Part shown: positions 1-64,000 of the stretch, one piece after another
How the letters are laid out: the number at the start of each line of letters is the position of its first letter
How positions within the stretch are numbered: position 1 is the stretch's first letter
NCBI GenBank assembly: GCA_944384655.1
Contig: CALWUF010000060.1
Span: 6,102 to 70,101, forward strand
DNA: 64,000 nucleotides
Direction of reading: 5' to 3'
Source of the DNA: an uncultured Butyricicoccus sp.
GTDB taxonomy: Bacteria > Bacillota > Clostridia > Oscillospirales > Butyricicoccaceae
Notes under the pieces: generated by a model
Told to the model about the DNA's origin: nothing
Seen by the model: the letters and a program-made list of their open reading frames with translations, nothing else
The model's database searches: none
Translations under genes and position numbers: made by a program

Positions 1-850
1 TCATATGTTCTCCAGTCGCCGGATGTGTCAATGTCAACTGCCCTGCGTGCAGGCACTGCCCGTCCAGCTTCCATTTATCTTTGGATGGACCATACAGCGG
101 ATCACCGAGGATCGGATGCCCAATATGTGCCATATGGACGCGGATCTGATGGGTACGACCGGTCTCCAGTTGAAATGCCATATATGTATAGCCGCGATAG
201 CGTTCGAGCACTTCATAATGTGTCACCGCTTCGCGCCCACCTTCTGTAACCGCCATTTTTTTCCGATCAAACCGATGACGTGCAATCGGTGCATCAATGC
301 TGCCCGTATTTTCGCGCGGTGCGCCGTACACGACAGCATAATATCGGCGTCCGGCAGAATGTTCCTTGATCTGTTGTGCAAGCGATTGATGCGCGTTGTC
401 ATTCTTCGCCACCACCAATAACCCACTGGTATCCTTGTCAATGCGGTGAACAATACCTGGACGGATTTCCCCATTGATACCGGACAAACGATCTCCACAG
501 TGATACATCAATGCATTGACCAACGTACCGCTCCAGTTCCCCGGTGCGGGATGTACCACCATACCGCGTGGCTTATTGATGACAACAATGTCATCATCTT
601 CATAGACAATATCCAATGGAATATCTTCCGGAACCAGTGTTGTTTCCTTTGGTTCAGGCAATTCAATCCAAATCTGATCGCCTGCCGATGCCTTTGTGTT
701 TTTCCTGAGAGGTGTACCTGCCAATGTAACGCAGCCCTCCTGCATCAGGTTTTGAATTGCTGAGCGCGTCAGCTCCGGCAACTGTTCCGCGAGCAGCTTA
801 TCCAGCCGCTTCCCTGCGTCTGCCGCAGTTACCTCGACAACCAGTCTCAT
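1..850 (-). CDS. rluD: RluA/RluD-family 23S rRNA pseudouridine synthase (3' end runs off the window, so absent from the ORF track)
   Basis: Manual translation from ATG 850 gives MRLVVEVTAADAGKRLDKLLAEQLPELTRSAIQNLM (S4-like start) and later LETGRTHQIRVHMAHIGHPILGDPLYG. The ATG overlaps the lspA stop (ATGA). Confidence 0.92.
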   Translation of the reverse strand, partial: MRLVVEVTAADAGKRLDKLLAEQLPELTRSAIQNLMQEGCVTLAGTPLRKNTKASAGDQIWIELPEPKETTLVPEDIPLDIVYEDDDIVVINKPRGMVVHPAPGNWSGTLVNALMYHCGDRLSGINGEIRPGIVHRIDKDTSGLLVVAKNDNAHQSLAQQIKEHSAGRRYYAVVYGAPRENTGSIDAPIARHRFDRKKMAVTEGGREAVTHYEVLERYRGYTYMAFQLETGRTHQIRVHMAHIGHPILGDPLYGPSKDKWKLDGQCLHAGQLTLTHPATGEHM

Positions 851-1320
851 ATTCGCCCCGTTTCTTCTCGGTCTTTATGTTGGAACAGATAATAGATTGA
901 AAACATTATCACACCAACTGTAACATAAATGTCTGCAATATTGAACACCGGAAAGCGAATAAACAACACCTCAATCATGTCCACAACATACTGGTGCATG
1001 ATCCGATCGATACCGTTGCCAATCGCACCTGCGCAAACGACCAGCAAACTGACCTTACCCCATGTGTTCTGTATGAGGTTTTTATAAAATACATAGGCAA
1101 TCGCACCCACCACAACCGCTGCAAGCAGGACAAACAACCATGTCTGATTTTCCAGCAGACTAAACGCTGCGCCGCGATTTTCCACATAGGTGAGCTGCAA
1201 AATGCCCGGAATCAATGGAATGCTGCCCATCGGCGCAAGCGCCGTGACAGCCCAATACTTGACAACCTGATCGACCAGAACCATGGCAGCTACTGCCAAC
1301 AGCGTCATCAGAATCGTCAT
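847..1320 (-). CDS. lspA: Lipoprotein signal peptidase II
   Basis: Motifs VDQVVK, NRGAAFS, GAIGNGIDR, VVDMI, FNIAD. Start placed at ATG 1320 after SD GGAAGGAGG. Confidence 0.95.
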   Translation of the reverse strand: MTILMTLLAVAAMVLVDQVVKYWAVTALAPMGSIPLIPGILQLTYVENRGAAFSLLENQTWLFVLLAAVVVGAIAYVFYKNLIQNTWGKVSLLVVCAGAIGNGIDRIMHQYVVDMIEVLFIRFPVFNIADIYVTVGVIMFSIYYLFQHKDREETGRI

Positions 1321-1386
1321 CAGGAAAGCCTCCTTCCAAAAAATGAGGCAGAGGAAATATCTCCCCTGCCTCAGCATGTGTGATAA

Positions 1387-4173
1387 TTATCGGCTGATTA
1401 CAGATGCACAGCGTGCACACAGGCACGGATGCTCTGCATTTTCACCGACCGTCGGATCATAGATCCAGCAGCGGGCACATTTCTCGCCTTCCATATGGCT
1501 GACAGCAATTTTGATGCCGCCAAGCGCTTCATATTCATCGCCTTCGCCTTCGCCGCTCTGGATGGAAACCGAAGAGACAATACACAATTTTGCCAGATCC
1601 TGACCACAGCTCTCGAGGAATTCCCTGCCTGCGTCGGACGCGGTAATGACAACGTTTGCCTCCAACGGTTTACCGATCAGCTTTGCGCCGCGCGCCTGTT
1701 CCAGTGCCTTGTTCACATCGTCACGAACCGCAATAATCTTTTCCCATCGAATCATAGCCGCTTCATCAAACGCCAGCGACGCATCATAAGAGGGCATATC
1801 ATTGAACAGAATGTTATCCAAATCGTCGCCTTCCTGATGTGGCATTGCATGCCAGATTTCATCCGCAGTGAAGCAGAGAATAGGCGAAATCATGCGAACC
1901 AGCGCATCCAGAATGCGGTAAATCGCAGTCTGTGCAGATAAGCGGCTCACACCGTCATCACAATACAGGCGGTCCTTGATGACATCCAGATAGAAGTTAG
2001 ACATATCGACAACACAGAAATTGTGAATTGCATGTGTAACGGTGTGGAATTCATAGCTGTCATATGCAGCACGGACACGACCAACCAAATCATTGCACTT
2101 CATCAGCGCCCATTTATCCAACTCAAGCATCTGGTCATAAGGAACCATCTGATCGACGGTAAAACCATCCAAATTGCCTATGATATAACGCGCTGTGTTG
2201 CGGATCTTGAGGTAATTCTGCGAGAGCTGCTTGAACATCTTCTTAGAGATTTTCATATCCACGCGGTAATCCGCCGAAGAAACCCACAGGCGCAGGATAT
2301 CCGCGCCGGATTCCCTGGTGATTTCCTGGGGACTCATGCCGTTGCCCTTGGACTTCGACATCTTCTGACGCTCTTCATCGACAATCATACCGTGCGTAAT
2401 GACAGTCTTATACGGAGCCGTTCCCTTTGTGGCAATGGCAGTCAGCATAGAAGACTGGAACCAGCCGCGATACTGGTCATTGCCTTCCAGATACACATCT
2501 GCCGGATAGGTCAAATCATCGCGCTCATCCATCACAGCTGCATGGCTGGAACCGGAATCAAACCATACGTCCATCGTATCGGTTTCCTTGGTAAACGAAT
2601 TACAGCCACACTCACACTTGATATCATCGGTCAGGATGTCATTGGCATCCATATCAAACCATGCGCTTGTACCATGCTCGCGGAACAGGTCGGCAACCAA
2701 CTGGATGGTCTTTTCGTTGACCATCGGTTTCCCACACTTCTTACAGAAGAAGATTGGAATCGGCACACCCCAGATACGCTGACGGGAAATGCACCAATCA
2801 GAGCGCTCCTGAATCATAGAAGTCATACGCTCTTCACCCCATGCCGGAATCCACTGGATGTCATGGCATGCCTTCACTGCATCATCCTTCATCGCGTCAA
2901 CCGAACAGAACCACTGCTCAGTCGCACGGAAGATAATCGGATTTTTACATCTCCAGCAGTGCGGATAGGAATGCTCCATGGTTTCAACAGCCAGCAAAGC
3001 ACCCTGCGCCTTCAGATCTTCCAAAATGACCGGATTGGTCTTTTCATAGTACATACCGGCATATTTGCCTGCATCTTCCGTTGCATACCCCTTGCTGTCA
3101 ACCGGAACAATCATCGGGATTTCCGGATATTTCTGACAAACAATAAAGTCGTCTGCACCGAAGCCCGGCGCGGTGTGAACACAGCCGGTACCGGCATCCA
3201 ATGTGACGTGCTCACCGACGATCACCAGAGAATCACGATCCATCAGCGGATGCTGCGTGGTAATATATTCCAGTTCAGAACCTTGAATTGTACCGACGAT
3301 CTCATACGATTCGATACCGGAAGCCTTTGCAACAGAGGAAATCAAGTCGGTTGCCAGAACATAGATTTCACCGTTTGGCACCTTCACAAATGAATATTCA
3401 AAGTACGGATTGACAGAAATGGCAAGGTTACCCGGCAAGGTCCAGGTTGTCGTCGTCCAGATGACGAAATAAACGTTTTCTGTCGTGCCGAGGATTGCGC
3501 TGATCTTTCCCTTGTCATCTTTGACAGCAAACTTGACATAAATGGATTCACAGGTTGAATCTTTGTATTCAATCTCAGCCTCCGCCAGTGCAGTCTCATC
3601 GTGCGGACACCAATAAACCGGCTTCAGACCCTTGTAAATATAACCCTTCTTCGCCATTTCGCCAAAAACTTCGATCTGCTTTGCGACAAAGTCATTGGTC
3701 AATGTCAGATACGGATTCTCCCAGTCTCCCACAACGCCCAAGCGCTTAAACTGTTCGCGCTGTGTATTGACATGTTCGAGTGCAAATTCCTTACATTTCT
3801 CGCAGAACTCCTTGTTGCTGACCTTGTGTCGGTCCAGACCAAACGCAGCAATTGCCTGACGTTCAATCGGCAAACCATGGGTGTCCCACCCCGGAACATA
3901 GGGTGCTTTGTAACCGGTCATATTTTTATAGCGAATGATGAAGTCTTTGAGGATCTTATTGAGCGCATGACCCAAATGCAAATTTCCATTTGCATAGGGA
4001 GGACCATCGTGCAGAATAAACAGGGGTTTCCCCTCATTTTTCTTCATCAATGTATCATAAATATGATCCTCTTCCCACTTGGCCAAAAATTCCGGCTCGC
4101 GTTTGGGAAGCCCCGCGCGCATCGGAAAATCAGTTTTGGGAAGATGGATTGTGTTGTTGTAGTCCTGCGGCAT
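1387..4173 (-). CDS. ileS: Isoleucine--tRNA ligase (type 1)
   Basis: 928 aa. HDGPPYANG..HLGH, GWDTHGLPIE, WCISRQR, KMSKS, C-terminal CxxC..CxxC zinc finger. Confidence 0.98.
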   Translation of the reverse strand: MPQDYNNTIHLPKTDFPMRAGLPKREPEFLAKWEEDHIYDTLMKKNEGKPLFILHDGPPYANGNLHLGHALNKILKDFIIRYKNMTGYKAPYVPGWDTHGLPIERQAIAAFGLDRHKVSNKEFCEKCKEFALEHVNTQREQFKRLGVVGDWENPYLTLTNDFVAKQIEVFGEMAKKGYIYKGLKPVYWCPHDETALAEAEIEYKDSTCESIYVKFAVKDDKGKISAILGTTENVYFVIWTTTTWTLPGNLAISVNPYFEYSFVKVPNGEIYVLATDLISSVAKASGIESYEIVGTIQGSELEYITTQHPLMDRDSLVIVGEHVTLDAGTGCVHTAPGFGADDFIVCQKYPEIPMIVPVDSKGYATEDAGKYAGMYYEKTNPVILEDLKAQGALLAVETMEHSYPHCWRCKNPIIFRATEQWFCSVDAMKDDAVKACHDIQWIPAWGEERMTSMIQERSDWCISRQRIWGVPIPIFFCKKCGKPMVNEKTIQLVADLFREHGTSAWFDMDANDILTDDIKCECGCNSFTKETDTMDVWFDSGSSHAAVMDERDDLTYPADVYLEGNDQYRGWFQSSMLTAIATKGTAPYKTVITHGMIVDEERQKMSKSKGNGMSPQEITRESGADILRLWVSSADYRVDMKISKKMFKQLSQNYLKIRNTARYIIGNLDGFTVDQMVPYDQMLELDKWALMKCNDLVGRVRAAYDSYEFHTVTHAIHNFCVVDMSNFYLDVIKDRLYCDDGVSRLSAQTAIYRILDALVRMISPILCFTADEIWHAMPHQEGDDLDNILFNDMPSYDASLAFDEAAMIRWEKIIAVRDDVNKALEQARGAKLIGKPLEANVVITASDAGREFLESCGQDLAKLCIVSSVSIQSGEGEGDEYEALGGIKIAVSHMEGEKCARCWIYDPTVGENAEHPCLCARCASVISR

Positions 4174-4270
4174 TGAACCGTACTCCTTTCTAACTCTGGC
4201 GTTAAATCGCCAACCGCCAACGGGCGGAATCTCTATATCGCAAACAGCTTCCGCTGTTTATCGTCAAAAG

Positions 4271-4993
4271 TTATGTATTTGCGTCTGCCTGAGAGCCGCT
4301 CACTTCCACGGTGAACTGCGTCTCTTCCATGCCGGTTTTTCGGGAGGCATGGGATGCGTTGGCAAATATTTTTAATATATCATCCGGAATCTCCGTTCCG
4401 GAGGTATGCTGTTCACGCGGCACCACCGCCGGCTCTGCGGGACCTTCCACATGACTTTCTAATGTTTCGCTCTGCACAGTCTGTCCGGAAATCGAAGTAA
4501 ATTCCATCCCAACCTGCTCAGGAATGGCCGCAATACGCTCACTCTGCTCACGAAACGCCCGCGTCATCTTATCGATAAACGACGCACACTCACGCTGCGC
4601 CAGACGCAAACGTGCCTGCTCCTGCGAGGCCTGAATCTGATACTGGCGGATAATTGCCTCGCATTGGCTGGATGCATCCGCTTTCATCTGTTCCACCTGT
4701 GCCCGTGCCCGGGCAAGCAGTTCTTCCGATTCATCTGTTGCCTTTTTTGTCGTCTGTTCCGCGACATTCTGCGCTGTCATCAATGCCTGACGAATCCCGC
4801 TTTCCACCCTGCGGTATTCCTCAATTTTGTCCACAAGAACCTTGAGTTTTGCCCGCAGTTCTGCATTTTCCTTTTCCAGCGCCTCCATATCATCCGCAAC
4901 TTGATCCAACAGTGAATCGACACTCTTGATATCATATCCGCCAAAAACAGCCTTTTCAATGGCATACTCCCGCAATTCCCTGGAACTTAACAT
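4271..4993 (-). CDS. divIVA: DivIVA-domain cell division protein
   Basis: N-terminus MLSSRELREYAIEKAVFGGYDIKSVDSLLDQV followed by a coiled coil. SD GGAGG before ATG 4993. Usual position upstream of ileS. Confidence 0.85.
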   Translation of the reverse strand: MLSSRELREYAIEKAVFGGYDIKSVDSLLDQVADDMEALEKENAELRAKLKVLVDKIEEYRRVESGIRQALMTAQNVAEQTTKKATDESEELLARARAQVEQMKADASSQCEAIIRQYQIQASQEQARLRLAQRECASFIDKMTRAFREQSERIAAIPEQVGMEFTSISGQTVQSETLESHVEGPAEPAVVPREQHTSGTEIPDDILKIFANASHASRKTGMEETQFTVEVSGSQADANT

Positions 4994-5095
4994 GTTGACC
5001 TCCTGAAATCCGGCAGTGCTCGACTGGCGGAGAATAACTGGAAAATGGCCGGGCAGAAAGAAACCCGGCCGGATAAAATCTGTGCGAATCAGCAA

Positions 5096-5359
5096 TCAAT
5101 ACAATGCGTACAACAGACTCTGCGCCATTACCAGAATGAAAAACGCCAAAAGCGTTGAAAAATCGAGCGGCATGGTGCGAAGTGAACGAAATCGGCTGAG
5201 AAAGCTGCGGCAAGGCGCAACCATTGGTTCCGTAACGGTATACAGCAACTGACCGATGCGCGAATTCTGAACCTGTGGGAACCATGAGGCAATCGCACGG
5301 AACACAAGCAGCCATTGCAGCAAGCTAAGCAGCCTAATTGTGAGATAAACTATAATCAT
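5096..5359 (-). CDS. yggT: YggT/YlmG family membrane protein
   Basis: Hydrophobic 87 aa with LLYTVTEPMVAPCR and MPLDFS motifs, directly after sepF. Confidence 0.88.
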   Translation of the reverse strand: MIIVYLTIRLLSLLQWLLVFRAIASWFPQVQNSRIGQLLYTVTEPMVAPCRSFLSRFRSLRTMPLDFSTLLAFFILVMAQSLLYALY

Positions 5360-5395
5360 ATCAGCATATCCTATGCTCCGACCAGAGAGCAACAG

Positions 5396-5884
5396 TCAGA
5401 ATTTCATGCCGCTGTTTTGCAGCTCACTGATGAGATCATCACCGACAATCTCGACATCCAGCGGCGTAATCAGGTATGTATTGCTCGCAACGCGCTTGAT
5501 CTTCCCCTCAATGGCATAGGTGACACCGCTCAGGAAGTCGAGCATACGTTTAGACACTTCCTTATCCGTAGATTCAAGGTTAAGTACGACGGTCATCTTA
5601 TTTTTCAAATGATCGGCGATGTCGGCAACATTGTTAAACTGATCGGCTTTGACCAGAACAACAGCGAGCCGAGTTGTCGCACTGATGTTGACAACTCTAT
5701 TATTTCTGCGCGATTGAACCTGTGTATGCGCTGCCTCAACGGGCGCGGATGCAGCAGACTCCGGCCGGCTGTAGTAGGACGGTTCTTCCGGCTCTGCGGA
5801 CGCCATCGTTTCATCGTCCAGATCAAAGTCGTCATCATCCACTTCGCCGCTCACCCAGCGTTTGAAGTCATTCACTAATCCCAT
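5396..5884 (-). CDS. sepF: Cell division protein SepF
   Basis: MGLVNDFKRW, acidic linker, C-terminal domain VVLNLE..KRMLDFLSGVTYAIEGKIKRV. SD GGAGG. Confidence 0.93.
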   Translation of the reverse strand: MGLVNDFKRWVSGEVDDDDFDLDDETMASAEPEEPSYYSRPESAASAPVEAAHTQVQSRRNNRVVNISATTRLAVVLVKADQFNNVADIADHLKNKMTVVLNLESTDKEVSKRMLDFLSGVTYAIEGKIKRVASNTYLITPLDVEIVGDDLISELQNSGMKF

Positions 5885-5924
5885 TTTCTGCTTCCTCCTG
5901 AATGGAACAATTCTTCCAAATATA

Positions 5925-6635
5925 TCAATAATGGCGGGCGCCAAAAATAGCTGTACCCAGCCGGACGATGGTTGCCCCACAGGAAATTGCCTCTGTATAA
6001 TCGGCACTCATTCCCATCGACAAGCAGTCCATGGTGATATTATCGTATTTTTTCGCCGATATGTCAATAAAGAGTTTGGACATTCTGTCGAAATAAAGAG
6101 TTTTTTCTTCATTTGGTTGCGTCCTTGGTGGAATTGCCATCAAACCTCGAACACGGACATGGTTTAATTTGGCAATTTGCTCGGTGATAGAAAACAGCTC
6201 ATCGGGATCAATGCCCAACTTGCTCTCCTCTCTGCCAATGTTCACTTCCAGCAGGATATCCTGACAAATTCCTGCCTTTGCCGCCTCCTTGTCAATGACG
6301 CGCGCCAGCTTGAGTGAACTCACGGACTCAATCAGGGAGACCTTACCGATGAGATATTTGACTTTATTGGTCTGTAGTGTGCCGATAAAGTGCAGCGGAC
6401 AACCGTCATATGCGTGCTGTTCATATTTTCCCAGCAACTCCTGTACACGATTTTCACCGCATACATCTACGCCCGCCGCAATCGCCGCACGCACACGCTC
6501 TGCGTCATTCATTTTTGTCGCTGCAACCAGTGTAATATCCTCCGGACGACGTCCAGCTTCCACTGCGGCTCTGGCAATGCGCTCCCGCGCCTGTGCAACG
6601 TTTTCTTCAATCTGCCTGCGTTCTTCCTCTGTCAT
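5925..6635 (-). CDS. yggS: YggS/PLPBP pyridoxal-phosphate homeostasis protein
   Basis: LVAATK, GENRVQE, HFIGTLQTNKVK, LSMGMSADY, VRLGTAIFG. Confidence 0.95.
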   Translation of the reverse strand: MTEEERRQIEENVAQARERIARAAVEAGRRPEDITLVAATKMNDAERVRAAIAAGVDVCGENRVQELLGKYEQHAYDGCPLHFIGTLQTNKVKYLIGKVSLIESVSSLKLARVIDKEAAKAGICQDILLEVNIGREESKLGIDPDELFSITEQIAKLNHVRVRGLMAIPPRTQPNEEKTLYFDRMSKLFIDISAKKYDNITMDCLSMGMSADYTEAISCGATIVRLGTAIFGARHY

Positions 6636-7915
6636 TTCATTACCTTCTTGTCATCCAAGTCTTTTGCTTCCACAATGATGTCGTCTCCTGCAACCAGGGA
6701 ATCATTCCCCGTTACATTCTGCTCGACAATATAAAAATCCTCGCCTTCGAACAACGGATTGATGTTCTTATACCGCGCCACATCGTTGGACAAAACATAC
6801 ACGCCCATCTCATCATCCTGCATACGGACAGCAGATTTCGGCACTTTGAGACCCGAATACGACGCCACGATCACCGTTGCGCTCTGCTTACGCATGGATA
6901 TGAGATCCTCATTGATCTCCTGCGACTGGAAAATTACCAATGTGTCTTCGCTGTCCGCGTCATCTCGAATCGATGTAACAGTCGCTTGCACATCCTGATT
7001 GACCTGTGCAAAGCGCAGTTTTACGGTGCTGCCCTGTGACAGATGCTCTGCATTTGAATCCGACACCTGCGCTGCAAAATACCACGTATAGCCGGAAACA
7101 ATCTTACCTTTGTTGGAATCTGTGGATTTCTTCTCATTGACCAGATTTCCCAGAGAAGACAGCGTGAGATCTTCGATCACATCCGGTGTGAGAACCTCCT
7201 CATAGCCGTCAACTGACTCGCAGAAATACCCCGCATACGGCGAAGTGATTTCCGATGTATTGCCATCCAGCCGTTGCTCCAGAGATTCCGCCTGTGCTTC
7301 CAGGCTTGCAATTTCCGCATCAATGTCATCGGTCCCGCCCTCCAGCGAACCGCTTTTCAATGCCAGCTGGCGCAGTTCCGAGACGAGCGACGCAATCTGT
7401 CCCAGCGACGCACCTTCTGCCTCGCTGCTGATCGCATTCATCTGCCCTATGATTTTCTGATTGAGCTGACTGGAATTGGTGCTCGTGGAAGACATCGTGC
7501 GCAATGTTTCCAACTGATCGATGTTATCGCGTATGTTTTTGAGCTCCCGGCTGACGGTCAGCGCGTCCTCGTCTTTATATTCTGTGATAAGCGAAGCGCC
7601 CTTTGCAACTTTATCGCCATCAGAATAATTATATTGTACCGTATCGCCCTCTACAATATCAATGACATTTTCCTCGCGGATAAAATACCCCGTCGTTGAA
7701 AATGAATCGTCCGTCACGATCTGAACGGCTGATGTCGTCCGGATTGGATTGTAATGGTTGACGATAAAGCTGACTGCACCGTAAATCAAAATCAATGAAA
7801 AAACAATGACTGGTACGCGGAGCGTTTTATTCATTTTTATCTTTCCGATCCGCCATACGCGGCTCGTATTTTTTTTGGAATTTCTCCGTGAAAACGAAGA
7901 CCATTTGAATGCCAT
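6632..7915 (-). CDS. Single-TM membrane-fusion (HlyD-like) protein with central coiled coil
   Basis: N-terminal hydrophobic helix, GDKVAKG lipoyl-like motif, helical hairpin and ITSPYAGYF. Overlaps the yggS start by 4 nt. Confidence 0.65.
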   Translation of the reverse strand: MAFKWSSFSRRNSKKNTSRVWRIGKIKMNKTLRVPVIVFSLILIYGAVSFIVNHYNPIRTTSAVQIVTDDSFSTTGYFIREENVIDIVEGDTVQYNYSDGDKVAKGASLITEYKDEDALTVSRELKNIRDNIDQLETLRTMSSTSTNSSQLNQKIIGQMNAISSEAEGASLGQIASLVSELRQLALKSGSLEGGTDDIDAEIASLEAQAESLEQRLDGNTSEITSPYAGYFCESVDGYEEVLTPDVIEDLTLSSLGNLVNEKKSTDSNKGKIVSGYTWYFAAQVSDSNAEHLSQGSTVKLRFAQVNQDVQATVTSIRDDADSEDTLVIFQSQEINEDLISMRKQSATVIVASYSGLKVPKSAVRMQDDEMGVYVLSNDVARYKNINPLFEGEDFYIVEQNVTGNDSLVAGDDIIVEAKDLDDKKVMK

Positions 7916-7944
7916 AGAAAGATACTCCTATCGGCAGTTCAGGT

Positions 7945-8190
7945 TTATCCTGTCACCAATTCCTTCCGACCGCCGGACATGTCCAGTCTGCGCTGGGGTA
8001 TCACCGTGGAAATCGCATGTTTGTAAATCATTTCCTGTTTTCCATCGCAGTCAAACAGAATAATGAAGGTATCAAACCCGCGTACAATGCCGCGAAGCTG
8101 GAACCCATTGGTCAAAAAGATGGTCAGCGGAACCTTCTCCTGCCGCGCCTTATTCAAAAAGGTGTCCTGTAAATTGATTTCAGTTTTCAT
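7945..8190 (-). CDS. hfq: RNA chaperone Hfq
   Basis: [38 protein letters not shown] before ATG 8190. Confidence 0.95.
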
Positions 8191-9172
8191 TATAGAGCAA
8201 TCCTCCCGAATTGTATAGATACTTTTCATATGGTACACCCCGGGCAGCTAAAATTTCTGTCGCTTGCTGGAGAATTGCGGAAAATTCATCGGGAGAATTG
8301 TAATACAACCAATGCACGCGGGGATCACGCCGCAGCCAGGTCAGCTGCCGTTTGGCGTAATTGCGCGAGGCACGTTTGAGCGTGTCGAGACACGCTGGAA
8401 GCGCTGCCTCCCCACGCAGATATGGCAGCAATTCCTTGTAACCAATGGCCTGTCCCGCCGTGCCGGTCAATTTCCCATCCTCCCACAGACGGCGCGCCTC
8501 TTCAATCAGCCCCAATTCAACCATCTGGTCAACACGCCGGTCAATGCGGTCATACAATGTCTGGCGTTCTGTCGGGCACAATCCAAACAGGATCGCATCA
8601 TATTTTGGTTCAGGTCGTTTGTTGCGTGCATTCAGCTCGCCAATGGTTATGCCAGTCTGCTCATACACTTCAAGGGCGCGCACAACACGTTTGATATTGT
8701 TTTCATGTATGCGTTCAGCGGATTCCGGATCGACCGTACGCAGCATTTCATGCAGGGCATGCGCCCCCTGTTCGCGTGCAATCGCGTTATATTTCTCACG
8801 CGACGCCGTATTGGTTTCATCGCCGGAAAATGTACTGCCCTCGATCAATGCATCCAGATACAGTCCGGTACCGCCGCAGACAATCGGGATTTTTTCACGC
8901 GCGAGAATATCCTGTGCACAGGCATCTGCCATCTGCTGATAGCGCGCCACGGAAAAACTCTCCCCTGGCTCAGCTACATCGAACATGTGATGCACCACGC
9001 CGTCGCGTTCTATCATGTCAGGCTTTGCCGTGCCGATGTCCATACCGCGATAGATCTGCATCGAATCGGAAGAAATGATTTCTGTATCCAGCTTTTTCGC
9101 CAGCGCAATGGACAGCGCCGTCTTGCCCGATGCTGTTGGACCTGCAATACAAATCAGCTTTTGTTTCATCAC
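8180..9172 (-). CDS. miaA: tRNA dimethylallyltransferase
   Basis: [39 protein letters not shown]. Confidence 0.97.
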
Positions 9173-11142
9173 TGGTTCACCCGTTTAAACATTTTATCCA
9201 ACTCATATTTGGTCAAACGCACGGTGACCGGTCTGCCATGCGGACAGCAGGTAACTGCCGGATCGGAGAGTACGCGGTCACACAGCGATTGCATCTCCTG
9301 CATACTGGTCTTACTGCCCGCTTTCATGGCAGCCTTGCACGACACAGTATGAATCAGATCATCCAGACGATCGGGCACTGGTGTGCGCCGATCCATCAGT
9401 TTTTGCGCCATTTCCGATACGGTTACGGGAATATCCGCCGCGTCGAGATAGGCAGGCGCTTCACGCACTGCAATGCTGTGCTGTCCGAACGATTCCATGA
9501 CAAATCCCAACGCCTGAATCTGTTGCATTCCGTCTATCACAGCGGCATATTCCTCTCCAGACAGATCTACGACAACCGGAGCAAGCAACATCTGCGTGGG
9601 AATGTCCGTTTTTTCGCGCAATTGGTTGAACAATATGCGTTCGTGCGCGGCATGCTTGTCAATCAGGATCAGTCCGTCAGCATCCTCGGCGACGATATAG
9701 GTCTCAAAACAACTGCCAATCACACGCGCAGACGGCTGATCGAACATTTCCTGGATATCCTGTGCTTCTGTCTGCCCGTCGCATACGGCGGGAGGGGTTT
9801 CCCCCTCAGGCTGTATCGTCGGCTTTTGTTGAGGGATTTGCGGCGCAAACACATCGATTTTTTTTGATTCCTCTGTTTCATGCTGCATGTGCATTGCCTG
9901 CTCGTCGCGGTCATCTACATCGACAAACGGAAGAAATCCCATTTTACGCGATGTCGATGGTTCCACGATGCGGTATGCAGATGCATGATTCATCGCCTCA
10001 TTCGGCGAGAGCTTAGGCGAAGATGGAGCGGAGACAGACGTGCTGTAATCAAATTTGGATGCCCTCGGAATGGAAATCACAGTCTGTTCTGCTTTTTCCA
10101 GCGGCGCAGCCGCCGCCCGATCAGGCAACTTTGCCTGGATCTCAGGAATGTTGTCATCCCCTGCCAGCGCATTTTTACACGCCGCATAAACAGCGGAAAA
10201 TATTTGTTTTTCCTGTGCAAATTTGACTTCTATCTTTGCCGGATGAACGTTGACGTCCACTTGTGACAGCGGAAGCTGAATGCACACACAGCCATAGGGA
10301 TATTTGCCTGTAATGATACTGTTGCGGTATGCCTCCTCCATCGCCGCCTGAATCAGCTTGGATTTTACAAATCGTCCATTGACAAAAAAGTGCTGATAGG
10401 TTCGATTTGCACGCGGGGCATGTGGCTTGGAAATATATCCCCAAACCTTGATGCCATCTCGCTCAATTTCCGGCATCTCAATCAAATTTTTTGACAATTC
10501 TTTGCCAAACACACCAAAGACCGCATGTTTTAACCCGCCGCCGGACGAATGGAATACATCCTTTCCATCTCGAATGCACCGAAACATGATCTCCGGATGA
10601 CTTTCTGCGGCATGTTCTACAACCGACAGGACATATCCTGCTTCCGTAAAATCTTTTTTCAAAAATTTCATGCGAGCAGGCGTATTATAAAACAAATCGC
10701 GGACGACAAATGTCGTGCCTTCCGGACAGCCCGCCGGTTCGTTCACAATGATTTTTCCTCCTGCGACAGACACATGGACTCCCTCCACACAACCCGCCTG
10801 TTTGGTGAACAGATCGACATGGGATACGGCGCAAATGGCAGCGAGGGCTTCTCCACGAAAACCCAATGTGCCGATGGCCGCCAAATCTTCCCGTGTGCGG
10901 ATTTTGCTTGTGGCATGGCGGCGAAAGGCGATTGGCGCATCTTCCGGTGACATGCCGCAGCCATTATCACAGATGCGCAGGTAAGAAATACCGCCATGTT
11001 CCAGTTCAACTGTAATTTGTGTCGCTCCAGCATCAATGGCATTTTCCACCAACTCTTTGCACACAGACGACGGGCGTTCGACCACTTCACCGGCGGCGAT
11101 CAGATCCGCCATGTGCGAATCCAGTTCATGAATGACTGCCAT
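9169..11142 (-). CDS. mutL: DNA mismatch repair endonuclease MutL
   Basis: IAAGEVVERP, KELVENAIDAGA, GFRGEAL, DKHAAHER, CPHGRP. Confidence 0.98.
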   Translation of the reverse strand: MAVIHELDSHMADLIAAGEVVERPSSVCKELVENAIDAGATQITVELEHGGISYLRICDNGCGMSPEDAPIAFRRHATSKIRTREDLAAIGTLGFRGEALAAICAVSHVDLFTKQAGCVEGVHVSVAGGKIIVNEPAGCPEGTTFVVRDLFYNTPARMKFLKKDFTEAGYVLSVVEHAAESHPEIMFRCIRDGKDVFHSSGGGLKHAVFGVFGKELSKNLIEMPEIERDGIKVWGYISKPHAPRANRTYQHFFVNGRFVKSKLIQAAMEEAYRNSIITGKYPYGCVCIQLPLSQVDVNVHPAKIEVKFAQEKQIFSAVYAACKNALAGDDNIPEIQAKLPDRAAAAPLEKAEQTVISIPRASKFDYSTSVSAPSSPKLSPNEAMNHASAYRIVEPSTSRKMGFLPFVDVDDRDEQAMHMQHETEESKKIDVFAPQIPQQKPTIQPEGETPPAVCDGQTEAQDIQEMFDQPSARVIGSCFETYIVAEDADGLILIDKHAAHERILFNQLREKTDIPTQMLLAPVVVDLSGEEYAAVIDGMQQIQALGFVMESFGQHSIAVREAPAYLDAADIPVTVSEMAQKLMDRRTPVPDRLDDLIHTVSCKAAMKAGSKTSMQEMQSLCDRVLSDPAVTCCPHGRPVTVRLTKYELDKMFKRVNQ

Positions 11143-11160
11143 ACGCGTCCCTCCTTCCGA

Positions 11161-13755
11161 TCACTCGACCATTTTCTGCAATTCATATATCAAATTGAGC
11201 GCCTCAATCGGTGTCATGGTATTGACATTGACCTCACGCAATTTTTCTGCAATCTCATCCGATTTCATTCCCATCAGAGAAATCTGATCGTCTTCGGGTT
11301 CGTCTGCAATCTCATGCAAATCAATTTTCGGCGCAGTAGCTTCCAATTCTTTCAAAATCTGTTTGGCGCGGCGCAGCACCGGTTTGGGAACACCTGCCAG
11401 CTTCGCAACTGCAATGCCATAGCTGTCGTCCGCGCCTCCCGGTACAATTTTGCGCAGGAATGTGATATCATCCCCCCGTTTTTTGACCGCAATGTTGTAG
11501 TTTTTGACGCCGTCAATCAGATCTTCAAGCGCTGTCAGCTCATGGTAATGCGTGGCAAACAGGGTGCGTGAACCCAGCTTTTTGACGTCTGCAATATATT
11601 CCACAACGGCACGCGCGATGCTCATGCCGTCAAACGTAGATGTACCGCGCCCAATTTCATCCAAAATGACAAGACTAAATCGTGTCGCACCTGTCAAAAT
11701 ATCCGCCACTTCGCTCATTTCCACCATAAACGTGGATTGTCCGCTCGCCAAATCATCCGATGCACCGACACGCGTAAACACACGGTCCACAATGCCGATG
11801 CGGGCGGATTTCGCCGGGACAAAACAACCCATCTGCGCCATGATGGTAATCAACGCAATTTGACGCATATACGTGGATTTACCCGCCATATTCGGACCTG
11901 TAATAATCGCCACACGGTTTGCACCGTCATCCAACAACGTGTCATTTGCAATAAACATCGTATCGCGCAACATGCGCTCGACAACCGGATGCCTTCCATC
12001 CCGGATATCGATCACAGATGAATATTCAACCTCTGGACAACAATAATTGTACAGCTCCGCCACTTCAGCCAATGCGCACAACACATCGGTCTGTGCAAGT
12101 GTCTGCGCTGTGGTCTGAATGCGATGCACAGCGGCGGAAATCTGTTCACGCACTTCGGTAAACAGTTGGTATTCTAAATCCGTGATATGCTCCTGCGCCT
12201 GCAAAACTGTATTTTCATATTGCTTTAACTCTTCCGTGATATAGCGTTCACAGTTTGCAAGCGTCTGTTTGCGGACATAATGCGCCGGAACACTGTCTGA
12301 GTATTGGCGCGATACTTCAATATAATAACCGAACACACGATTGTATCCAACCTTCAATTTTTGAATGCCGGTTGCTTCGCGTTCCCGCTGCTCAATTTCT
12401 GCGATGGCGCCCTTACCTCCGGAAGCGATATCACGCAAGCGATCCAATTGTTCGCTGTAGCCAGCACGGATAAATCCACCCTCGCGCAGGGAGAACGGCG
12501 GTTCATCGACAATTGCAGATTGAATCAATGTTTTGACATCTTCCAGTTCATCCATTGATTCACACAGTACCTGCAACATGGAGGTGCTGCACTGCGCCAG
12601 TTGTGCACGAATTGCAGGTATATGCTCCAGCGTCACACACATGCTGCGCAAATCGCGGCAATTTGCCGTACCATAGACAATGCGGCTGATCAGACGCTCC
12701 ATATCAAACACCTGCCGCATCTCGTCAGCCAGTGCGCTGCGGCACAAAAAATTATCTTTCAGCTCACCGATAGCCTTTTGGCGCTGGACGATCTGATTTG
12801 GATTGCGCAACGGTTTGGCCATCCATTGCCGCAACAGGCGCGCACCCATCGCTGTATGCGTCTTATCCAGCACCCACAACAGCGAACCTTTTTTTTCTTT
12901 TGTGCGCATGGTCTCAAACAATTCAAGATTGCGCCGCGCATTCATATCCAATTCCAGGTATTGCCCCTGATGATATAGCTGGATCGTATCCAGGTTGGAC
13001 AGATCCGATTTCTGTGTATCTGCAAGATAGATCAACAGCGCACCGACTGCACAGACCACTGCGGGATGGTTTTCCCATGCATCGCCGTCCAGGTCAGCAA
13101 ACCGTGCGCGCACCAGCTTCATGCAGGTATCCAGCTCATAATCTGCATCCGGTTTTTCCTCCACGCCGCATTCAATGTTATCATACAAAAAACGCATGAG
13201 CTGGTCTTCATTGGCAGCCGCCGGGTTGACCAGCGTCTCACGCGGCAAAAACCGTCCCAGTTCATTCATGGCATAGACAGTCAGACCGCTGCCAGTCATG
13301 TCCGTCGCCAACATTTCTCCCGTCGTGATATCCGCAAAACACACGCCCACACCAAATGCGCTCAGATAGACAGATGCAATATAATTGTTGCAGTCCTCCT
13401 GAAGCATGGAATCTTCAATCACGGTTCCGGGTGTAATGGTACGGACGATTTCGCGCCGCACCAATCCCTTTGCTTTTTTCGGATCTTCAACCTGTTCGCA
13501 AATATGCACTTTGTGCCCGTTTTTGACCAGCTTTGCGATATAACTCTCGCAGGAATGAAACGGAATTCCGCACATCGGTGCGCGTTCCTCCTGTCCGCAG
13601 TCGCGTCCGGTCAGTACAAGATCCAACTCCTTTGACGCAATTTCTGCGTCTTCATAAAACATCTCGTAAAAGTCGCCCAACCGATACAGCAAAATGCCGT
13701 CACAGGTATTTTTAATTTCAAAATATTGCCGCATCATCGGCGTCAATTCAGCCAT
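11161..13755 (-). CDS. mutS: DNA mismatch repair protein MutS
   Basis: TPMMRQY, GDFYEMF, GPNMAGKSTYMRQ, DEIGRGTST. Start ATG 13755 after GGAAAGGGA. Confidence 0.98.
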   Translation of the reverse strand: MAELTPMMRQYFEIKNTCDGILLYRLGDFYEMFYEDAEIASKELDLVLTGRDCGQEERAPMCGIPFHSCESYIAKLVKNGHKVHICEQVEDPKKAKGLVRREIVRTITPGTVIEDSMLQEDCNNYIASVYLSAFGVGVCFADITTGEMLATDMTGSGLTVYAMNELGRFLPRETLVNPAAANEDQLMRFLYDNIECGVEEKPDADYELDTCMKLVRARFADLDGDAWENHPAVVCAVGALLIYLADTQKSDLSNLDTIQLYHQGQYLELDMNARRNLELFETMRTKEKKGSLLWVLDKTHTAMGARLLRQWMAKPLRNPNQIVQRQKAIGELKDNFLCRSALADEMRQVFDMERLISRIVYGTANCRDLRSMCVTLEHIPAIRAQLAQCSTSMLQVLCESMDELEDVKTLIQSAIVDEPPFSLREGGFIRAGYSEQLDRLRDIASGGKGAIAEIEQREREATGIQKLKVGYNRVFGYYIEVSRQYSDSVPAHYVRKQTLANCERYITEELKQYENTVLQAQEHITDLEYQLFTEVREQISAAVHRIQTTAQTLAQTDVLCALAEVAELYNYCCPEVEYSSVIDIRDGRHPVVERMLRDTMFIANDTLLDDGANRVAIITGPNMAGKSTYMRQIALITIMAQMGCFVPAKSARIGIVDRVFTRVGASDDLASGQSTFMVEMSEVADILTGATRFSLVILDEIGRGTSTFDGMSIARAVVEYIADVKKLGSRTLFATHYHELTALEDLIDGVKNYNIAVKKRGDDITFLRKIVPGGADDSYGIAVAKLAGVPKPVLRRAKQILKELEATAPKIDLHEIADEPEDDQISLMGMKSDEIAEKLREVNVNTMTPIEALNLIYELQKMVE

Positions 13756-15193
13756 GGTATCCCTTTCCAATTTCCCTGCCATATAGGGCACGCAGGGAGG
13801 TCTGTTCGATGATCACATCGACAAAATCGCCGATGTTCAGGTTTTTACCCCGCACCAATACAAGCAATCCGCCGTCTGTACGACCGCAATGTGTGTATTC
13901 ACTGCCCTGTTTGCCGTTGGACAAACCGTCAATCAGCACAGTCAATTGTCTGTCCTGATATGCAGCCTGGCGCTGCTGGTTGATCGTCTCCTGCAATTGC
14001 AACAGGCGGTTAAAACGATCCTGTTTCTCCTGCGCAGTCGTGTCATCGGGCATGTCCGCCGCCGGTGTGCCGCTGCGCCTGGAATACAGGAACGTATACA
14101 ACTGGTCATACTGCCCCTGACGCACGACATCCAACGTGCCCTGGAAATCCTCTTCCGTTTCACCGGGAAATCCCACAATAATATCAGACGACAGCACAAG
14201 ATCCGGCATATCGCTCCGCGCCTGTTCGATGAGCGCGAGGTACGATTGTTTTGTATAGCCGCGATTCATCTTTTTGAGCACTGCATCCGAGCCGGACTGA
14301 AATGGCAGATGCAACTGATGGCAAATGTGTTTGCCTCCCGCCATCACTGCAAACAGCTTTTTCGAGGCATCCTTCGGATGACTTGTCATGAAGCGCAAAC
14401 GGTACTCCCCCGGCACAGCATCCAACCGGGTGAGCAAATCGGCAAAATCCATGCCGATATTTAAATCCTTTCCATAGGAATTGACATTCTGTCCCAACAG
14501 TGTGATGTCCTTATAACCCGCCGCAACCAATTGCCGCAGTTCAGCTTCGATGTCTTCCGGCTGCCGGCTGCGTTCTCTGCCCCGCACATACGGCACAATA
14601 CAATACGTACAAAAATTATTGCAGCCATACATAATGGACAGCCATGCATGACACCCTTCATCACGCTGTACAGGCAATCCCTCGGCAATTTCGCCCTTTG
14701 GATCGCCCGAGATATCAAAAATACGTTTGCTGCCGTTTAACCGCCGCAGCAGCAGCTCCGGAAAACGCCACAGCATATGTGTGCCAAACACAATATCCAC
14801 ACGTGGATAACTTTTTTTGATTTTTTCCGCAATGTGTTCCTGCTGTACCATACAGCCACACATACAGATCGTGATATCCGGACGGGTTTCCTTGATATGC
14901 GTATACTGTCCCATGATGCCAAATACACGTTTTTCCGCATGCTCGCGCACAGCGCAGGTATTGACTACAATGACATCCGCCTGTACCGCATCCTGCGTGC
15001 GCACATATCCCATCTGCGCCAACATGCCTGCAATGCGTTCGGTATCCGCTTCATTCTGTTGACAGCCGAACGTCTGGCAGTAAAAACGCGGCGGCTCCGG
15101 ACGCAGTGCATTGCGCCGGCTGAGCTGTTCGATGCAGTCCAATTGATGCGCAATGTCGGTCTTTGATACTTGTCTTGAGGTAAAATCTATCAT
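13748..15193 (-). CDS. miaB: tRNA-2-methylthio-N6-dimethylallyladenosine synthase (radical SAM methylthiotransferase)
   Basis: TFGCQQN, NTCAVRE, GCNNFCTYC, SDIIVGFPGET, C-terminal TRAM domain. Confidence 0.95.
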   Translation of the reverse strand: MIDFTSRQVSKTDIAHQLDCIEQLSRRNALRPEPPRFYCQTFGCQQNEADTERIAGMLAQMGYVRTQDAVQADVIVVNTCAVREHAEKRVFGIMGQYTHIKETRPDITICMCGCMVQQEHIAEKIKKSYPRVDIVFGTHMLWRFPELLLRRLNGSKRIFDISGDPKGEIAEGLPVQRDEGCHAWLSIMYGCNNFCTYCIVPYVRGRERSRQPEDIEAELRQLVAAGYKDITLLGQNVNSYGKDLNIGMDFADLLTRLDAVPGEYRLRFMTSHPKDASKKLFAVMAGGKHICHQLHLPFQSGSDAVLKKMNRGYTKQSYLALIEQARSDMPDLVLSSDIIVGFPGETEEDFQGTLDVVRQGQYDQLYTFLYSRRSGTPAADMPDDTTAQEKQDRFNRLLQLQETINQQRQAAYQDRQLTVLIDGLSNGKQGSEYTHCGRTDGGLLVLVRGKNLNIGDFVDVIIEQTSLRALYGREIGKGYHG

Positions 15194-15214
15194 ATTCTTA
15201 TTTCTATCCCATTA

Positions 15215-15883
15215 TTATCGAAATTCATTTAGCTGTGCGTCGTATACCATCAGATGATGATAAGTTGCACCGTCCGGTGCATACTGCGGCAGCTCACGAA
15301 GGATGAGTTTGGTGAGATATTCCGGGCTGAGATTGTTGTTCCCCGCACCCAGAATGGTATACGCACGCACACAATCGCGATCCGCTTCCAACGTAATGCC
15401 GCGCATATAATCGCGAATATTGACTTCTTTCTCACCGCGTTTGGATCTTTTTAAAATTTTTAATTCATCACGCGCAAACAATTCATTTGCTGCATCGACA
15501 AATCCTTCCGGCACACCGCCGTCAAATTCCCAGGTGATTTCAAATTTGGAATACGCAATGTCGCGCACTTTGCGCCCGCCGTCGTCCAACGGATAGATTT
15601 CCTGTACAGACAACCCCGATGGCATAACCGCATTCAGCCGCTGCACCGCATCCGCCGGAATTTCATCCGCTGTACAATTAAAATCGACAAATTCCCATTC
15701 GCCGGAATATCCCGTAGACAGCGGCAATGCAACCGAGATATAAATATGCGGATTGAATCCCTCCGTGTACCACACCGGCAAATGTGCGCGCGCAATCGCA
15801 CGCTGCATGCAGTGCATCAGATCAAGGTGTGAAATATAAGCCGCTTCATCCGTCTTGGAAAAGCGCATTCTTGCTTTAAACAT
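15215..15883 (-). CDS. Radical SAM-linked protein (TIGR03936/DUF2344 type)
   Basis: ISHLDLMHCMQRAIARAHLPVWYTEGFNPH motif, coupled to the upstream radical SAM gene. Confidence 0.85.
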   Translation of the reverse strand: MFKARMRFSKTDEAAYISHLDLMHCMQRAIARAHLPVWYTEGFNPHIYISVALPLSTGYSGEWEFVDFNCTADEIPADAVQRLNAVMPSGLSVQEIYPLDDGGRKVRDIAYSKFEITWEFDGGVPEGFVDAANELFARDELKILKRSKRGEKEVNIRDYMRGITLEADRDCVRAYTILGAGNNNLSPEYLTKLILRELPQYAPDGATYHHLMVYDAQLNEFR

Positions 15884-17717
15884 GGCAGGCACATCCTTTC
15901 ATTAAGCTGACAGCGCCGCAGCCCGCACAGGTTTCAAGACAGGATGGCGTCGGTTCTGCACGCCGTGAGCGCTCCCATTCACGTTTGAGGTGCTCTTTGC
16001 TCGTACCGCAGCCGATGTGATCCCATGGAAAGACTTCATCCAGCGGACGCTGGCGGTTTGCATAAAATGCCGGATCCAAACCACACATATGGAACGCATC
16101 CAGCCATTTATTGTAATCAAAACACTGATCCCAACCGTCCATCTTACAGCCGGACTTCCATGCGGTATACAGTGCGTCCGCTGTGCGGCGGTCACCGCGC
16201 GCAAAAACAGCTTCCAGATAACTGGTGTCTGAATCGTGCCAGCGAAATGTGACGTTTTTGGTTTTCATGACAGTGCGCAGATAGGCCGTCTTTTCATCCA
16301 ATTCTTCCTTTGTCACCTGTGCATCCCACTGAAACGGGGTCTGCGGCTTGGGTACAAAACAGGAAGCAGACGCTGTAATACGCACGCCACGCGCTTTGTT
16401 CGGCGTATTACACTTCCAGCAATATGCGATGTCGCGGCAAAGCTGTGCCATCTCATCGAAATCTTCATTGGTTTCGGTCGGCAAACCCATCATAAAATAC
16501 AGTTTGACATTGTTCCAGCCGCCTTTAAAAGCATACGTACATGCATTCAGCAGATCCTCCGCCGTCAAATTCTTGTTGATGACATCGCGCAGGCGCTGGC
16601 TTCCTGCCTCCGCCGCAAAGGTCAAACCGCTCTTGCGCACCTTTTGTACACGTTCCATCAATTCAAGGCTGAATGAATCCGCACGAAGGGATGGCAGAGA
16701 CAGGCTGACACGGCGTGATTCACAGAAATCCAGCAGTTTATCTGCCAGTTCCGGTAATTGCGAATAATCGCTCGTAGACAGTGATGAGAGCGAAATTTCC
16801 TCGTAACCGGAATGTTCCAACACTGCTTCCGCCTGTCGGAGCAATGTTTCCACACTCTTTTTGCGCAACGGACGATACGTGTGACCGGCCTGACAGAAGC
16901 GGCAGCCGCGCGGACAACCGCGAAATAGTTCGACCATCGCGCGGTCAAAAACAATGTCCGTAGACGGCACGACAAAATATTCCGGATAATACATGTTGTC
17001 CAAGTCTTGAACAATTCGCTTTTGTACAAATTCCGGTGCACCATCCTTTGGGGTGACCGCCTTGACTGTACCGTCGTCGTTATAACTGACGTCGTACAGC
17101 GATGGGACATACACGCCGTCAATATGACAGACGCGCCGCAGAAATTGATCCTTGCTCCAGCCCTCCTGTTTTGCCTGACGGTACAAGTCAATAAATTCGA
17201 TCATGACTTCTTCGCCGTCACCGATCTGGAACGCATCCACAAACGGTGCAAGCGGTTCGGGATTGTACGCACACGGACCGCCGCAAACGACCAAATTCTT
17301 CAATCCTTTGCGTTCACTGGCATACACCGGAATGCCGCCGAGGTCCAGCATATTCAAAATATTCGTAAACGACAGCTCGTATTGCAGTGTGAATCCGAGA
17401 ATATCCAGTTCGGATATGCTGTCACCGCTTTCCAGACCATACAGCGGGATATTTGCCGCGCGCATCTCGTCTTCCATATCGATCCACGGTGCAAACACAC
17501 GCTCACACCACACACCATCCTGTGCATTGAGCAAACCGTAGAGAATGCGGCTGCCAAGATGCGACATACCCACCTCATACGTGTCAGGAAAGCACATGCC
17601 AAAACGCAGATCGACCTCATTTCTGTCTTTGACGACAGAACCCCATTCACCTCCGACATAACGCGCCGGTTTTTGCACACGTGGGAGTATTCGCTTGAGC
17701 TTTCGGGAGAGCTTCAT
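15876..17717 (-). CDS. B12-binding radical SAM protein (TIGR03960 type)
   Basis: KPARYVGGE, FPDTYEVGMS, GCPRGCRFC (CxxxCxxC), AEAGSQRLRDVINK. Confidence 0.88.
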   Translation of the reverse strand: MKLSRKLKRILPRVQKPARYVGGEWGSVVKDRNEVDLRFGMCFPDTYEVGMSHLGSRILYGLLNAQDGVWCERVFAPWIDMEDEMRAANIPLYGLESGDSISELDILGFTLQYELSFTNILNMLDLGGIPVYASERKGLKNLVVCGGPCAYNPEPLAPFVDAFQIGDGEEVMIEFIDLYRQAKQEGWSKDQFLRRVCHIDGVYVPSLYDVSYNDDGTVKAVTPKDGAPEFVQKRIVQDLDNMYYPEYFVVPSTDIVFDRAMVELFRGCPRGCRFCQAGHTYRPLRKKSVETLLRQAEAVLEHSGYEEISLSSLSTSDYSQLPELADKLLDFCESRRVSLSLPSLRADSFSLELMERVQKVRKSGLTFAAEAGSQRLRDVINKNLTAEDLLNACTYAFKGGWNNVKLYFMMGLPTETNEDFDEMAQLCRDIAYCWKCNTPNKARGVRITASASCFVPKPQTPFQWDAQVTKEELDEKTAYLRTVMKTKNVTFRWHDSDTSYLEAVFARGDRRTADALYTAWKSGCKMDGWDQCFDYNKWLDAFHMCGLDPAFYANRQRPLDEVFPWDHIGCGTSKEHLKREWERSRRAEPTPSCLETCAGCGAVSLMKGCACHV

Positions 17718-17835
17718 ATCAGTACCTCATCAAATCGTAGTTTGTCCATTCCAAAAGAAAGGAGCTCTCCGACCGGCTGACCGAAGAGCCCGCTGTTTGC
17801 AGGGTTCAGGCTGATTTGCACACACATGCACATGT

Positions 17836-18732
17836 TTACTGTGTGTCATCCGACTGTTCAGGTTCAGAATCTTTCTGTTCGCCCTCTGTGCCGAACAGCT
17901 TCTGATGGCGCTCAAAATCTGTGCGCCGTTCGCAGTATGCATGTTCAAGACGCAGCGTTTCCTTGAGCAAAACCTCCAATTCCGAAGAATAGGCGTCCAA
18001 TTCCTCCGCTGCCCCCAACTTTGCAAATGAGATGATTTTCAAATATTTGCCGACTGCCAGATGCAGCTTGACCTGTGCGCGGTTCAACTCGCCATATTCC
18101 ATCTCATTGATAATCTGCTGAAGCTCCGCGCGAATGCCCAATGTCATGAGCTGAAATACCACACGGTCAGACGGCACAATCAGACGTGTCTCATATCGCG
18201 TCAATAGCTGCTCAAGCAGTTTGTTGTTCGCTTCATGCATCTTGTGCAAGTCTTCCAGTTTATACGAATGCATTTTCAAACCCACGGATTCTTCGGTCAG
18301 ACGGATTTCTTCCATCTCCTCCGGCGTAATGTCCAAATCATCCAGAAATCCTGTGGTACTGTATTTTGTGATCGCAGCGCGCATCGCCTTATACAGATTT
18401 GCCATGCAGTAAACCTGCCGTTCACAGTCTTCAAAATACAGCTTTGCTTTGTTGAGCTTGGCCTCGATCCGCTCCAGATCTTCCGCAGCTTCCGTCTCAC
18501 GGTTGGCGTATTCCGCGATAATGGCTTCGCGCTCTTCGGTCACCTGTTTATGAATGGCGATGATAATGTCATCTTTTCTGGCAATCGTATCTTCACGTGC
18601 ACGCAGTTCTTCCTGCGCTTCCGTCAGTTTTGTCTCCAACTCCTGTAAACGCGCTTGCGCATCCGCAATCTTTGCATTGGTGGCATTCAGCGATTCGCGT
18701 GCGCCCAGCAGTTCTTTCATGGTCTCAAACAT
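17836..18732 (-). CDS. Coiled-coil protein with a DUF4041-like region and no C-terminal nuclease domain
   Basis: Long N-terminal heptad region. Segment VFQLMTLGIRAELQQIINEMEYGEL..KYLKI resembles clostridial DUF4041 proteins (recalled similarity, not searched). Confidence 0.5.
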   Translation of the reverse strand: MFETMKELLGARESLNATNAKIADAQARLQELETKLTEAQEELRAREDTIARKDDIIIAIHKQVTEEREAIIAEYANRETEAAEDLERIEAKLNKAKLYFEDCERQVYCMANLYKAMRAAITKYSTTGFLDDLDITPEEMEEIRLTEESVGLKMHSYKLEDLHKMHEANNKLLEQLLTRYETRLIVPSDRVVFQLMTLGIRAELQQIINEMEYGELNRAQVKLHLAVGKYLKIISFAKLGAAEELDAYSSELEVLLKETLRLEHAYCERRTDFERHQKLFGTEGEQKDSEPEQSDDTQ

Positions 18733-18846
18733 TGGTGTATCTCCTATCCAGACTCAACTGTTATATCAAAATCAAAATCTGATTAAAATCAAGGTTATTG
18801 TACTACTTAAACGCCATTTTCGCAATAGGTTCCTCAAATTCCAGCG

Positions 18847-18875
18847 AAAAAGCCGGAGAAATTTCTCCGGCTTTT
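18847..18875. terminator. Intrinsic terminator downstream of the split gene
   Basis: AAAAAGCCGGAGAAATTTCTCCGGCTTTT: perfect stem flanked by A and T runs. Confidence 0.8.
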
Positions 18876-18911
18876 GATATCGGCTTTGACAATTCTGCGC
18901 GCTTGTGTACA

Positions 18912-19328
18912 TCAGCGGCAGTGTGACGGACGCTCACAGCAGCAGTTGTCGCAATCAGATTGCCGACCGCCTGAATCCGAACCATCGCGTCTGGGTGGGA
19001 AAAATTCTTCCACCGGGAAATCAAACCGCTCAAACATATCGCATGGATCTTGCGCACGTCCGCAGTTTGCATCTTCGCCGGTACAACTGCAATCTTTCGC
19101 AGGCATGCAGATATCGTATGCTGGCATGAGCAACTGAATATCGCGTTCCAGTCGGATGATCGAAAACTGTCCGAGCGTAACATACAACTGTTTGACGTCG
19201 GTATCCAGAATGATGTCATCCCCAAACAGGCGTCCAATGTTTTCCGGCACTTTGTTCAGCTCACAATAACAACCACAACGGCAACCTGGTTCCACCATCT
19301 TTGCCGAAAGAATCAGCGGGTCAAGTGT
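18912..19328 (-). CDS. 3' half (138 aa) of the interrupted Cys-rich putative spore protein
   Basis: TLDPLILSAKMVE..LYVTLGQFSIIRLERDIQLLMPAYDICMPAKDC..FPVEEFFPP. In frame with the 5' half once 19332-21251 is removed. Confidence 0.88.
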   Translation of the reverse strand, partial: TLDPLILSAKMVEPGCRCGCYCELNKVPENIGRLFGDDIILDTDVKQLYVTLGQFSIIRLERDIQLLMPAYDICMPAKDCSCTGEDANCGRAQDPCDMFERFDFPVEEFFPPRRDGSDSGGRQSDCDNCCCERPSHCR

Positions 19329-20550
19329 TTCTGTTTGTGCCGCAGCAATCGGAACAATCGTTCTCCTTTCGCCAAAATATGCGCACGGTACGGTCTTGTT
19401 CCACCTCAATGCGGGACAACAAACGAGTGAGTTGCGCATGCGTTAGCGTACGAATCCAAGACGGTTGCACTGGCACGAGATCATGCAGGCAATGCTCCAA
19501 CAAATCGAACGCGATCGTTTCCGGGATGCTCACGGCATTTGTACAGGTGTTTTTATTGCGGTCATGATGCCAACACATCCAGTACCGCTGTCTCCCCCGC
19601 GTGCGCGGGGAAAATATACCCCCACATGTGCCGCAAACAATGAGACCGCTGAGCGGCAGTGTCGCGCGGCGGCTTTGATTCCATTGTCCACCAGATGCTG
19701 CAATCTTTTTCCGCCGTGCCATCTCCTGCTGGACAGCATCAAACCATGTGCGCGGGACAATGGCCCAATCCGGACGCTCATGTGAAAACCATTCGCTCTG
19801 CGGCAGCGGTTTGACTGTGCCATCCAGATAATCCACAACCGTACTTCGATGATTGACCAATGTGCCGCAATACACCGGATTGCACAGGCAACGGCGCACA
19901 CCGCGCGATTCCCACTGTTTTCCCAACTTGGTCGGTGTGCCCATCCGATTGAGTTCCTGTGCAATGCGTGCCGCACCCCAGCCGTCCAAATATCGAGCAA
20001 ACATGAATCGAACCGCTTCCGCTTCCGCAGAACAGATGCTCAAGGTAAACAAATCCAGACGATCATAGCCGTACAGCATGGGCGGCACACGTCCCTTTTT
20101 CGCGTTGAGTTCTTTGCCGAATTTTACACGTTTGGAGAGATTTGCGCTCTCTTCCTGTGCGAGAGACGCATAAACCGTCAGAATAAATTCCGAATCGCCC
20201 AAGCTCTCCTGTCCGGATGACAAAAAACGCACGGCAATCCCCTGTTTTTTAAGCGCACGGATTGCCTGTAGACAATCGACAGTATTGCGTGCAAACCGGG
20301 AAATGTCCTTGACCGCCACAAGATCAAAAACCCCACACGCAGCATCGGACAACATACGCATAAATTGTTCCCTTCTGCGAAGCTGCCTGCCGGACACACC
20401 TTCATCGGCATAGACTGCGGCAAGCTCCATCCCTTCCCGCGCAGCATACTGCTCAAAAAATTCCTTCTGATGCATTAAACTGTCCAATTGTCCCTCTTTT
20501 TTTGTCGAAACACGGCAATAGGCTGCGAGACGTATTGTTTTATTTGTCAT
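19321..20550 (-). CDS. Large serine recombinase (SpoIVCA/CisA-like), 409 aa
   Basis: AYCRVST catalytic Ser, YADEGVSG, KDISRFARN, recombinase domain, zinc ribbon LSGLIVCGTCG..YWMC..TC. SD GGAGG before ATG 20550. The stop codon lies in host DNA beyond the left junction. Confidence 0.95.
   Translation of the reverse strand: MTNKTIRLAAYCRVSTKKEGQLDSLMHQKEFFEQYAAREGMELAAVYADEGVSGRQLRRREQFMRMLSDAACGVFDLVAVKDISRFARNTVDCLQAIRALKKQGIAVRFLSSGQESLGDSEFILTVYASLAQEESANLSKRVKFGKELNAKKGRVPPMLYGYDRLDLFTLSICSAEAEAVRFMFARYLDGWGAARIAQELNRMGTPTKLGKQWESRGVRRCLCNPVYCGTLVNHRSTVVDYLDGTVKPLPQSEWFSHERPDWAIVPRTWFDAVQQEMARRKKIAASGGQWNQSRRATLPLSGLIVCGTCGGIFSPRTRGRQRYWMCWHHDRNKNTCTNAVSIPETIAFDLLEHCLHDLVPVQPSWIRTLTHAQLTRLLSRIEVEQDRTVRIFWRKENDCSDCCGTNRNT
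19336..19355. repeat. Left terminal inverted repeat (attP half-site)
   Basis: TGTGCCGCAGCAATCGGAAC, a 19/20 match to the reverse complement of 21226-21245. Confidence 0.95.
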
Positions 20551-20653
20551 CTCGACAGTCCTCCAGTTCCTGTAAAACTGCCAAAATTGATTGCCTGCAC
20601 TGCATATGATCGGACTGTACACGATAATCTGCTGAACTCAAACGTTTGCCCAT
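20540..20653 (-). CDS. Small 37-aa ORF overlapping the recombinase start (candidate directionality factor or regulator)
   Basis: MGKRLSSADYRVQSDHMQCRQSILAVLQELEDCRDDK. Strong SD GGAGGAGG 7 nt upstream. Stop lies within the first recombinase codons. Below the ORF-track cut-off. Confidence 0.6.
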   Translation of the reverse strand: MGKRLSSADYRVQSDHMQCRQSILAVLQELEDCRDDK

Positions 20654-20743
20654 AGTCATCCCTCCTCCCTGATGTTATATGCAAATTATCATTGCGTTTT
20701 GCTCCAAAACCGCCTACAATAACAACGAAAGGAAGGAATCGCC

Positions 20744-21220
20744 ATGAGAAACACCACACTGTGTTATATCGAACAAAATGGTAAGTATCTGATGCTTCAC
20801 CGCACAAAAAAAGAAAATGACCAGAGCCATGACAAATGGTTGGGGATCGGCGGCAAATTTGAGGACAAGGAAAGCCCGGAAGAATGCATCCTGCGCGAGA
20901 CGCGCGAGGAAACCGGTCTGACCCTGACAAGCTACCGCTACCGCGGCATTGTCACCTTCGTCTCGGATATCTGGGAAACGGAATATATGCATTTGTTTAC
21001 TGCAGATGGGTTTACAGGTACCCTGACAGACTGCGATGAAGGGGAGTGCCAGTGGATCCCCCGTGAAACACTGCTTTCACTGCCCATGTGGGAAGGCGAT
21101 CGTATTTTCCTAAATCTGTTGTTCGACCCGAAACAACCGTTCTTTTCGCTCAAGCTGGAGTATCAAAAGGATACCCTGATCTATGCTGCAAAAGATGGCA
21201 TTGCACTCCCGTTGAACTGA
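20744..21220 (+). CDS. Nudix hydrolase, MutT/8-oxo-dGTP diphosphatase-like (element cargo)
   Basis: Nudix box GGKFEDKESPEECILRETREETGL. SD AGGAAGGA. Stop is 5 nt before the right inverted repeat. Confidence 0.9.
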   Translation: MRNTTLCYIEQNGKYLMLHRTKKENDQSHDKWLGIGGKFEDKESPEECILRETREETGLTLTSYRYRGIVTFVSDIWETEYMHLFTADGFTGTLTDCDEGECQWIPRETLLSLPMWEGDRIFLNLLFDPKQPFFSLKLEYQKDTLIYAAKDGIALPLN

Positions 21221-21225
21221 ATCCC

Positions 21226-21245
21226 GTTCCGATTGCTGAGGCACA
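21226..21245. repeat. Right terminal inverted repeat (attP half-site)
   Basis: GTTCCGATTGCTGAGGCACA. Confidence 0.95.
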
Positions 21246-21248
21246 TCG

Positions 21249-21701
21249 TTCAACAACTGCCTCCGGCTTGTTCGCACGTTCAATCGTCTGCGCATTGGGC
21301 GAGCCCCCCTGCGATGAGAAAATACGTGCAGAGCCTTCGCTGCCATACAGAATTGCGCGTTTGTCATAATAGGCAAGACCACACAACTCCTGTGCACAAC
21401 CACAGCCTGTGCTGACCTCTGTGAAAATCTTGTAAAAATAGCGCACATCTATGCTGAAAAATCCCCGGTTGAAATCCACCGGCTGCACATCGATATCCAC
21501 ACACAACAGCTCTGCACGGCGCGGCTTAATGCTCGCTGAACGTTCCAGCAGTTCTTGTGAACTGCGCGTCAAATACACACGCAGGTCTCGAATGCATTCC
21601 TTTGAACGGCAGGCGTCAAAGATTTTTTTCGTGTGGGTGCACACGGCTTCCCGAATCTGAGTGTCACTGCACACTGGACCGGGTGTTACTCGTTCACTCA
21701 T
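21249..21701 (-). CDS. 5' half (151 aa) of the interrupted Cys-rich putative spore protein
   Basis: MSERVTPGP..EAVCTHTKKIFDACRSKECIRDLRVY..FNRGFFSIDVRYFY..LYGSEGSARIFSS..PEAVVE. SD GGAGG before ATG 21701. Confidence 0.88.
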
Positions 21702-21732
21702 AACTTCTCCCTCCATGTCGGTAATTCTGGAC

Positions 21733-21759
21733 TATACTATGCCGCACATGGGAAAAGGT
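21733..21759 (-). promoter_or_regulatory. SigK-like (mother-cell) promoter of the split gene
   Basis: Minus strand reads AC-N16-CATAGTATA, matching the B. subtilis sigK consensus AC-N16/17-CATAnnnTA. Confidence 0.55.
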
Positions 21760-21797
21760 GATTTCACAATGGAACCGTTATCAAGGAGGCTGATTTT

Positions 21798-22292
21798 ATC
21801 ACTGCACAAAACTATCAGACCTGGACACAGCCGCTGCGGCGCAGACCACGCCTGCTGCGCGCCATGCTGCTGCTCAACCGCATATTACCGCTGTTGCTCT
21901 ATGCCCTGTATCCGATTCTGCTTTTGTCTCTGCTTTTTCAGCAGGATGACCGGTTTTTGCGCGTACTTCTCACCCCGGGCATATCCTTTGTCTTGCTTTC
22001 CATATTCCGCGACCGCTTGAATGCACCGCGTCCCTATGAAGCGCTGGACATCGATCCGCTGATTCATAAAAATACCAAAGGACATTCATTTCCCAGCCGC
22101 CATGTATTTTCCATCTCAGTCATTGCCTGTTCGTTTTGGTACATCCATCCGCCTGTAGGAATGGTCCTGATGTTCTTCGCTGTCCTTACGGCTGTGATCC
22201 GTGTGCTTGGCGGGGTACATTTTCCGCGCGATGTGATCGCAGGTCTCGCAATCGGCGTCCTTTCCGGCGTCATCGGTTTTGTGTTGCTGTAA
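21798..22292 (+). CDS. PAP2-family membrane phosphatase (apparent ATC start codon)
   Basis: RPRPYE-like motif (APRPYE), SFPSRH, RVLGGVHFPRDV. Perfect SD AAGGAGG 8 nt before ATC 21798. First in-frame ATG is at 21864. Confidence 0.85.
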   Translation: MTAQNYQTWTQPLRRRPRLLRAMLLLNRILPLLLYALYPILLLSLLFQQDDRFLRVLLTPGISFVLLSIFRDRLNAPRPYEALDIDPLIHKNTKGHSFPSRHVFSISVIACSFWYIHPPVGMVLMFFAVLTAVIRVLGGVHFPRDVIAGLAIGVLSGVIGFVLL

Positions 22293-22308
22293 AGGAGGGG
22301 GCGATCCT

Positions 22309-22953
22309 GTGTCTATCTATGTCATGTCCGATCTGCACGGCGACTGGGCACATTTTAAATTGATGCTGCTAAAAATCCGTTTTTCCAGTTCCGATCATCT
22401 GTATCTCATCGGCGATATCGTCGATCGCGGTCCGCACGGCATCAAATTGCTGCAATTCATCCGTCAACAGAACAACATGACCTTGCTCATGGGCAACCAT
22501 GATATGATGCTGCTTCAAGGTCTTGCGCACTTCCACGAGTCGGGCGCCGAGGACTGGTTTGATCCACAAACCTACGCTGAGCTATGTCAGTTGTCCGATA
22601 TGGAGCGCACACAGCTCGCACAATATCTCTCCTCCTTACCGCTGTTTTTGACGGTTTCCGCAGGCGGACAGGATTATTTCCTGGTGCATGCCTGTCCTGC
22701 ACCAGACGGTGTGACTGGTGCTGACGCGTTGGAATACTTTCTTTGGGCGCGCGTCTCGCCCGAAAGCCAATTTGTCAAGCCAGTGATCGTGGGACACACA
22801 CCAACAGCCTATTATCAGGATACCATCCCGCTGCGCATCTGGCGAAACAATAATCTGATTGACATCGACTGCGGAACTGCCTACCGTTCCATTCTACCCG
22901 GCGGCTGTCTGGCTTGCCTGCGTCTGGACGACAACAAGGAATTTTATGTATAA
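22309..22953 (+). CDS. Calcineurin-like metallophosphoesterase (Ser/Thr phosphatase family)
   Basis: DLHG, GDIVDRG, GNHD, GHT motifs. GTG start after AAAGGAGG. Confidence 0.9.
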   Translation: MSIYVMSDLHGDWAHFKLMLLKIRFSSSDHLYLIGDIVDRGPHGIKLLQFIRQQNNMTLLMGNHDMMLLQGLAHFHESGAEDWFDPQTYAELCQLSDMERTQLAQYLSSLPLFLTVSAGGQDYFLVHACPAPDGVTGADALEYFLWARVSPESQFVKPVIVGHTPTAYYQDTIPLRIWRNNNLIDIDCGTAYRSILPGGCLACLRLDDNKEFYV

Positions 22954-23033
22954 CATAGTAATGCTGTCAGATATGTGATAAAATAACTGTACCGCATCAG
23001 AAATGCTATTCTTATAGAGGTGAAGAGATACTC

Positions 23034-23789
23034 ATGAAAGAAATATGTGTAAGGGGCTGCTGCATTGGAACGGGCATGCCCAAAATTTGTATCCCGATTG
23101 TTGCGCGCACCATGCGTGAACTTTTTGCTCAGGCGCGTGCTACCAATAACAAAACATTTGACATTGTAGAATGGCGTGTTGATTGGTTTGAAGAATTTAC
23201 CGATCCCGATATCGTTTGTCGAGCTGCGCGTGTACTGCGCGGTATTTTGGGCGAAAAACCCATCCTGTTCACATTCCGCACGAAAAAAGAAGGCGGTATG
23301 GCGGATATTGACACAAACTATTACATCGAATTAAACCGTATGGTTACATCCGAGCATCTGGTTGACATGATCGACGTCGAGTTGTTTACAGGCGACGACG
23401 TGGTTTGTCAGATCATTGCAAATGCACATGCAGCGAATGTCCCGGTCATCGTTTCCAGCCATGACTTTGAAAAGACGCCGCCGCATGACGAGCTGGTTGC
23501 CCGTCTTCACCGTGCAAAAGAACTCGGCGGCGATATCCTCAAACTCGCTGTTATGCCCCAGAACAGCCGGGATGTGCTCAACCTGTTGAGCGCAACGGAA
23601 GAGGTCTCCCGCACCAGCGAACGACCGGTTGTCACCATGTCGATGGGGGAATTGGGCATGATCAGCCGCCTGAGCGGTGAAATCTTCGGCAGTGCAATGA
23701 CCTTCGGTACAATCGGCTATGCGTCCGCTCCCGGACAGATTGGCATTGAACCGTTGCGCGAAGCGCTGGAGCTGCTGCACCACAAGTAA
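23034..23789 (+). CDS. aroD: Type I 3-dehydroquinate dehydratase
   Basis: PKICIPI, VEWRVD, FTFRTKKEGG, SSHDFEKTP, ILKLAVMP, SAPGQI. Confidence 0.95.
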   Translation: MKEICVRGCCIGTGMPKICIPIVARTMRELFAQARATNNKTFDIVEWRVDWFEEFTDPDIVCRAARVLRGILGEKPILFTFRTKKEGGMADIDTNYYIELNRMVTSEHLVDMIDVELFTGDDVVCQIIANAHAANVPVIVSSHDFEKTPPHDELVARLHRAKELGGDILKLAVMPQNSRDVLNLLSATEEVSRTSERPVVTMSMGELGMISRLSGEIFGSAMTFGTIGYASAPGQIGIEPLREALELLHHK

Positions 23790-23837
23790 ATCATCAACCA
23801 TGCAAAAGCCGCGGAGCATCGCCCCGCGGCTTTATTT

Positions 23838-24800
23838 TTAATCCTCTGCAACCTTTGCAATATATATGGTGCGGTTTGGAAGTGTTCCGTCCGCATCTGC
23901 GCTATCCTCGTTGTACACAGTTTTATAGTCGCTGTCAGCATATGCCTCATATCCGTCCGGTGCTTCTATCAAAACCGAAACGCCATCTGGCACAGCAACG
24001 GTTTCTCTCGATCCATCCGGATAGCACAGCGTAAATTCACGACTCCAGTCTGCTTTGCAGATATCCTTCCGCATAAAATCTGGCAAGGATACCATCGTAT
24101 TGTTATACGTCATACAACGCGAACGCGTGCATTCCTTCACTGTACCCTCGGCATCTGTGAAGTGATACGTGCGGAATACATCTAAAATGCGAAGGGTTTC
24201 CTTCTCCACGTCGTATTCCTGTGTTGTATACGTATATTTTCGACCGGCGCTGTCAGTAAAAGACATCGCAGAGATATCTGTAACAATGTGGTAGGTATCC
24301 CCGTTGTCAGTACAGGAAATCATCGTTTCTTTGCTGTTGTATTCGCCAAAACCATATTGATTGAACAGTTTTTCGGCATAGGTTGTGTCATTTCCGTCGT
24401 TTTTCTCCGGATCGTCCGCCAAAATCATCAGCACGGGTTCTTCCTCTTCTGTCAACGAAGCGGAATAATTGACGCCCTCGCGGGCGAAATAATAATGGAA
24501 TGACATGTCCTCCCTGCGAAAGCGTGAAACCAGCCCAAGATCATCATCCCAATACAACGTCAACAGTGAATTGGTTTCCCTATTGTCCGGTCCTTCGCGC
24601 AGACAAGTGCTCAGAGAAGGCTGTATGTCTGCCTCCTCATATGCCTGCAATGTATTCGCAGCATAAATTTCTTCCAGTGTCGGCGTTCCGTCCGGGAGCG
24701 CCGCACTTCCCGTATCTTCATTCGATGCCGTGCCACAGCCTGCCAGCAGAACAGTCATACAGGATGCAAGCACAAGTGCGGCAATTCGTTTCAAATTCAT
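23838..24800 (-). CDS. Uncharacterised lipoprotein
   Basis: Signal peptide with lipobox LAGC (Cys22). Acidic body with no recognised domain. Confidence 0.7.
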   Translation of the reverse strand: MNLKRIAALVLASCMTVLLAGCGTASNEDTGSAALPDGTPTLEEIYAANTLQAYEEADIQPSLSTCLREGPDNRETNSLLTLYWDDDLGLVSRFRREDMSFHYYFAREGVNYSASLTEEEEPVLMILADDPEKNDGNDTTYAEKLFNQYGFGEYNSKETMISCTDNGDTYHIVTDISAMSFTDSAGRKYTYTTQEYDVEKETLRILDVFRTYHFTDAEGTVKECTRSRCMTYNNTMVSLPDFMRKDICKADWSREFTLCYPDGSRETVAVPDGVSVLIEAPDGYEAYADSDYKTVYNEDSADADGTLPNRTIYIAKVAED

Positions 24801-24951
24801 ACTATGATCTCCATTATTTGCCTAAAATCTCTGTGTAACTGGCACAGGTTCAATGCATATAGTATCATATTTCCCGCGCTGATTCAAGAAATGTATGCCA
24901 TGGATGCAAACAAAAAGGCTGCCACCGCAGCCTTTTGCCAGGATTCGTCTG

Positions 24952-25356
24952 TCATTCACCAAAAAACCGCTTGATTTCAATTGCAGCAGTTTCTTCAGAA
25001 TCCGAACCGTGAATGAGATTTTCAGTTGTCGTGTTGGCAAAGTCACCGCGGATTGTGCCTGGCAGCGCCTCGCCAAACCGGGTGGCTCCCATTAGCATAC
25101 GCATACCAACAATGGCATTTTCACCCTCAACAATCATTGCCAACACCGGACCGGAAGTCATATATTCGACCAGCTCGGGAAAAAATGGCTTGTCTGCGAT
25201 ATGCGCATAATGTTCCTTCAAAATCGTCTCATCCAGCGTTTTCAGTTCACAGCGCACCATATGATAACCTTTTTTCTCAATACGGGAAATGATTTCACCT
25301 GCCAGACCGCGCTGAAGTGCATCCGGCTTGAGCATAATATATGTCTGCTGTACCAT
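24952..25356 (-). CDS. ndk: Nucleoside diphosphate kinase
   Basis: IMLKPDA, GTIRGDF, NLIHGSDS. Confidence 0.96.
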   Translation of the reverse strand: MVQQTYIMLKPDALQRGLAGEIISRIEKKGYHMVRCELKTLDETILKEHYAHIADKPFFPELVEYMTSGPVLAMIVEGENAIVGMRMLMGATRFGEALPGTIRGDFANTTTENLIHGSDSEETAAIEIKRFFGE

Positions 25357-25473
25357 CGTTCTCTATCTCCTCTCAAAATCAATAGATATCTCAAAATGTA
25401 TTATACCGTTTTTGCATTGGAAATACCAGATATTTCACACAAAATTTTCCTTTGATTACAGCGCTTGAAACAT

Positions 25474-25502
25474 TTGACAACCTTGCTTGCCAGTGGTATA
25501 GT
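25474..25502 (+). promoter_or_regulatory. SigA promoter of the que operon
   Basis: TTGACA-17 nt-TATAGT, with TG just upstream of the -10. Confidence 0.8.
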
Positions 25503-25519
25503 ATTGTGGAATGTAAATC

Positions 25520-25560
25520 AGACAGTTCGATTGCACCATCCTGTCTCTAAACAAAACCAG
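25520..25560 (+). ncRNA. Probable preQ1-I riboswitch aptamer
   Basis: P1 AGACAG/CTGTCT, loop beginning UUCG, A-rich tail UAAACAAAACCAG. Sits between the promoter and a terminator in the leader of que genes. Confidence 0.7.
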
Positions 25561-25592
25561 GGCTACTGTATTTGTGATACGCTATCCGATAC

Positions 25593-25618
25593 AGCAGGCC
25601 TTCACGCCTGCTTTTTTT
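25593..25618 (+). terminator. Leader terminator (riboswitch expression platform)
   Basis: AGCAGGC-CTTCAC-GCCTGCT followed by a T run, 21 nt before queD. Confidence 0.8.
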
Positions 25619-25639
25619 GTTTGCTTTGAAGGAGATTCT

Positions 25640-26068
25640 ATGTATTATTTAAAAGCGGAGACCAGCTTTGATGCGGCGCATTTTCTCGCTCAGTATGAAG
25701 GCAAATGCCGTAACATCCATGGACACCATTGGATTGTGCAGCTTCGCGTATGCGGTGAAACATTGCAGGATTCAACGCAGGAAAATGGCATGCTCGTGGA
25801 TTTTTCCCAGCTCAAGGGAGATTTAAAAGCAATGGTCGAACCATTGGATCACACGCTGATCTACGAAGCAGGTACACTGCATACACGTACGCACAATGCG
25901 CTCACGGAAGATGGTTTTTCCCTGACAGAAATCCCATTCCGCCCGACTGCGGAAAATTTTGCAAAATATTTCTTTGACTGCGCGGCAGCGCTCGGATATT
26001 GTGTCTCAGAAGCGACGGTATACGAAACGCCAAACAACTGTGCCTCCTACATCGGAGAGAAAGGCTGA
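25640..26068 (+). CDS. queD: 6-carboxytetrahydropterin synthase
   Basis: FDAAH..CRNIHGH, LDH, PTAEN, VYETP. SD GAAGGAG. Confidence 0.92.
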   Translation: MYYLKAETSFDAAHFLAQYEGKCRNIHGHHWIVQLRVCGETLQDSTQENGMLVDFSQLKGDLKAMVEPLDHTLIYEAGTLHTRTHNALTEDGFSLTEIPFRPTAENFAKYFFDCAAALGYCVSEATVYETPNNCASYIGEKG

Positions 26069-26071
26069 CAT

Positions 26072-26740
26072 ATGACAAAATTTCATGTAGCGGAAACGTT
26101 TGTCAGCATCAATGGCGAGGGCACACGCGCCGGACAACTCTCCGTTTTTGTCCGCTTTACCGGCTGCAATTTGCGTTGTTCATTCTGTGATACGATGTGG
26201 GCAAACCATACAGATGCACCGCACACCCGGATGACAACAACAGAGATCTGCGACGCAGTGCGTAAGACAGGCGTACACAATGTCACATTGACGGGCGGCG
26301 AACCGCTGCTTCGTGAAGGCATGGCAGAGTTATTGCAAAAGCTGACAGAAAACCCGGCGCAGCACGTGGAAATTGAAACCAATGGCAGCGTCGATCTCAC
26401 GCCGTTTTTGGGTATCTCCCCCGCCATCACATTTACCATGGATTACAAACTGCCAGGCAGCGGCATGGAAACACAGATGCACACCCCCAATTTTGCATTG
26501 CTTACCAAAGGTGATACTGTAAAATTTGTCGCAGGCAGCCGGACCGATCTCAACCGCGCATTGGAAATCATCCGGCAATACGACTTGACCCACCGATGTC
26601 ATGTTTATCTCAGCCCAGTTTTTGGACGCATTCAACCGGTGGAAATTGTAGAATTTATGCAGGAGCATGTACTCAATGACGTCACCATGCAGCTCCAGAT
26701 GCACAAAATCATCTGGGATCCTGACCAGCGCGGCGTATAA
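26072..26740 (+). CDS. queE: 7-carboxy-7-deazaguanine synthase (radical SAM)
   Basis: SINGEG, FVRFTGCNLRCSFCDT, LTGGEPL, IETNGS, QMHK. Confidence 0.95.
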   Translation: MTKFHVAETFVSINGEGTRAGQLSVFVRFTGCNLRCSFCDTMWANHTDAPHTRMTTTEICDAVRKTGVHNVTLTGGEPLLREGMAELLQKLTENPAQHVEIETNGSVDLTPFLGISPAITFTMDYKLPGSGMETQMHTPNFALLTKGDTVKFVAGSRTDLNRALEIIRQYDLTHRCHVYLSPVFGRIQPVEIVEFMQEHVLNDVTMQLQMHKIIWDPDQRGV

Positions 26741-26767
26741 GCGCCACAGAAAAGGAACGAAAGAATT

Positions 26768-27346
26768 ATGGCTATTGATACCAATGCAATCAGAGAACAT
26801 ATCCGCGGCATTCTCATCGCACTCGGCGATGACCCTGACCGAGAGGGATTAAAAGATACGCCTGACCGCGTTGCACGTATGTACAACGAAGTATTCGAAG
26901 GCATGAATTATACCAATGAAGAAATCGCCCAGATGTTCGACAAAACCTTTGAAGATGAAATGGATTTTGTCAGCGATTCCAAAGATCTGGTTATTGTCCG
27001 AAATATCCAATTGTTCAGCTATTGTGAACATCACATCGCATTGATGTATGACATGACAGCAACCGTCGCCTATATGCCCAATGGAAAGGTCATCGGTTTG
27101 AGCAAAATCGCACGCATTGCCGATATGGTATCCAAACGCCTGCAATTACAGGAACGTATCGGTTCAGATATCGCACAAATCATGCAGATTGTGACCGGTT
27201 CAGAGGATGTTGCTGTGCTCATTGAGGGCAGTCATAGCTGCATGACTGCACGCGGCATTCGTCAGCCAAATGCACGTACCACAACCACCACCCTGCGCGG
27301 ACGGTTTTGCACTGATTCCGATTTGCAGATGAGATTATATCAATAA
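26768..27346 (+). CDS. folE: GTP cyclohydrolase I
   Basis: [43 protein letters not shown]. Confidence 0.96.
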
Positions 27347-27361
27347 AGGAGACATCCCCTT

Positions 27362-28051
27362 ATGAAAGCACTTGTTCTATCCAGCGGCGGCGTGGACAGC
27401 ACCACCTGTCTCGGCATGGCAATTGAAAAATATGGAAAAGAAAATGTCATTGCGCTGTCTATCACTTATGGTCAGTTGCACACCAAAGAAGTGGAAGCGG
27501 CACAAAAAATTGCCCTGTATTACGGCGTTGAATTTTTGACCCTTGATCTCGCACCAATTTTCCAGTACGACACGAAATGCTCTTTGCTCAAAGGCTCAGA
27601 AAATCAAATTCCAGAGGAATGCTATGCTGACCAACTCAAAAAGACAAATGGCAAGCCCGTTTCCACCTATGTGCCATTCCGAAATGGTCTGTTCTTATCC
27701 TCAGCAGCCAGCATTGCCTTGTCCAAAGATTGTTCTGTCATCTATTACGGTGCGCACAGTGACGATGCAGCAGGCAATGCCTATCCAGATTGCAGCAGTG
27801 CATTTCATCATGCCATGCGCGATGCCATCTATATCGGAAGCGGCAATCAGTTGACCATCGAAGCGCCATTTGTCAACTACACCAAGGCGGACGTTGTGCA
27901 TGAAGGTCTTCGCCTCGGCGTACCCTACCAATTGACGTGGAGCTGCTATGAAGGCGGCAACAGACCCTGTGGAAAGTGCGGCACCTGCCGCGACAGCGCA
28001 GCAGCTTTTGCCGCCAACGGTATCGCTGATCCGGCATTGCAGGAGGGATAA
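27362..28051 (+). CDS. queC: 7-cyano-7-deazaguanine synthase
   Basis: SGGVDS, YGQLH, YVPFRNG, YPDC, TWSCY..CGKCGTC. Confidence 0.95.
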   Translation: MKALVLSSGGVDSTTCLGMAIEKYGKENVIALSITYGQLHTKEVEAAQKIALYYGVEFLTLDLAPIFQYDTKCSLLKGSENQIPEECYADQLKKTNGKPVSTYVPFRNGLFLSSAASIALSKDCSVIYYGAHSDDAAGNAYPDCSSAFHHAMRDAIYIGSGNQLTIEAPFVNYTKADVVHEGLRLGVPYQLTWSCYEGGNRPCGKCGTCRDSAAAFAANGIADPALQEG

Positions 28052-28054
28052 TCC

Positions 28055-28552
28055 ATGACAGGACGAAATACGAACGAAACGCAGGGCATTACCCTGTTGG
28101 GCAACCAGGGTACAACATACCGGGATGATTATGCCCCGGAGGTACTGGAAACTTTTATAAACAAACATCCGGAAAACGATTATTTTGTCAAATTTATCTG
28201 TCCCGAATTTACCAGCCTGTGTCCAATCACTGGACAGCCGGACTTTGCCACCATCACAATTTCTTATGTACCGTCCGAACGAATGGTGGAAAGCAAATCA
28301 CTTAAATTATACTTATTCAGCTTCCGCAATCATGGAGATTTTCATGAAGACTGTGTGAATATCATTATGAAAGATCTGATCCGACTGATGGAGCCCAAAT
28401 ATATTGAAGTGTGGGGCAAATTTACGCCTCGCGGTGGCATCTCCATCGATCCGTACTGCAATTACGGCAAGCCTGGTACACGTTGGGAAGAAGTCGCTTG
28501 GAATCGCCTGGCAAATCATGACCTGTATCCGGAAAAAATCGACAACCGATAA
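28055..28552 (+). CDS. queF: preQ0 reductase (type I QueF)
   Basis: [30 protein letters not shown]. Confidence 0.96.
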
Positions 28553-28570
28553 CGAACGGTATATACCGAT

Positions 28571-28598
28571 AAAAAGCCCAGCTTTCGCTGGGCTTTTT
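28571..28598. terminator. Bidirectional terminator between queF and the MFS gene
   Basis: AAAAAGCCCAGC-TTTC-GCTGGGCTTTTT. Confidence 0.85.
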
Positions 28599-28636
28599 CA
28601 ATCCATGGGATATCTGGTTATACACTTATTTTTCGC

Positions 28637-29902
28637 TCAACTGATCGAACGCTCATATCGTCCCCATCTGTCGCAACCGCCCAATGCAGCCAACAATGCA
28701 AGCATGGAAAATGCAACCCATACCCAAATGGCAGATGTCCAGCCAAAGCTGTCTGCAACTGCGCCGATGCCAAAGCTGGATAACGCTGAGCCTACATATG
28801 CTGCACAATTGAGAATGCCTGTGACGGAAGATGCGCGTCCAATTGCGCCAAAATGAATGGGCATGAGATTGACCAACATAATGTTCGCGCCGACCATACA
28901 CGTACTTGCAACTGTCAACAGCAACAGAGATGCAATGGCACTGCTGTCACAAACAAATCCCAGCAATGACAATGCTGCAATTGTAACGGCAAAGAAACCT
29001 GCCGAACCCTTCAATTCATTTTTAATATGATTCTTCGCAATTGCCTTGGTGATGAACACACCGGAGATATTGACCAATGGAAGGATGATATCCAAAGCAA
29101 CAGAAACAGACGTGCCGAGATTGAAATTATCCGTCATCAATGACGGCAGCCAAGTTTGAATGCCATCGCGCAGCATACCATGTGTCATCGAAGTAACTGC
29201 TGCCAACATGACGCCTGAGACAATCATCAGGTGCATCAGCCCACCTTTCTGCTTGCTGTTCTCCTGATGATGCAGTTCAATGGTCTCAATTTCACCAGCT
29301 TTTGCAATCATGCGTTCAAACCAGCTCATGCGCACAAACCAGAACGCTGCTGTTGCCACCATAATCACACCAGAAATCAAAAACACGCTGCGCCAACCCA
29401 AAACAGAAAGCATGACAGAAGCGAGCAGATAGGTCAATACCGTGGCCAAAGGATATGTTGCCGCCGCATTGCTGCATGCACGTTTGCGCTGATCTGGCGG
29501 AAGCTGTTCCGCAAAGATACGCGCAACCGGAGACCAGATGAGCGACTGGAACACACCATTGATCGACCACAACGCAACCATCATACCATAGCTTCCGGTC
29601 CATCCCATACCCAGATTGACAACAGCCGATCCAAGCACACCGGTAAAGACCAATTTTTTCGGGCTGATATGGTCACCGATCAATCCGCTAAAAATCTGGC
29701 AGACACCGTATACAATAAACAGAGCTGTACCGACAAGACCCGCCTGTGTTTTGTCCATACTGCCGGAAGCGATCAGATCGACCATAACAGCAGAATAGCT
29801 CAGGCGTCCGAACAGCCCAACAATATATGTCGCAGCACACAACAGGAACAATCTCTGGGACAATGCATGCGGACAAACGCGGCGGTTGATAACCTGTGTC
29901 AT
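28637..29902 (-). CDS. MFS transporter (sugar-phosphate/organophosphate permease-like)
   Basis: About 12 hydrophobic helices, GLIGDHISPK A-motif, NGVFQSLIWSPV. Confidence 0.85.
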   Translation of the reverse strand: MTQVINRRVCPHALSQRLFLLCAATYIVGLFGRLSYSAVMVDLIASGSMDKTQAGLVGTALFIVYGVCQIFSGLIGDHISPKKLVFTGVLGSAVVNLGMGWTGSYGMMVALWSINGVFQSLIWSPVARIFAEQLPPDQRKRACSNAAATYPLATVLTYLLASVMLSVLGWRSVFLISGVIMVATAAFWFVRMSWFERMIAKAGEIETIELHHQENSKQKGGLMHLMIVSGVMLAAVTSMTHGMLRDGIQTWLPSLMTDNFNLGTSVSVALDIILPLVNISGVFITKAIAKNHIKNELKGSAGFFAVTIAALSLLGFVCDSSAIASLLLLTVASTCMVGANIMLVNLMPIHFGAIGRASSVTGILNCAAYVGSALSSFGIGAVADSFGWTSAIWVWVAFSMLALLAALGGCDRWGRYERSIS

Positions 29903-30090
29903 AAAAAATCCCTCTCGTTTTTCCGTAATCTGTAAAACCTCACCCAGTATATTCCCTCGTGGCAAAAGAATCAATCTGCATTGATACCATGTTTTTATTT
30001 TTTCAACAGTGTTTTATAGGCAACATGCCCACTCCCTTCCAAGTGGAAAAGAGTGGGCAAAATCATACAGTTTACATATTCTTGCGGTGT

Positions 30091-30936
30091 TCAATACACC
30101 AAATTGTCCGGATCCAGACCAGACCATCCACAATCGGTCAATGCGCTGATACGCATCATGTCTTCCGGCTCAAGTTGAAAATCAAAAATCCTGCTGTTTT
30201 CCGCAATGCGTGACGGCGTGACAGATTTCGGCAAGGGGATGACGCCGCGTTGTACATGCCAACGCAGGACGATCTGTGCAATGGTGCGGTTATACTTCGC
30301 CGCTAACTGCTGTACTTCCGGAACGGAGAAAATCCGTCCGGTTGCCATCGGACTCCAGCCCTCTACAACGATATCATGTTCCCGGCAGTATGCAATCATA
30401 TCGTCCTGTGCCATGCCCGGATGGATTTCAATCTGATCGACCATCGGTTTGACTTCGCAGTTGTCAAACAGATTTTGCAGATGACGAGGACGGAAGTTGC
30501 TGACACCGATTGCTTTGATATATCCATCGCGATACAGCGTTTCAAACGCACGCCAAGTCTCAATGTTTTTCTCTTCCCAATTATCGAAATATTTGCGGTC
30601 ATGCGGCCAGTGAATTAGATATAGGTCCAGATACTCAGTCTGCAACTTGTCCAGCGTGCGTTGAAAGGCATCCAATGTGCTCTGATAACCCTGATGCGGA
30701 TTCCACAGCTTACTGGTGAGAAAGATTTCTTCGCGCGGGATGCCAGATTGTGCGATTGCCTTGCCTACGCCAGCCTCGTTTCCATAAGCTGTTGCAGTAT
30801 CGATATGGCGATATCCTACGCGCAGTGCCGCTGCAACGGATGCCGCTGCTTCATCGTTTGGCGTTTTCCATGTGCCAAATCCAACGCACGGGATGGATGT
30901 CCCATTGCAAATCGGAATACGTGTCTGTAAATCCAT
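30091..30936 (-). CDS. Aldo/keto reductase (2,5-DKG reductase-like)
   Basis: GFGTWK, HIDTATAYGNE, LYLIHWP, IGVSNF, PLPKS. Confidence 0.93.
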   Translation of the reverse strand: MDLQTRIPICNGTSIPCVGFGTWKTPNDEAAASVAAALRVGYRHIDTATAYGNEAGVGKAIAQSGIPREEIFLTSKLWNPHQGYQSTLDAFQRTLDKLQTEYLDLYLIHWPHDRKYFDNWEEKNIETWRAFETLYRDGYIKAIGVSNFRPRHLQNLFDNCEVKPMVDQIEIHPGMAQDDMIAYCREHDIVVEGWSPMATGRIFSVPEVQQLAAKYNRTIAQIVLRWHVQRGVIPLPKSVTPSRIAENSRIFDFQLEPEDMMRISALTDCGWSGLDPDNLVY

Positions 30937-31037
30937 AACAATTCCTCCCATTGTTTCCTCTTATAGATACCTGTAGTATACCATATTCATGCATACTTGC
31001 AAAGCAAAACGGCTCGGCAAACGCCGAGCCTCCTGTA

Positions 31038-32015
31038 TTATGCGAGATATCTTCCAATCTTCGGAATCTTCCGGATACCATAGGCCAATGCACCCGAGAC
31101 AATCAGCAAACAAATTGCTGCGACTGGAATGAATACGCCAGCCGGAAGAATAATACCAGCACGGTTGAGCGCATAACAGAGAAACGCCAGTAAAATCGGA
31201 TGAATCAGATAAATGCCAAAGCTGAGCTGAGACAACATCGCAATCGGACGCAGCACCTTTCGCGACAGGCGCATACCGGACAGCGTATTTTTGACCACAA
31301 GGAACAATGCCGTTGCAATCAATACTGCGTCAGGTGAAAGAATCATCATCGCCGGGTCTGTGGTGAATGCGGTAGAACCAATCCAGAAACCACGCAGCGT
31401 CAACAGCAGGCAGATACCGCCGAGCAGATAGATGATACGCAATTGCTTGCGCGTCAGCATCGCTGTACGCAGATACCAGCCTGCAACAAAAACCGCGACC
31501 AGACCAAAGCCCATCATTGCATAATCCGCCAGATGAATCGTACCCATTTGAATCTGGAAAAACGGATATACACAGCCAATCACATAGCCGAATATCACAG
31601 CAAATTGCAGTTCCTTTGGCTGTGCCGCGCGCGTAAACACGCGCAAAACGATGGATAGGGCATACAGGATAATCATCACGAATAAAAAGTTGAGATATAG
31701 TCCCTGCCCACTCAGGATTCCTTCGAGCACACCGCCGGTCGTTTGATTCACAACCGCTGCGATAACAATCCATACAATGTATGAGACCAACAGACGCACC
31801 CCATATTTCCGCGCCATATCACGCGGACTGATGTACCAACTGCCATCGAGAAAAAACATACCGCTGAGCATGACAAACAACGGAACCGCCCATGCCAACA
31901 GACCACTCAATGCTGTTTTTCCTGCCGCCATGGATACACTGAGAAAAACAACCGCGATACAACTGAGTGCACGCAGAACATCCGGATAAACCATTCTTCG
32001 TTTCATTGTATGCAA
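31038..32015 (-). CDS. Acyltransferase family 3 (membrane O-acyltransferase)
   Basis: DVLRALS, AVPLFVMLSG, SFGIYLIHP, about 10 TM helices. Confidence 0.88.
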   Translation of the reverse strand: MHTMKRRMVYPDVLRALSCIAVVFLSVSMAAGKTALSGLLAWAVPLFVMLSGMFFLDGSWYISPRDMARKYGVRLLVSYIVWIVIAAVVNQTTGGVLEGILSGQGLYLNFLFVMIILYALSIVLRVFTRAAQPKELQFAVIFGYVIGCVYPFFQIQMGTIHLADYAMMGFGLVAVFVAGWYLRTAMLTRKQLRIIYLLGGICLLLTLRGFWIGSTAFTTDPAMMILSPDAVLIATALFLVVKNTLSGMRLSRKVLRPIAMLSQLSFGIYLIHPILLAFLCYALNRAGIILPAGVFIPVAAICLLIVSGALAYGIRKIPKIGRYLA

Positions 32016-32156
32016 ACCAACTTTCTTCTAAATAAAAATGACCAAATTGGGTTTTTTCGGTATATTCACACACAAAACCCACGTATACATCATATCACAT
32101 TGGAAAAACTATGAAAACATATATGCATCAAATTTTTTGTGAAGGAAGTGTGAATT

Positions 32157-33092
32157 TTGACAAATTCTCAAAAATGCGGCATTATCGGCTGCGGCAGCGT
32201 AGGTGCAGCCGCTGCCTATACACTCGCCACACATGGTCTATTCTCCGAACTCATTCTAATCGATATGAACCAAAAACGCGCCCATGGTGAAGCAATGGAC
32301 ATCAGTCATGGCGTCTCTTTTTCACAGCCATGCCGTGTCATTGACGGCAGCTATGACGATTTGAAAGACGCTGCCATGGTGATTATCGCAGCGGGCGTGG
32401 GGCAACGTCCAGGAGAAAGCCGTCTTGACCTGTTGACACGTAATGCCGCCGTTATGCGTTCGATTATCACTGAAATTACGCGCGTCTGCCCGGATGCCAT
32501 CCTGTTGATTGTGTCCAATCCGGTCGATTTGCTGACCGGTATCGCACTGCGTATCTCCGGGTTTCCTCCCGAACGCGTCATCGGTTCAGGTACTGTTCTG
32601 GATACCGCCCGTTTAAAATTCCTGCTCGGACATAAGCTCGGTGTGGATGGGAGAAATGTACACGCCTTTGTGATTGGCGAACACGGCGACAGTGAGCTTG
32701 CTGTCTGGTCGAGTGCGAATATTTCCGGCATTGATTTGACCGATTATTGTGTCGGACGTGGTCTTTCCGACGATTTTTCTGATCTATTTGAATCGGTACG
32801 CCATGCGGCCTATGAAATCATTGAAGGCAAAGGTGCAACGTACTACGGCATTGCCATGTCTGTGCTGCGCATTGCTACCTGTATCATGCGCGGCGAACAC
32901 AGCGTCCTCCCCATCTCATGTTATGCAGAAGGGCATTATGGGTTGGGTAAGGTCTGTATCGGTCTGCCATGTGTCGTAGGGCGCAACGGTGTAGAAACCG
33001 TGTTGGATATCCCGCTGAATGAGGAAGAAATGCATCAGCTTCATCACTCCGCTGAAACGCTGCAACATGCACTCGATCAGCTCCATCTATAA
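32157..33092 (+). CDS. ldh: L-lactate dehydrogenase
   Basis: GCGSVG, AGVGQRPGESRLDL, SNPVD, GSGTVLDTAR, GEHGDS. TTG start. Confidence 0.93.
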   Translation: MTNSQKCGIIGCGSVGAAAAYTLATHGLFSELILIDMNQKRAHGEAMDISHGVSFSQPCRVIDGSYDDLKDAAMVIIAAGVGQRPGESRLDLLTRNAAVMRSIITEITRVCPDAILLIVSNPVDLLTGIALRISGFPPERVIGSGTVLDTARLKFLLGHKLGVDGRNVHAFVIGEHGDSELAVWSSANISGIDLTDYCVGRGLSDDFSDLFESVRHAAYEIIEGKGATYYGIAMSVLRIATCIMRGEHSVLPISCYAEGHYGLGKVCIGLPCVVGRNGVETVLDIPLNEEEMHQLHHSAETLQHALDQLHL

Positions 33093-33150
33093 CCTGTAAG
33101 TTTCCTTTTTTCATCCACTGCCTATGCGCAGTGGATTTTCTTTACGCGCG

Positions 33151-33179
33151 TTGACTTCTCTGATTCAAATCAGTATACT
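33151..33179 (+). promoter_or_regulatory. SigA promoter with a palindromic spacer
   Basis: TTGACT-17-TATACT. The spacer contains the inverted repeat CTGATT-CA-AATCAG (33160-33173). Confidence 0.65.
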
Positions 33180-33214
33180 GAACATATGGCAACCTACAGA
33201 AGGGATATCCTCAC

Positions 33215-34345
33215 ATGAAATCTATTACAAAAATCGTCATCACCGGCGGTCCCTGCGGCGGAAAATCGACTGCTATGACATGGATTGAAAGCAATCTGTC
33301 CAAACGCGGCTATAAAGTGTTATTTATCCCGGAAACGGCATCCGAACTCATTTTAGGCGGTGTCGCACCGTGGACAGTCAATTCAAATTATGAATTTCAA
33401 AAAGCGTTGGTGTCGTTGCAAATCCAAAAGGAACAGGTATTCGAAATGGCAGCGCGCAACATGGACGATAAAAAAATCCTGATTGTCGCTGACCGCGGCA
33501 TTTTGGATAACAAAGCCTATATGACCGATGAAGAATTTCAATTGTTATGTCATGAATTGGGCAGCAGTGAAGTTTCCTTCCGCGACAATTATGACGCTGT
33601 ATTTCATCTCGTCACAGCGGCACAAGGTGCAACTAAATTTTATTCACTCGCCAACAATCAAGCGCGCACAGAAACACCTGAACAGGCGATTGCAATGGAT
33701 CAAAAACTCATTTCCTGCTGGACAGGACATCCCTATCTGCGCGTGATCGACAATTCTACCGATTTTAACACAAAAATGAAACGATTGGTCAATGAAATTA
33801 CACAATTTCTCGGTGAACCGGATCCATATGAAATCGAGAGTAAATTTATCATTCGTATGCCCGATCTCGCTCAATTAGAGCGCATGCCCAACTGCAAAAA
33901 AGTAGAAATTATTCAGACATATCTCATCAGCCATGATCCCAATGTTGAACTGCGCATTCGTCAGCGCGGACGCGATGGCAGTTATATTTACATTAAAACT
34001 GCAAAAACAACGGTTTCCAATGGCAAACGCATTGAAACGGAACAACGCATTACAAAAGATGAATATCTGCGTCTGCTCATGGATGCGGACACTTCCCTGC
34101 GACAGATCCGCAAAAATCGGTATTGTCTCACAGAAAACAATTTATATTTTGAAATTGATGTATATCCGTTCTGGGAACATCAGGCAATTCTTGAAGTGCA
34201 ATTGAACTCATCCGAACAACATGTTGTATTTCCACCCTATCTGACCATTCTGCGCGAGGTGACGCACGACCATTCCTATAAAAATCACAGCCTTGCGCGC
34301 AGCATTCCGCCCGAAGAATGCCCAGAAGACGGTGAAACATGTTAA
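33215..34345 (+). CDS. P-loop (AAA_28/NadR-like) kinase fused to a CYTH domain
   Basis: Walker A GGPCGGKS, DRGILD. The C-terminal half begins EIESKF (CYTH ExExK) and contains LRIR, FEIDVY, LEVQL. Confidence 0.8.
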   Translation: MKSITKIVITGGPCGGKSTAMTWIESNLSKRGYKVLFIPETASELILGGVAPWTVNSNYEFQKALVSLQIQKEQVFEMAARNMDDKKILIVADRGILDNKAYMTDEEFQLLCHELGSSEVSFRDNYDAVFHLVTAAQGATKFYSLANNQARTETPEQAIAMDQKLISCWTGHPYLRVIDNSTDFNTKMKRLVNEITQFLGEPDPYEIESKFIIRMPDLAQLERMPNCKKVEIIQTYLISHDPNVELRIRQRGRDGSYIYIKTAKTTVSNGKRIETEQRITKDEYLRLLMDADTSLRQIRKNRYCLTENNLYFEIDVYPFWEHQAILEVQLNSSEQHVVFPPYLTILREVTHDHSYKNHSLARSIPPEECPEDGETC

Positions 34346-34467
34346 ATTCCCATCAGCACCACAGATTGCAGTCTACTCTTTATGCAATCTGTGGGGATTG
34401 TGTATAGACTGAAAAAACCGTGTATTCCTCTTTTTCAGGAAATGCACGGTTTTATCTGTAAGTTTAT

Positions 34468-35025
34468 TTACTCCTCACAGCTTCGCATGGCGAGGATGGT
34501 CTTTTCAATCAATTCGTCCAACTCCCAGCCCAGCATATCCGCACCGCGCTGGATGATTTCCCGGGAACATCCCGCCGCAAATTTTTTGTTTTTGAACTTC
34601 TTTTTGACTGATTTTGTCTCTAAATCCTGCACGCTTTTGGATGGACGCATAATTGCCACTGCACCGATCAATCCAGTCAATTCATCGGTCGCATACAGAA
34701 TCTTTTCCATTTGATGTTCCGGTACAATGTCTACTGTAATACCATAGCCATGACTTGCTGCCGCATGCACAACAGACTCCTCTACTCCATGTGCACGCAA
34801 CAACTCCTGTTCTTTGATACAATGTCGGTCAGGATACTGCTCAAAATCCAGATCGTGCAAAATGCCGACAATTTCCCAAAAATCCGCCTCATCTGCATAA
34901 CCCAGCGTCTGTGCGAAATATCTCATAACACCGCCGACAATGCGCGCGTGCTGACGGTGGAACTCCTCCTGATTATACTGATACAGCAATTCCAGCGCGC
35001 TTTCACGTGTCAAACTGGTCTTCAT
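34468..35025 (-). CDS. HD-domain hydrolase
   Basis: RQH..ILHDLD..SHG..ATDELTG. Confidence 0.85.
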   Translation of the reverse strand: MKTSLTRESALELLYQYNQEEFHRQHARIVGGVMRYFAQTLGYADEADFWEIVGILHDLDFEQYPDRHCIKEQELLRAHGVEESVVHAAASHGYGITVDIVPEHQMEKILYATDELTGLIGAVAIMRPSKSVQDLETKSVKKKFKNKKFAAGCSREIIQRGADMLGWELDELIEKTILAMRSCEE

Positions 35026-35042
35026 ACCAGACACCCCTTTCG

Positions 35043-35972
35043 TCAGTCGACAAACAGTGCGGTGGACAGGTAGCGCTCACCGGTATCCGGCAGCAATGCA
35101 ACAATGGTCTTGCCCGCATTTTCCGGACGCTTTGCCAGCTCAGTGGCCGCATAGACCGCAGCACCGGAAGAAATACCGACCAAAATGCCCTCTGTCTTCG
35201 CAATGGCGCGTCCGGTTGCAAATGCATCCTCATTCGCAACAGCAATAACCTCATCATATATTTCTGTGTCCAGTGTATCCGGTACAAAACCTGCGCCAAT
35301 GCCCTGAATCTTGTGTGAACCTGCTGTTCCTTTGGACAGCACCGGTGAAGTTTCAGGTTCTACTGCGACAACTTGAATATTCGGATTCTGTTCTTTCAGG
35401 TATTTGCCTGTACCGGAAATCGTACCGCCCGTACCAACGCCAGCGACGAAAATATCGATCTTGCCTTCGGTATCGTTCCAGATCTCCGGACCTGTGGTCT
35501 CATAATGAACCTTGGGATTTGCGGGATTGACAAATTGACCCAGAATGACTGCGCTATCCATGGACTTTTCCAACTCTTTTGCTTTTGCAATCGCACCTTT
35601 CATACCGGCAATTCCCGGTGTCAGGACAACCTCTGCGCCATATGCTGCCACGAGTTTGCGGCGCTCAACACTCATCGTCTCAGGCATCGTCAGGATCACA
35701 TGATAGCCCTTCGCTGTGCCAACCGCCGCCAAACCAATACCAGTATTGCCGGAAGTCGGTTCAATGATGGTTGCCCCCGGCTTGAGCACACCATTTTTTT
35801 CTGCATCTGCAATCATTTGATTGGCAACACGATCTTTGACGCTTCCTGCCGGATTAAAATATTCCAGCTTGGCAACAACATGTGCATTCAGGTTGTTTTT
35901 TGCTTCATAATTGACAAGCTCCAACAGCGGTGTTCCGCCGATGAGCTGTATAATACTTGTTTTCATAGACAT
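35043..35972 (-). CDS. cysK: Cysteine synthase A
   Basis: [47 protein letters not shown]. Confidence 0.97.
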
Positions 35973-36101
35973 ACGAAATCCTCTCTTCCCATACAAAAAC
36001 AGGCTCCTTTGAATAAGAAGGCACGGCTTTTTTTCATGGTACTACGCTCAGAATAAAAAATCAATGGTTTGTACTGCTAAATCACAGGCAGATCAATTCG
36101 T

Positions 36102-37391
36102 TTATCTGTTCATTTGCTCAAACGCCTGATCGAGATCCCAGATAATATCTTCGTAATGCTCTGTACCGATGGACAGGCGGATGGTATTGGGATAAATACC
36201 CTGATCTTCCAGCTCTGCCTTTGTACACTGACTATGCGTCGTAGTTGCCGGATGAATGACCAAAGATTTGACATCCGCAACATTCGCAAGAATAGAGAAT
36301 ATCTGAAGCGCATCGATAAACTTCTTTGCTTCTGCCTCTCCGCCCTTGATACGGAAGGTAAAAATAGAACCTGCGCCGTTTGGAAAATACGTGTTGTATA
36401 AATCTTTGTATTTCGGGTCAACAGATGGATGATGGATGGATTCAACCAACGGCTGAGACTGGAGGTATTTCACAACCTTTTTGGTATTTTCTACGTGGCG
36501 TTCAACGCGCAGCGACAGGGTTTCCAAACCTTGCAGCAGGAGAAATGCATGAAACGGGGACAATGTCGCACCCGTGTCACGCAGCAAGGTGGCACGAATC
36601 CTGGTGGTAAATGCCGCCGGACCGCACGCATCTACAAAACAAACGCCATGATAACTCGGATCAGGATCGACCAGCGACGCAAACCGCCCGGATGCTTTCC
36701 AATCAAACCTGCCGCTTTCGATGATAACACCGCCGAGCGCAGTGCCGTGACCACCGATAAATTTGGTTGCAGAATGTACGACAATATCCGCGCCATAATC
36801 AAATGGACGCAGCAAATATGGTGTTGCAAATGTGGAGTCCATGACAACGGGCACGCCGTGCGCATGCGCAATATCTGCGACTGCCTGAATGTCGATCAAA
36901 TTGCAATTGGGATTGCCCAGTGTCTCAAAAAATACCGCCTTGGTATTTTCATCAATGGCCTGTTCAAAATTGTTTACGTCATCCGGATCGATGAATTTTG
37001 TAGTCACACCATCTTTGGATAATGTGTGCGTCAGATAATTGTATGTGCCGCCATAGATGGTCTTGGCTGCAACAATATTATCACCGCTCTGTGCGAGCGC
37101 TTTAAAGGTATAACTCAACGCCGCTGCACCAGATGCAACAGCCAATGCAGATGAACCGCCCTCCAGTGCGGCGATGCGCTTTTCAAAAACGTCCTGCGTC
37201 GGGTTGGTCAATCTGCCATAGATATTCCCCGCATCGGTGAGATCAAACCGTGCCTGTGCATGGTCGCTGTTGTGAAATACATACGAAGTCGTTTGGTAAA
37301 TTGGCACGGCACGTGCATCGGTTGTCGGATCCGCCTGTTCCTGACCTACATGAAGCTGCAACGTCTCAAAATGGAAATTTCTCTCACTCAT
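36102..37391 (-). CDS. metY: O-acetylhomoserine/O-acetylserine sulfhydrylase
   Basis: ETLQLHVGQ, YGRLTNPT, HSATKFIGGHG, GLETLSLRVERH, IRLSIGTE. Confidence 0.93.
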   Translation of the reverse strand: MSERNFHFETLQLHVGQEQADPTTDARAVPIYQTTSYVFHNSDHAQARFDLTDAGNIYGRLTNPTQDVFEKRIAALEGGSSALAVASGAAALSYTFKALAQSGDNIVAAKTIYGGTYNYLTHTLSKDGVTTKFIDPDDVNNFEQAIDENTKAVFFETLGNPNCNLIDIQAVADIAHAHGVPVVMDSTFATPYLLRPFDYGADIVVHSATKFIGGHGTALGGVIIESGRFDWKASGRFASLVDPDPSYHGVCFVDACGPAAFTTRIRATLLRDTGATLSPFHAFLLLQGLETLSLRVERHVENTKKVVKYLQSQPLVESIHHPSVDPKYKDLYNTYFPNGAGSIFTFRIKGGEAEAKKFIDALQIFSILANVADVKSLVIHPATTTHSQCTKAELEDQGIYPNTIRLSIGTEHYEDIIWDLDQAFEQMNR

Positions 37392-37522
37392 GATTATAAA
37401 CTCCTTTTCAAACAAATATGGATGGATATTGGACAAAATCAACACCAGCACATTCGTCCGTAGGATATATAAAGTTTTTCAACAAAAATACGGTTCATTG
37501 TTCTGTACTCCATTTTCATATT

Positions 37523-37545
37523 ATTCCTATTATTTAACTAGGATT
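37523..37545. promoter_or_regulatory. Palindromic operator upstream of metY-cysK (candidate Rrf2/CymR site)
   Basis: ATTCCTA-TTATTTAAC-TAGGATT (TCCTA-N9-TAGGA). Confidence 0.5.
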
Positions 37546-37856
37546 TTGGCTGCATATAGCTTACCACATTCCCTTTGGGTCTGTCAAGCATAACTTGCAC
37601 AATTCCCTCAACTGAAATACTTGATTTTGTCCCATCAAATATAGAGGCTCGCAAACCGACCGTTTGTGATTCCATCGGCTTTTATTTTTGAAAATACTGT
37701 TTGACTTTCTGTTTGCTGCGTGCTTTAATGATGATGCTATCATTTGTTCTGTCCGTTTACCGTTATGTTTTCGCAGATCATACAGGTTTGGGCTGTGCTG
37801 AAGCAAAAAAATATTGTCAACTTTCCCTTTCAAAAACAAACCAAGAAGGTATGCCT

Positions 37857-38744
37857 ATGTCCCTTAAAAAGTCCCCATATTTCGGATCACTGATGATGTT
37901 GTGCGCAGCATTGCTATTTTCCACCGGCGGTCTGTTGTGCAAATTTATTCCATGGTCACCGTTGGCCATCAACGGTGTACGCAGCTTGTTCAGCACCGTT
38001 GTGTTTGTTATTTATCTCCGTGCAACGCACCATAAGTTAAAAATAAACCGTACAATATGTTTTGGCGCTCTGTGTATGACTGGTGCGACGACGCTGTTTA
38101 TCGTTGCAAATAAAATGACCACTGCTGCCAATGCGATTATTTTACAATACACCGCGCCAGTCTGGATCATCCTGTTTATGGCGCTGTGGTTCCATATCCG
38201 CCCGACAAAACGGGATATTATGACCTGTGTCATTGTCTTTGCAGGAATTTCGTGCTTTTTTCTGGACAGTTTGGGTTCAGGCAATTGGATGGGCAACCTC
38301 ATTGCTGTGTTATCGGGTGTATTTTATGGAATGCTGTTTCTGCTCAACCAATTTCCAGAAGGAGATTCTATCTCTTCCATGGTGTTTGGACAGATCATCT
38401 CCGCCGTTCTGATGACGCCGACAGTCGTACAGGAGAATGTATTTACTCCACAGGTACTAATTGCGGTCTTTTTTCTTGGGTTTTTCCAAGTGGGCATAGC
38501 ATATCTTTGCCTTTCTATCGGAACCAAATATACGCATCCTGTTTCCGCATCGCTGATCACTGGAATTGAACCCATTCTCAACCCGATTTGGGTCGCTATA
38601 TTCTGGGGTGAAACCATTACATCTTTGTCAATGATCGGTGCTGCCATTGTAATCATTGCCGTTCTGGTGTACAATGTGCTCAGCTTATTTGGTGAGCCTC
38701 GTCCATCAGTCAAGGAATCATCAATCCCAACCATTTCACAATAA
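37857..38744 (+). CDS. DMT/EamA family transporter
   Basis: About 10 TM helices in two repeats, YTAP and IEPILNP motifs. Confidence 0.9.
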   Translation: MSLKKSPYFGSLMMLCAALLFSTGGLLCKFIPWSPLAINGVRSLFSTVVFVIYLRATHHKLKINRTICFGALCMTGATTLFIVANKMTTAANAIILQYTAPVWIILFMALWFHIRPTKRDIMTCVIVFAGISCFFLDSLGSGNWMGNLIAVLSGVFYGMLFLLNQFPEGDSISSMVFGQIISAVLMTPTVVQENVFTPQVLIAVFFLGFFQVGIAYLCLSIGTKYTHPVSASLITGIEPILNPIWVAIFWGETITSLSMIGAAIVIIAVLVYNVLSLFGEPRPSVKESSIPTISQ

Positions 38745-38797
38745 TCTGACTGCTTTGCGGCAGACCGTTATTCATATCCAAATCAGGAGGACAACAT

Positions 38798-39781
38798 ATG
38801 AATCTCACCCATCGCCCCAGACGTTTACGTTCCAATATACGCTTGCGCAAAATGGTACGCGAAACACGTGTAGACAAATCGTCGCTTATTTACCCGATGT
38901 TTGTCACCGAAGGAACAAATAGAAAAGATGAAATTCCATCTATGATGGGACAATACCGTTATAGTGTTGACCGCATGGAAGAAAAACTCATCGAATTGGC
39001 AGACGCCGGTGTTGGTGGCGTCATGCTGTTCGGTATCCCAGAACACAAAGACGAAGTCGGAAGTCAGGCCTATGCCGATGACGGCATTGTACAAAGGGCT
39101 TTCCGCAAAGCAAAAGAAACCTGTCCAGAACTATATATGATCGGTGATGTCTGCATGTGTGAATACACCTCGCACGGTCATTGTGGTGTGCTGTGCGGTC
39201 ATGACGTGGACAACGACAAGACGTTGGAATTGCTTGCAAAAACAGCGCTTTCCCAGGTACAGGCAGGTGCAGATATGGTTGCACCCTCTGACATGATGGA
39301 TGGTCGTGTTGAAGCAATCCGTTCGATTCTCGATGAAAATGGTTTTATCAACACACCGATTATGGCATATTCTGCAAAATTTGCCTCTGCGTTTTATGGT
39401 CCATTCCGCGATGCAGCCGATTCCGCTCCAGCTTTTGGGGATCGCAAAACATATCAAATGGACTTTCATAACCGCCGCGAGGCGCTCAAAGAAATCCTGC
39501 TTGATGTGGAAGAAGGCGCGGATATCATCATGATTAAACCTGCTATGGCTTACGGCGATCTGATCCGCGAGGCAAAAGACAATACCTGTCTGCCGATTGC
39601 CGCCTACAGTGTCAGCGGCGAATATTCGATGGTCAAGACAACGGCTGCCGCCGGTTTTCTCGACGAAGCTGCCATTGTCTGCGAAATGGCAACTTGCGCA
39701 TACCGTGCGGGCACAGATATTTATATCACTTACTTCGCTCAGGAACTGGCAAACTATATGGATGAAGGTCGTCTCGGATAA
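38798..39781 (+). CDS. hemB: Porphobilinogen synthase (Zn type)
   Basis: RPRRLR, DVCMCEYTSHGHCG, APSDMMDGRV, YSAKFAS, MIKPA. Confidence 0.96.
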   Translation: MNLTHRPRRLRSNIRLRKMVRETRVDKSSLIYPMFVTEGTNRKDEIPSMMGQYRYSVDRMEEKLIELADAGVGGVMLFGIPEHKDEVGSQAYADDGIVQRAFRKAKETCPELYMIGDVCMCEYTSHGHCGVLCGHDVDNDKTLELLAKTALSQVQAGADMVAPSDMMDGRVEAIRSILDENGFINTPIMAYSAKFASAFYGPFRDAADSAPAFGDRKTYQMDFHNRREALKEILLDVEEGADIIMIKPAMAYGDLIREAKDNTCLPIAAYSVSGEYSMVKTTAAAGFLDEAAIVCEMATCAYRAGTDIYITYFAQELANYMDEGRLG

Positions 39782-39873
39782 ATTTTTCAAAAATAGACAG
39801 AGGTTCAGACTCCCCCATTGAAAGAATCTGAACCTCTGTTTTTTTTTGCAGCTTTTGTTTTTTTCTGATACAG

Positions 39874-40344
39874 TCAGTGTTCAGAACAATTTGCCGCGTC
39901 AATTGCGATAACCAACAACAATCCCAACGTTTCATCTGTGGGATCTGCAAAGTCCAACACATAGGTATCGCCCCAATGCAACAATTCCTTTGAAATATGT
40001 AAAATTACATCCGATCCGGCATATATGTCGTAATCCCAACCGAGAAAATCGCCTTCTACGTGCCAATCATTGCAATCAACCTCATACTTCTGGCGCAGAA
40101 ATGTAAACCTTTTCCGGATGCTGCCGCATTGCACACCACCCATTTCAATCTGGAATTCCGGCAGCAATGTCATCAGCTTTTGCCGAATACATCCAATCTC
40201 ACGACCTTGGATATCATAAACATGAATTTGATGTCCCAATGTGAAAAATTCTGCTTTGACAAAATATTTCTCATTGCCATACTCGTCATAGACGTCATAA
40301 CAATCTGTCCATGAAAAAACGCGCTGTTTGATGAATAAACGCAT
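39874..40344 (-). CDS. LURP-one/scramblase-like family protein
   Basis: MRLFIKQRVFSWTD..GDFLGWDY..WGDTY..LVIAIDA pattern. Confidence 0.8.
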   Translation of the reverse strand: MRLFIKQRVFSWTDCYDVYDEYGNEKYFVKAEFFTLGHQIHVYDIQGREIGCIRQKLMTLLPEFQIEMGGVQCGSIRKRFTFLRQKYEVDCNDWHVEGDFLGWDYDIYAGSDVILHISKELLHWGDTYVLDFADPTDETLGLLLVIAIDAANCSEH

Positions 40345-40374
40345 TCTGCCCCCTCCTTCCCCGTGTTCTACCGG

Positions 40375-41226
40375 TCACACCGACAGATGCATATGTTCTC
40401 CTATGACAATGGCTGCGGAATCTGCCGCATGTCCGATATCACCGGTTTTCGCAATTGGAAGCTGTCCGGCGAACTGTCGTACGAGAGGTTCGATCCGCTG
40501 GTCTTCCCGTTCCATTTGCATAAATGTGCCGAGTAAAATACCATTGACCTGTTCAAAAACGCCCATCTGCTGCATCTGGCTGAGATAAGCGATCATCTGC
40601 GGCTGCATACCGCTCCGGGCTTCAAGCAACAAAATTGCTCCGTGCAAATCAGGAAAATATTTCGTTCCGGCGAGCTTGAGCAGACAACGAATGTTCCCGC
40701 CCACCACAATGCCGGACATCTCATTTCCCTGTACAAATGAATACCGGAAAGAAAACAGGGATTGCATCCGCTCCGGCACAAAATGCCGTATCTGATACAA
40801 TATGCCTGCATTTCCAGTTTGAGAATAAATTGCATTTAATAAAACGGTGAGATCACTGTAGCCCCACAATATTTTGCGTTTTCCCAGATGATTTTTTGCG
40901 GCAGCAATTACGCCAAAATCCAGATACGGCAAAATTTCATTCGCAATATCACCGCCAGATACATCAAAAATTGCATCAATGTCCGGATCACGATACAATG
41001 CCATCAGCGCTTGTGCCCTCTGCGCCGCACTACCGCTGCGCACACCATCTTTGGCATATAACTGTGCACTGCATACGGTCTGAATGCCACAACCTGCAAG
41101 TATACACTGTGTCTGTTCGAGTTCTGCCGCCGCAGATACTGGCAATCCATTGGAACAACAGACCAATCCGATCTTTTGCATTCCTGCAAACGGCGCATGG
41201 CGTCCGCAAATGTTTTGGCTTTTCAT
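40375..41226 (-). CDS. S66 peptidase (LD-carboxypeptidase/MccF-like)
   Basis: SGG, GYSDLT (Ser), LLE (Glu), IGH (His) catalytic triad. Confidence 0.88.
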   Translation of the reverse strand: MKSQNICGRHAPFAGMQKIGLVCCSNGLPVSAAAELEQTQCILAGCGIQTVCSAQLYAKDGVRSGSAAQRAQALMALYRDPDIDAIFDVSGGDIANEILPYLDFGVIAAAKNHLGKRKILWGYSDLTVLLNAIYSQTGNAGILYQIRHFVPERMQSLFSFRYSFVQGNEMSGIVVGGNIRCLLKLAGTKYFPDLHGAILLLEARSGMQPQMIAYLSQMQQMGVFEQVNGILLGTFMQMEREDQRIEPLVRQFAGQLPIAKTGDIGHAADSAAIVIGEHMHLSV

Positions 41227-41298
41227 GCGCATCGCCTCCTGTTCGCCTTTATTATAACACAGACGTGCAGCATTGTCTTGTTTATCGCTCCGTTGCTG

Positions 41299-42678
41299 TC
41301 ATCGCATAAACATACGGACGAGCTTTTCCTGCAACGGTGTATACGGCTGATAGCGCATGGGCAGGTCCAACCATGTTTTTTTGTCTACGATACTCTTGTG
41401 GTGGGAAAATGCATCAAAACCCGTTTTTCCGTGATACGCGCCCATACCGCTTGCACCCACGCCGCCAAAGCCCATGTTCGTCGTTGCAAGATGGATAATG
41501 GTGTCATTCACACAGCCGCCTCCAAATGCACAGATCTGTGTGACATTGCGCACTGTTTTTTTGTCCTCTGTAAACAGATAAAATGCAAGTGGATGTGGAC
41601 GTGCATTGATGTTGTCCAAGGCATCTTTCAGCCGGTCATAGGTCAATATTGGCAGCACAGGACCGAAAATTTCTTCCTGCATGGCAGGGTCATCCCAATT
41701 TGCCGGACATAAGACCGTCGGTTCAATGCGCAGGGAAGATCTTTCGGTTCGACCGCCATGCACAATGTTTTCGGGAGAAATCAATCGGCTGATCCGGTCA
41801 AAATGTTTTTCATTGATAATTTTTCCATATGCCTCGTTGGCAAGTGGATCTGCGCCGAATTGCCGCCGAATCTCGCGCCGGATCGCAAATATCAGTTCAT
41901 CTCGAATCGCTGCGTCACAATAGATATAATCCGGCGCAACACACGTCTGTCCGCAATTGAGAAATTTCCCAAACACAATGCGGCGCGCAGCCAGATTGAT
42001 TTTTGCCGTCTTATCCACCACACAAGGGCTTTTTCCCCCCAGTTCCAGCGTGACAGGGGTCAAATACTCTGCCGCATGGCGCATAACTTCCCGCCCGACT
42101 GACTGGCTGCCTGTAAAAAAGATATAATCAAACTGCTGATTTAACAAACTTTCATTTTCTTCCCGTCCACCGGTGACTACGGTAACATATTCAGGTGAAA
42201 AACACTCCGCAATGATTTCACGCAACACTTCACTGGTATGTGGGGAATACGCACTCGGTTTGACAACTGCTGTATTGCCCGCCGCAAGCGCATCAACCAA
42301 TGGATCGAGCGTCAGCATAAACGGATAATTCCAAGGGCTCATAATCAGCGCGACACCATAGGGTGACGGCTTGATATAGCTGCGCGATGCATACTGTACC
42401 AAGGGTGTACGCACACGCCGTTCGCGCACATACTGCCTGACATGTCGGCTCATATATGTCAGCTCACTATATACCATGCCGATTTCGCACATATAACTCT
42501 CCATCCGGCTTTTGCCCAGATCGGCATACAATGCCTGTTCGATTTCAGCTTCATGCCGTATCATCGCATCCTTTAGCCGGTTGAGCGCGGCAATGCGGCG
42601 CTCAACCGGCAATGTTTTTCCACTTGTGAAGTACGCCCGCTGCGCCGACACAATTTTTTCAATTTCTTCCGGCTTCAT
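41299..42678 (-). CDS. NAD(P)+-dependent aldehyde dehydrogenase (class 3-like)
   Basis: SPWNYP, FTGS, TLELGGKSP, GQTCVAPDY, EEIFGP. Confidence 0.93.
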   Translation of the reverse strand: MKPEEIEKIVSAQRAYFTSGKTLPVERRIAALNRLKDAMIRHEAEIEQALYADLGKSRMESYMCEIGMVYSELTYMSRHVRQYVRERRVRTPLVQYASRSYIKPSPYGVALIMSPWNYPFMLTLDPLVDALAAGNTAVVKPSAYSPHTSEVLREIIAECFSPEYVTVVTGGREENESLLNQQFDYIFFTGSQSVGREVMRHAAEYLTPVTLELGGKSPCVVDKTAKINLAARRIVFGKFLNCGQTCVAPDYIYCDAAIRDELIFAIRREIRRQFGADPLANEAYGKIINEKHFDRISRLISPENIVHGGRTERSSLRIEPTVLCPANWDDPAMQEEIFGPVLPILTYDRLKDALDNINARPHPLAFYLFTEDKKTVRNVTQICAFGGGCVNDTIIHLATTNMGFGGVGASGMGAYHGKTGFDAFSHHKSIVDKKTWLDLPMRYQPYTPLQEKLVRMFMR

Positions 42679-43034
42679 ATATATCCTCCATGCCAAGAAT
42701 CCTAAATGATTTCTGATATCTCTGAGCAAGCCCATGTGGAACAGTATACCGCATACGGGGCAAATGTGCAATCGCATGCACATAGCCGACAGTAAACTCA
42801 GATCGAAAAAGCAATTTTTCATCTGTTTGGGAATCGCAATGGATCGAATTATTTCAAATTCTTGCTTTATTTTATTTTTTTCACAAATGTCTTTTATTTG
42901 TATAAAATAAATTTGTATTTTTCTATATTTTACCCAAAAATATTCTTATTTACTCAAAAAAATTTTCGCAGGATATTGTAAGACAACATACCAGTCTCGT
43001 ATTACAATAGGAATAGAGGAAGGAGAGATGCTAT

Positions 43035-43898
43035 ATGAGTTCGATAAACCCACTGTCTTCGCATCTGCGCGACAGCCGTATCCCGCAATATTGCATCAGC
43101 CACTTCATCAATGAAGAACACAATAACAAGCATTCCAGATTGCCTCATATTCACGAAGATTTTCTGGAACTGTTTTATGTCTACAATGGTAAAGGGCGTT
43201 ATATGGTAGATAACCAGTCGTATGATATCCAGGAAGGCGATATCATCATCTGTAACGCAGGCATCCTGCACGGTGAAAGTCCAACAGATACACGACATGT
43301 CCGTTCGTACAGTGTAGGCGTTTCCAATGTTGCATTTCTCGGTCTGCCAGATAACTGGCTGTGTGATGAGGACACCACACCGGTCATTTCCAGCGGAATG
43401 CTGTCAGAGCATATCGGTTCAATTTTTCGGTTGATCTATCTGCTCTCCTGTGATCAGAAAAATCTAAAAGAAACCTGTACCAGCTTGTCGCAATCGTTGC
43501 TTCTCCTGGTTTATCAAATGCTACTTAGCCGCAGTCGCACCGTGTCCATACAAACGCGCACAACTGCTTCCGCTACGGCAGATCGCATCCGTCGCTATCT
43601 GAACGCCCATTACCGCGAACCAATCACCTTAGCCTCTGTCGCAAAAACGTTACACATCAATGAATACTATCTTGCACATGTGTTCAAAGATGAATTTGGT
43701 GTACCTCCCATGCAATATGTTATGAAAAGGCGCATCGGTGAAGCGCAGGGATTGCTGATGGACACCTCTGTTCCCATCGGCGATATTGCCGACCATCTGG
43801 GCTTCAGCAGTGTCTGCCATCTAAATACCATGTTTAACAAATATGTCGGCATCCCGCCAGGGAAATACCGGCAGTCAATGCGAGAAATGAAAGAATAA
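43035..43898 (+). CDS. AraC family transcriptional regulator
   Basis: N-terminal cupin (HIHEDFLE), C-terminal double HTH (YLAHVFK..IADHLGFSS..F). Confidence 0.93.
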   Translation: MSSINPLSSHLRDSRIPQYCISHFINEEHNNKHSRLPHIHEDFLELFYVYNGKGRYMVDNQSYDIQEGDIIICNAGILHGESPTDTRHVRSYSVGVSNVAFLGLPDNWLCDEDTTPVISSGMLSEHIGSIFRLIYLLSCDQKNLKETCTSLSQSLLLLVYQMLLSRSRTVSIQTRTTASATADRIRRYLNAHYREPITLASVAKTLHINEYYLAHVFKDEFGVPPMQYVMKRRIGEAQGLLMDTSVPIGDIADHLGFSSVCHLNTMFNKYVGIPPGKYRQSMREMKE

Positions 43899-43904
43899 GG
43901 CAAA

Positions 43905-43930
43905 AGGACCGCAGGATATCCTGCGGTCCT
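43905..43930. terminator. Hairpin between convergent araC and transketolase genes
   Basis: AGGACCGCAGG-ATAT-CCTGCGGTCCT. Confidence 0.8.
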
Positions 43931-43944
43931 CACTTTTGGGGATA

Positions 43945-44913
43945 TTAATGTTTACGTGCAATTGCCTTTTCAGCAGCCGCAACGATATCTGCTGCCAGCA
44001 GATGATACTGTTCCATCAGGAAGTCCTGTGGACCTACCTGACCGAACTGGTTCTGAATGCCAATGCGTTCCTGCGGAACAAGGCATTTTTCAGTCAGCAC
44101 ATTCGCAACTGCCGAACCGAGACCACACGAAACCTGATGGTTTTCTGCGGTGACGATGGCGCCTGTCTCGCAGGCTGCCTTGAGAATCAGCTCCTCATCC
44201 AGCGGCTTCCACGTATGCATATCGATGACACGTGCAGAAATACCCTTGGCTGCCAACTGCTCCTCTGCCTTGAGCGCTTCATCTACGAGGATACCGGATG
44301 CAACGATGGTAACATCCGTACCGTCGCGCAGAGTAACGCCCTTGCCGATCTCAAATTCAGAACCGTCTGCATAAACCGTAGTGAATCCTTTGCGGATCAG
44401 GCGCATATACGACAAACCGGGCTGCTTTGCCAATTGCTTGGTCAAGGCATAGGTCTGCGCATAATCACACGAATCAATCACAATGGCATTCGGTACAGTC
44501 ATATACAACGCACAATCTTCAAACGGCATATGAGTTGCGCCGTTAAATGCTGCGGTAACGCCAGGATCAGAACCGATGACATGCACTGGGAGTTGAGAAT
44601 ATCCGGCAGACAAAAACGCCTGGTCAAACGCACGGCGAGATGCAAAGCAACCGAACGAATGAATAAATGCTTTCAGTCCAGTTGCCGCCATACCTGCAGC
44701 CACGCCCATGGCGTTCTGCTCGGCAATACCTGCATTAAATGTCTGCTCCGGGAATGCTTTCAGCAATTTGCCCGTATTGATGCAGCCCATCAAGTCACAA
44801 TCGATGTGAACAATACTCTTATCCTGTTCCATCAGTTCCAGCATTGCAGAGACATAACCGTCACGATTCGCACGGCTGTCCTTCTCATGCTTTCCAATCA
44901 ACGTATAGCTCAT
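43945..44913 (-). CDS. Transketolase, C-terminal (pyrimidine-binding) subunit
   Basis: NAGIAEQ, NGATHMPFED, VIDMHTWKPLD, TAENH. Confidence 0.92.
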   Translation of the reverse strand: MSYTLIGKHEKDSRANRDGYVSAMLELMEQDKSIVHIDCDLMGCINTGKLLKAFPEQTFNAGIAEQNAMGVAAGMAATGLKAFIHSFGCFASRRAFDQAFLSAGYSQLPVHVIGSDPGVTAAFNGATHMPFEDCALYMTVPNAIVIDSCDYAQTYALTKQLAKQPGLSYMRLIRKGFTTVYADGSEFEIGKGVTLRDGTDVTIVASGILVDEALKAEEQLAAKGISARVIDMHTWKPLDEELILKAACETGAIVTAENHQVSCGLGSAVANVLTEKCLVPQERIGIQNQFGQVGPQDFLMEQYHLLAADIVAAAEKAIARKH

Positions 44914-44926
44914 GGATACTCCCCCC

Positions 44927-45781
44927 TTACTTCTGCGCACGGATGGCTGCAAGCGCTGCCTCAGATGCTGCAATGGCCTCATCCCACTGTTCTTGCGTCG
45001 GCTGGGAAGAGTGTGCGCCAGACGGCTCTGCGAAGGTTGCGCCCTTGCCCTTGGTGGTATTCAGAATCAGGCAGGTCGGCTGACCTTTGACCTGATATGC
45101 AGCTTGAATGGCGTCATAAATCTGTTCCACATCGTTGCCATCTTCGATGTTGATGACATTCCAGCCAAATGCGTCAAATTTGGCACCAATACCTTTGCCA
45201 TGACCCATGACGTCAGCAACTGCACCGTCCAACTGGCGTTTGTTGTCATCCACCAGGCAGATCAGGTTGTCCAGCTTATAATGTGCCGCAAACTGTGCCG
45301 CTTCCCAAATCTGACCTTCATCGCATTCGCCGTCACCAACTGCAACAAAAACATGATTGTTTCTGCCCTGTGTTTTGTTTCCGAGCGCTGCGCCAACGGC
45401 TTCGCTCATGCCCTGACCCAGAGAACCAGTCGTCAGATCTACACCGATTGTTTTCATACGGTCTGTATGAGACGGAAAATCTGTGCCAGGCTGGTTGAGT
45501 GTATACGCACGTTCCATCGGGTAATAGCCTTTGAGACCAAGCGTCGCATACATAACCGGACCGCCGTGACCTTTAGACAAAACAAACCAATCGCGATCTT
45601 CCCAACGCGGATTTTTGGGATCAACGTTCATGATTTCACCATATAAAACTGCCATGGCATCTGCCATCGACATAGAACCGCCGACATGCCCAAATCCGCG
45701 CGAAGCGATAACTTTGAGCGTTTCCAGACGGATTTCCGCAGCAAAAACACGCAGCTGCTGCATCTTCTGCTTTTTATCCAT
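44927..45781 (-). CDS. Transketolase, N-terminal (ThDP-binding) subunit
   Basis: GHVGGS, DWFVLSKGH, GSLGQG, GDGECDEG..WEA, DDN. Confidence 0.93.
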   Translation of the reverse strand: MDKKQKMQQLRVFAAEIRLETLKVIASRGFGHVGGSMSMADAMAVLYGEIMNVDPKNPRWEDRDWFVLSKGHGGPVMYATLGLKGYYPMERAYTLNQPGTDFPSHTDRMKTIGVDLTTGSLGQGMSEAVGAALGNKTQGRNNHVFVAVGDGECDEGQIWEAAQFAAHYKLDNLICLVDDNKRQLDGAVADVMGHGKGIGAKFDAFGWNVINIEDGNDVEQIYDAIQAAYQVKGQPTCLILNTTKGKGATFAEPSGAHSSQPTQEQWDEAIAASEAALAAIRAQK

Positions 45782-45850
45782 GCTTACCTCCTGTTTTGAC
45801 AAAATGAAAACCCGTCCAAATGCCACGTGCACAGGACGGGCTTCTCCGCT

Positions 45851-46858
45851 TTATTCATCCAGTTGAGTTTCGTATGCTTTGAGAATCATCTCTGCCAGCT
45901 TGACAGCGCCAGTACAGTCCCCTGCTGTTGCACTAACCGACTGTTTCCCGGCCTGCACTTCATTGACAAATTGCTGCATCTCTTGATAATACGCCTCACC
46001 CCAACGGTCAAGATAATGATCGATACATTCATGCACTTCACCGCCATGCGTGAACTGTGTCACGCGGGCACGGCGCGGGGATTCACAAATACGCAATGTT
46101 CCCTTCGTGCCGATGACCTCACTTTCCACATGTGAACCATGTGGCGCAGTGCGTCCACAGTAGAAAAAGGCCGCAGCGTTGTTGTCAAACCGGACGAGAG
46201 AAAAGCCATTGTCCACGTCATGATTATTCGCAAACTGTTCAAATACATATGCACCGCCACAGGCATACGCCTTTTTCGGCTCTGCACCGAGCAGCCACCG
46301 TGCAAGGTCATAATCATGGACACCCATGTCGAGGAACCACTTGCCATTCGCCTCTGCGCGCGCGACTTGAGCCTCGCCCTGCCAGACCGGGTCAAGACTG
46401 TATCCACGGAAGAAAATTGGTGTGCCAATCTCCCCCGCGTCAATGCGGCGCTTTGCATCGGCATAGGATGCGTCAAACCGGCGCATAAATCCCACAGCAA
46501 ATACATTTCCTCCCTCAGCCGCCAGACGTTCAATTTCAGCACATTCTGCGGCATTCATGCCAGTTGGCTTTTCGATGAACACATGCAGACCTTTCTCCAC
46601 CGCAAGGCGCACATGTTCCAAATGTACATTGGTCGGCGAAATAATCGCAACGGCGTCCAATTTTGCTTTTTTCAGCATCTCCGCGTAATCGGTATATACC
46701 TCAGGCGTTTCCCACTCGCGGCGTACTTCATCCAACTTTTCCCGTGTCCGAGTGCAGACTGCCGCCAGCTCGGCGTTTGGAATGCGAAACATCAAATTCT
46801 CTGCATGTACCCTGCCGAGCGGACCCAGACCGACCAAACCAACGCGAACCTTTTTCAT
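45851..46858 (-). CDS. iolG: Gfo/Idh/MocA oxidoreductase, probable inositol 2-dehydrogenase
   Basis: GLGPLG, EKP, VGFMRRFD, DMGVHDYD. Lies in the same strand cluster as iolD/iolB. Confidence 0.75.
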   Translation of the reverse strand: MKKVRVGLVGLGPLGRVHAENLMFRIPNAELAAVCTRTREKLDEVRREWETPEVYTDYAEMLKKAKLDAVAIISPTNVHLEHVRLAVEKGLHVFIEKPTGMNAAECAEIERLAAEGGNVFAVGFMRRFDASYADAKRRIDAGEIGTPIFFRGYSLDPVWQGEAQVARAEANGKWFLDMGVHDYDLARWLLGAEPKKAYACGGAYVFEQFANNHDVDNGFSLVRFDNNAAAFFYCGRTAPHGSHVESEVIGTKGTLRICESPRRARVTQFTHGGEVHECIDHYLDRWGEAYYQEMQQFVNEVQAGKQSVSATAGDCTGAVKLAEMILKAYETQLDE

Positions 46859-46879
46859 ACCATATTCCCTCTCTGCGGA

Positions 46880-48325
46880 TCAATCGATGCGTGCAATTGC
46901 CTTTGCCAACTGCTTCTTCATCTCGAGGTTACCCTGACGTGCGATCATGATGCGCTGCGCCTGCGGGGAACCCGCACCATGCATCGACTCCGGCAGATAT
47001 CCGACAGCAGCAGTACCCATGGTCATGTTCTCAATCAGGCGCAAAACGCGCATACGATCTTCCGTCGGGACGGAAGCAACGCCCTTGAGATACTTTTCAA
47101 TATAGTCATGTGTTGCCGGATTGCGGTAATCGGCCTCAGATGGCTGTGTTACCATCAGACCACCTGCCAGATCCTGTGCCAGACGCGCAATATCATACGG
47201 GAAGCGCGTGACATTCTGCTTGCACACATTCGCCAACAGCAGATCGATCAGATAGTTGCCGGACTTTGTCTGTGTACCCTGAGATGAACATGCAATGCCG
47301 CAAGCATACAATGTCTCATTCAGATGCGTCATTTCAATGATCTTATCCTTGACATGAGATGCCTTTGCACAGCCTGCCATCTCGACGGACAATGCAGTCG
47401 CACCGATCAGGACATCGCCTACACCAACCTTGCAGCCGCCATAGGACTGTCTGTGGTAGCCTGCAAAACGCTCTACCATCATGCCTGCAAATTGCGTCTC
47501 ACCATTGAGGAAAATCATATCATTCGGGATGAAGACGCGATCAAAGATAACCAGAACTTCATGTCCGCCATACACCTTATTGCCGACATCGATGTCATTG
47601 TATTCTTCCAGTTTGCGGGTATCGCAGGACTGCCGACCAAGGATCAATGTAATACCTTCTGCATCGGTCGGGCATGCAAATGAAATGGCATACTCTTCAT
47701 CGCCCGGACGCATGGAGATGGTCGGCATAACCAGTACATAATGGCTGTTCAGATAACCGGTCTGATGCGCCTTTGCACCGGTGACATAAACGCCATCTGC
47801 TGTGCGCTCAACAACATGCAGGAACAGATCCGGATCCGCCTGTTTAGACGGAGACAAACCACGATCACCCTTGACGTCAGTCATTGCACCGTCAACCGCG
47901 AGATCTTCCTCCTGAACCATTGTCCAGAACTTCTTAAAATTCTCAAAATATGTCGTTCCACACGCCTCATCCGTTTCATAAGTGGTGGAATATACTGCAT
48001 TTGCAGCATCCATGCCAACACAGCGCTGGAAACATGCAGCGGTCTTTTGACCGAGCAGACGCTGCATCTTTACCTTGCGGATCAGGTCATCCGTAGACTG
48101 ATGCAGATGTGTAAAACGGTTTACCTTCTTGCCAGTCAGGTTGGAGGTCGCAGTCATCAAATCTTCATACTGTGGATCTTCTGCCAACTCATAGGTCGCG
48201 GCAAATGAATTGAGCGACGGGCGGACAATTGGATCATCCACAACGTTTTCGACTTTCTGACCAAAGCGGTACAGATTGAGATTCAACTTACGCAGAGATT
48301 CAATATACTGTTCTTTTGTCATCAT
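46880..48325 (-). CDS. abfD: 4-hydroxybutyryl-CoA dehydratase-like (FAD, [4Fe-4S])
   Basis: MMTKEQYIESLR, CFQRCVGMD, AMTDVKGDR, GAKAHQTG, YHRQSYGGCK, ESMHGAGSPQAQ. Confidence 0.9.
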   Translation of the reverse strand: MMTKEQYIESLRKLNLNLYRFGQKVENVVDDPIVRPSLNSFAATYELAEDPQYEDLMTATSNLTGKKVNRFTHLHQSTDDLIRKVKMQRLLGQKTAACFQRCVGMDAANAVYSTTYETDEACGTTYFENFKKFWTMVQEEDLAVDGAMTDVKGDRGLSPSKQADPDLFLHVVERTADGVYVTGAKAHQTGYLNSHYVLVMPTISMRPGDEEYAISFACPTDAEGITLILGRQSCDTRKLEEYNDIDVGNKVYGGHEVLVIFDRVFIPNDMIFLNGETQFAGMMVERFAGYHRQSYGGCKVGVGDVLIGATALSVEMAGCAKASHVKDKIIEMTHLNETLYACGIACSSQGTQTKSGNYLIDLLLANVCKQNVTRFPYDIARLAQDLAGGLMVTQPSEADYRNPATHDYIEKYLKGVASVPTEDRMRVLRLIENMTMGTAAVGYLPESMHGAGSPQAQRIMIARQGNLEMKKQLAKAIARID

Positions 48326-48356
48326 GACAATCTGCCTTCTTTCTCTTTCTTGATTT

Positions 48357-49664
48357 TTATATGTCAAGCGTTTCTCCAAAACGCTTTGCATACTCCTCCG
48401 CCAGTTCGGCACGGAATTTCGGATGCGCAATGGCAATCAAACGCTTGGCTCGTTCACGCAGCGTTTGTCCACGCAACTGCGCCACACCATATTCTGTAAC
48501 GATATAATTGACGTCGCAGCGGCTGGTGGTTACCGGACCGCCAGTTGTGATAGTCGGAACAATTTTAGATTCCGTCTCATTCCTGGTTGCCGAGTGCAGT
48601 GCAATGATGGAACGACCGCCTTTGGACAGATTTGCCCCGCGTACAAAGTCCATCTGTCCGCCAATGCCGGAAATTTGACGCAAGCCAATGGCTTCCGCGC
48701 ACACCTGACCCTGAAGATCAACCTGTACGCATGAGTTAATGGAAACAACATTGTCATTCTGTGAAATCACAGCCGGATTGTTGCAGACATCGACTGGAAG
48801 CATGCGAATGACCGGATTATTGTCCACAAAATCATACAATTTCCGTGTGCCCATAAGGAATGTCACACAAATGCGTCCCACATCCCGCTGTTTGCATTGA
48901 CCGTTGATCACACCTTTTTCAATCAGCGGCAAAACGCCATCCGATATCATTTCAGAGTGAAGGCCAAGGTTCTTTTTATCCCCAAGGAAGGAACATACCG
49001 CATCCGGTACTGCACCGATACCGAGCTGAAGACAATCGCCATCGCGCACGAGATCTGCGATATACTGGCCGATTTTCTGATCTTCCTCTGTGATTTTCGG
49101 CGGCTTGGACTCCGGCAGCGGCTCCCACGACAGCAGGAACCCGTCAATATCAGTGACATGTACAAAACTCTCACCAAATGTGCGCGGCATATTCGGGTTG
49201 ACCTCAGCGATGACTGTTTTGGCGGACTTGATCGCCTGCCAACCGTAATCGCATGAAAGTCCGATTGATACATATCCCCGCTCATCCGGAGGTGAACAGG
49301 TAAATGCGAATACATCTACCGGCATCTCGCCGTTCCGAAACATATGCGGCACATCGGAAAAGAATGCAGGTGTGTAATCCGCACGATTTTCTGCAATTGC
49401 CTTGCGCGCCGGAGCGCCGACAAACAACGCATTGTGACGGAAATGTTCCTCCATACCAGGCTGTAAATATTCGCCTGAACCGAGATAAACCATATGTGCA
49501 ACTTCTACGCCATGGAACTGTTCCGCCATACGCGCCATTGTGCGTTGGAAAATAATCGGCTCGCCGACAGCGTGACCGAATACCACACGGTCACCGTCTT
49601 GAATGACTGAGACAGCTTGTTCCGGTGTCATGGTATGTTCTTTATAATACTCTGTCCATTCCAT
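48357..49664 (-). CDS. cat2: 4-hydroxybutyrate CoA-transferase-like (acetyl-CoA hydrolase family)
   Basis: MEWTEYYK, LQLGIGAVP, GLHSEM (catalytic Glu), GIGGQMDF, IAHPKFR. Confidence 0.88.
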   Translation of the reverse strand: MEWTEYYKEHTMTPEQAVSVIQDGDRVVFGHAVGEPIIFQRTMARMAEQFHGVEVAHMVYLGSGEYLQPGMEEHFRHNALFVGAPARKAIAENRADYTPAFFSDVPHMFRNGEMPVDVFAFTCSPPDERGYVSIGLSCDYGWQAIKSAKTVIAEVNPNMPRTFGESFVHVTDIDGFLLSWEPLPESKPPKITEEDQKIGQYIADLVRDGDCLQLGIGAVPDAVCSFLGDKKNLGLHSEMISDGVLPLIEKGVINGQCKQRDVGRICVTFLMGTRKLYDFVDNNPVIRMLPVDVCNNPAVISQNDNVVSINSCVQVDLQGQVCAEAIGLRQISGIGGQMDFVRGANLSKGGRSIIALHSATRNETESKIVPTITTGGPVTTSRCDVNYIVTEYGVAQLRGQTLRERAKRLIAIAHPKFRAELAEEYAKRFGETLDI

Positions 49665-49849
49665 TGTTGATTCTCCTTCTGTATTTCGGTCGTATGTCAG
49701 TATACCGGGAAATAATTTTCCGGTAAATATCCGAGCCGATAAGAAGACGAGATCCAAACCGCAATAAAAATCAACAGTACAACAATCAGTATCCAGATTT
49801 TTTTTCGGCTTGGCATCCCGTCTCCTCCTTCTGTTATGTCAAATCGCAA

Positions 49850-50974
49850 TCAAAACGCATTGCGGTAAATATCCAAAATATCCTCCTCGCTCAACTCAAC
49901 ATAATTGTTGCCGAGCAGACGCTGCTGCGTTTCCAGGACATTCTTTGCATAAACCGGGAGTTCATCTGCTGTCACGCCATTTTCATGCAATGGGGTCTTC
50001 TTCAGCACATCATCCATCAGTTTATATAGTGTCTCCAGTGCAAATACCGGTTTACAATCCAGCTCTGCACTCAGGATCTCTTCCAGCTGATTGAGCTTTC
50101 CAATCGGTTTCTTTTCCTGATACTTGCGCATGACATCTGCAAACATCAACTGATTCGCCTGTCCGTGCGGGATATGATGCACACCGCCGAGCGGATAGCT
50201 CAATGCATGAACGGCTGCACAACCTGCATGACCAAATGCGATGCCTGCAAAGTTGGATGCACGCAGGAATTCTGCTGCATTCTTCTTCCATGCATCTTTG
50301 CTGCCCTCTGCAACGGCTGCCTTCCAACCACGCAGAATCAAAGACAAGGCGCGCTCAGAAAACAGTTCGCTCAGTGCGCATGCATTCGGGCTTAGATAGG
50401 ACTCTACCGCATGGATCATGGCATCAATCGAAGAAGTTGCAAATACACCATATGGCAAGCTTGCCAGCATGCCCGGAATCAAAGCAGCTTCATCCGCGAA
50501 CATCGCAGGGGAAACAATGCCCTGTTTTACGCCCTTGGTGGTACGGTTGATGATAGAAATATTGGTCACTTCGCTGCCTGTGCCGCAGGTGGTCGGGACA
50601 ATAACCAGCGGATGTACTTTTTTCAGCCCATCCGGCATGGCATCATACAGGTCATCTACCTTATCTTCTGCGTTTGCAACCGCCAAAACCTTTGCAATAT
50701 CGATGATCGTACCGCCGCCAACTGCAATGATGCGGTTAAATTTCTTATCTCTCAGCTCATCCAGGATGGCATCAACCATTACATCGGTCGGTTCACCCAT
50801 TCCATATTTTTCCTGAAACAGGGTCTGACAACCCAGGTTCAATTTGGAAATGGCAGGTTCATAAATATATTCATTTGTGAGAATCAAATCGTTCGCATCG
50901 AGCTTTGCTTCCTTTGCATAATCCGCAAACTGTGCGTATTCCGCGACAGCGGGAACCAGTTGAAATGCCTTCAT
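49850..50974 (-). CDS. 4hbD: Iron-containing alcohol dehydrogenase, 4-hydroxybutyrate dehydrogenase-like
   Basis: GGGTIID, PTTCGTGSE, DAMIHAVE, VHALSYPLG, PHG. Confidence 0.82.
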   Translation of the reverse strand: MKAFQLVPAVAEYAQFADYAKEAKLDANDLILTNEYIYEPAISKLNLGCQTLFQEKYGMGEPTDVMVDAILDELRDKKFNRIIAVGGGTIIDIAKVLAVANAEDKVDDLYDAMPDGLKKVHPLVIVPTTCGTGSEVTNISIINRTTKGVKQGIVSPAMFADEAALIPGMLASLPYGVFATSSIDAMIHAVESYLSPNACALSELFSERALSLILRGWKAAVAEGSKDAWKKNAAEFLRASNFAGIAFGHAGCAAVHALSYPLGGVHHIPHGQANQLMFADVMRKYQEKKPIGKLNQLEEILSAELDCKPVFALETLYKLMDDVLKKTPLHENGVTADELPVYAKNVLETQQRLLGNNYVELSEEDILDIYRNAF

Positions 50975-50991
50975 ATCCATGCGCTCCTCTC

Positions 50992-51783
50992 TCAGATGTC
51001 AGGGAAATATTTTGCATCCGGTGCGGTTACCCACTCATACTCCGGTACAACAGTCGTAACAATATTCTTGTCGTCCTGCAGGCGGATGCACCACAGATAA
51101 TACTCTGCATATCCCGGAGCAGCAGCCTGTGAATGGGTAACATTTTCCGGCATACCAGTCAGATCGTTGTTCTTTACTTTGTACGCATCATCGCCATATT
51201 CTGCCAGACCATAGCCATTTTCCGGCAGGAACTTATAATAATACAGTTCCGGTTCAACATGCTGATGCGGTGGATAGGAAGACCATTTGCCCGGGAAATG
51301 TACCACTTCACCGATAAAGAAATTGGTTTCCGGACAATTGGAACGGTCAAAGAATGTGCGAACCAGACGAGTCGAAGCCTCGTTCATCTGACCTGCGCCG
51401 CGCTCCTCGTTGGCACACAAGCAGTCCTCTGGACGCAAGAGTTTTGCTTCAAAACTGCGTGTATTTTCCGTGCGCGCAACAGCAATTTCCGCATCCGCTG
51501 TACAAGTGATGGTAACCGCTGTATTCTGCGGCACATGCAGCAAAATGGCGCCTTCATGGAAAACATCCGTGCGGAAAACAGATTCTACACCGCCGTCCCA
51601 TGCAAATGTAACGCCACCACTCATCAGGTCATATACGACCTCCTGTGCATAGTTGAAACTCATCACATCGCCTGCTGCCATCGAGACAACACCAAACTCC
51701 ATGCCCATCATTTCCGGGTTTTCAACCGCAGAAACCATTTTATTATAGCCTTTTTCAAAAGGACTCTTTGCAGTATATTTCAT
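50992..51783 (-). CDS. iolB: 5-deoxy-glucuronate isomerase
   Basis: GKWSSYPPHQH..ELYYY, HSQAAAPGY..YYLW. Confidence 0.9.
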   Translation of the reverse strand: MKYTAKSPFEKGYNKMVSAVENPEMMGMEFGVVSMAAGDVMSFNYAQEVVYDLMSGGVTFAWDGGVESVFRTDVFHEGAILLHVPQNTAVTITCTADAEIAVARTENTRSFEAKLLRPEDCLCANEERGAGQMNEASTRLVRTFFDRSNCPETNFFIGEVVHFPGKWSSYPPHQHVEPELYYYKFLPENGYGLAEYGDDAYKVKNNDLTGMPENVTHSQAAAPGYAEYYLWCIRLQDDKNIVTTVVPEYEWVTAPDAKYFPDI

Positions 51784-51804
51784 CGTATATCTCCTTTGGA
51801 ATAT

Positions 51805-51841
51805 GGCAAAGCCGCCCGCTCTGTGATCGGGCGGCTTTGCC
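51805..51841. other. Strong 14-bp hairpin between iolD and iolB
   Basis: GGCAAAGCCGCCCG-N9-CGGGCGGCTTTGCC with no U tract on the minus strand. It may be an RNA stability or attenuation element. Confidence 0.6.
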
Positions 51842-52040
51842 GAAGTAGGTGTGTAAATAGGTGTTATGAATAAAGGAATATAACCAAAGTACTGAATCAC
51901 GTTCACTCTGCATATCTGAGGAAGGAGTTCCCCATCGCAGCTTTCGCTGCGATGGGTCAATGTGAGAAAATAAGTGCATGAGAATGAATGTCACAATGTC
52001 ATGTAAAGAGAAATGCAGAGGAAATTTGGAAGTGTTGTGA

Positions 52041-53993
52041 TCAATACATTCTCGCTTCGCTGATGTACTTATCCAGGCGCTTGCGTGCTTCCTGAACCGC
52101 CTCAGACTTAGACGTAGAAGCAACGCCGATGTGCCACCAGGACTCATAGCCTTCTGCCATGGTCTTCGGCAATACCTTTGCATCGATGATGCAAGAGCCG
52201 GTTTCCTTCTTCGCGTCCTGAACTGCCTTGCGGAATTCTTCCGGGGTCTTAGCATAGAATGCCTTCATGCCATAACCTTCGCCGACCTTGCCGAAATCTG
52301 TATAGCAATACTTGCCATCCAGCTTGCCGGTCTCCTCATTGCGGTAACGCATCTCTGTCGCAAGGGAACCAACGCCGTTGCCCATCTGCAGGTTGTTGAT
52401 GCAGCCGAATGCCGTATTGTCGAATACGACAACGGTAATCTTCGCATTTTCCTGAATTGCAGTCGGGATTTCGGAGTTCAGCATCATGAACGAGCCGTCG
52501 CCGACCAGTGCATAAACTTCCTTGTCCGGCTCAGCCAGCTTGGAGCCGAGTGCACCTGCGATCTCGTAACCCATGCAGGATGCACCATATTCCATGTTGT
52601 AGGAATCCTTTGCATCGGTAACCCACAGGCGCTCCAGATCTGCCGGCAGAGAACCTGCTGCTGCAACAACAATTGCATCGTCGTCGATCTCTTCGCGCAG
52701 GATACCAACTGCATTGGACTCTGTAATGGTGCCGCCGATGTCGCGGATGAAGTCGTTCATAATCTTTTCTGTCCAGGACGGTACACACGGAACGAACTTG
52801 CCTTCGCCAAAGCCTTCGCCATGATACTGGACACCCAGAACGCTCAAGCGTTCCTTCTCCCATACTTCGCGGATTTCCTGAATCTCGGTGGTGTAACCGG
52901 ACTTATATCCTTCTGCCTTCAGACGCTTCATGATCTCTTCCAGTGTTACCTTTGCATCACCGACACAACGGGTTGCATCCAGCTTTTCTGCATGGAATTC
53001 AGAGGTGTTGATCGCCAGAACCTTGATATCCGGATTGCGGAACAGAACCCACTTGGAACCAGTGACAAAGTCATTGAAACGAGTGCCAACGCCGATGACA
53101 AGATCTGCATCCTTGCACAGTGCATTTGCTGCGAGACCGCCCGTAACGCCTACACCGCCAACCGAAAGCTCAAAGCTATCCGGCAGAGCGGAATGACCTG
53201 CCTGTGTCTGAGAAACCGGAATGTTGAATTCCTTACAGAATTCCATAACAGTCTCACCGGCTTCGGAGTAGCGAACACCGCCGCCAGAAATGAACAACGG
53301 CTTTTTAGACGCTTTAATCATCTCAACGGCCTGCTGAATTTCATACTCATCAGCACAACGGCGTGCGATGTGATGAACGCGCTTCTGGAAGAAGTAATCC
53401 GGGAACTCAAAGGATTCACCCTGTACATCCTGCGGCAGGCTGATGCAGACAGCACCACAGTTTGCCGTATCGGTCAGAACACGCATTGCGTTAATCATTG
53501 CAGGCATCAACTGCTCCGGACGGGAAACACGATCCCAATACTTGGTGACCGGCTTAAAGCAATCAGAAGCGGTAATGCTCAGATCGCTCGGAACTTCCAT
53601 CTGCTGCAAAACCGGATCCGGCTGACGGGTTGCAAAGGAATCCGACGGTAACAGCAATAACGGGATATGATTGATGGATGCAGTGAGCGCCGCTGTTACC
53701 ATATTTGCTGCGCCCGGTCCGATAGACGAGGAACAAGCGATAATCTTGCGGCGGTTATACTGCTTTGCATAGGAAATCGCCACATGCGCCATGCCCTGCT
53801 CGTTGCGTCCCTGATATACTCTCAGATGTCCTGGATCCTCATCCAACGCCTGACCCAGACCAACGACCATGCCGTGACCGAAAATTGTGAAAATACCATC
53901 CACGAACGGCTCTACCTTGCCGTCCATTTCGATGTACTGTTGGTTCAGGAACTTAACGACTGCCTGACCGACTGTCATCTTCGTCTTGCTCAT
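52041..53993 (-). CDS. iolD: 3D-(3,5/4)-trihydroxycyclohexane-1,2-dione acylhydrolase (ThDP)
   Basis: MTVGQAVVKFL, IFGHG, QGRNEQGMAH, SSSIGPGAAN, RQPDPVLQQ, SCMGYEIAG, GDGSFMM, SWWHIGV. Confidence 0.95.
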   Translation of the reverse strand: MSKTKMTVGQAVVKFLNQQYIEMDGKVEPFVDGIFTIFGHGMVVGLGQALDEDPGHLRVYQGRNEQGMAHVAISYAKQYNRRKIIACSSSIGPGAANMVTAALTASINHIPLLLLPSDSFATRQPDPVLQQMEVPSDLSITASDCFKPVTKYWDRVSRPEQLMPAMINAMRVLTDTANCGAVCISLPQDVQGESFEFPDYFFQKRVHHIARRCADEYEIQQAVEMIKASKKPLFISGGGVRYSEAGETVMEFCKEFNIPVSQTQAGHSALPDSFELSVGGVGVTGGLAANALCKDADLVIGVGTRFNDFVTGSKWVLFRNPDIKVLAINTSEFHAEKLDATRCVGDAKVTLEEIMKRLKAEGYKSGYTTEIQEIREVWEKERLSVLGVQYHGEGFGEGKFVPCVPSWTEKIMNDFIRDIGGTITESNAVGILREEIDDDAIVVAAAGSLPADLERLWVTDAKDSYNMEYGASCMGYEIAGALGSKLAEPDKEVYALVGDGSFMMLNSEIPTAIQENAKITVVVFDNTAFGCINNLQMGNGVGSLATEMRYRNEETGKLDGKYCYTDFGKVGEGYGMKAFYAKTPEEFRKAVQDAKKETGSCIIDAKVLPKTMAEGYESWWHIGVASTSKSEAVQEARKRLDKYISEARMY

Positions 53994-54377
53994 AGTTGCA
54001 TCCTCCTTAAAAATTGCATTTCATCTTGAGATTGTCTGTGCTGACATCCTCTCGTCTTTTCTTGTTCATATTATAGCATTGTGTCCAAAAACCGTCTTCT
54101 ATCTTCTTGCTTTTTTGTGCATATCTGGTGAATTGAGTTCAATTACACATCCTTGCTGTGAATTGTGCTGTTTCCACTAAATCTGGAATGCAAGTTTTCA
54201 AATTTTTGCTGTCCGTCTCATTTTTTTTTGATGATCTAACTTTCGTGTTTATCTAAAATCCTGCGAAAGCCGCCTGATTTTTTTGATATTCTTCGTTATG
54301 TTAAAAAAAACAGCAGCCTTGCAAATCCTTGCAAAGCTGCCATTGAAACCCCAAACGCCGTGATATTCTGTGTATTT

Positions 54378-54683
54378 TTATGTGTTTGCACATACTGAAT
54401 AGCTCTGAATTTGTACTTTTTGCACATATTCCCGTTTCAACTCGGACAACAACTGATAATGGTCTGTATTGCCATGTTGTTTCTGCGCCTCCGCATTTGC
54501 CCAAATCTCCAACAGACAAATATCATTTTCGGAATCAACAGGATAGTAGAAATCATATTTCACATTTCCCGGTTCCTTTCTCGATGCTGCGGCAATTCCC
54601 AAATCCACAGCCTTCTGATAGAATTCTTCCCGTTTTCCCTCTTTCACCGTGTAGCGCACGGTAGCCAAAATATATGTGTCCAT
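54378..54683 (-). CDS. ABM/putative quinol monooxygenase family protein
   Basis: SRKEPGNVKYD..LEIW..H pattern. Confidence 0.85.
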   Translation of the reverse strand: MDTYILATVRYTVKEGKREEFYQKAVDLGIAAASRKEPGNVKYDFYYPVDSENDICLLEIWANAEAQKQHGNTDHYQLLSELKREYVQKVQIQSYSVCANT

Positions 54684-54688
54684 AAATA

Positions 54689-55507
54689 TCATCCTTTTTC
54701 TTGTTGATAATTTCGGTCAAGCAAATATCGTCTGCGGTATTTTAACATTGCATAATCTGAAATGCGCTTGAGTACCGTCACATCCGTCGCACCTCCAACT
54801 GCACCGACAATCGGTGCACCCTGCAAAAACTTGGCATACAGCATATCATCCGAAAGCGCCTTTGCAGTTTTGTGAATCTGTTCATCCAATCGGCTGGTCA
54901 GGCGTTCGGTTTCTTCCGGCGAACGCTGCTTGGCGCCGCGCATGCTCCAACACATCGCATTCATATCGTCATCACGCTGCTGCATCTCCGAACCGCTATA
55001 CAGGGCAGTTTCAATCAGCCGGAGTTGAAACAAGCGTTCTTCCATACAATCATACTCATACCCGAAGCTGAGTGAAATTTCATACAGATTCTTTAGAACG
55101 ACACTGACAAACAGCGGGATGTCCGGAATACCCACACCGAGCAGCCCCAATCCAATCCCTTCGACAGAGGACACCAGCAGGTTTAATCGAGCACTGTTTC
55201 CCGCCTTTCTGCGAAACGCACGCACATGCCGGCGATCCTGGCGCACCTTTGCCGCATATTCCGCAATTTCATAATCCTCACGCCGTTTCTGTTTGTTATA
55301 GGTCTTCTCAATGACACCTGTGCCTTTTTCAAAAACCAATTGAAACGCCTTCACAAATGCCGTATCCAGCTTGCTTTGCAAACCGTCGGGAACAAATTTT
55401 TGTAGTTTTCCAAGCACATTTTCTCTTTGTTCGCTGTGTTTTTGAATATATTTTTCCTGTTTTCGAGTCAGGTCTTTCCATTCCTTTTCCCAAAGATCAC
55501 GTTTCAT
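54689..55507 (-). CDS. EcsC family protein
   Basis: EGIGLGLLGVGIPDIP..YGYEY-like motif, KFLQGAPIVGAVGG. Confidence 0.8.
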   Translation of the reverse strand: MKRDLWEKEWKDLTRKQEKYIQKHSEQRENVLGKLQKFVPDGLQSKLDTAFVKAFQLVFEKGTGVIEKTYNKQKRREDYEIAEYAAKVRQDRRHVRAFRRKAGNSARLNLLVSSVEGIGLGLLGVGIPDIPLFVSVVLKNLYEISLSFGYEYDCMEERLFQLRLIETALYSGSEMQQRDDDMNAMCWSMRGAKQRSPEETERLTSRLDEQIHKTAKALSDDMLYAKFLQGAPIVGAVGGATDVTVLKRISDYAMLKYRRRYLLDRNYQQEKG

Positions 55508-55511
55508 TCCA

Positions 55512-56582
55512 TCACTCCATCTGACGCTTTTTTCTCAACAGTTTCCGTCCTGCACATTGGTCAGCATCTATGCGCCATTGACAGACTGCACAATCCAGAC
55601 ATCTGCCTGTATCGCGTCCCGCGAGTGCATCCGCCGCCCAAGACGGATTGACCAACGTGCTGCGACCGATATCGACCATATCCACACCGGTACGCTCGAG
55701 AACGCCGTGTGCGTCTTCTGCCACACGCATGCCATTGACTGCAAAGACCGGGATAGAAACCCGTCGTTTGATTTCTCCTGCCGCATAAATAATATCTTTA
55801 TATGGGAAATCATCCGGTTTCACCGGTTCATCTTCACCAGTAAAGCCATACGAAATATCCAAAAAGTCAATGCCATGCGCTTCCAATGCCTGCGCATGAC
55901 GGATGCCGTCCGCCAATGTCGGCTCAAATGCGCCCAGCCGAATACCTATAACAAAATCTTCCGAAACAATTTGACGGATACCGTCTACAATTTCTGTGAT
56001 AAACAACTCTGGATGTATCCCATATCGGTCATCCCTTTGATTGATCCGATGATTGAGAAACTGACACATCAGATAGCTGTGACAACCATGCAGTTCTACA
56101 CCGTCATAGCCAGCTTCATATGCACGTCTCGCGGCATCGATAAATGCCTGCTGTATACGCGCAATATCTTCTTCCTGCATTTTCACGCCGTGTTTTTCGA
56201 TCCCGCCCCGGCGCAGAATATATGTATCCGGACAAAACGCATGTTCTTCTATGCCAACGATTCCTGCATGATGAATCTGAACAAAAATTGGACAGCCCTC
56301 CGCATGCACCGCTTCGGTGATCCGGCGCAAACCGTCTATTTGACTGTCCTCCCAAATGCCGAGCTGTGTATCTGCCAGCCGCCCCTCTCGCGTGATGCAG
56401 GTTGCTTCCTGAATAATCAATCCCGCACCGCCATGCGCCATTGCACGGTAATGTTCTACATGGCGATCGCTCACAACACCGCTCCCATCCGTCCAATGAT
56501 AGCACACCATCGGCGGCACACAAATCCTATTGCGAATACGGGTTTTTCGAATGAAAAAATTGTCATGTAATGTCTTCTTCAT
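55512..56582 (-). CDS. NADH:flavin oxidoreductase (old yellow enzyme family)
   Basis: NRICVPPM, QIHHAG, GVELHGCHSYL..FL, NQRDDRYG. Confidence 0.92.
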   Translation of the reverse strand: MKKTLHDNFFIRKTRIRNRICVPPMVCYHWTDGSGVVSDRHVEHYRAMAHGGAGLIIQEATCITREGRLADTQLGIWEDSQIDGLRRITEAVHAEGCPIFVQIHHAGIVGIEEHAFCPDTYILRRGGIEKHGVKMQEEDIARIQQAFIDAARRAYEAGYDGVELHGCHSYLMCQFLNHRINQRDDRYGIHPELFITEIVDGIRQIVSEDFVIGIRLGAFEPTLADGIRHAQALEAHGIDFLDISYGFTGEDEPVKPDDFPYKDIIYAAGEIKRRVSIPVFAVNGMRVAEDAHGVLERTGVDMVDIGRSTLVNPSWAADALAGRDTGRCLDCAVCQWRIDADQCAGRKLLRKKRQME

Positions 56583-56657
56583 GATTTGCCTCCCTATGAC
56601 GCTTTTTTCGCCGCTGCTATGTAAAAAACCGGCGAAACTGCTTCGCCGGATCAGGAA

Positions 56658-57257
56658 TCAGTTTTTCTGTCGCAATTGTCCGAGAACCAGTTGTTTACAC
56701 TGTTCAAAATAATCGTCGAGTGCAAAAGCATCTTCGTCTACAAGATATTGTAATGTTGCACCCTCCATCATAGAAACCATCAATACACTTAAAAACCTGC
56801 GCCGATGCTGTGAAACCTGCGGCGCATACCGCGCAATGACACGGCTGATTTCTTCGCGCCACTGACGAAAGGAAACAGCAAATCGTTCACGAATTTCCTC
56901 ATCCAGATGCGTCTGTGTCCAGAAATCAATTTCTGCATAGTCATATTTGGTCTCATACAAAATGAATTGTTTTTTCTGTTCAAAAAAGATATCGAGTTGA
57001 GCATCCAGTTCCGCATCCGCCTGCTCACGCAGTTCTGCACGGATATCCAGACAACGCTGCTGCAATCGATGCAGCACAGCCAACAAGAGATCCCGTTTGG
57101 ATTTGAAATAATAATGAATATTCGATTGAAAAAGACCCGCATATTGCGCCACAAGGTGGATCCGCGTGCCGCTGATTGTGTGCTCCTGTACGACGTCCAG
57201 CGCAGCATCAAGAATTTTGTCCTCTGTTGACATCGCCTTATCACTTTGTAGTTTCAT
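56658..57257 (-). CDS. TetR/AcrR family regulator
   Basis: ILDAAL..VAQYAG..SNIHYYFKSKRDL HTH. Confidence 0.9.
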   Translation of the reverse strand: MKLQSDKAMSTEDKILDAALDVVQEHTISGTRIHLVAQYAGLFQSNIHYYFKSKRDLLLAVLHRLQQRCLDIRAELREQADAELDAQLDIFFEQKKQFILYETKYDYAEIDFWTQTHLDEEIRERFAVSFRQWREEISRVIARYAPQVSQHRRRFLSVLMVSMMEGATLQYLVDEDAFALDDYFEQCKQLVLGQLRQKN

Positions 57258-57547
57258 ATATACAACTCTTTCTCCTATCGTATTCTATATCCTTCCGTGA
57301 ATCCCATTCCCCATATTGATTGAATGCGTGCGCAGATATGCCATGCATGTTCTGGAACAGGATACCAAAATCAAGTATAATCTGTCCCAAGTATTTGTGC
57401 AAGTCCTTTTTATATAACCGTGTTGTGAAAAATAACAACCTGTTTCACATACGCCATATATCTTTGTTTTTTATTTTACACAGATGCAACACAGCGGTGA
57501 GTGTATAGACTAACCTCTTTGTGCAATAGTGGATATAGATTGCATGA

Positions 57548-58645
57548 TCAGGACTCGCAAAATGAATGTGCTATATCAAAAACACTTTGTAATCCATTCG
57601 GTATCGTGCCAGTAAAGATGTACTGTAAATAATTCAAATCATGGTCGTGTCCTGGAAAAGTGAAAATATGCAAATTAGATTTACCTCTTTTCTTGAAATC
57701 ATTACGAATTTTATCAATGTCAGAGATAGGGATATTTGCGTCATCTTCACCCTGAAAAATATATATCGGTACAGTTAATGAACACATGATTGTTGATATA
57801 TTAGGCAAAGCGAAATGTTCTTTACACCATTTTGAAGTTATTTGAACTGAATAATTATTTCTTAACCATTCATCATCATTATCCTCTATGGCTCGACATA
57901 CTTGCTTTTTATAGTCTGCTATTTGTAATGCAAAATCATTCTGTGTAAGTTTTCCGTCTTTATCTATATCCAAATCTTCAAATTCCACATCTTGAAAAAG
58001 AGAAGAACGAACGTTTAATTTATCATGGATAAAATCTGATTTTTCTATAAATCCTTTTTCCCTGCAATCAAAATACTTACACATATTAACCATTGAACTT
58101 CCACCGCTTAATTGCCAATCAAGAGTATCTTTCATATTTTCATAAGAAAAACCCAAAAGCAGCAATCCGTCAATATCATTACACTGTGCCATTGCAAATG
58201 GAATCAGGGTAGCACCCTCACTAATTCCCATAAGCAATATTTTAGATTTCTTAAATTGTGGTAATGCCTTTATATAATTTTTCACAGTTATAATATCCTG
58301 AATAGATGTTGACGGACAATAAGTTGCATATTGCTCCATGTTGATAGACACAAAATCTGGCGGAACATCTGATATACTGCATCCTCTAGTGTTCCAACGA
58401 CAAAAGGCAATATTACGCCTGCAAAATTCGTCAACAAACAAATCAAAATAATTAAACTGTTTTCCTGCAATCTCTCTATGATTATCATAAGTATTAGCAC
58501 CGCTACCATGACAGAAAATGATAACACTTTCACTGTTTGCAGGATAATCTATTTTGACATCAAGGTTGTAGTTGTCATGTGCCTGCACCTGAACTATTGT
58601 GGTTTGCTTCACAAACTTCACACTCCCAAGCTCTGAAATTTTCAT
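57548..58645 (-). CDS. Alpha/beta hydrolase in an AT-rich segment
   Basis: HGSG oxyanion motif, GISEG nucleophile elbow, QGEDD acid, GHDH His. Sampled lines are 27-40% GC versus 45-55% nearby. Confidence 0.85.
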   Translation of the reverse strand: MKISELGSVKFVKQTTIVQVQAHDNYNLDVKIDYPANSESVIIFCHGSGANTYDNHREIAGKQFNYFDLFVDEFCRRNIAFCRWNTRGCSISDVPPDFVSINMEQYATYCPSTSIQDIITVKNYIKALPQFKKSKILLMGISEGATLIPFAMAQCNDIDGLLLLGFSYENMKDTLDWQLSGGSSMVNMCKYFDCREKGFIEKSDFIHDKLNVRSSLFQDVEFEDLDIDKDGKLTQNDFALQIADYKKQVCRAIEDNDDEWLRNNYSVQITSKWCKEHFALPNISTIMCSLTVPIYIFQGEDDANIPISDIDKIRNDFKKRGKSNLHIFTFPGHDHDLNYLQYIFTGTIPNGLQSVFDIAHSFCES

Positions 58646-58948
58646 AAAGATATGATACCTCTATCCAATATCGCCTACAATGGAAATATGCAATACGGAT
58701 TATTTTTTCCAGTTGTCCCTGCGGATTGCCTGCGAATATCTTTTTTGTATTTCAGCTTTATCTCAGATATGAAAAAACGGTCAACCATATCTTCATATCA
58801 TATGAACTCAGTCATAACTCATTTCAATCACACTTGAATAAAAATCTAAAGCATTTATATGGTATTCCTTTTTCCTCTTGATTTATATAAATACACAAAA
58901 CCCGCCTCCGGAAGATCTCCGAAGGCGGGCAACACATGATTTGACGGG

Positions 58949-60277
58949 TTAAAGGATCTGATCTTCCGTGCACAACTTGCCAGAATAGCGTGTAACGCAG
59001 AACGGCTCTGTACGGCTTTCAGCGTGAATCCCCAGCTCGCTCAACAGCGAAACCATTTCATTGCACACATCCAAATTATGGTCTTTGTGTGCGATAGAAA
59101 CACGCATTGTACCGTTATAGGAACTGATGAGCAGCGCATAGGTCTGTGCAGCGCTCGGCAGGATCGCACCATATTCTTCGACATATGGCAACATAGAATC
59201 CGGCAGCGAGAACCGACCGACATTGGTAACAAGGAAGCTATCCTGAAGGACAAAATTGCGTGCAACTTCGATGCCTTCCTTTACTTTTTCCTCCAGCGGC
59301 ATGTTGCGCTCATGCAGCTCCAGACAGACTCCACTTGCCGCTTTTCCACGATACAAAAGCTGTTCCGGCACAAGCTGAGTCATAAGGAAATCATGCATCT
59401 TACAACATGCCTCTTCCAGCGGGAGCGACTCATATTCTGTCAGATAAGGCAAGTCAATAAAACAGATAAAATAGCGCGTCGTACTGCTTGGGATAACCTG
59501 ACGCAGATCAACTGGAATTTGTGAAATGACCGGCTTATCCGCGCCATTTGCGTATTTGCGGTAAAATGCACGGCTGAATACCGGCGTGAGCACAGTCAAC
59601 GGGCTGACACCCAATTTTTTTGTAACAGCACGCAGTTCGGAAAACGGGAAGATGATATCCGTTACAACCTCTGCCACGTCGCCGAGGTTTGTCAGTCCTT
59701 CTGCATGCAATGCCTCTGGCTTCTGATAAATACCATCCGCTTTCGGCTCCATCTCCTGCAAAGCGCGGAACGCATCCTCACTCTCCTCACGTGTATACAT
59801 AGTATCCAGTGCACGGATGGTGCCATCATTCTTTACGGGCTTGCCACACTCCTGCAAATACAGGAACAATACGCAGCGAATGAATTCTTCAAAACCTCTG
59901 CCGTCACTGATGCTGTGCTGATATTCCATATAAATGGTATTGTCACGATAGCCGACAAGGAACAGATAATGATGCGTATCCGCAGAACCGATGGCATAGC
60001 GATATTCCACACCTGCCGGGTCAAACGGCAACACAACCGGGTCCTCCCCGTTGACATAGCACTGATATGACGTCTCTGTTTTTTCGATGCCAATACACAT
60101 GTGCGGGAACCGCAACAACGCAATGCGCACTGCTTTCAGCAGACAGTCCGGATCGACCGGCTCGCTCATACGGATGGTGTGCCGCGGCACACAGGCAACC
60201 GTAGATTCTGTATTATAAAGAAAAATTTTTCCATAGCTATCCGTCATAGTCAGTGGATTGATTCGCAAATCAGTCAT
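58949..60277 (-). CDS. CoA-dependent acyltransferase (condensation/alcohol acetyltransferase-like)
   Basis: HxxxDG motif (HSISDG), VDLR, TNVG. 442 aa two-lobed size. Confidence 0.75.
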   Translation of the reverse strand: MTDLRINPLTMTDSYGKIFLYNTESTVACVPRHTIRMSEPVDPDCLLKAVRIALLRFPHMCIGIEKTETSYQCYVNGEDPVVLPFDPAGVEYRYAIGSADTHHYLFLVGYRDNTIYMEYQHSISDGRGFEEFIRCVLFLYLQECGKPVKNDGTIRALDTMYTREESEDAFRALQEMEPKADGIYQKPEALHAEGLTNLGDVAEVVTDIIFPFSELRAVTKKLGVSPLTVLTPVFSRAFYRKYANGADKPVISQIPVDLRQVIPSSTTRYFICFIDLPYLTEYESLPLEEACCKMHDFLMTQLVPEQLLYRGKAASGVCLELHERNMPLEEKVKEGIEVARNFVLQDSFLVTNVGRFSLPDSMLPYVEEYGAILPSAAQTYALLISSYNGTMRVSIAHKDHNLDVCNEMVSLLSELGIHAESRTEPFCVTRYSGKLCTEDQIL

Positions 60278-60480
60278 ATTTACCTCCGATGGGAATAATT
60301 AAACAAAACATTGTCACATGTCTCTTATTGTCACATTTTTCTCTCCAAGTCTATTATATTCACTTTCCATGCACATGAAAATAGCTGGATTAAACAAATT
60401 TTACTGTCAGATACCTAAAGTTTTGTCTTCCAAACTATATTTGTGTATAATTTGGGAACATGCTGAACACTATGATGTCA

Positions 60481-60521
60481 AAAACCCCCGGTTTCGAGCA
60501 AAAGCAAAACCAGGGGTTTTT
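60481..60521 (-). terminator. Terminator after acpP
   Basis: AAAACCCCCGGTTT..AAACCAGGGGTTTT stem with a T tail on the minus strand. Confidence 0.7.
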
Positions 60522-60532
60522 GGGGTATTTCT

Positions 60533-60757
60533 TTACTGATTATTCTCAATATACTTGACAATATCACCGATGGTGTTCAGCTTCATTGCTTCCTCATCTT
60601 CGATCGTAACGCCATAACTTTCCTCAAGATCCATCATCAGCTCAACGATGTCCAGAGAATCCGCCTTCAGATCTTCCTTGATGCTGGTGTTCTCATTCAG
60701 TGTGCTGACATCTACATCAAACTTTTCTGCAAGCAGTTCGCAAATCTTCTCGTACAT
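60533..60757 (-). CDS. acpP: Acyl carrier protein
   Basis: DLKADSLDIVEL phosphopantetheine site, acidic 74 aa. Confidence 0.96.
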   Translation of the reverse strand: MYEKICELLAEKFDVDVSTLNENTSIKEDLKADSLDIVELMMDLEESYGVTIEDEEAMKLNTIGDIVKYIENNQ

Positions 60758-60777
60758 AATTCATTCTCCTTTATGTC

Positions 60778-61578
60778 TTATAAATTTGTATCGTTGAAAA
60801 CTCCGATTTTTCGGAATTTCTCATACCGTTGCTGACGCAATGCATCGCCGGATAAACCACTCAACCGTTTCAAAGAATCCGTCAAAGCAGATTTGATGTT
60901 GCGGAAATATGCTGTACGGCTTCTTCCCTCGCTGATAATTCCCTCAATCATACCGAAACGGTACAGATCACGTGCTGTAATTTGCAACGCCTCCGCCGCC
61001 TCCAGTTCACGCGAAGCATCCTTCCACAGGATGCTGGCGCAACCGCGCGGGGAAATGACTGAATAAATCGCATTCTGCATCATGTATACTTCATTTGCCA
61101 CAGCAATGGCAAGTGCACCGCCACTGCCGCCTTCACCCGTAACAACGGACACAACCGGGGTACGCAGACCCATAAATTCATACAGGTTGCGTGCAATCGC
61201 CTCACCCTGTCCGCGTTCCTCCGCGCCGACGCCGCAAAATGCGCCTGCTGTATCCACAAAGCAAATGACCGGGCGTTGAAATTTTTCGGCCTGCCGTGCC
61301 AGACGCAATGCCTTACGATAACCTTCCGGATGTGCCATGCCGAAATTGGCTTCAATATTCTGCGCTGTCGTATGACCCTTCCGCTGACCAATAACTGTTA
61401 CAGGCGTGCCGTTCAAGCGTGCGATACCGCCAAGCATTGCCCGATCATCGCCATACAAACGGTCACCATGCAGTTCGATAAAGTCGTGAAAGACCTCATG
61501 TACAATGTCATCTATGTTGGGACGTGCAGCATCATGGATGATATGAAGTTGTTTTTCCATGTTCTGTTCCATGCTCAT
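60778..61578 (-). CDS. accA: Acetyl-CoA carboxylase carboxyltransferase alpha
   Basis: ELHGDR, PEGYRKA, DTAGA, GEGGSGGAL. Confidence 0.95.
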   Translation of the reverse strand: MSMEQNMEKQLHIIHDAARPNIDDIVHEVFHDFIELHGDRLYGDDRAMLGGIARLNGTPVTVIGQRKGHTTAQNIEANFGMAHPEGYRKALRLARQAEKFQRPVICFVDTAGAFCGVGAEERGQGEAIARNLYEFMGLRTPVVSVVTGEGGSGGALAIAVANEVYMMQNAIYSVISPRGCASILWKDASRELEAAEALQITARDLYRFGMIEGIISEGRSRTAYFRNIKSALTDSLKRLSGLSGDALRQQRYEKFRKIGVFNDTNL

Positions 61579-62435
61579 TCCCCCCGCTTGGCTTTGCAAC
61601 CGTGCATGGCGAGCAGACTGGCAAGCGTCTGCTTCATGCGGCTGCGCGGTACAATTGCGTCACAGAAACCGTGCTCGAGCACAAATTCTGCGGATTGAAA
61701 TTCTTCCGGCAGTTTTTCACCGATGGTTCCTTCAATCACGCGCCGTCCGGCAAAACCGACTGTCGCGCCCGGCTCAGCTAAAATAATATCACCCAGCATG
61801 GCAAAACTCGCTGTCACGCCGCCTGTGGTTGGATCCGTCAACACGGTGATGTACAGACCGCCTGATTCTGAATGCTTGGCAGCCGCACCGCTGACCTTTG
61901 CCATCTGCAATAGGGAGAACATCCCCTCTTGCATACGGGCGCCGCCGGAACAGGTGAACAGAATAACCGGAAGCGCACGCTCTGCCGCATATTCAAACAA
62001 CCGTGTCAGCTTTTCGCCTACGACACTGCCCATCGATGCCATCATGAAATGGCTGTCCATCACGCCAATGCATGCCTTGATGCCGCTGATGCGGCATGTA
62101 CCAGTCACAACTGCATCATTCATACCGGTTTTTTCGCGCAGGGCAGCAATTTTTTCCGCATAACCCTCAAAGCCGAGCGGATCTGCCGTCTCCAAGGAGT
62201 CAAATAACTCGCGAAATGAATCCCGATCCGCAATCTGCCGGATACGCGTGCGCGCCAGCAGGCGACCATGTGCGCCGCAAGTCGGACAGACATACAGATT
62301 TTTACCATATTTCGCGGCGGAAAGCTGTGCGCCGCACTTTTTGCACACAACAGACACAGGGCTATCCTTTTGTCCTGTTTTGGACTTGATTTGTCTGGAA
62401 TTTTCCCGCGTCTTTGGAAATAAATCAATCAGCAA
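61575..62435 (-). CDS. accD: Acetyl-CoA carboxylase carboxyltransferase beta
   Basis: Zn finger CKKC..CPTC, MASMGSVVGEK, SGGARMQEG, PTTGGVTASFA. Confidence 0.96.
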   Translation of the reverse strand: MLIDLFPKTRENSRQIKSKTGQKDSPVSVVCKKCGAQLSAAKYGKNLYVCPTCGAHGRLLARTRIRQIADRDSFRELFDSLETADPLGFEGYAEKIAALREKTGMNDAVVTGTCRISGIKACIGVMDSHFMMASMGSVVGEKLTRLFEYAAERALPVILFTCSGGARMQEGMFSLLQMAKVSGAAAKHSESGGLYITVLTDPTTGGVTASFAMLGDIILAEPGATVGFAGRRVIEGTIGEKLPEEFQSAEFVLEHGFCDAIVPRSRMKQTLASLLAMHGCKAKRGE

Positions 62436-62463
62436 CTGTCATCCCTCCCAGCAACGCTGTATC

Positions 62464-63810
62464 TCAGTGTTTTGTATCAAACGTGCCGTCTTCGATCGAA
62501 TTTGTGTGGAACTGAGCCGTTTCAAACGCTTCCGACAATAAAATAGAGAGCTGATAATCCGTATTGGTCACAATGCCTTCAAACAGCATCTCGGACAGTG
62601 CACGTCTCATGCGCGCCAGCGCTTGTGCGCGGTCACAGCCAAACGTGATCAGCTTCCCTATCATACTATCATAAAACGGAGGAATTGTATACCCCTGATA
62701 AACAGCGGTATCCACACGCACGCCTGCACCGCCTGCCAAATGCATTGAATGAATTGTGCCCGGCTGCGGACGGAACTGCGCATCTTCTGCATTGATGCGG
62801 CATTCAATGGCATGTCCGAACCGCGGCACATCTTCCTGTGCAATATCCAACGTCTCACCAAAAGCAATGCGCAATTGCCATGCGACAAGATCAATGCCTG
62901 TGAGCACCTCAGTGACTGGGTGCTCAACCTGGATACGTGTATTCATTTCGCAAAAATAAAAATTCTGCTCACTATCCACAAGGAATTCAACAGTTCCTGC
63001 ACCAACATATCCCGCACGCTTTGCCAGGCGCACCGCACAGTCACACATATTGCGGCGATGCTCCTCGTCCAGAAACGGCGAAGGCGCTTCCTCAATCAAT
63101 TTCTGATGGCGGCGCTGAATGGAACATTCGCGGTCATACAGATGAATCACATTGCCTTCATTGTCTCCCAACACCTGCACCTCGATATGGCGCGGCTTTG
63201 AGATGAATTTTTCCATATACAACCGTCCGTCGCCAAAATTGACAACGGCTTCACTGGAAGCCGATTCAAACGCTTCCTTGAGCTGTGTCTCATTTTCAGC
63301 GACGCGGATGCCCTTTCCGCCGCCGCCCGCAGATGCTTTGAGCATAACCGGATAGCCGATCTTCTCCGCCCAATGCGCAGCGTCCTCAATGGTCTCAACA
63401 ATACCATCCGAACCTTCCGCCAGCGGGACGCCAGCTTCACGCGCCATATCACGTGCTGAAGTCTTGTCACCCAGCGCACGGATGGTTTTCTCTCTCGGTC
63501 CGATGAACGCCAAACCATTTTCTGCACACGCGCGCGCAAAATCCGCGTTTTCTGACAGAAATCCATACCCCGGATGAATGGCCTGTGCACCCGCGCCAAT
63601 CGCCGCTTCAATGATATTGCTGATGTTGAGATAACTCTCCTGCGATGGTGCAGGACCAATGCAAACCGCCTCGTCTGCAATCTGCGCATGCAGTGCCTCT
63701 TTGTCCGCCTCTGAATACACGGCGACGCTGAGAACGCCAAGATCACGACAGGCGCGGATGATACGCACAGCAATTTCACCGCGGTTGGCAATCAATATCT
63801 TGGTAAACAT
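62464..63810 (-). CDS. accC: Biotin carboxylase
   Basis: ANRGEIA, HPGYGFLSEN, GGGGKG, EMNTRIQVEH, YDSMIGK. Confidence 0.97.
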   Translation of the reverse strand: MFTKILIANRGEIAVRIIRACRDLGVLSVAVYSEADKEALHAQIADEAVCIGPAPSQESYLNISNIIEAAIGAGAQAIHPGYGFLSENADFARACAENGLAFIGPREKTIRALGDKTSARDMAREAGVPLAEGSDGIVETIEDAAHWAEKIGYPVMLKASAGGGGKGIRVAENETQLKEAFESASSEAVVNFGDGRLYMEKFISKPRHIEVQVLGDNEGNVIHLYDRECSIQRRHQKLIEEAPSPFLDEEHRRNMCDCAVRLAKRAGYVGAGTVEFLVDSEQNFYFCEMNTRIQVEHPVTEVLTGIDLVAWQLRIAFGETLDIAQEDVPRFGHAIECRINAEDAQFRPQPGTIHSMHLAGGAGVRVDTAVYQGYTIPPFYDSMIGKLITFGCDRAQALARMRRALSEMLFEGIVTNTDYQLSILLSEAFETAQFHTNSIEDGTFDTKH

Positions 63811-63815
63811 GAAGC

Positions 63816-64000
63816 TCAATCTCCAATTGCACAGGTAAATGTACCCTGTGCCGCCTTTTCATCACCGACGTAAGCCACACCATCTGCAACAACAATGCTG
63901 CCACGGATCTTCACCAACTGAACCTTGAGCGTCAGCGTATCGCCCGGCAACACCTTGCGGCGGAATTTGATCTTATCCCACGACGCAAAATATCCGGTTT
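63816..64000 (-). CDS. fabZ: 3-hydroxyacyl-ACP dehydratase (5' part outside the window)
   Basis: Manual translation: TGYFASWDKIKFRRKVLPGDTLTLKVQL..GVAYVGDEKAAQGTFTCAIGD*. Confidence 0.88.
   Translation of the reverse strand, partial: TGYFASWDKIKFRRKVLPGDTLTLKVQLVKIRGSIVVADGVAYVGDEKAAQGTFTCAIGD

Follow-up and report, generated by a model that had tools for sequence, protein, structure and literature searches.

A 1.92-kb serine-recombinase element splits a conserved Cys-rich gene in a Butyricicoccus-like gut bacterium and is skipped in RNA of the gene

On the minus strand of a contig from an uncultured Butyricicoccus sp., two open reading frames face each other across a 1.92-kb stretch with a serine recombinase gene, which raises the question of whether they are the halves of one gene and whether that gene is ever put together again. 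The window, i.e., the whole analyzed stretch of DNA, comprises 64,000 nucleotides of contig CALWUF010000060.1. The 5' ORF starts with an ATG at 21701 and reads to GCA GTT GTT GAA (AVVE; GAA at 21251-21249), past which 32 unrelated codons form a tail facing the element. The second ORF holds GAA ACA CTT GAC CCG (E-TLDP; GAA at 19331-19329) and stops at 18914-18912. Removal of 19332-21251 (1,920 bp) yields a single ORF of 289 aa (151+138 aa), and the sequence confirmed the claim of the initial annotation that this ORF is uninterrupted and has its own SD and terminator (Table 1). The terminator-like hairpin at 18875-18847 was absent from the pattern-scan output, and the RNA contig of run X26 stops at 18812, just beyond it.

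In a search of 5.8 billion proteins, 3,506 database proteins matched the joined ORF. Intact homologues of 270-300 aa aligned without a gap across the AVVE|TLDP join, as had been expected of them, and this motif is among the most conserved of the family, with P146, A148, V149, V150, and E151 being invariant (alignment A1). The split of the gene is real and far beyond chance. All matches with 92-96% identity to the joined ORF were found to be split after AVVE, and no intact allele above 78% identity was present among the proteins searched. At 50% identity, the family falls into about 1,500 clusters. Sequence searches of Pfam, NCBIfam, and the PDB gave no match for the protein, and a fold search gave none that was significant. 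Literature searches returned no report of this target gene, in agreement with its having been put forward as unreported. The reconstituted sporulation targets described earlier include sigK, spsM, spoVFB, spoVR, gerE, yabG, cotJC, and spoIIID.

Table 1. Coordinates of the features of the split gene and its intervening element (positions of the window).
Feature	Position	Strand	Basis
Sigma-K-type promoter of target gene: -35 AC (21759-21758), 16-nt spacer, -10 CATAGTATA (21741-21733)	21733..21759	-	Read from sequence
SD GGAGGGAG of target gene	21714-21707	-	
Target gene 5' segment, codons 1-151 (MSERV...KPEAVVE)	21249..21701	-	Matches intact homologues over their residues 1-151
Intervening element, 1,920 bp; ends ambiguous by 3-nt GAA repeat, 19330-21249 equivalent	19332..21251	-	Joined ORF, att ends, RNA contigs
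attL crossover dinucleotide GA, bases 1-2 of codon 151	21250..21251	-	Variable third base
Element left end (P' arm): spacer ACGA, then 20-bp arm TGTGCCTCAGCAATCGGAAC	21226..21249	-	19/20 complementary to right arm
Nudix hydrolase gene, 158 aa, intact Nudix box GKFEDKESPEECILRETREETGL	20744..21220	+	PF00293, E = 4.8e-18
Putative sigma-A-like promoter of Nudix gene, TTGCGT-N17-TACAAT, 8/12 consensus positions	20692..20720	+	Both blocks kept in all 13 aligned elements
CATATAAC box upstream of small ORF and recombinase	20674..20681	-	Block TTTGCATATA kept in all 13 elements
37-aa ORF (MGKRLSSADYRVQSDHMQC...), stop overlaps recombinase ATG	20540..20653	-	ORF list
Serine recombinase, 409 aa, Resolvase + Recombinase + Zn_ribbon_recom domains	19321..20550	-	Domain search
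Element right end (P arm): 20-bp arm GTTCCGATTGCTGCGGCACA, then spacer AACA	19332..19355	-	att reconstruction
attR crossover dinucleotide GA	19330..19331	-	att reconstruction and RNA joint
Target gene 3' segment, codon 151 (E-TLDP...) to stop 18914-18912; Cys-rich	18912..19331	-	ORF and homologue alignment
Terminator-like hairpin GCCGGAGA-AATT-TCTCCGGC, then TTTTT	18847..18875	-	Read from sequence

The joined form was found in RNA. Contigs with an exact skip of 1,920 nt, joining 19328 to 21249, occurred in four of four chicken-gut metatranscriptomes (X14, X19, X25, and X26). In a Butyricicoccus porcorum-like species, the homologous 1,915 nt were skipped in RNA from three pig-gut studies (X57, X58, and X60) with no more than GA in common at the joint, bringing the joined RNA to seven runs, four studies, and two species. 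The contig of X26 covered 980 nt at a depth of 23.8 with 0 mismatches to the window flanks, and the depth over the element interior was 0. The precisely rejoined gene occurs, seen as RNA, and at this level the empty-site form that had been looked for at this locus exists. No joined contig was present in the 18 runs read as DNA, at up to 164x. For the window species, the occupied form alone was assembled in 14 of these runs, two of them at 92-164x, and for the B. porcorum-like species in four runs at up to 77x. Neither an empty-site (attB) nor a circle (attP) junction was seen in these DNA data, which consist of assembled contigs that are kept at depths of 2-4 and drop rare variants. The RNA and DNA runs were derived from different samples.

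The attP reconstructed from the two element ends is dyad-symmetric over 50 bp and consists of a 20-bp arm, 4 nt, GA, 4 nt, and a second 20-bp arm, with an AACA-GA-ACGA core. In attL, the third codon base varies between elements and can be A, G, or T (GAT in L028, L029, and L042), attR supplies A or G at this position, and the RNA joint in L036 has a two-letter overlap of GA only. Because the third base of attL is variable and the L036 joint overlaps by two letters, the true crossover is placed at the GA of the GAA codon and not at all of GAA. Relatives of the element whose recombinase is devoid of a zinc ribbon have lost the outer att symmetry as well, and this paired loss links the element ends to protein binding.

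The recombinase ORF runs through attR and stops 11 nt inside the host 3' segment, and its C-terminal ...CGTNRNT is common to the elements examined. Its catalytic domain contains the serine nucleophile (PF00239, E = 1.5e-31), and R13, S15, R85, and R88 are invariant, also in the short forms (alignment A3). The recombinase domain (PF07508, E = 6e-20) was also detected in a 296-aa relative from L021. The zinc ribbon of the window's recombinase spans residues 299-344 (PF13408, E = 2e-13) and is missing in relatives of 283-305 aa. The NCBIfam model recomb_XisF was matched below threshold (E = 5.6e-29, 101 bits vs a cut-off of 375). The window's recombinase and its close relatives lack a coiled-coil motif and show a gap of about 90 residues (alignment A3) at the site that is occupied in relatives of 480-510 aa by ...RLxxRKxRYxxMYANxxI.... 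In canonical large serine integrases, the coiled coil blocks recombination of attL with attR and promotes intermolecular recombination of attP with attB. When the coiled coil was deleted from the Listeria innocua integrase, the engineered enzyme carried out intramolecular L x R recombination without a directionality factor and performed poorly in intermolecular P x B recombination (Gupta et al. 2017, PMC5499577). From the loss of the coiled coil, we infer that the window's recombinase would excise without a directionality factor, which may be dispensable to it, and re-integrate poorly. Both enzymes have catalytic, recombinase, and zinc-ribbon domains and no coiled coil, but the Listeria deletion mutant was made in the laboratory and its activity is low and promiscuous (PMC5499577), whereas the window's enzyme is natural, under purifying selection, and predicted to be active. 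Besides the 37-aa ORF, which is limited to long elements, no candidate for a directionality factor was identified in the element.

Three reading frames make up the element: the serine recombinase, the 37-aa ORF, and the Nudix gene. No phage or transposase genes were present in the 1,920 bp, and the domain search and the att architecture bore out its earlier description as a serine-recombinase element free of both. The Nudix gene lies antisense to the target inside the element, its translation agrees with the Nudix box consensus GX5EX7REUXEEXGU, and its MutT/NudG-like NCBIfam matches were weak and reached no equivalog cut-off. It was found in every element with an available left end, namely the window's and 12 of 13 related elements (the L041 contig ends before the position of the gene and is hence outside this count), with 79-94% amino acid identity across the 12 related elements. 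The sequence listed in Table 1 as its putative promoter scored too low to pass the cut-off of the consensus scan. A GGAGG (20668-20661, minus strand) precedes the small ORF and the recombinase, and the CATATAAC box found there resembles a mother-cell -10 box, without a canonical -35. Mother-cell -10 boxes are CATATAAT and CATATTAT (PMC3789822). The 37-aa ORF is present in four long elements, and its entire segment is missing from nine short ones; one could speculate that it acts as an accessory factor or a leader peptide.

The related elements range from about 1.5 to 1.9 kb in size, with relatives of 1.47 kb among them. Element and host gene were found to co-diverge across at least 13 species-level genomes, with identities of host halves and element genes correlating at r = 0.92-0.96 and flanking synteny being kept. 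At dS of 0.6 to >2, dN/dS was 0.02-0.09 for the target 5' segment among interrupted lineages, 0.05-0.2 for the 3' segment, 0.10-0.16 for the recombinase including the short ones, and 0.04-0.06 for the Nudix gene. These comparisons indicate purifying selection on the recombinase and the Nudix gene as well as on the two halves of the target, and the element is fixed and, judging from its co-divergence, vertically inherited. Different serine-recombinase elements, and prophages too, interrupt the target gene at further positions. In B. porcorum BB10, one such prophage has a holin gene beside the junction, and pieces of the target gene were found on IMG/VR contigs about 40 kb in length.

The putative promoter of the target gene (Table 1) is of the sigma-K type, for which the C. 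difficile consensus is a -35 AC and a -10 CATATAAT (PMC3789822). The motif AC-N15-17-[C/A/G]ATA-N3-T[A/G] was present in 30 of 32 homologous loci at a distance of 21-90 nt before the start codon, whereas 500 shuffles gave 0.83 such loci on average and 5 at most. In Agathobaculum, a member of the same family as the host, about 6 kb separate the homologue from sipL and spoIVA. The target gene looks sporulation-linked and expressed late in the mother cell, and its product is a candidate spore protein. Because of the sigma-K-type promoter and the repeated integrase insertion, it is likely to be an important protein of the late spore envelope. Scanning 20 further large ORFs from the window against NCBIfam returned no sporulation genes.

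With a probability of roughly 80%, we regard the element as a minimal domesticated skin-type gene-intervening element that interrupts, at codon 151, a conserved gene with a sigma-K-type promoter and a Cys-rich product of 289 aa and is excised by its own recombinase. The serine recombinase of the cassette would bind both element ends and recombine attL with attR at the GA, by which the 1.92-kb circle would be freed and the GAA codon and the full frame restored. The rejoined target gene would then be transcribed. The element would be kept in the germ line, i.e., in forespore and vegetative cells, and removed solely in the terminal cell, with the timing of excision being set by recombinase expression. 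We infer that excision occurs at the DNA level and is specific to the mother cell. Excising without a directionality factor and re-integrating poorly, the element would behave as a fixed, vertically inherited "DNA intron".

Excision of the DNA could also be real but unlinked to sporulation, acting in ordinary cells as a switch that is triggered by stress, by stationary phase, or at random, like the regulatory switches of phages. Such a switch would fit the literature, in which no documentation of sporulation was found for Butyricicoccus-like hosts, the yin element of C. botulinum, which is excised at all time points (PMC10747680), and the recombinase promoter, which has no clear sigma-E or sigma-K -35. 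We nevertheless consider it unlikely, since a non-replicating 1.9-kb circle would be lost in dividing cells and a recombinase lacking the coiled coil should re-integrate poorly (PMC5499577). The element is moreover fixed and vertically inherited over saturated synonymous divergence with no empty alleles found, and both the sigma-K-type promoter in nearly all homologous loci and the Agathobaculum homologue near sipL and spoIVA speak for a link to sporulation.

It is less probable still that the joined transcripts came from coexisting element-free strains of the same species and that the element described here is static and never excises. A contig does not reveal the strain from which a molecule came, the samples differ between RNA and DNA runs, and at codon 23/24 of the same gene, DNA contigs of B. 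porcorum-like populations were both occupied and empty. At codon 151, however, all close matches in the protein search were split, and the 18 DNA runs contained the occupied form alone although contigs of low depth were kept. The joined RNA was 100% identical to the window flanks over its 980 nt, and the strong purifying selection on both halves in every interrupted lineage would not be predicted for a dead insertion. That the 1.9 kb are instead removed from a long primary transcript by intron-like splicing, with the DNA never being rearranged, would equally produce occupied DNA and joined RNA but is hardly credible, as no Rfam family matched positions 18700-21900 at E <= 0.1 (the sole match was Chlorobi-1, E = 0.19), the two ends of the element combine into an attP of the serine-integrase type with dyad symmetry and a crossover of 2 nt, the recombinase is under selection with an intact catalytic site, zinc-ribbon loss in its relatives accompanies the loss of outer att symmetry, and the Nudix gene lies antisense within the element.

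The excised skin-type element proposed here shares several traits with known systems. As in skin (sigK) elements with SpoIVCA-type recombinases, the recombinase gene occupies the edge of the element, where it directly precedes the 3' fragment and is oriented like it (10.1101/2022.02.25.481979). Precise excision likewise restores a gene with a mother-cell-type promoter, and the element is kept in the inherited chromosome. The gene content shared with skin is the recombinase alone, and the target is not sigK but an uncharacterized Cys-rich protein. The window's recombinase lacks the coiled coil (and the short relatives the zinc ribbon), whereas the nearest canonical relatives have 480-510 aa. 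The same Nudix gene is carried by the window's element and 12 of 13 relatives, and excision is proposed here from sequence and RNA contigs, while that of skin is developmentally timed. The initial annotation had called the element very small. This holds in part, as minimal skin elements of 2.6 kb with two genes were already described (Galperin et al., bioRxiv 10.1101/2022.02.25.481979), but the window's element and its 1.47-kb relatives are smaller than the smallest skin found described.

The gin element in gerE of Bacillus cereus ATCC10987 is also non-phage, uses a serine recombinase and a short core within an imperfect inverted repeat, and restores a small sporulation gene. It differs in having 31 genes and three recombinases and in being excised by GirC with the directionality factor GirX, which is required, compared with two to three genes and one recombinase here (PMC5595907). 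Directionality factors known to control excision are SprB, CD1234, and GirX. SPbeta in spsM, vfbin in spoVFB, vrin in spoVR, and yin in yabG also occupy mother-cell genes and are excised to rebuild them (PMC4191935, PMC10747680), but they are prophages or prophage-like, several of them still lytic, whereas the window's element is free of phage genes. The smallest size found cited in that comparison is the 14.6 kb of the C. difficile skin element. The fdxN element of cyanobacterial heterocysts with XisF likewise uses a large serine recombinase and is excised developmentally from a gene needed only in a terminally differentiated cell, but phylum, developmental program, and targets are different. 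XisF requires XisH and XisI.

Somewhat short of even odds, and thus tentatively, the recombinases can be arranged in a reduction series from about 500 aa (canonical) over 409 aa (coiled coil lost) to 283-305 aa (zinc ribbon lost as well), with att arms shrinking from 20 bp to inner arms of about 9 bp. Such a series would represent a natural route to a dedicated "excision-only" enzyme, and the cassette would be a true "DNA intron", passed on by inheritance, in a spore gene that depends on sigma-K and has gone unrecognized as a hot spot hit independently by four or more integrase elements. If the forms of about 290 aa excise precisely without a directionality factor, no smaller serine recombinases would be known to carry out a programmed deletion that restores a gene. 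Recombinases without coiled coil or zinc ribbon and with trimmed att sites offer a natural test of models for the directionality and site recognition of serine integrases, and the compact ones could serve as deletion tools.

In many assembled genomes, annotation renders the target gene as two "hypothetical" ORFs with junk tails, and the family, which is covered by no curated model in the libraries searched, is flagged here as a candidate spore protein. The element would be a near-minimal case consisting of a recombinase and one cargo gene, fixed across species, in which the interests of element and host appear to be fully aligned. Programmed gene reconstitution would thereby be extended to the Butyricicoccaceae and their relatives, which are abundant and poorly studied gut Clostridia.

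The initial annotation held that a 1,920-bp insert splits the target gene and that its deletion restores a 289-aa reading frame, and this was borne out: removal of 19332-21251 produced a single ORF of that length. The joined target protein matched 3,506 proteins in the protein database search. Intact homologues of 270-300 aa were found in Butyricicoccus, Agathobaculum, Intestinimonas, and other Oscillospirales-type genomes, and they aligned without a gap across VVE|TLDP, as had been predicted. In the alignment of target-protein homologues (A1), AVVE|TLDP stood out as one of the best-conserved segments in this family, with P146, A148, V149, V150, and E151 invariant. The nearest intact protein shared only 76-78% identity with the joined target, and every match at 92-96% identity was a 5' half, broken after AVVE and continued by differing junk. 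The observation of a split gene is confirmed, and the reading of the insert as a skin-like element is supported. The genes around the insert are ordinary chromosomal ones (ileS, miaA, mutL, mutS, miaB, and a radical-SAM pair), and GC content does not shift across it. Elsewhere in the window, a 427-aa ORF at 6632-7915(-) scored 78 bits with TIGR02828 ("putative membrane fusion protein"), which is below the cut-off of 154.

Features of the split gene, the insert, and its recombination sites (window positions)
Feature	Position	Strand	Details
Sigma-K-type promoter of target	AC 21759-21758; CATAGTATA 21741-21733	-	16 nt between the two boxes
Target gene 5' ORF	start ATG 21701	-	preceded by GGAGGGAG at 21714-21707
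5' fragment end	GAA 21251-21249	-	...KPEAVVE, then 32 unrelated codons
Nudix gene	20744..21220	+	divergent from recombinase
37-aa ORF	20653..20540	-	stop overlaps recombinase ATG
Serine recombinase	20550..19321	-	409 aa; Resolvase, Recombinase, Zn_ribbon_recom domains
Target gene 3' ORF	GAA 19331-19329; stop 18914-18912	-	E-TLDP...
GC-rich hairpin + TTTTT	18875-18847		read from sequence
Right end, gene sense			GTTCCGATTGCTGCGGCACA-AACA-GA
Left end, gene sense			GA-ACGA-TGTGCCTCAGCAATCGGAAC
attB (empty site)			...GCGGTGGTTGA|AACACTTGAC...

A scan of relatives, with one genome per species, yielded 47 loci. The gene was intact over the whole query in 24 of them, and 13 loci carried a recombinase element at the same codon, among them Candidatus Butyricicoccus stercorigallinarum (L007) and a cultured strain, B. 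porcorum BB10 (ATCC TSD-102; L036). The Nudix gene was present in all 12 elements with that end covered, the contig of L041 being cut before it. Where contigs were long enough, the interrupted loci agreed in having PAP2 on the upstream side and, on the downstream side, a coiled-coil protein followed up by a radical-SAM gene as neighbours; PAP2 is missing from three of them because a second element intervenes. Pairwise identities of the host halves correlated with those of the recombinase and Nudix proteins (r = 0.92-0.96). Synonymous divergence was high (dS 0.6 to >2). In the target gene, dN/dS was 0.02-0.09 (5' half) and 0.05-0.2 (3' half); in the element, it was 0.10-0.16 (recombinase) and 0.04-0.06 (Nudix gene). 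Constraint sustained for so long on a split gene means that the gene must still be used, and the same holds for the recombinase. Within the element, constraint is strongest on the Nudix gene, which may be useful cargo that also penalises germ-line loss.

Two relatives carry further variants. In L040, whose element measures 3.17 kb, a complete pyruvate kinase gene (PF00224, PF02887) lies at 1975-3447 between the Nudix gene and a short recombinase, so the mini-element can acquire housekeeping-type cargo. In Intestinibacillus massiliensis Marseille-P3216T (L047, NZ_LT707059.1, 4485-6426), a recombinase 48% identical to that of the window lies directly upstream of a 3' part starting at codon ~150. 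As the 5' half was not within 6 kb, this is a larger relative of the element, placed at or close to the same site in a different genus.

Joining the ends of the element as a circle gives a 50-bp attP with a central GA and 20-bp arms that are complementary at 19/20 positions. Crossover takes place at GA and not at the full GAA. In attL (the left chromosomal end), codon 151 has A, G, or T as its third base among 13 related elements, giving GAT (Asp) in L028, L029, and L042, and in attR this base is always A or G, so that excision restores Glu. Dyad symmetry is weak in the attB site (...GTTGTT-GA-AACACT...), extending to 9-12 of 26 positions. The reading of the insert as an intron is judged unlikely from the Rfam result and this att anatomy. 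In the window and the related elements with ORFs read, the recombinase ORF crosses attR and ends ...CGTNRNT* 11 nt into the host 3' segment. As its stop sits in host DNA past attR, the C-terminus depends on the state of the element and would be predicted to change once the element is circular. In the excised circle (window 19321-19340 and 21226-21251), the ORF would run into the left arm and gain ~22 residues.

The rejoined form was sought in Logan contigs of public runs, which are assembled contigs and not raw reads, aligned to window 18800-21800. One chicken-gut study comprised four metatranscriptomes (X14, X19, X25, and X26), and in every one of them contigs joined 19328 to 21249, skipping exactly 1,920 nt with 3 letters common to both sides of the joint. 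A 980-nt contig from X26 comprised 18812-19328 and 21249-21711 with 0 mismatches at a depth of 23.8, the element interior having a depth of 0, and X19 contained a like joined contig of 988 nt. The B. porcorum BB10 locus behaved in the same way: three separate studies of pig gut (X57, X60, and X58) yielded RNA contigs that joined 4094 to 6010, skipping 1,915 nt; the 2 letters shared at this joint agree with a GA crossover. Fourteen runs were taken as DNA for the window species, ten labelled "DNA?" and four (X6-X9) without a recorded kind. Only the occupied form was found in 14/14, two of which reach 92-164x and retain contigs of depth 2-4. No joint was present in contigs of four runs read as DNA for the B. 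porcorum locus, at up to 77x. Of the rejoined forms called for by the initial annotation, the joined gene was thus recovered in RNA contigs of two species, and neither the empty site nor the circle junction occurred in contigs of any of the 18 DNA runs. For the short element in L021, a contig from RNA run X70 with ~89% identity over the 5' half stops at the junction, and no joined contig was found. A pseudogene reading of the target is rejected on the dN/dS values and the joined RNA.

Database relatives of the recombinase fell into three classes: proteins of 480-510 aa with 46-55% identity and a zinc ribbon, proteins of 406-409 aa with 70-100% identity and a zinc ribbon, and proteins of 283-305 aa with 62-78% identity and no zinc ribbon. 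Catalytic residues are invariant across all three. In the alignment, the 409-aa class is missing ~90 residues exactly at the coiled-coil motif of the longer proteins, and the short class stops a little past the recombinase domain, yet retains the last residues overlapping the att site. Pfam agrees that the zinc ribbon is absent from the L021 recombinase. Elements with short enzymes measure 1.47-1.50 kb and have lost the 37-aa ORF too, its segment being wholly absent in all nine elements whose recombinase is without a zinc ribbon. In the long elements (the window, L007, L008, and L036), the N-terminal half of this ORF is conserved (MGK.L.A.DYRVQSDH.QC) and the ORF is translationally coupled to the recombinase. 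Counted from the centre, the att symmetry covers positions 5-24 in three long elements and is weaker in the fourth, L007; in short elements only positions ~5-13 are left, forming the GGCACA/TGTGCC block. The symmetry thus shrinks in step with the enzyme, which fits the picture from the Listeria integrase-DNA structure, in which recognition of the inner half-site falls to the recombinase domain and that of the outer part to the zinc ribbon. A Listeria integrase with its coiled coil deleted recombines attL with attR on one molecule and needs no directionality factor to do so; between molecules, it recombines attP with attB poorly (PMC5499577). By analogy, the natural coiled-coil-less enzymes would excise alone and hardly re-integrate, as would fit a fixed, vertically inherited element.

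The target gene is a hot spot that is also interrupted at other positions. L019 carries a 3.4-kb element with an unrelated serine recombinase near codon 21-36, and other target loci begin at codon ~30 (L026, L027, L032, and L033) or codon 78 (L037-L039), with a recombinase gene directly upstream of loci starting mid-gene wherever the upstream region was matched. Target relatives were found on 49 IMG/VR prophage contigs, mostly as fragments with breaks near codons 31-35, 71-75, 89-97, and ~185; most 3' fragments had a serine recombinase 0.7-1.5 kb upstream, and one 42.5-kb contig contained both gene parts. In B. porcorum BB10 the gene is interrupted twice, the second site being codon 23/24 (CTH|TKK; L036:1-3714, NZ_NHOC01000002.1), where codon 24 adjoins the end of a prophage; this end carries a gene for a holin (PF05105, 2831..3364-) and a lysin-like ORF of 305 aa that has no annotation. 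The RNA contigs of this locus extend upstream past codon 24 into the missing N-terminal residues (...AQIREAVCTH), so both BB10 elements appear to be removed from them. In DNA contigs of X46 and X48, the codon 23/24 site was occupied at 8-12x and empty at 13-17x; B. porcorum-like DNA contigs are polymorphic for the prophage, not for the mini-element.

No Pfam or NCBIfam match to the target was obtained among all 37 alignment members scanned at E <= 1, and one homologue has a precomputed match to PF27077, which is outside the Pfam set scanned here. A PDB profile search returned nothing. AlphaFold2 modelled an intact homologue with very long beta strands (pLDDT 75), and Foldseek matched this model to nothing in the PDB at E <= 0.001. 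The target family comprises roughly 1,500 clusters at 50% identity. In the cluster look-up, all members were "hypothetical". The many 189-aa members of the 90%-identity cluster of P0054, the Agathobaculum homologue, were discarded as an unrelated neighbouring gene and appear to be a clustering artefact in the protein collection. A scan of 20 further ORFs of the window found no sporulation gene, literature searches on whether Butyricicoccus sporulates were uninformative, and a search with a SpoIVA fragment gave only unnamed fragments without a link to the host.

A sigma-K-type promoter motif, AC-N15-17-[C/A/G]ATA-N3-T[A/G], was present 21-90 nt upstream of the start codon in 30/32 loci, with otherwise unalignable spacers. 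After mononucleotide shuffling, the motif occurred in 0.83 loci on average and in at most 5; as the loci are related, they are not fully independent. The two loci without the motif have a CATAGAATG box further upstream. Distant intact homologues (e.g., L004, L005, L010-L020, and L030) share a conserved palindrome, TTGAAG-N3-9-CTTCAA, in their 5' UTRs. It follows the sigma-K-type -10 box, precedes the ribosome-binding site, and lies ~15-45 nt before the start codon. The clade of the window lacks this palindrome, which might form an RNA hairpin or bind a regulator. A consensus scan of the window flagged neither the Nudix promoter nor the target terminator; a conserved sigma-A-like TTGCGT-N17-TACAAT lies upstream of the Nudix gene. 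The recombinase promoter had no assignable sigma-E or sigma-K -35, its AC-to-CATA spacing being 14 nt, and this AC/CATA block also serves, on the opposite strand, as the Nudix -35.

Known skin elements in sigK measure 2.6-48 kb and contain 2-67 genes; their recombinase sits at the edge, in most cases immediately before the 3' fragment, and cotJC and spoIIID contain skin-like elements too (10.1101/2022.02.25.481979). Further elements are SPbeta in spsM, vfbin in spoVFB, and vrin in spoVR (PMC4191935), gin in gerE, which has 31 genes and needs GirC and GirX (PMC5595907), and yin in yabG (PMC10747680). In the initial annotation the target was not known to have been reported, and literature searches found no paper describing the element. 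The window element appears to work like skin, SPbeta, vfbin, vrin, gin, and yin. It differs from the known elements in its target gene, size, truncated recombinase, conserved Nudix cargo, and deep vertical inheritance. In the working judged most likely, the recombinase would be expressed in the terminal cell and the cassette deleted at GA, the restored target gene would be transcribed from its sigma-K-type promoter, and the heritable chromosome would retain the cassette.

What the first reader, a model, noticed from the sequence alone, without database searches (positions are those of the whole stretch)
19329..21251. Integrase-style att sites: 20-bp inverted repeats that rebuild a symmetric 50-bp attP around a TC core
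Seen: the left end is TTC-TGTT-TGTGCCGCAGCAATCGGAAC and the right end is GTTCCGATTGCTGAGGCACA-TCG-TTC (19/20 inverted match). Circularisation gives GTTCCGATTGCTGAGGCACA TCGT[TC]TGTT TGTGCCGCAGCAATCGGAAC, 24 bp each side of a central TC. The restored host site GTCAAGTGTT[TC]AACAACTGCC is a shorter 7/10 imperfect palindrome around the same TC. Established: large serine integrases cut at a central dinucleotide, with a longer symmetric attP (about 50 bp) and a shorter attB. Inference: the sites are intact, define a possibly functional new integrase/att pair, and predict the crossover point.
Basis: partly seen in the sequence, partly recalled or inferred. Interest (0 to 1): 0.75.

Follow-up and report, generated by a model that had tools for sequence, protein, structure and literature searches.

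The report
Tiny self-excising element splitting a gene
A 1.9-kb insert in a chicken-gut Butyricicoccus chromosome splits a conserved gene and is removed exactly at the predicted two-base TC core, apparently by its own unusually short serine recombinase, so it is a miniature, long-resident relative of the 'skin' elements of spore-forming bacteria rather than a travelling phage integrase cassette.

Summary
A 19/20 inverted repeat (19336-19355 and 21226-21245) and a TTC direct repeat bound a 1920-bp element. It carries a 409-aa large serine recombinase, a 37-aa upstream ORF and a Nudix gene.

The element splits a conserved 289-aa host gene, and deleting it at the TTC restores the frame. The predicted crossover is confirmed:
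- In two related species the only identity shared by the two junctions is the dinucleotide GA (TC on the window + strand).
- Contigs from 9 gut metatranscriptomes (two species, five studies) carry exactly the predicted joined gene. The ambiguity at the joint is 3 nt in the window species and 2 nt in B. porcorum.
- Contigs from 13 runs listed as DNA or of unrecorded kind show only the integrated form.

The element is not freshly mobile. Its synonymous divergence equals that of flanking genes, and all its genes and both host halves are under purifying selection.

The recombinase lacks the coiled-coil motif. A sister clade also lacks the zinc-ribbon domain and the outer repeat arms.

A conserved sigma-K-type promoter motif precedes the host gene.

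Best reading: a domesticated, skin-like gene-intervening element that mainly excises. Integration activity, excision at the DNA level and the sporulation link are inferred, not shown.

The parts
19306..19355 (.). attL. It consists of a host half-site (to 19329), the crossover dinucleotide TC (19330-19331), the spacer TGTT and the element arm TGTGCCGCAGCAATCGGAAC (19336-19355).
   Evidence: The arm and core are conserved in L001 and L002. The RNA-contig joint is at 19328/21249 with 3 ambiguous nt. The outer limit of the site is nominal and not determined.
21226..21275 (.). attR. It consists of the element arm GTTCCGATTGCTGAGGCACA (21226-21245), the spacer TCGT, the crossover dinucleotide TC (21250-21251) and a host half-site AACAACTGCC...
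   Evidence: The outer limit of the site is nominal.
19321..20550 (-). Large serine recombinase, 409 aa. The ATG is at 20550 and the catalytic Ser15 lies in YCRVST. The last 3 codons and the stop lie beyond the crossover, in host DNA. The coiled-coil motif is reduced to a stub.
   Evidence: Pfam PF00239, PF07508 and PF13408. NCBIfam matches to CcrB and XisF are below cut-off. Alignment with ~500-aa relatives shows about 85-100 residues missing. AF2 model. dN/dS 0.09.
20540..20653 (-). Small ORF of 37 aa (MGKRLSSADYRVQSDHMQCRQSILAVLQELEDCRDDK). Its stop overlaps the recombinase ATG (ATGACAAATAA). It is a candidate directionality or regulatory factor.
   Evidence: Conserved in L001 and L002, with dN/dS about 0.2 over 33 codons. 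Absent from the Zn-ribbon-less sister clade. The function is inferred only.
20671..20697 (-). Conserved promoter-like motif AAAACGCAATG-N7-TTGCATATA, upstream of the small ORF and recombinase.
   Evidence: Conserved in the window, L001, L002, L011, L012 and L094. The sigma factor is not assigned.
20744..21220 (+). Nudix hydrolase cargo gene, 158 aa. Its stop codon lies 5 nt from the right arm.
   Evidence: Pfam PF00293. dN/dS 0.04. RNA contigs cover it and run through attR. A 74% identical ortholog sits beside an intact host gene in L010.
21252..21701 (-). 5' part of the split host gene (codons 1-150; the true start is ATG 21701, preceded by RBS GGAGGGAG).
   Evidence: dN/dS 0.04-0.05.
18912..19329 (-). 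3' part of the split host gene, with a Cys-rich C-terminal tail. The stop is at 18912-18914.
   Evidence: dN/dS 0.045.
21733..21759 (-). Sigma-K-type promoter motif AC-N16-CATAGTATA upstream of the host gene.
   Evidence: The relaxed form AC-N16-CATAnnnT recurs upstream of homologs in L003, L009, L010, L011 and L012, but not in L008. The assignment to sigma K rests on the B. subtilis consensus (own knowledge).

Best explanation
The 1920-bp segment is a minimal gene-intervening element that has lived in the chromosome of a Butyricicoccus lineage since before its species split. It interrupts codon 151 of a conserved 289-aa gene of unknown function. That gene is Cys-rich and probably a late mother-cell (sigma-K) sporulation gene.

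Proposed mechanism:
- The element's own large serine recombinase binds the two 20-bp arms and the host half-sites (attL and attR).
- It cuts both at the central TC with the 2-nt stagger typical of serine recombinases and rejoins them.
- This releases a 1.92-kb circle carrying the symmetric attP and leaves an intact, in-frame host gene, which is then transcribed.

The recombinase has lost the coiled-coil motif that in phage integrases promotes attP x attB synapsis and blocks attL x attR. It is therefore expected to be biased towards, or at least permissive for, excision and poor at re-integration. The 37-aa ORF coupled to it may time or assist the reaction.

Shown: the site anatomy, the conservation of the sites, the 2-bp crossover position, the existence of the joined gene as RNA in vivo, vertical inheritance and purifying selection.

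Inferred: that the joint is made in DNA by this recombinase, that it happens in sporulating mother cells, the role of the small ORF, and the excision bias.
For: Anatomy:
- The arms, the TTC repeat and a symmetry centre on TC. No shuffle reaches 19/20.
- The recombinase has the catalytic, recombinase and Zn-ribbon domains.

Comparison:
- The same element sits at the same codon in B. porcorum BB10 (L001) and a MAG (L002), with conserved arms. The junctions there share only GA.

In vivo product:
- The joint 19328->21249 is present in 5 of 5 chicken-gut metatranscriptomes of one study. The joined contigs span 18812-21790 of the host gene, at depth 7.7-59. In two of those runs the element interior has little or no RNA cover.
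- In B. porcorum the joint 5301->7217, with a 2-nt overlap, is present in 4 of 4 pig-gut metatranscriptomes from 4 studies.
- Contigs of 13 runs that are not RNA libraries (kind listed as 'DNA?' or unrecorded), at depth up to 241, show only the integrated form.
- In the protein collection the two intact proteins recovered for these two species occur only on contigs of at most 1358 nt. The named split-half members sum to more than 160 contig records, with contigs up to 131 kb.

Evolution:
- dS of the recombinase (1.14) and Nudix (1.25) equals dS of the flanking genes (1.19, 1.23).
- dN/dS is 0.09 for the recombinase, 0.04 for Nudix and 0.04-0.05 for the host halves.
- GC of the element is 0.506, against 0.50 and 0.49 in the flanks.

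Coiled coil:
- It is absent in the alignment and in the model.
- LI integrase lacking the coiled coil recombines attL x attR without a directionality factor but is poor at intermolecular attP x attB (PMC5499577).

Sporulation link:
- AC-N16-CATAGTATA lies upstream of the host gene, and the relaxed motif recurs in five other loci (L003, L009, L010, L011, L012) out of six examined.
- The same gene carries a second inserted element at codon ~23 in other genomes, as is typical of mother-cell genes.

Precedent: skin, SPbeta, gin and skinCd (PMC5595907; PMC5025042).
Against: - No excised DNA junction and no circle (attP) junction was seen. All runs were available only as assembled contigs, which drop rare variants, so DNA-level excision is inferred from RNA.
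- The joined RNA could in principle come from rare cured cells.
- The host protein has no Pfam or NCBIfam family in the copies used, no PDB sequence match and no PDB fold match. Its sporulation role rests on a short promoter motif.
- None of the 27 ORFs of the 64-kb window that I scanned matched a sporulation-named family, and I did not establish that this organism sporulates.
- The sigma-K motif is absent upstream of the Agathobaculum homolog L008.
- The coiled-coil-less LI integrase is inefficient in vitro.
- One related locus (L094) is clearly decayed, so the system is dispensable in some lineages.
Confidence: 0.76

Rival explanations
1. It is an active, mobile integrase cassette. In this view the recombinase is a bona fide integrase that still moves the 1.9-kb circle into empty attB sites (attP x attB), and its presence in several species reflects repeated site-specific integration.
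For: The domain set is that of a large serine recombinase. The attP is symmetric and the attB shorter and less symmetric. attB-like sequence exists in species with an empty site: the L003 right half AACACTTGACCCGCTG is identical.
Against: - dS of the element genes equals dS of the flanking chromosomal genes, so the element diverged together with the host.
- The element sits at the same position in every locus that carries it, and it has no compositional contrast with the flanks.
- It carries no transfer, replication or phage genes.
- The coiled-coil motif needed for efficient attP x attB synapsis in characterised integrases is missing.
- The closest phage recombinases are at most 40% identical.
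Confidence: 0.12
2. It is an inert relic. In this view the element no longer excises, the split gene is dead, and the joined transcripts come from co-resident strains that never had, or long ago lost, the element.
For: No DNA-level joint was seen in 13 non-RNA runs. A decayed relative exists in L094. Communities contain several strains, as shown by SNPs.
Against: - The recombinase, both host halves and the cargo gene are all under strong purifying selection across species.
- The joined contigs are identical to the integrated allele's flanks: 0 mismatches over 988 nt in X19 and 100% identity to L001.
- The intact alleles recovered for these two species occur only on contigs of at most 1358 nt. 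The one contig whose run I could identify (L004) matches an RNA-run contig in length and coordinates.
- The joint appears in 9 of 11 RNA runs from two hosts.
Confidence: 0.07
3. The insert is removed at the RNA level. In this view the 1.9-kb insert is spliced out of the transcript (intron-like), and the repeats are incidental.
For: The joined form was seen only in RNA libraries.
Against: - No Rfam family, intron or ribozyme matches 18700-21900 even at E<=1.
- The insert encodes a serine recombinase on the strand of the host transcript, preceded by an antisense Nudix gene. It has no reverse transcriptase or homing endonuclease.
- The joint coincides with the 2-bp symmetry centre of a recombinase-type inverted repeat in two species.
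Confidence: 0.02

Closest known systems
skin element / SpoIVCA (Bacillus subtilis sigK) and skinCd / CD1231 + CD1234 (Clostridioides difficile)
   Same: An element-encoded large serine recombinase precisely excises an insert from a mother-cell gene and restores the reading frame. In C. difficile a small protein with no database similarity (72 aa, with a short leader) acts as the directionality factor (PMC5025042). Here a 37-aa ORF is coupled to the recombinase.
   Different: - Those elements are prophage-like and many kilobases long (own knowledge); this one is 1.92 kb with one cargo gene.
- The target is not sigK but an uncharacterised Cys-rich gene.
- The recombinase here is 409 aa and lacks the coiled coil.
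- The host is a Butyricicoccus (Oscillospirales), not Bacillus or Clostridioides.
- Developmental timing is not shown here.
gin element (GirC/GirX) in gerE of Bacillus cereus ATCC 10987
   Same: It is a non-prophage gene-intervening element with a serine recombinase plus an accessory factor, inserted in a sigma-K-period gene (PMC5595907).
   Different: gin is 28.6 kb, carries three recombinase genes and recombines within a 9-bp shared sequence. Here the element is 1.92 kb, has one recombinase and has a 2-bp core (3-bp identity in the window).
SPbeta SprA/SprB and spsM
   Same: A large serine integrase with ~50-bp att sites reconstitutes a spore-envelope gene during sporulation (PMC4191935, PMC5499854).
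   Different: SPbeta is an active phage, and SprA is a full-length integrase with a coiled coil. PDB chains 9dxh and 9dxd (deposited as 'Resolvase homolog YokA') match the window protein only weakly, at E about 3e-8.
Listeria LI/A118 integrase with the coiled coil deleted (laboratory mutants)
   Same: They have the same domain set minus the coiled coil. Such mutants lose directionality: they recombine attL x attR without a directionality factor and are poor at intermolecular attP x attB (PMC5499577).
   Different: Those are engineered and inefficient. Here the loss is natural, is conserved across species under purifying selection, and is associated with an in vivo product.
fdxN element / XisF of Anabaena (heterocyst DNA rearrangement)
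   Same: It is a developmentally excised element with a serine recombinase. The NCBIfam XisF model is the second-best hit (E 5.6e-29).
   Different: The score (101 bits) is far below the family cut-off (375), so this is not an XisF ortholog. The organism and developmental programme differ.

Membership tests
Large serine recombinase (LSR / serine integrase) | N-terminal resolvase-type catalytic domain with the nucleophilic serine | tested here: met
   PF00239 at E 1.5e-31. Ser15 in AAYCRVST is invariant in the alignment.
Large serine recombinase (LSR / serine integrase) | Recombinase domain followed by a zinc-ribbon domain | tested here: met
   PF07508 at E 6e-20 and PF13408 at E 2e-13. The AF2 model shows RD at 162-286 and ZD at 304-393. 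The sister clade (L011, L012) lacks the zinc ribbon.
Large serine recombinase (LSR / serine integrase) | Long coiled-coil motif inserted in the zinc-ribbon domain (controls synapsis and directionality) | tested here: not met
   About 85-100 residues present in 46-51% identical ~500-aa relatives are missing. The model has only short helices at 344-358 and 371-377.
Large serine recombinase (LSR / serine integrase) | Crossover at a central, non-palindromic dinucleotide flanked by imperfect inverted repeats | tested here: met
   The symmetry centre lies on TC. The junctions share only GA in L001 and L002. The joined contigs have 2-nt (B. porcorum) and 3-nt (window) ambiguity.
Large serine recombinase (LSR / serine integrase) | Catalyses attP x attB integration unaided and needs a directionality factor for attL x attR | not testable with these tools
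   This needs recombination assays. Comparative data (vertical inheritance) give no sign of recent integration.
Sporulation-type gene-intervening element (skin, SPbeta, vfbin, gin) | The insert splits a coding sequence, and precise excision restores an intact, conserved ORF | tested here: met
   The frame is restored. The search returned 3493 homologs, and those listed with full coverage are about 260-365 aa. The insertion lies in the conserved motif P-x-AVVE-x-(L/V)-DP.
Sporulation-type gene-intervening element (skin, SPbeta, vfbin, gin) | The excised (joined) form is produced in vivo | tested here: met
   Joined contigs occur in 9 metatranscriptomes of two species. The evidence is at RNA level only, and the DNA junction was not observed.
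Sporulation-type gene-intervening element (skin, SPbeta, vfbin, gin) | The interrupted gene is a mother-cell sporulation gene | tested here: inconclusive
   A conserved AC-N16-CATAnnnT(A) motif lies upstream in the window clade and in five of six other loci examined. The protein has a Cys-rich tail, and the same gene carries a second insertion site. But there is no annotated family and no fold match.
Sporulation-type gene-intervening element (skin, SPbeta, vfbin, gin) | Excision is restricted to the sporulating mother cell | not testable with these tools
   This needs time-course or cell-type-resolved experiments.
Temperate phage / ICE integration module | Linked phage or transfer genes, and horizontal, patchy distribution | tested here: not met
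   The cargo is only Nudix and a 37-aa ORF. dS of the element equals dS of the flanks. The locus is syntenic in all carriers.
XisF / CcrB equivalogs (NCBIfam) | Score above the curated family cut-off | tested here: not met
   CcrB scores 107.8 bits against a cut-off of 900. XisF scores 101.4 against 375.
Self-splicing intron | Conserved ribozyme structure or an intron-encoded RT or homing endonuclease | tested here: not met
   There is no Rfam hit below E=0.19 in 18700-21900. The ORFs are a recombinase and a Nudix hydrolase.

The most novel reading that the evidence does not exclude
Butyricicoccus may hold a graded natural series of 'stripped' large serine recombinases that still perform precise developmental excision. 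The series runs from ~500 aa (full length), to ~407 aa without the coiled coil (this window), to ~290 aa without any zinc-ribbon domain. In the last class the att sites have shrunk in step to ~9-bp inner arms and the small accessory ORF is gone. If the 290-aa enzymes are active, site recognition and one-way excision can be achieved by the catalytic plus recombinase domains alone. That would contradict the current view that the zinc-ribbon and coiled-coil module is indispensable for att-site recognition and directionality.
Probability: 0.35. Interest if true: 0.85.

Novelty: new variant of a known kind. Interest (0 to 1): 0.62.

Why it matters
1. It turns a sequence-only prediction of att sites and a crossover dinucleotide into a case supported by natural junction sequences in two species.

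2. It extends developmentally excised gene-intervening elements to Butyricicoccus, an abundant butyrate-producing gut genus. It also extends them to a 1.5-1.9-kb format that carries little more than the recombinase and has been inherited vertically for a long time. That points to domestication, not parasitism.

3. The enzyme is a natural coiled-coil-less large serine recombinase with defined sites, and its sister clade lacks the zinc ribbon as well. This is a ready-made natural experiment on how these enzymes set directionality. It is also a compact candidate for excision tools.

4. It flags an uncharacterised, widespread protein family (3493 homologs found, Cys-rich) as a likely late-sporulation or coat component in Oscillospirales.

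Tried and rejected
Host protein function:
- Pfam and NCBIfam gave nothing. One homolog carries a precomputed PF27077, which the local Pfam copy did not report.
- A PDB profile search gave nothing.
- The AF2 model (pLDDT 70, mostly beta) has no PDB fold match at E<=0.001.

DNA-level evidence for excision:
- Contigs of 13 non-RNA runs showed no joint. No raw-read runs were offered, so rare junctions cannot be excluded or shown.
- No 'goes back' joint (circle junction) was seen in any run.

Testing excision in the Zn-ribbon-less clade:
- Exact look-up of the predicted joined proteins found nothing.
- The 80 cluster members read were all split forms.

Other searches:
- The genome scan found two loci only.
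- 27 window ORFs were scanned for sporulation families, and none matched a sporulation-named family.
- A literature search on sporulation in B. porcorum was uninformative.

Considered and rejected:
- IS607-type transposase: NCBIfam 36 bits against a cut-off of 110.
- Intron.
- Phage integrase module.

Not resolved:
- I could not find a convincing shared outer (zinc-ribbon) motif between the attP and attB half-sites by eye.
- I could not assign the promoter upstream of the recombinase to a sigma factor.
Full report
**Observation.**
- TGTGCCGCAGCAATCGGAAC (19336-19355) and GTTCCGATTGCTGAGGCACA (21226-21245) are 19/20 complementary.
- TTC is repeated at 19329-19331 and 21249-21251.
- Joining the ends gives a 50-bp site whose arms are separated by TCGT-TC-TGTT, so the symmetry centre falls on TC, inside the direct repeat.
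- In 60 shuffles of the 2.6-kb region the best 20-nt inverted match was 15-18 and never 19.

**What lies between the sites.**
- On the minus strand there is a 409-aa protein with Resolvase, Recombinase and Zn-ribbon domains and the catalytic serine in YCRVST.
- Upstream of it is a 37-aa ORF whose stop overlaps the recombinase ATG.
- On the plus strand there is a 158-aa Nudix hydrolase whose stop is 5 nt from the right arm.
- The recombinase ORF runs through attL. Its last three codons and its stop (19321-19323) lie in host DNA.
- On the excised circle the recombinase ORF would be 20 codons longer.

**What the element interrupts.** ORFs 21150-21716 and 18912-19439 (minus strand) are two halves of one gene.
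- Deleting 1920 bp at the TTC restores ...NKPEAVVE-TLDPLIL... in frame.
- The restored 289-aa protein has 3493 homologs. Those listed with full coverage are about 260-365 aa, and the few that carry names come from Butyricicoccus, Butyricicoccaceae, Agathobaculum and 'Eubacteriales' records.
- The insertion point lies in one of the most conserved motifs of the family.
- The family has no Pfam or NCBIfam model in the copies used, no PDB relative by sequence, and no PDB fold match for its mostly-beta AF2 model.

**Comparative test of the crossover.** The genome scan found the same element at the same codon in Butyricicoccus porcorum BB10 (L001) and in a MAG (L002).
- Both loci have the same gene order, and the element and flanks are about 81-82% identical in DNA to the window.
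- The arms are conserved.
- In both relatives the left junction reads GTT-GA-G and the right junction reads ACA-GA-A. The only identity shared by the two junctions is therefore GA, which is TC on the window + strand.

**Direct evidence for the product, window species.**
- Contigs of five chicken-gut metatranscriptomes from one study join 19328 to 21249, skipping 1920 nt, with 3 ambiguous letters. One contig of 988 nt has no mismatch.
- In two of these runs the element interior has little or no RNA cover, while the joined ~0.98-kb transcript has depth 24 and 7.7.
- Two low-coverage RNA runs from another study did not cover the joint.

**Direct evidence for the product, B. porcorum.**
- Four pig-gut metatranscriptomes from four studies join L001 5301 to 7217 with a 2-nt overlap.

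**DNA-type runs and the protein collection.**
- Contigs of 13 runs that are not RNA libraries (listed as 'DNA?' or of unrecorded kind), at depth up to 241, show only the integrated form.
- In the protein collection, the two intact proteins recovered for these two species occur only on contigs of at most 1358 nt.
- The named split-half members sum to more than 160 contig records, with contigs up to 131 kb.
- These data are assembled contigs, which discard rare variants. Excision at the DNA level is therefore inferred, not seen, and no circle junction was detected.

**Mobile or resident?** The comparison is between the window and L001.

| Gene | dS | dN/dS |
|---|---|---|
| Recombinase | 1.14 | 0.09 |
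| Nudix | 1.25 | 0.04 |
| Flanking coiled-coil gene | 1.19 | 0.04 |
| Flanking radical-SAM gene | 1.23 | 0.02 |
| Host gene halves | 0.65 and 1.43 | 0.05 and 0.045 |

- The small ORF has dN/dS of about 0.2 over 33 codons.
- GC content of the element equals that of the flanks.
- The element has therefore diverged together with the chromosome, and everything in it, including the split gene, is kept by selection.
- That pattern is hard to explain unless the gene is still made whole.

**The recombinase is unusual.**
- Relatives fall into three size classes: about 500 aa (46-51% identical), 406-409 aa (this clade) and 287-305 aa.
- Against the 500-aa class, the window protein lacks about 85-100 residues where the coiled-coil motif sits.
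- The AF2 model shows only short helices there, at 344-358 and 371-377.
- LI integrase with the coiled coil deleted recombines attL x attR without a directionality factor, is poor at intermolecular attP x attB, and is 'promiscuous' (PMC5499577).
- A natural enzyme of this kind should therefore excise, and it has little to favour re-integration.

**The 287-305-aa class.**
- It occupies the same syntenic locus in other Butyricicoccus species (L011, L012/L013). The elements there are 1470-1485 bp.
- It lacks the Zn ribbon and the small ORF.
- It keeps only the inner ~9 bp of the arms. The outer arm is degenerate on the right and deleted on the left.
- It is still under purifying selection (dN/dS 0.115).
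- All short and mid-size proteins end in ...CGTNRNT, the peptide encoded by arm, core and host flank. The ORF-through-attL arrangement is therefore ancestral.
- I could not test whether the short enzymes excise.
- One further locus (L094) is plainly decayed: the host 5' half and Nudix are gone and the recombinase has a premature stop.

**Link to sporulation (inference).**
- Upstream of the host gene is tcAC-N16-CATAGTATA followed by GGAGGGAG and the ATG. This matches the B. subtilis sigma-K consensus AC-16/17-CATAnnnTA (own knowledge). It is conserved in the window, L002 and the B. porcorum transcript contigs L004 and L005.
- The relaxed motif AC-N16-CATAnnnT recurs upstream of homologs in L003, L009, L010, L011 and L012, but not in L008. 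A 7-base motif is expected by chance in under 1% of such 125-nt windows.
- The protein ends in a Cys-rich tail.
- The same gene carries a second inserted element at codon ~23 in B. porcorum BB10 (phage lysis-type ORFs) and in L095 (tyrosine integrase).
- Such stacking of insertions is what is seen for mother-cell genes, where excision in a terminal cell costs nothing (PMC5595907).
- Against this, none of the 27 window ORFs I scanned matched a sporulation-named family, and I could not document sporulation of the organism.

**Rivals.**
- An actively mobile integrase cassette is disfavoured by the dS equality, the fixed position, the lack of mobility genes and the missing coiled coil.
- An inert relic, with the RNA coming from empty-site strains, is disfavoured by purifying selection on every part. 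It is also disfavoured because the intact allele recovered for these two species occurs only on contigs of at most 1358 nt.
- RNA splicing is disfavoured by the absence of any ribozyme or intron signature and by the coincidence of the joint with a recombinase-type core.

**Comparison with known systems.** It works like skin/SpoIVCA, skinCd/CD1231+CD1234, SPbeta SprA/SprB-spsM and gin GirC/GirX-gerE. It differs in several ways:
- size, about ten-fold smaller or more than gin (28.6 kb);
- the target gene;
- the host lineage;
- long vertical residence;
- the loss of the coiled coil, and in the sister clade the loss of the zinc ribbon.

It is a large serine recombinase by domains and crossover geometry, but it fails the coiled-coil criterion. 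It is not an ortholog of XisF or CcrB.

**Verdict.** I rate it a new variant of a known kind, with interest 0.62.

Noticed in passing
L001:4920/4921 (B. porcorum BB10, NZ_NHOC01000002.1); also L095:~2016: There is a second insertion site in the same host gene, at codon ~23/24 (C-T-H|T-K-K). BB10 has phage lysis-type ORFs (L001 2831-4571) abutting the break. The junction ORF P0247 occurs on 63 contigs up to 131 kb. L095 has a tyrosine integrase and a NikA-like gene at the same break. RNA and DNA contigs of other strains read straight through.
   Followed up: partly
L010:2401-2874 (GCA_030539335.1, JAUNSG010000006.1): A Nudix gene 74% identical to the element's cargo lies immediately upstream of, and divergent from, an intact host-gene homolog. 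The locus has no recombinase and no att arm. The Nudix 5' region is also similar. Either the cargo was captured from the neighbourhood or this is a relic; unexplained.
   Followed up: partly
L011:3405-4876; L012/L013:3387-4873: The sister elements are 1470-1485 bp. Their recombinase is 294-305 aa with no Zn ribbon, they have no small ORF, and only the inner ~9 bp of the arms are conserved. They are still under purifying selection. I could not test whether they excise.
   Followed up: partly
L094:1750-2800: This is a decayed copy. The host 5' half and Nudix are replaced by a pyruvate kinase gene upstream. The recombinase ends early at a TAG created in the core region (AACAGA changed to AGTAGA).
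   Followed up: partly
window 19321-19331 and 21226-21251: The recombinase ORF crosses attL, so its last three codons and stop are host DNA. On the excised circle it would gain a different tail and be 20 residues longer (...GTNRTMCLSNRNGIQFNGSAMPSFAA). The C-terminal peptide CGTNRNT is conserved across clades because it is the att arm.
   Followed up: yes
window 20671-20697 (minus strand): The motif AAAACGCAATG-N7-TTGCATATA upstream of the small ORF or recombinase is conserved in all clades, including the decayed L094. It has a CATA-type -10 box, but its AC-N14 spacing does not fit sigma K. The sigma factor is unassigned.
   Followed up: partly
window 20806-21278: RNA contigs (X14, X25; depth ~16) cover the Nudix gene and run through attR into the host 5' half in antisense. 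The cargo gene is therefore expressed from the integrated form.
   Followed up: no
L006:1-19, L007:1-19; loose ends at window 20667 (X2) and 20482 (X5): The Nextera transposase adapter sequence AGATGTGTATAAGAGACAG is attached to public contigs. This is a library artefact, not biology.
   Followed up: no
window 17836-18732 (minus strand): A 298-aa coiled-coil protein with no family lies directly downstream of the host gene. It is syntenic with the host gene in all Butyricicoccus loci examined (L001, L011, L012, L094, L095) and may be functionally linked to it.
   Followed up: no

Follow-up and report, generated by a model that had tools for sequence, protein, structure and literature searches.

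The reference system for myo-inositol catabolism is that of Bacillus subtilis (iolABCDEFGHIJ), in which IolG, IolE, IolD and IolB lead to 2-deoxy-5-keto-D-gluconate (DKG). The kinase IolC and an aldolase (IolJ or a DUF2090 protein) then give DHAP and malonic semialdehyde by a cut between C3 and C4, and IolA completes the set; in the loci examined here, this pathway appears as J-C-B-D-E-A-G. Two gut fermentations share features with the locus described below. The anaerobic conversion of inositol to propionate by Anaerostipes has the same upper pathway, and its lower part likewise relies on a CoA-transferase and acyl-CoA chemistry; however, it uses IolC and IolJ, cleaves between C3 and C4, sends the C3 fragment to propionate, and involves neither a transketolase nor AbfD (Bui et al., Nat Commun 2021, PMC8355322). 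Dysosmobacter welbionis, a gut member of the Oscillospirales, converts inositol to butyrate and acetate without canonical iolJ or iolA. The scheme proposed for it consists of IolC, a class II fructose-bisphosphate aldolase, an oxoacid dehydrogenase and then the condensation of two acetyl-CoA; transketolase and AbfD are nowhere mentioned (Lee et al., Gut 2026, PMC13311982).

Two further systems are relevant for their enzymes. In the 4-aminobutyrate/succinate fermentation module of Clostridium aminobutyricum and C. kluyveri, aldehyde reduction, CoA transfer and radical dehydration follow each other, catalyzed by 4-hydroxybutyrate dehydrogenase, AbfT/Cat2 and AbfD. In the sulfo-transketolase (sulfoquinovose) and D-apiose pathways, a dedicated split transketolase in a sugar-catabolic operon takes a C2 ketol unit off an unusual ketose, replacing a kinase-plus-aldolase pair, and a Fe-ADH-type reductase handles the aldehyde product. 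A single transketolase serves two steps of the sulfo-transketolase pathways, with an isomerization between them, and the Faecalicatena pathway is reportedly the subject of a paper.

A probable inositol operon in a relative of Butyricicoccus porcorum

The window analyzed here is a 64-kb stretch of DNA from an organism close to Butyricicoccus porcorum, and its iolD is 99% identical to that of B. porcorum BB10. With a GC content of about 42-52%, against 58.9% for D. welbionis, it belongs to a different organism from the latter. Eight consecutive ORFs, their starts adjusted by comparison with orthologues, fill the minus strand from 43945 to 53993. All eight families of the same-strand run read in the first-pass annotation, iolD-iolB-4hbD-cat2-abfD-iolG-tktN-tktC, were recovered with Pfam and TIGRFAM models. 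These genes are one transcription unit and are expressed as such in the chicken gut; RNA coverage is continuous over 43.9-54.05 kb in four chicken-gut metatranscriptomes, with almost nothing upstream. The upstream boundary (54046..54344, minus strand) is marked by a strong hairpin terminator belonging to the preceding gene (54344-54309), then a promoter-like site, and by RNA contigs that end at 54046-54052 in four runs. At the other end, an AraC-family regulator (43035..43898, plus strand; Pfam AraC_binding and HTH_18) is convergent with the operon; an AraC-family gene adjoins iolD at 39 of the examined loci. An OYE-family gene (55512-56582) lies upstream, outside the transcription unit, and is missing from the other loci.

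The first gene of the operon, iolD (52041..53993, minus strand), encodes a 650-aa 3D-(3,5/4)-trihydroxycyclohexane-1,2-dione acylhydrolase, a ThDP enzyme that scores as a full equivalog (TIGR04377, 876 bits; cut-off 715). The next, a KduI/IolB cupin of 263 aa (50992..51783, minus strand; PF04962, 1e-47; start from orthologues), reaches 94 bits with TIGR04378, under the cut-off of 205, so that IolB is divergent here; it is presumed to isomerize 5-deoxy-glucuronate to DKG. Identity to the proteins of the canonical cluster is 52-60% for IolD and 30-40% for IolB. The iolG-like gene (45851..46858, minus strand) encodes a GFO/IDH/MocA dehydrogenase of 335 aa by Pfam, with 280 bits to TIGR04380 (cut-off 355, not reached), and is found within the operon in the Butyricicoccus lineage only.

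The whole window was searched by tblastn with IolC, IolJ, IolA, IolE, MFS-transporter and TIM-barrel references from related loci, and none of these genes was found in the 64 kb; the sole match, a generic one of 23%, was of IolA to the aldehyde dehydrogenase at 41299-42822. The earlier statement that the cluster lacks a kinase, an aldolase and a malonate-semialdehyde dehydrogenase thus holds for the window, but it had overlooked two further absences, those of iolE and of an inositol transporter.

Does the operon, then, start from myo-inositol? Because iolE and the transporter are missing, one may suppose that in the source organism it is fed with a cross-fed downstream intermediate, another cyclitol or a deoxy-sugar acid, the more so as iolE, the MFS transporter and the TIM-barrel gene are likewise absent at B. 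porcorum and the related Butyricicoccus loci L007-L011. Yet IolD requires the dione made by IolE, the operon itself contains an iolG-like gene, and relatives carry iolE and a transporter adjoining the cluster. In addition, an iolE-like contig, which at the nucleotide level is about 85% identical to iolE of a Butyricicoccus, accompanies the source organism in four metagenomes and tracks its depth at about 2x, a weak hint that copies of iolE lie elsewhere in its genome. A starting substrate other than myo-inositol is, on this balance, improbable.

A gene set conserved in many orders

Butyricicoccus and Agathobaculum (A. butyriciproducens DSM 100391 among them) share the set of iolD, iolB, Fe-ADH, cat2, abfD, tktN and tktC, and the same genes are found rearranged in Faecalicatena contorta, Aequitasia blattaphilus, Bilifractor and further Clostridia MAGs. 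The set is thus kept but reshuffled across Oscillospirales and Lachnospirales, and is partly present in Clostridium and Enterococcus. Recurrence in many species and varied orders means that the arrangement is not due to chance. Agathobaculum loci have an additional iolG-iolE-TIM barrel-MFS stretch upstream, and at locus L167 the genes are colinear all the way from the transporter to AbfD. In some Butyricicoccus-like genomes the genes seem to be distributed over two modules, D-B-Fe-E-G and cat2-abfD-G-tktNC-G-MFS-TIM. F. contorta, Bilifractor and Enterococcus sp. AZ109 also have butyrate-synthesis genes (thl-crt-hbd, bcd-etf or TER) inside the cluster.

Two surveys put numbers on this association. 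Among 80 species-representative iolD loci, which are not phylogenetically independent, so that Fisher p-values are only indicative, transketolase was present at 22 and iolC at 20, and the two never met (0/80). AbfD was also found at 22 of the 80, 16 of them with transketolase and none with iolC, and no iolD locus bearing transketolase had iolA. Starting from the transketolase, 80 metagenome loci contained no iolC; the 36 that were at least 12 kb long carried iolD (15), iolB (19), Fe-ADH (23), cat2 (20) and abfD (17). The association is not absolute: transketolase occurs without AbfD at loci of C. tyrobutyricum, C. algifaecis, C. minihomine and Enterococcus, AbfD occurs with no transketolase in view at L048 and L167, and Fe-ADH accompanies iolD/iolB even where transketolase or AbfD is absent. 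The co-occurrence across genomes that the first-pass annotation had suggested checking is found.

These counts bear on the view that the locus is a mosaic, with iolD, iolB and iolG serving a canonical pathway whose iolC, iolJ and iolA lie elsewhere, a 4-hydroxybutyrate module for the fermentation of succinate or GABA, and a transketolase of the pentose-phosphate pathway. Close AbfD homologues do occur in free-standing 4-hydroxybutyrate clusters, and for this organism the absence of iolC and iolJ is a result for the 64-kb window. But the eight genes share one transcription unit, the set turns up rearranged in lineages far apart, it does not coincide with iolC or iolA in the 80 + 80 loci, and a distinct transketolase subfamily adjoins iolB, Fe-ADH and cat2; a mosaic is hardly credible.

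The split transketolase and the proposed fate of DKG

The last two genes encode the ThDP-binding subunit, TktN (284 aa; 44927..45781, minus strand; Pfam Transketolase_N 2e-55; start from orthologues), and the Pyr plus C-terminal subunit, TktC (322 aa; 43945..44913, minus strand), of a split transketolase. The best solved structure for TktC is the Carboxydothermus split transketolase (6YAJ). TktC bears a pocket signature, GSDPG / AFNGATHM, which 19/19 iol-linked orthologues conserve but neither 6YAJ nor human transketolase has. Where the E. coli enzyme has His461 and Asp469, every iol-linked TktC has Asp and Asn, respectively, including those that share 46-52% identity with the TktC described here. 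Judged by these residues, the iol-linked transketolases are a subfamily with a changed substrate pocket. The exchange of His461 for Asp is not an obvious means of binding a carboxylate.

What could such an enzyme do? We consider it fairly probable that the operon encodes a transketolase-dependent branch of myo-inositol fermentation in which the C4 remainder enters butyrate via 4-hydroxybutyrate-type enzymes. IolG, IolE, IolD and the IolB-like isomerase would make DKG, iolE having to be encoded elsewhere in the source genome. From DKG onward, we infer each substrate and product, the transketolase acceptor and the AbfD reaction. DKG shares its skeleton and D-threo configuration with xylulose 5-phosphate but carries a carboxylate where the latter has its phosphate ester. 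The split transketolase would move its C6-C5 ketol unit onto a sugar-phosphate acceptor, cutting C4-C5, whereas the canonical route phosphorylates DKG and splits it between C3 and C4 with IolC and IolJ. The C2 unit would join the pentose-phosphate and glycolytic pool with no ATP spent, and the remainder would be (R)-3-hydroxy-4-oxobutanoate (malic semialdehyde), so that a C2 ketol and a C4 acid would replace DHAP and malonic semialdehyde. The parallel with the sulfo-transketolase and D-apiose pathways concerns enzyme type and operon context, and the proposed route differs from them in that the sugar acid DKG, a carboxylate, would serve as donor and the aldehyde product would go on to butyrate as a CoA ester.

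A proposed path from the C4 aldehyde to butyrate

The operon and the module of C. aminobutyricum and C. kluyveri have three enzyme families and their reaction order in common, but nothing in the operon would supply succinic semialdehyde (SucD and GabT are both lacking). The Fe-dependent alcohol dehydrogenase (49850..50980, minus strand; Pfam Fe-ADH) is of the 4-hydroxybutyrate-dehydrogenase type, its best solved structure being C. viride Cvir-Hbd2 (E 6e-104); it is proposed to reduce malic semialdehyde to (R)-3,4-dihydroxybutyrate, with NADH that IolG would supply. The CoA-transferase of the Cat2/AbfT family (435 aa; 48357..49664, minus strand; Pfam AcetylCoA_hydro N and C domains) resembles the 4-hydroxybutyrate CoA-transferases 3EH7 and 3GK7 (E about 1e-136), and is proposed to form the CoA ester of 3,4-dihydroxybutyrate from acetyl-CoA or butyryl-CoA. 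AbfD (481 aa; 46880..48325, minus strand) belongs to the 4-hydroxybutyryl-CoA dehydratase/vinylacetyl-CoA isomerase family (HpaB/AbfD). The proposed substrates bear an extra 3-OH, so that removal of the 4-OH from 3,4-dihydroxybutyryl-CoA by the ketyl-radical mechanism would give the enol of acetoacetyl-CoA rather than crotonyl-CoA. Acetoacetyl-CoA would be reduced to butyrate, or thiolysed to acetate with a gain of ATP. AbfD abstracts the 3-pro-S hydrogen, the one kept in (R)-3,4-dihydroxybutyryl-CoA.

The AbfD sequence itself gives no sign of a new substrate. It scores 750 bits to C. aminobutyricum AbfD (1U8V) and keeps the cluster ligands C99, C103, H292 and C299 as well as E257, Y296, E455, T190 and R90; homologues with 84-90% identity occur in plain Fe-ADH-abfD-CoA-transferase-thiolase clusters without iol genes, and in the sequence comparison no residue distinguished AbfD proteins of iol loci from ordinary ones. 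This ordinary appearance, shared by Fe-ADH and by Cat2, whose best matches are 4-hydroxybutyrate CoA-transferases, would suit a variant with the same transketolase step in which deoxygenation turns the C4 aldehyde into succinic semialdehyde and Fe-ADH, Cat2 and AbfD act on their textbook substrates to give crotonyl-CoA. The net redox balance would be that of the main model, and the same D. welbionis labelling would be expected. The conserved set, however, includes no likely gene for a dehydratase or an ene-reductase that could take off the 3-OH; the OYE-family gene at 55512-56582 is neither in the transcription unit nor at other loci, and Fe-ADH is a paralogue of its own, sharing only 40-42% identity with its counterpart next to AbfD in ordinary 4-hydroxybutyrate clusters. 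We judge this variant unlikely.

Comparison with published labelling

The route through malic semialdehyde can be compared with published labelling. In Anaerostipes, with IolC and IolJ, all products of [4,5-13C2]inositol carry a single label, namely [3-13C]propionate, CO2 and formate (PMC8355322), so inositol C5 corresponds to DKG C3 and inositol C4 to DKG C4, and the bond between these two inositol carbons is cut. In D. welbionis, the label of [4,5-13C2]inositol is recovered in [1,2-13C]acetate and [3,4-13C]butyrate, and that of [4-13C]inositol in [2-13C]acetate and [4-13C]butyrate (PMC13311982). Inositol C4 and C5 thus stay bonded and enter butyrate C3-C4, the pattern that the transketolase/AbfD route, with DKG cut at C4-C5 and its C1-C4 part turned into acetoacetyl-CoA, would produce in an organism using it; the fit to its authors' aldolase scheme is poor. 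On the other side, DKG 6-phosphate was detected by LC-MS in D. welbionis (PMC13311982), which points to a kinase there and counts against the transketolase route.

The same pattern weighs on the possibility that the transketolase acts twice, the C4 aldehyde passing via 4-hydroxy-3-oxobutanoate to malonic semialdehyde and then, by Fe-ADH, to 3-hydroxypropionate, with AbfD and Cat2 as unrelated passengers. Such a route would break the bond between inositol C4 and C5, which stays intact in D. welbionis, and would leave no role for AbfD with C3 substrates, although AbfD and Cat2 accompany transketolase at 16/22 loci in several gene orders. It has the sulfo-transketolase pathways as a precedent, some clostridial loci do carry iolB-tktNC-Fe-ADH without cat2 or abfD, and 3-hydroxypropionate appears transiently from inositol in published hen-gut enrichment cultures; all considered, it is very doubtful.

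Concluding remarks

The core of the first-pass annotation, namely that a transketolase takes the place of IolC, IolJ and IolA and passes a C4 acid on to enzymes of the 4-hydroxybutyrate type, has comparative as well as isotopic support: the conserved set, the exclusion of iolC and iolA, the TktC subfamily, the joint transcription and the published 13C patterns. Its remark that an inositol-to-butyrate fermentation in an Oscillospiraceae species may already be published was right as to the fermentation, but the published route is aldolase-based and differs from this one (PMC13311982); a transketolase route from inositol to butyrate was not found described in the literature searched. If the proposal is true, this would be an undescribed breakdown of dietary inositol, with a specialized transketolase in place of the usual kinase and aldolase.

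The Operon and Its Surroundings

Eight open reading frames lie head to tail on the minus strand of the window, from 53993 to 43945. The first, iolD (52041-53993), is a full equivalog of its NCBIfam model (TIGR04377, 876 bits against a cut-off of 715). It is followed by an iolB-like gene for a KduI/IolB cupin (50992-51783), which belongs to that Pfam family and reaches only 94 bits with the IolB equivalog model, for which the cut-off is 205; its product shares 30-40% identity with IolB from clusters of the canonical type. The next three genes encode an Fe-dependent alcohol dehydrogenase (Fe-ADH, 49850-50980), assigned with Pfam and closest among solved structures to the selective 4-hydroxybutyrate dehydrogenase Cvir-Hbd2, the AcetylCoA_hydro-type CoA-transferase Cat2 (48357-49664), with the 4-hydroxybutyrate CoA-transferases 3EH7 and 3GK7 as top structures, and AbfD, a member of the HpaB/AbfD family (46880-48325), which matches the 4-hydroxybutyryl-CoA dehydratase of C. 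aminobutyricum (1U8V) with 750 bits. The run ends with an iolG-like GFO/IDH/MocA dehydrogenase (45851-46858; TIGR04380, 280 bits, cut-off 355) and the two halves of a split transketolase, tktN (44927-45781; Pfam) and tktC (43945-44913), the latter with the split transketolase of Carboxydothermus as its top structure. Five starts (iolB, cat2, abfD, tktN, and tktC) were shifted after comparison with orthologues. An AraC-family gene (43035-43898) is convergent with the operon.

With regard to transcription, the preceding gene ends in a 16-bp hairpin terminator (54344-54309), and no strong terminator was found inside the eight-gene run. In four chicken-gut metatranscriptomes, RNA contigs are unbroken over 43.9-54.05 kb and end at 54046-54052, with a depth near zero upstream. 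Given the unbroken cover, the upstream stop, and the lack of a strong internal terminator, the run acts as a single operon with expression in vivo. Between iolD and iolB, a gap of 257 nt (51784-52040, minus strand) contains two GC-rich hairpins, at ∼51955-51930 and ∼51842-51806, neither followed by a T-run, and the RNA depth over iolD is ∼1.6-2.4 times that downstream in all four data sets; partial termination or processing may account for this difference. No Rfam family matched the operon or its leader.

The remaining window is ordinary chromosome (ileS, divIVA, miaA, mutL, mutS, miaB, cysteine and methionine genes, hemB). Identity to Butyricicoccus porcorum BB10 is 99% for iolD and 94-98% for the other genes. 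An aldehyde dehydrogenase gene (41299-42822, minus strand) is divergent from the AraC gene and lies outside the transcription unit; its top match is an MdlD-type benzaldehyde dehydrogenase (431 bits, cut-off 550), and it is of neither the IolA nor the SucD type. Directly upstream of the operon are a flavin oxidoreductase of the Old Yellow Enzyme (OYE) family and a TetR regulator (55512-57257, minus strand), with EcsC beside them (54689-55507). All three fall outside the strongly transcribed block and were not found in other iol loci. The OYE/TetR pair was considered as the source of an ene-reductase for a 4-hydroxybutyrate route and was dropped, as it is outside the transcription unit and not conserved.

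Which genes of the canonical pathway are missing? Reference proteins for IolC, IolJ, IolA, IolE, an MFS transporter, and two TIM-barrel families were taken from related loci and validated against NCBIfam. None matched in the 64-kb window, the sole exception being a family-level match (23%) of the IolA reference to the aldehyde dehydrogenase. The first-pass annotation was therefore correct that kinase, aldolase, and malonate-semialdehyde dehydrogenase are lacking here. Its further claim, that the proposed pathway explains the missing genes, is not quite right, because iolE and a transporter are also absent from the window. In relatives, iolE adjoins the cluster. Among the IolE homologues there was no match labelled B. 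porcorum. A contig of 700-880 nt, ∼85% identical to Butyricicoccus iolE (locus L012, 8349-9169), is present in four gut metagenomes (runs X2, X3, X4, and X9), where its depth follows that of the contig with the window organism's Fe-ADH at ∼1.6-2.3 times the value. This correlation is a hint that the contig may represent a duplicated iolE elsewhere in this genome. The missing iolE is the point in favor of a pathway that begins, in the window organism, from a substrate other than myo-inositol, which we regard as quite improbable.

The Proposed Route

2-Deoxy-5-keto-D-gluconate (DKG), CH2OH-CO-CHOH-CHOH-CH2-COO-, carries a carboxylate in place of the phosphate ester of xylulose 5-phosphate and, because it is a derivative of D-gluconate, it has the same D-threo configuration. 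In the proposed route, the transketolase would shift C6-C5 of DKG to a sugar-phosphate acceptor; the remainder, OHC-CHOH-CH2-COO-, would be the carboxylate analogue of D-glyceraldehyde 3-phosphate. Reduction of this aldehyde would give (R)-3,4-dihydroxybutyrate and re-oxidize the NADH produced by IolG. CoA transfer would then furnish the thioester, from which AbfD would expel the 4-OH to give the enol of acetoacetyl-CoA. The expulsion of a neighboring OH by an α-hydroxy radical is diol dehydratase chemistry, and by its published stereochemistry AbfD takes the 3-pro-S hydrogen, the very hydrogen that the (R)-diol retains. As drawn, the scheme would be redox-balanced and would spare the ATP that IolC would use. 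Taken as a whole, a transketolase-dependent mechanism from inositol to butyrate appears reasonably probable.

Labelling Data from the Literature

The strongest hint that this route is real comes from published 13C labelling in Dysosmobacter welbionis; for the gene set itself, known here from other organisms, it is no more than a hint. The first-pass annotation had suspected that an inositol-to-butyrate fermentation was already in print, and one is indeed described for D. welbionis, with an aldolase-based scheme (Lee et al., PMC13311982).

The reference point is Anaerostipes rhamnosivorans, in which IolC and IolJ are both present and induced (PMC8355322). This organism converts [4,5-13C2]inositol to [3-13C]propionate, 13CO2, and formate, all as singlets, and [4-13C]inositol mainly to 13CO2 (PMC8355322). 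These singlets imply that inositol C5 becomes DKG C3 and inositol C4 becomes DKG C4, with the aldolase cut between them; a derivation from the D-gluco configuration of 5-deoxy-D-glucuronate gives the same mapping.

From the same laboratory and with the same substrates, D. welbionis yielded [1,2-13C]acetate and [3,4-13C]butyrate when given [4,5-13C2]inositol; with [4-13C]inositol the products were [2-13C]acetate and [4-13C]butyrate (PMC13311982). The doubly labelled products mean that the DKG C3-C4 bond survives. A cut between DKG C4 and C5, with C1-C4 entering acetoacetyl-CoA, places inositol C5 and C4 at C3 and C4 of acetoacetyl-CoA and predicts exactly these products. The authors' own scheme has an aldolase cut, after which [1,2-13C]3-oxopropionate is decarboxylated to doubly labelled acetate (PMC13311982, section 11). 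It misfits the labelling, because this decarboxylation would lose C1. It also relies on unidentified substitutes for IolJ and IolA (PMC13311982). On the other side of the balance, the authors report traces of DKG 6-phosphate, which points to a kinase in D. welbionis (PMC13311982).

The intact label at inositol C4-C5 likewise bears on a double-transketolase route to malonic semialdehyde. Such a route is possible for clostridial loci without cat2 and abfD, and it is incompatible both with this label and with the linkage to AbfD; we consider it very improbable.

Two Types of Inositol Locus

A scan with IolD, taking one genome per species, gave 80 loci, whose open reading frames were called by codon-usage score, clustered into families, and named with NCBIfam; D. 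welbionis was not among the genomes returned. Two clean types emerged (single letters stand for iol genes and Fe for Fe-ADH). The canonical type, J-C-B-D-E-A-G, comprises the loci whose IolD is most distant from that of the window (52-60% identity). The transketolase type, D-B-Fe-ADH-cat2-abfD-tktN-tktC, is that of the loci with closer IolD. Transketolase occurs in 22 of the 80 loci and iolC in 20, and the two never share a locus (0/80); none of the 22 loci of the transketolase type contains iolC or iolA. Also present in 22 loci, abfD accompanies transketolase in 16 and iolC in none, and the loci with abfD and no transketolase are mostly contigs cut off shortly past abfD. Co-occurrence across genomes, which the first-pass annotation had put forward as a check, is seen in these loci. 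Fisher p-values of 9e-4 and 1e-7 are indicative only, because the loci share common descent.

The reciprocal scan of metagenomes with a TktC alignment also returned 80 loci, none with iolC. Among the 36 of at least 12 kb, iolD is found in 15, iolB in 19, Fe-ADH in 23, cat2 in 20, and abfD in 17. A TktC profile search matched only close relatives in Butyricicoccus and Agathobaculum.

The order of the genes is far from fixed. Agathobaculum loci have an extra G-E-TIM-MFS-G and two AraC genes upstream. In Faecalicatena contorta the order is E, gntR, tktN-tktC-B-Fe-abfD-cat2-D, and then thl-crt-hbd-pfk-aldolase-E; Aequitasia, Bilifractor, and one more metagenome-assembled genome show other permutations. 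Some Butyricicoccus-like loci carry split sets, either araC-D-B-Fe-E-G (L012-L015, L050) or cat2-abfD-G-tktN-tktC with G-MFS-TIM (L087, L088), and a human-gut organism has gntR-tktN-tktC-Fe-cat2-pfk alone. Genes of butyrate synthesis lie within the cluster in F. contorta (thl-crt-hbd), Bilifractor (bcd-etfB), and Enterococcus sp. AZ109 (thl-crt-hbd, acyl-CoA dehydrogenase, and TER). The set is kept through rearrangement in two taxonomic orders, which speaks for a functional unit.

Enzyme Sequences

The transketolase has the ThDP-binding, Pyr, and C-terminal domains (Pfam) and the IAEQN motif with the catalytic Glu (E. coli E411). Across the 19 iol-linked TktC sequences compared, including those only 46-52% identical to the window protein, two substitutions are invariant. 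GSDPG takes the place of the phosphate-binding His of ordinary transketolases (E. coli H461), a change of His to Asp, and AFNG that of the ordinary GEDG (E. coli D469, which reads a substrate hydroxyl), a change of Asp to Asn. R358, R520, and H473 (E. coli numbering) are retained together with the catalytic Glu; in the Oscillospirales clade, Cys stands at the position of S385. The ordinary set of phosphate and hydroxyl contacts (R358, S385, H461, D469, H473, R520) is not reproduced in the iol-linked proteins. Judged from these alignments, the substitutions mark a distinct subfamily with a putatively remodelled pocket. A cluster assembled as a mosaic by chance is extremely improbable, being disfavored by the conservation and exclusivity of the set, this transketolase signature, and the co-transcription.

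AbfD is a different case. In the alignment with 1U8V, the [4Fe-4S] ligands (C99, C103, H292, C299) and the catalytic residues (E257, Y296, E455, T190, R90, K300) are conserved, and no position separates AbfD of iol loci from AbfD in ordinary context, all residues defined by mutagenesis being identical. Homologues 84-90% identical occur in plain Fe-ADH-abfD-CoA-transferase-thiolase-crotonase clusters. The Fe-ADH is only 40-42% identical to that of these plain clusters (cat2, ∼60%), and it accompanies iolD/iolB even in loci without AbfD. From this divergence and retention, the aldehyde reductase looks pathway-specific, and AbfD looks generic.

The ordinary sequence of AbfD favors a reading in which the C4 aldehyde first undergoes some deoxygenation and the 4-hydroxybutyrate enzymes then convert their textbook substrates. 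There is no candidate gene for such a deoxygenation, and we hold this reading to be unlikely. The operon has no SucD or GabT that would form succinic semialdehyde. The genomic context instead suggests 3,4-dihydroxybutyryl-CoA, rather than 4-hydroxybutyryl-CoA, as the substrate of AbfD.

Variations on the Cluster

Several loci depart from the common gene set. That of Enterococcus sp. AZ109 (L059, 395-16527) reads cat2-tktN-tktC-thl-crt-hbd-MATE-thioesterase-acyl-CoA dehydrogenase, followed by iolD-transporter-iolE-iolG-TER. This cluster contains no AbfD or Fe-ADH, and it may bypass the oxygen-sensitive dehydratase. Clusters of Clostridium tyrobutyricum (L052), C. algifaecis (L055), and Clostridium sp. 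(L170-L173) combine iolB-tktN-tktC with iolD-iolE-iolG, some together with Fe-ADH, phosphofructokinase (PFK), and several MFS genes. Neither cat2 nor abfD is found near them, and the C4 product may leave the cell or be processed by enzymes encoded elsewhere. Locus L167 is fully colinear (araC, G, MFS, TIM, E, G, D, B, Fe, cat2, abfD) and has, after abfD at the usual place of the transketolase, a second AcetylCoA_hydro CoA-transferase and a glyoxalase-family gene (19431-20744).

In eight loci (L034, L037, L038, L045, L046, L048, L056, L062), a protein of the RpiB/LacAB family (NCBIfam PRK09273, ∼220 aa) is encoded beside iolD. These eight are exactly the iolD loci without an IolB cupin; the cupin is present in 59, and no locus has both. 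The RpiB-like protein may act as a non-orthologous 5-deoxy-glucuronate isomerase.

Iol-type transketolase clusters contain or adjoin a PFK gene in L045 (15572-16576), L060 (15150-16373), L110 (13556-14506), and L170 (17395-18342). A class II aldolase gene adjoins it in L045 and L060, an aldolase gene is also found in L056, and none of these five loci has IolC. We infer that the pair may serve as a sedoheptulose-bisphosphate bypass, the clostridial replacement of transaldolase, for the C2 units, and not in an IolJ function.

Significance

Inositol, from dietary phytate, is an abundant gut substrate, and among short-chain fatty acids it is butyrate that has the closest ties to host health. The literature already describes the canonical pathway, a DUF2090 aldolase variant, the Anaerostipes propionate route (PMC8355322), and the D. 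welbionis butyrate proposal, the sole published inositol-to-butyrate pathway, which has two unfilled enzyme gaps (PMC13311982). The full-text literature searched, with subscription-only papers outside it, describes neither an inositol pathway that depends on a transketolase nor a natural role for 3,4-dihydroxybutyryl-CoA as AbfD substrate.

The joint reading, in which a DKG-donor transketolase subfamily and AbfD acting on (R)-3,4-dihydroxybutyryl-CoA form a real, ATP-saving route from inositol to butyrate in gut Clostridia, D. welbionis included, is held tentatively, at slightly short of an even chance. If true, the published aldolase-based scheme for D. welbionis would need correcting, and named genes would fill both of its enzyme gaps. 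Transketolases would gain a new donor class and AbfD, a radical enzyme, a new reaction, and one ATP per inositol would be saved relative to the canonical route. Finally, iolD, a transketolase with GSDPG/AFNG, and abfD would together make a compact marker predicting butyrate from inositol, applicable in the microbiomes of humans, pigs, and poultry to Butyricicoccus, Agathobaculum, Faecalicatena, and their relatives.
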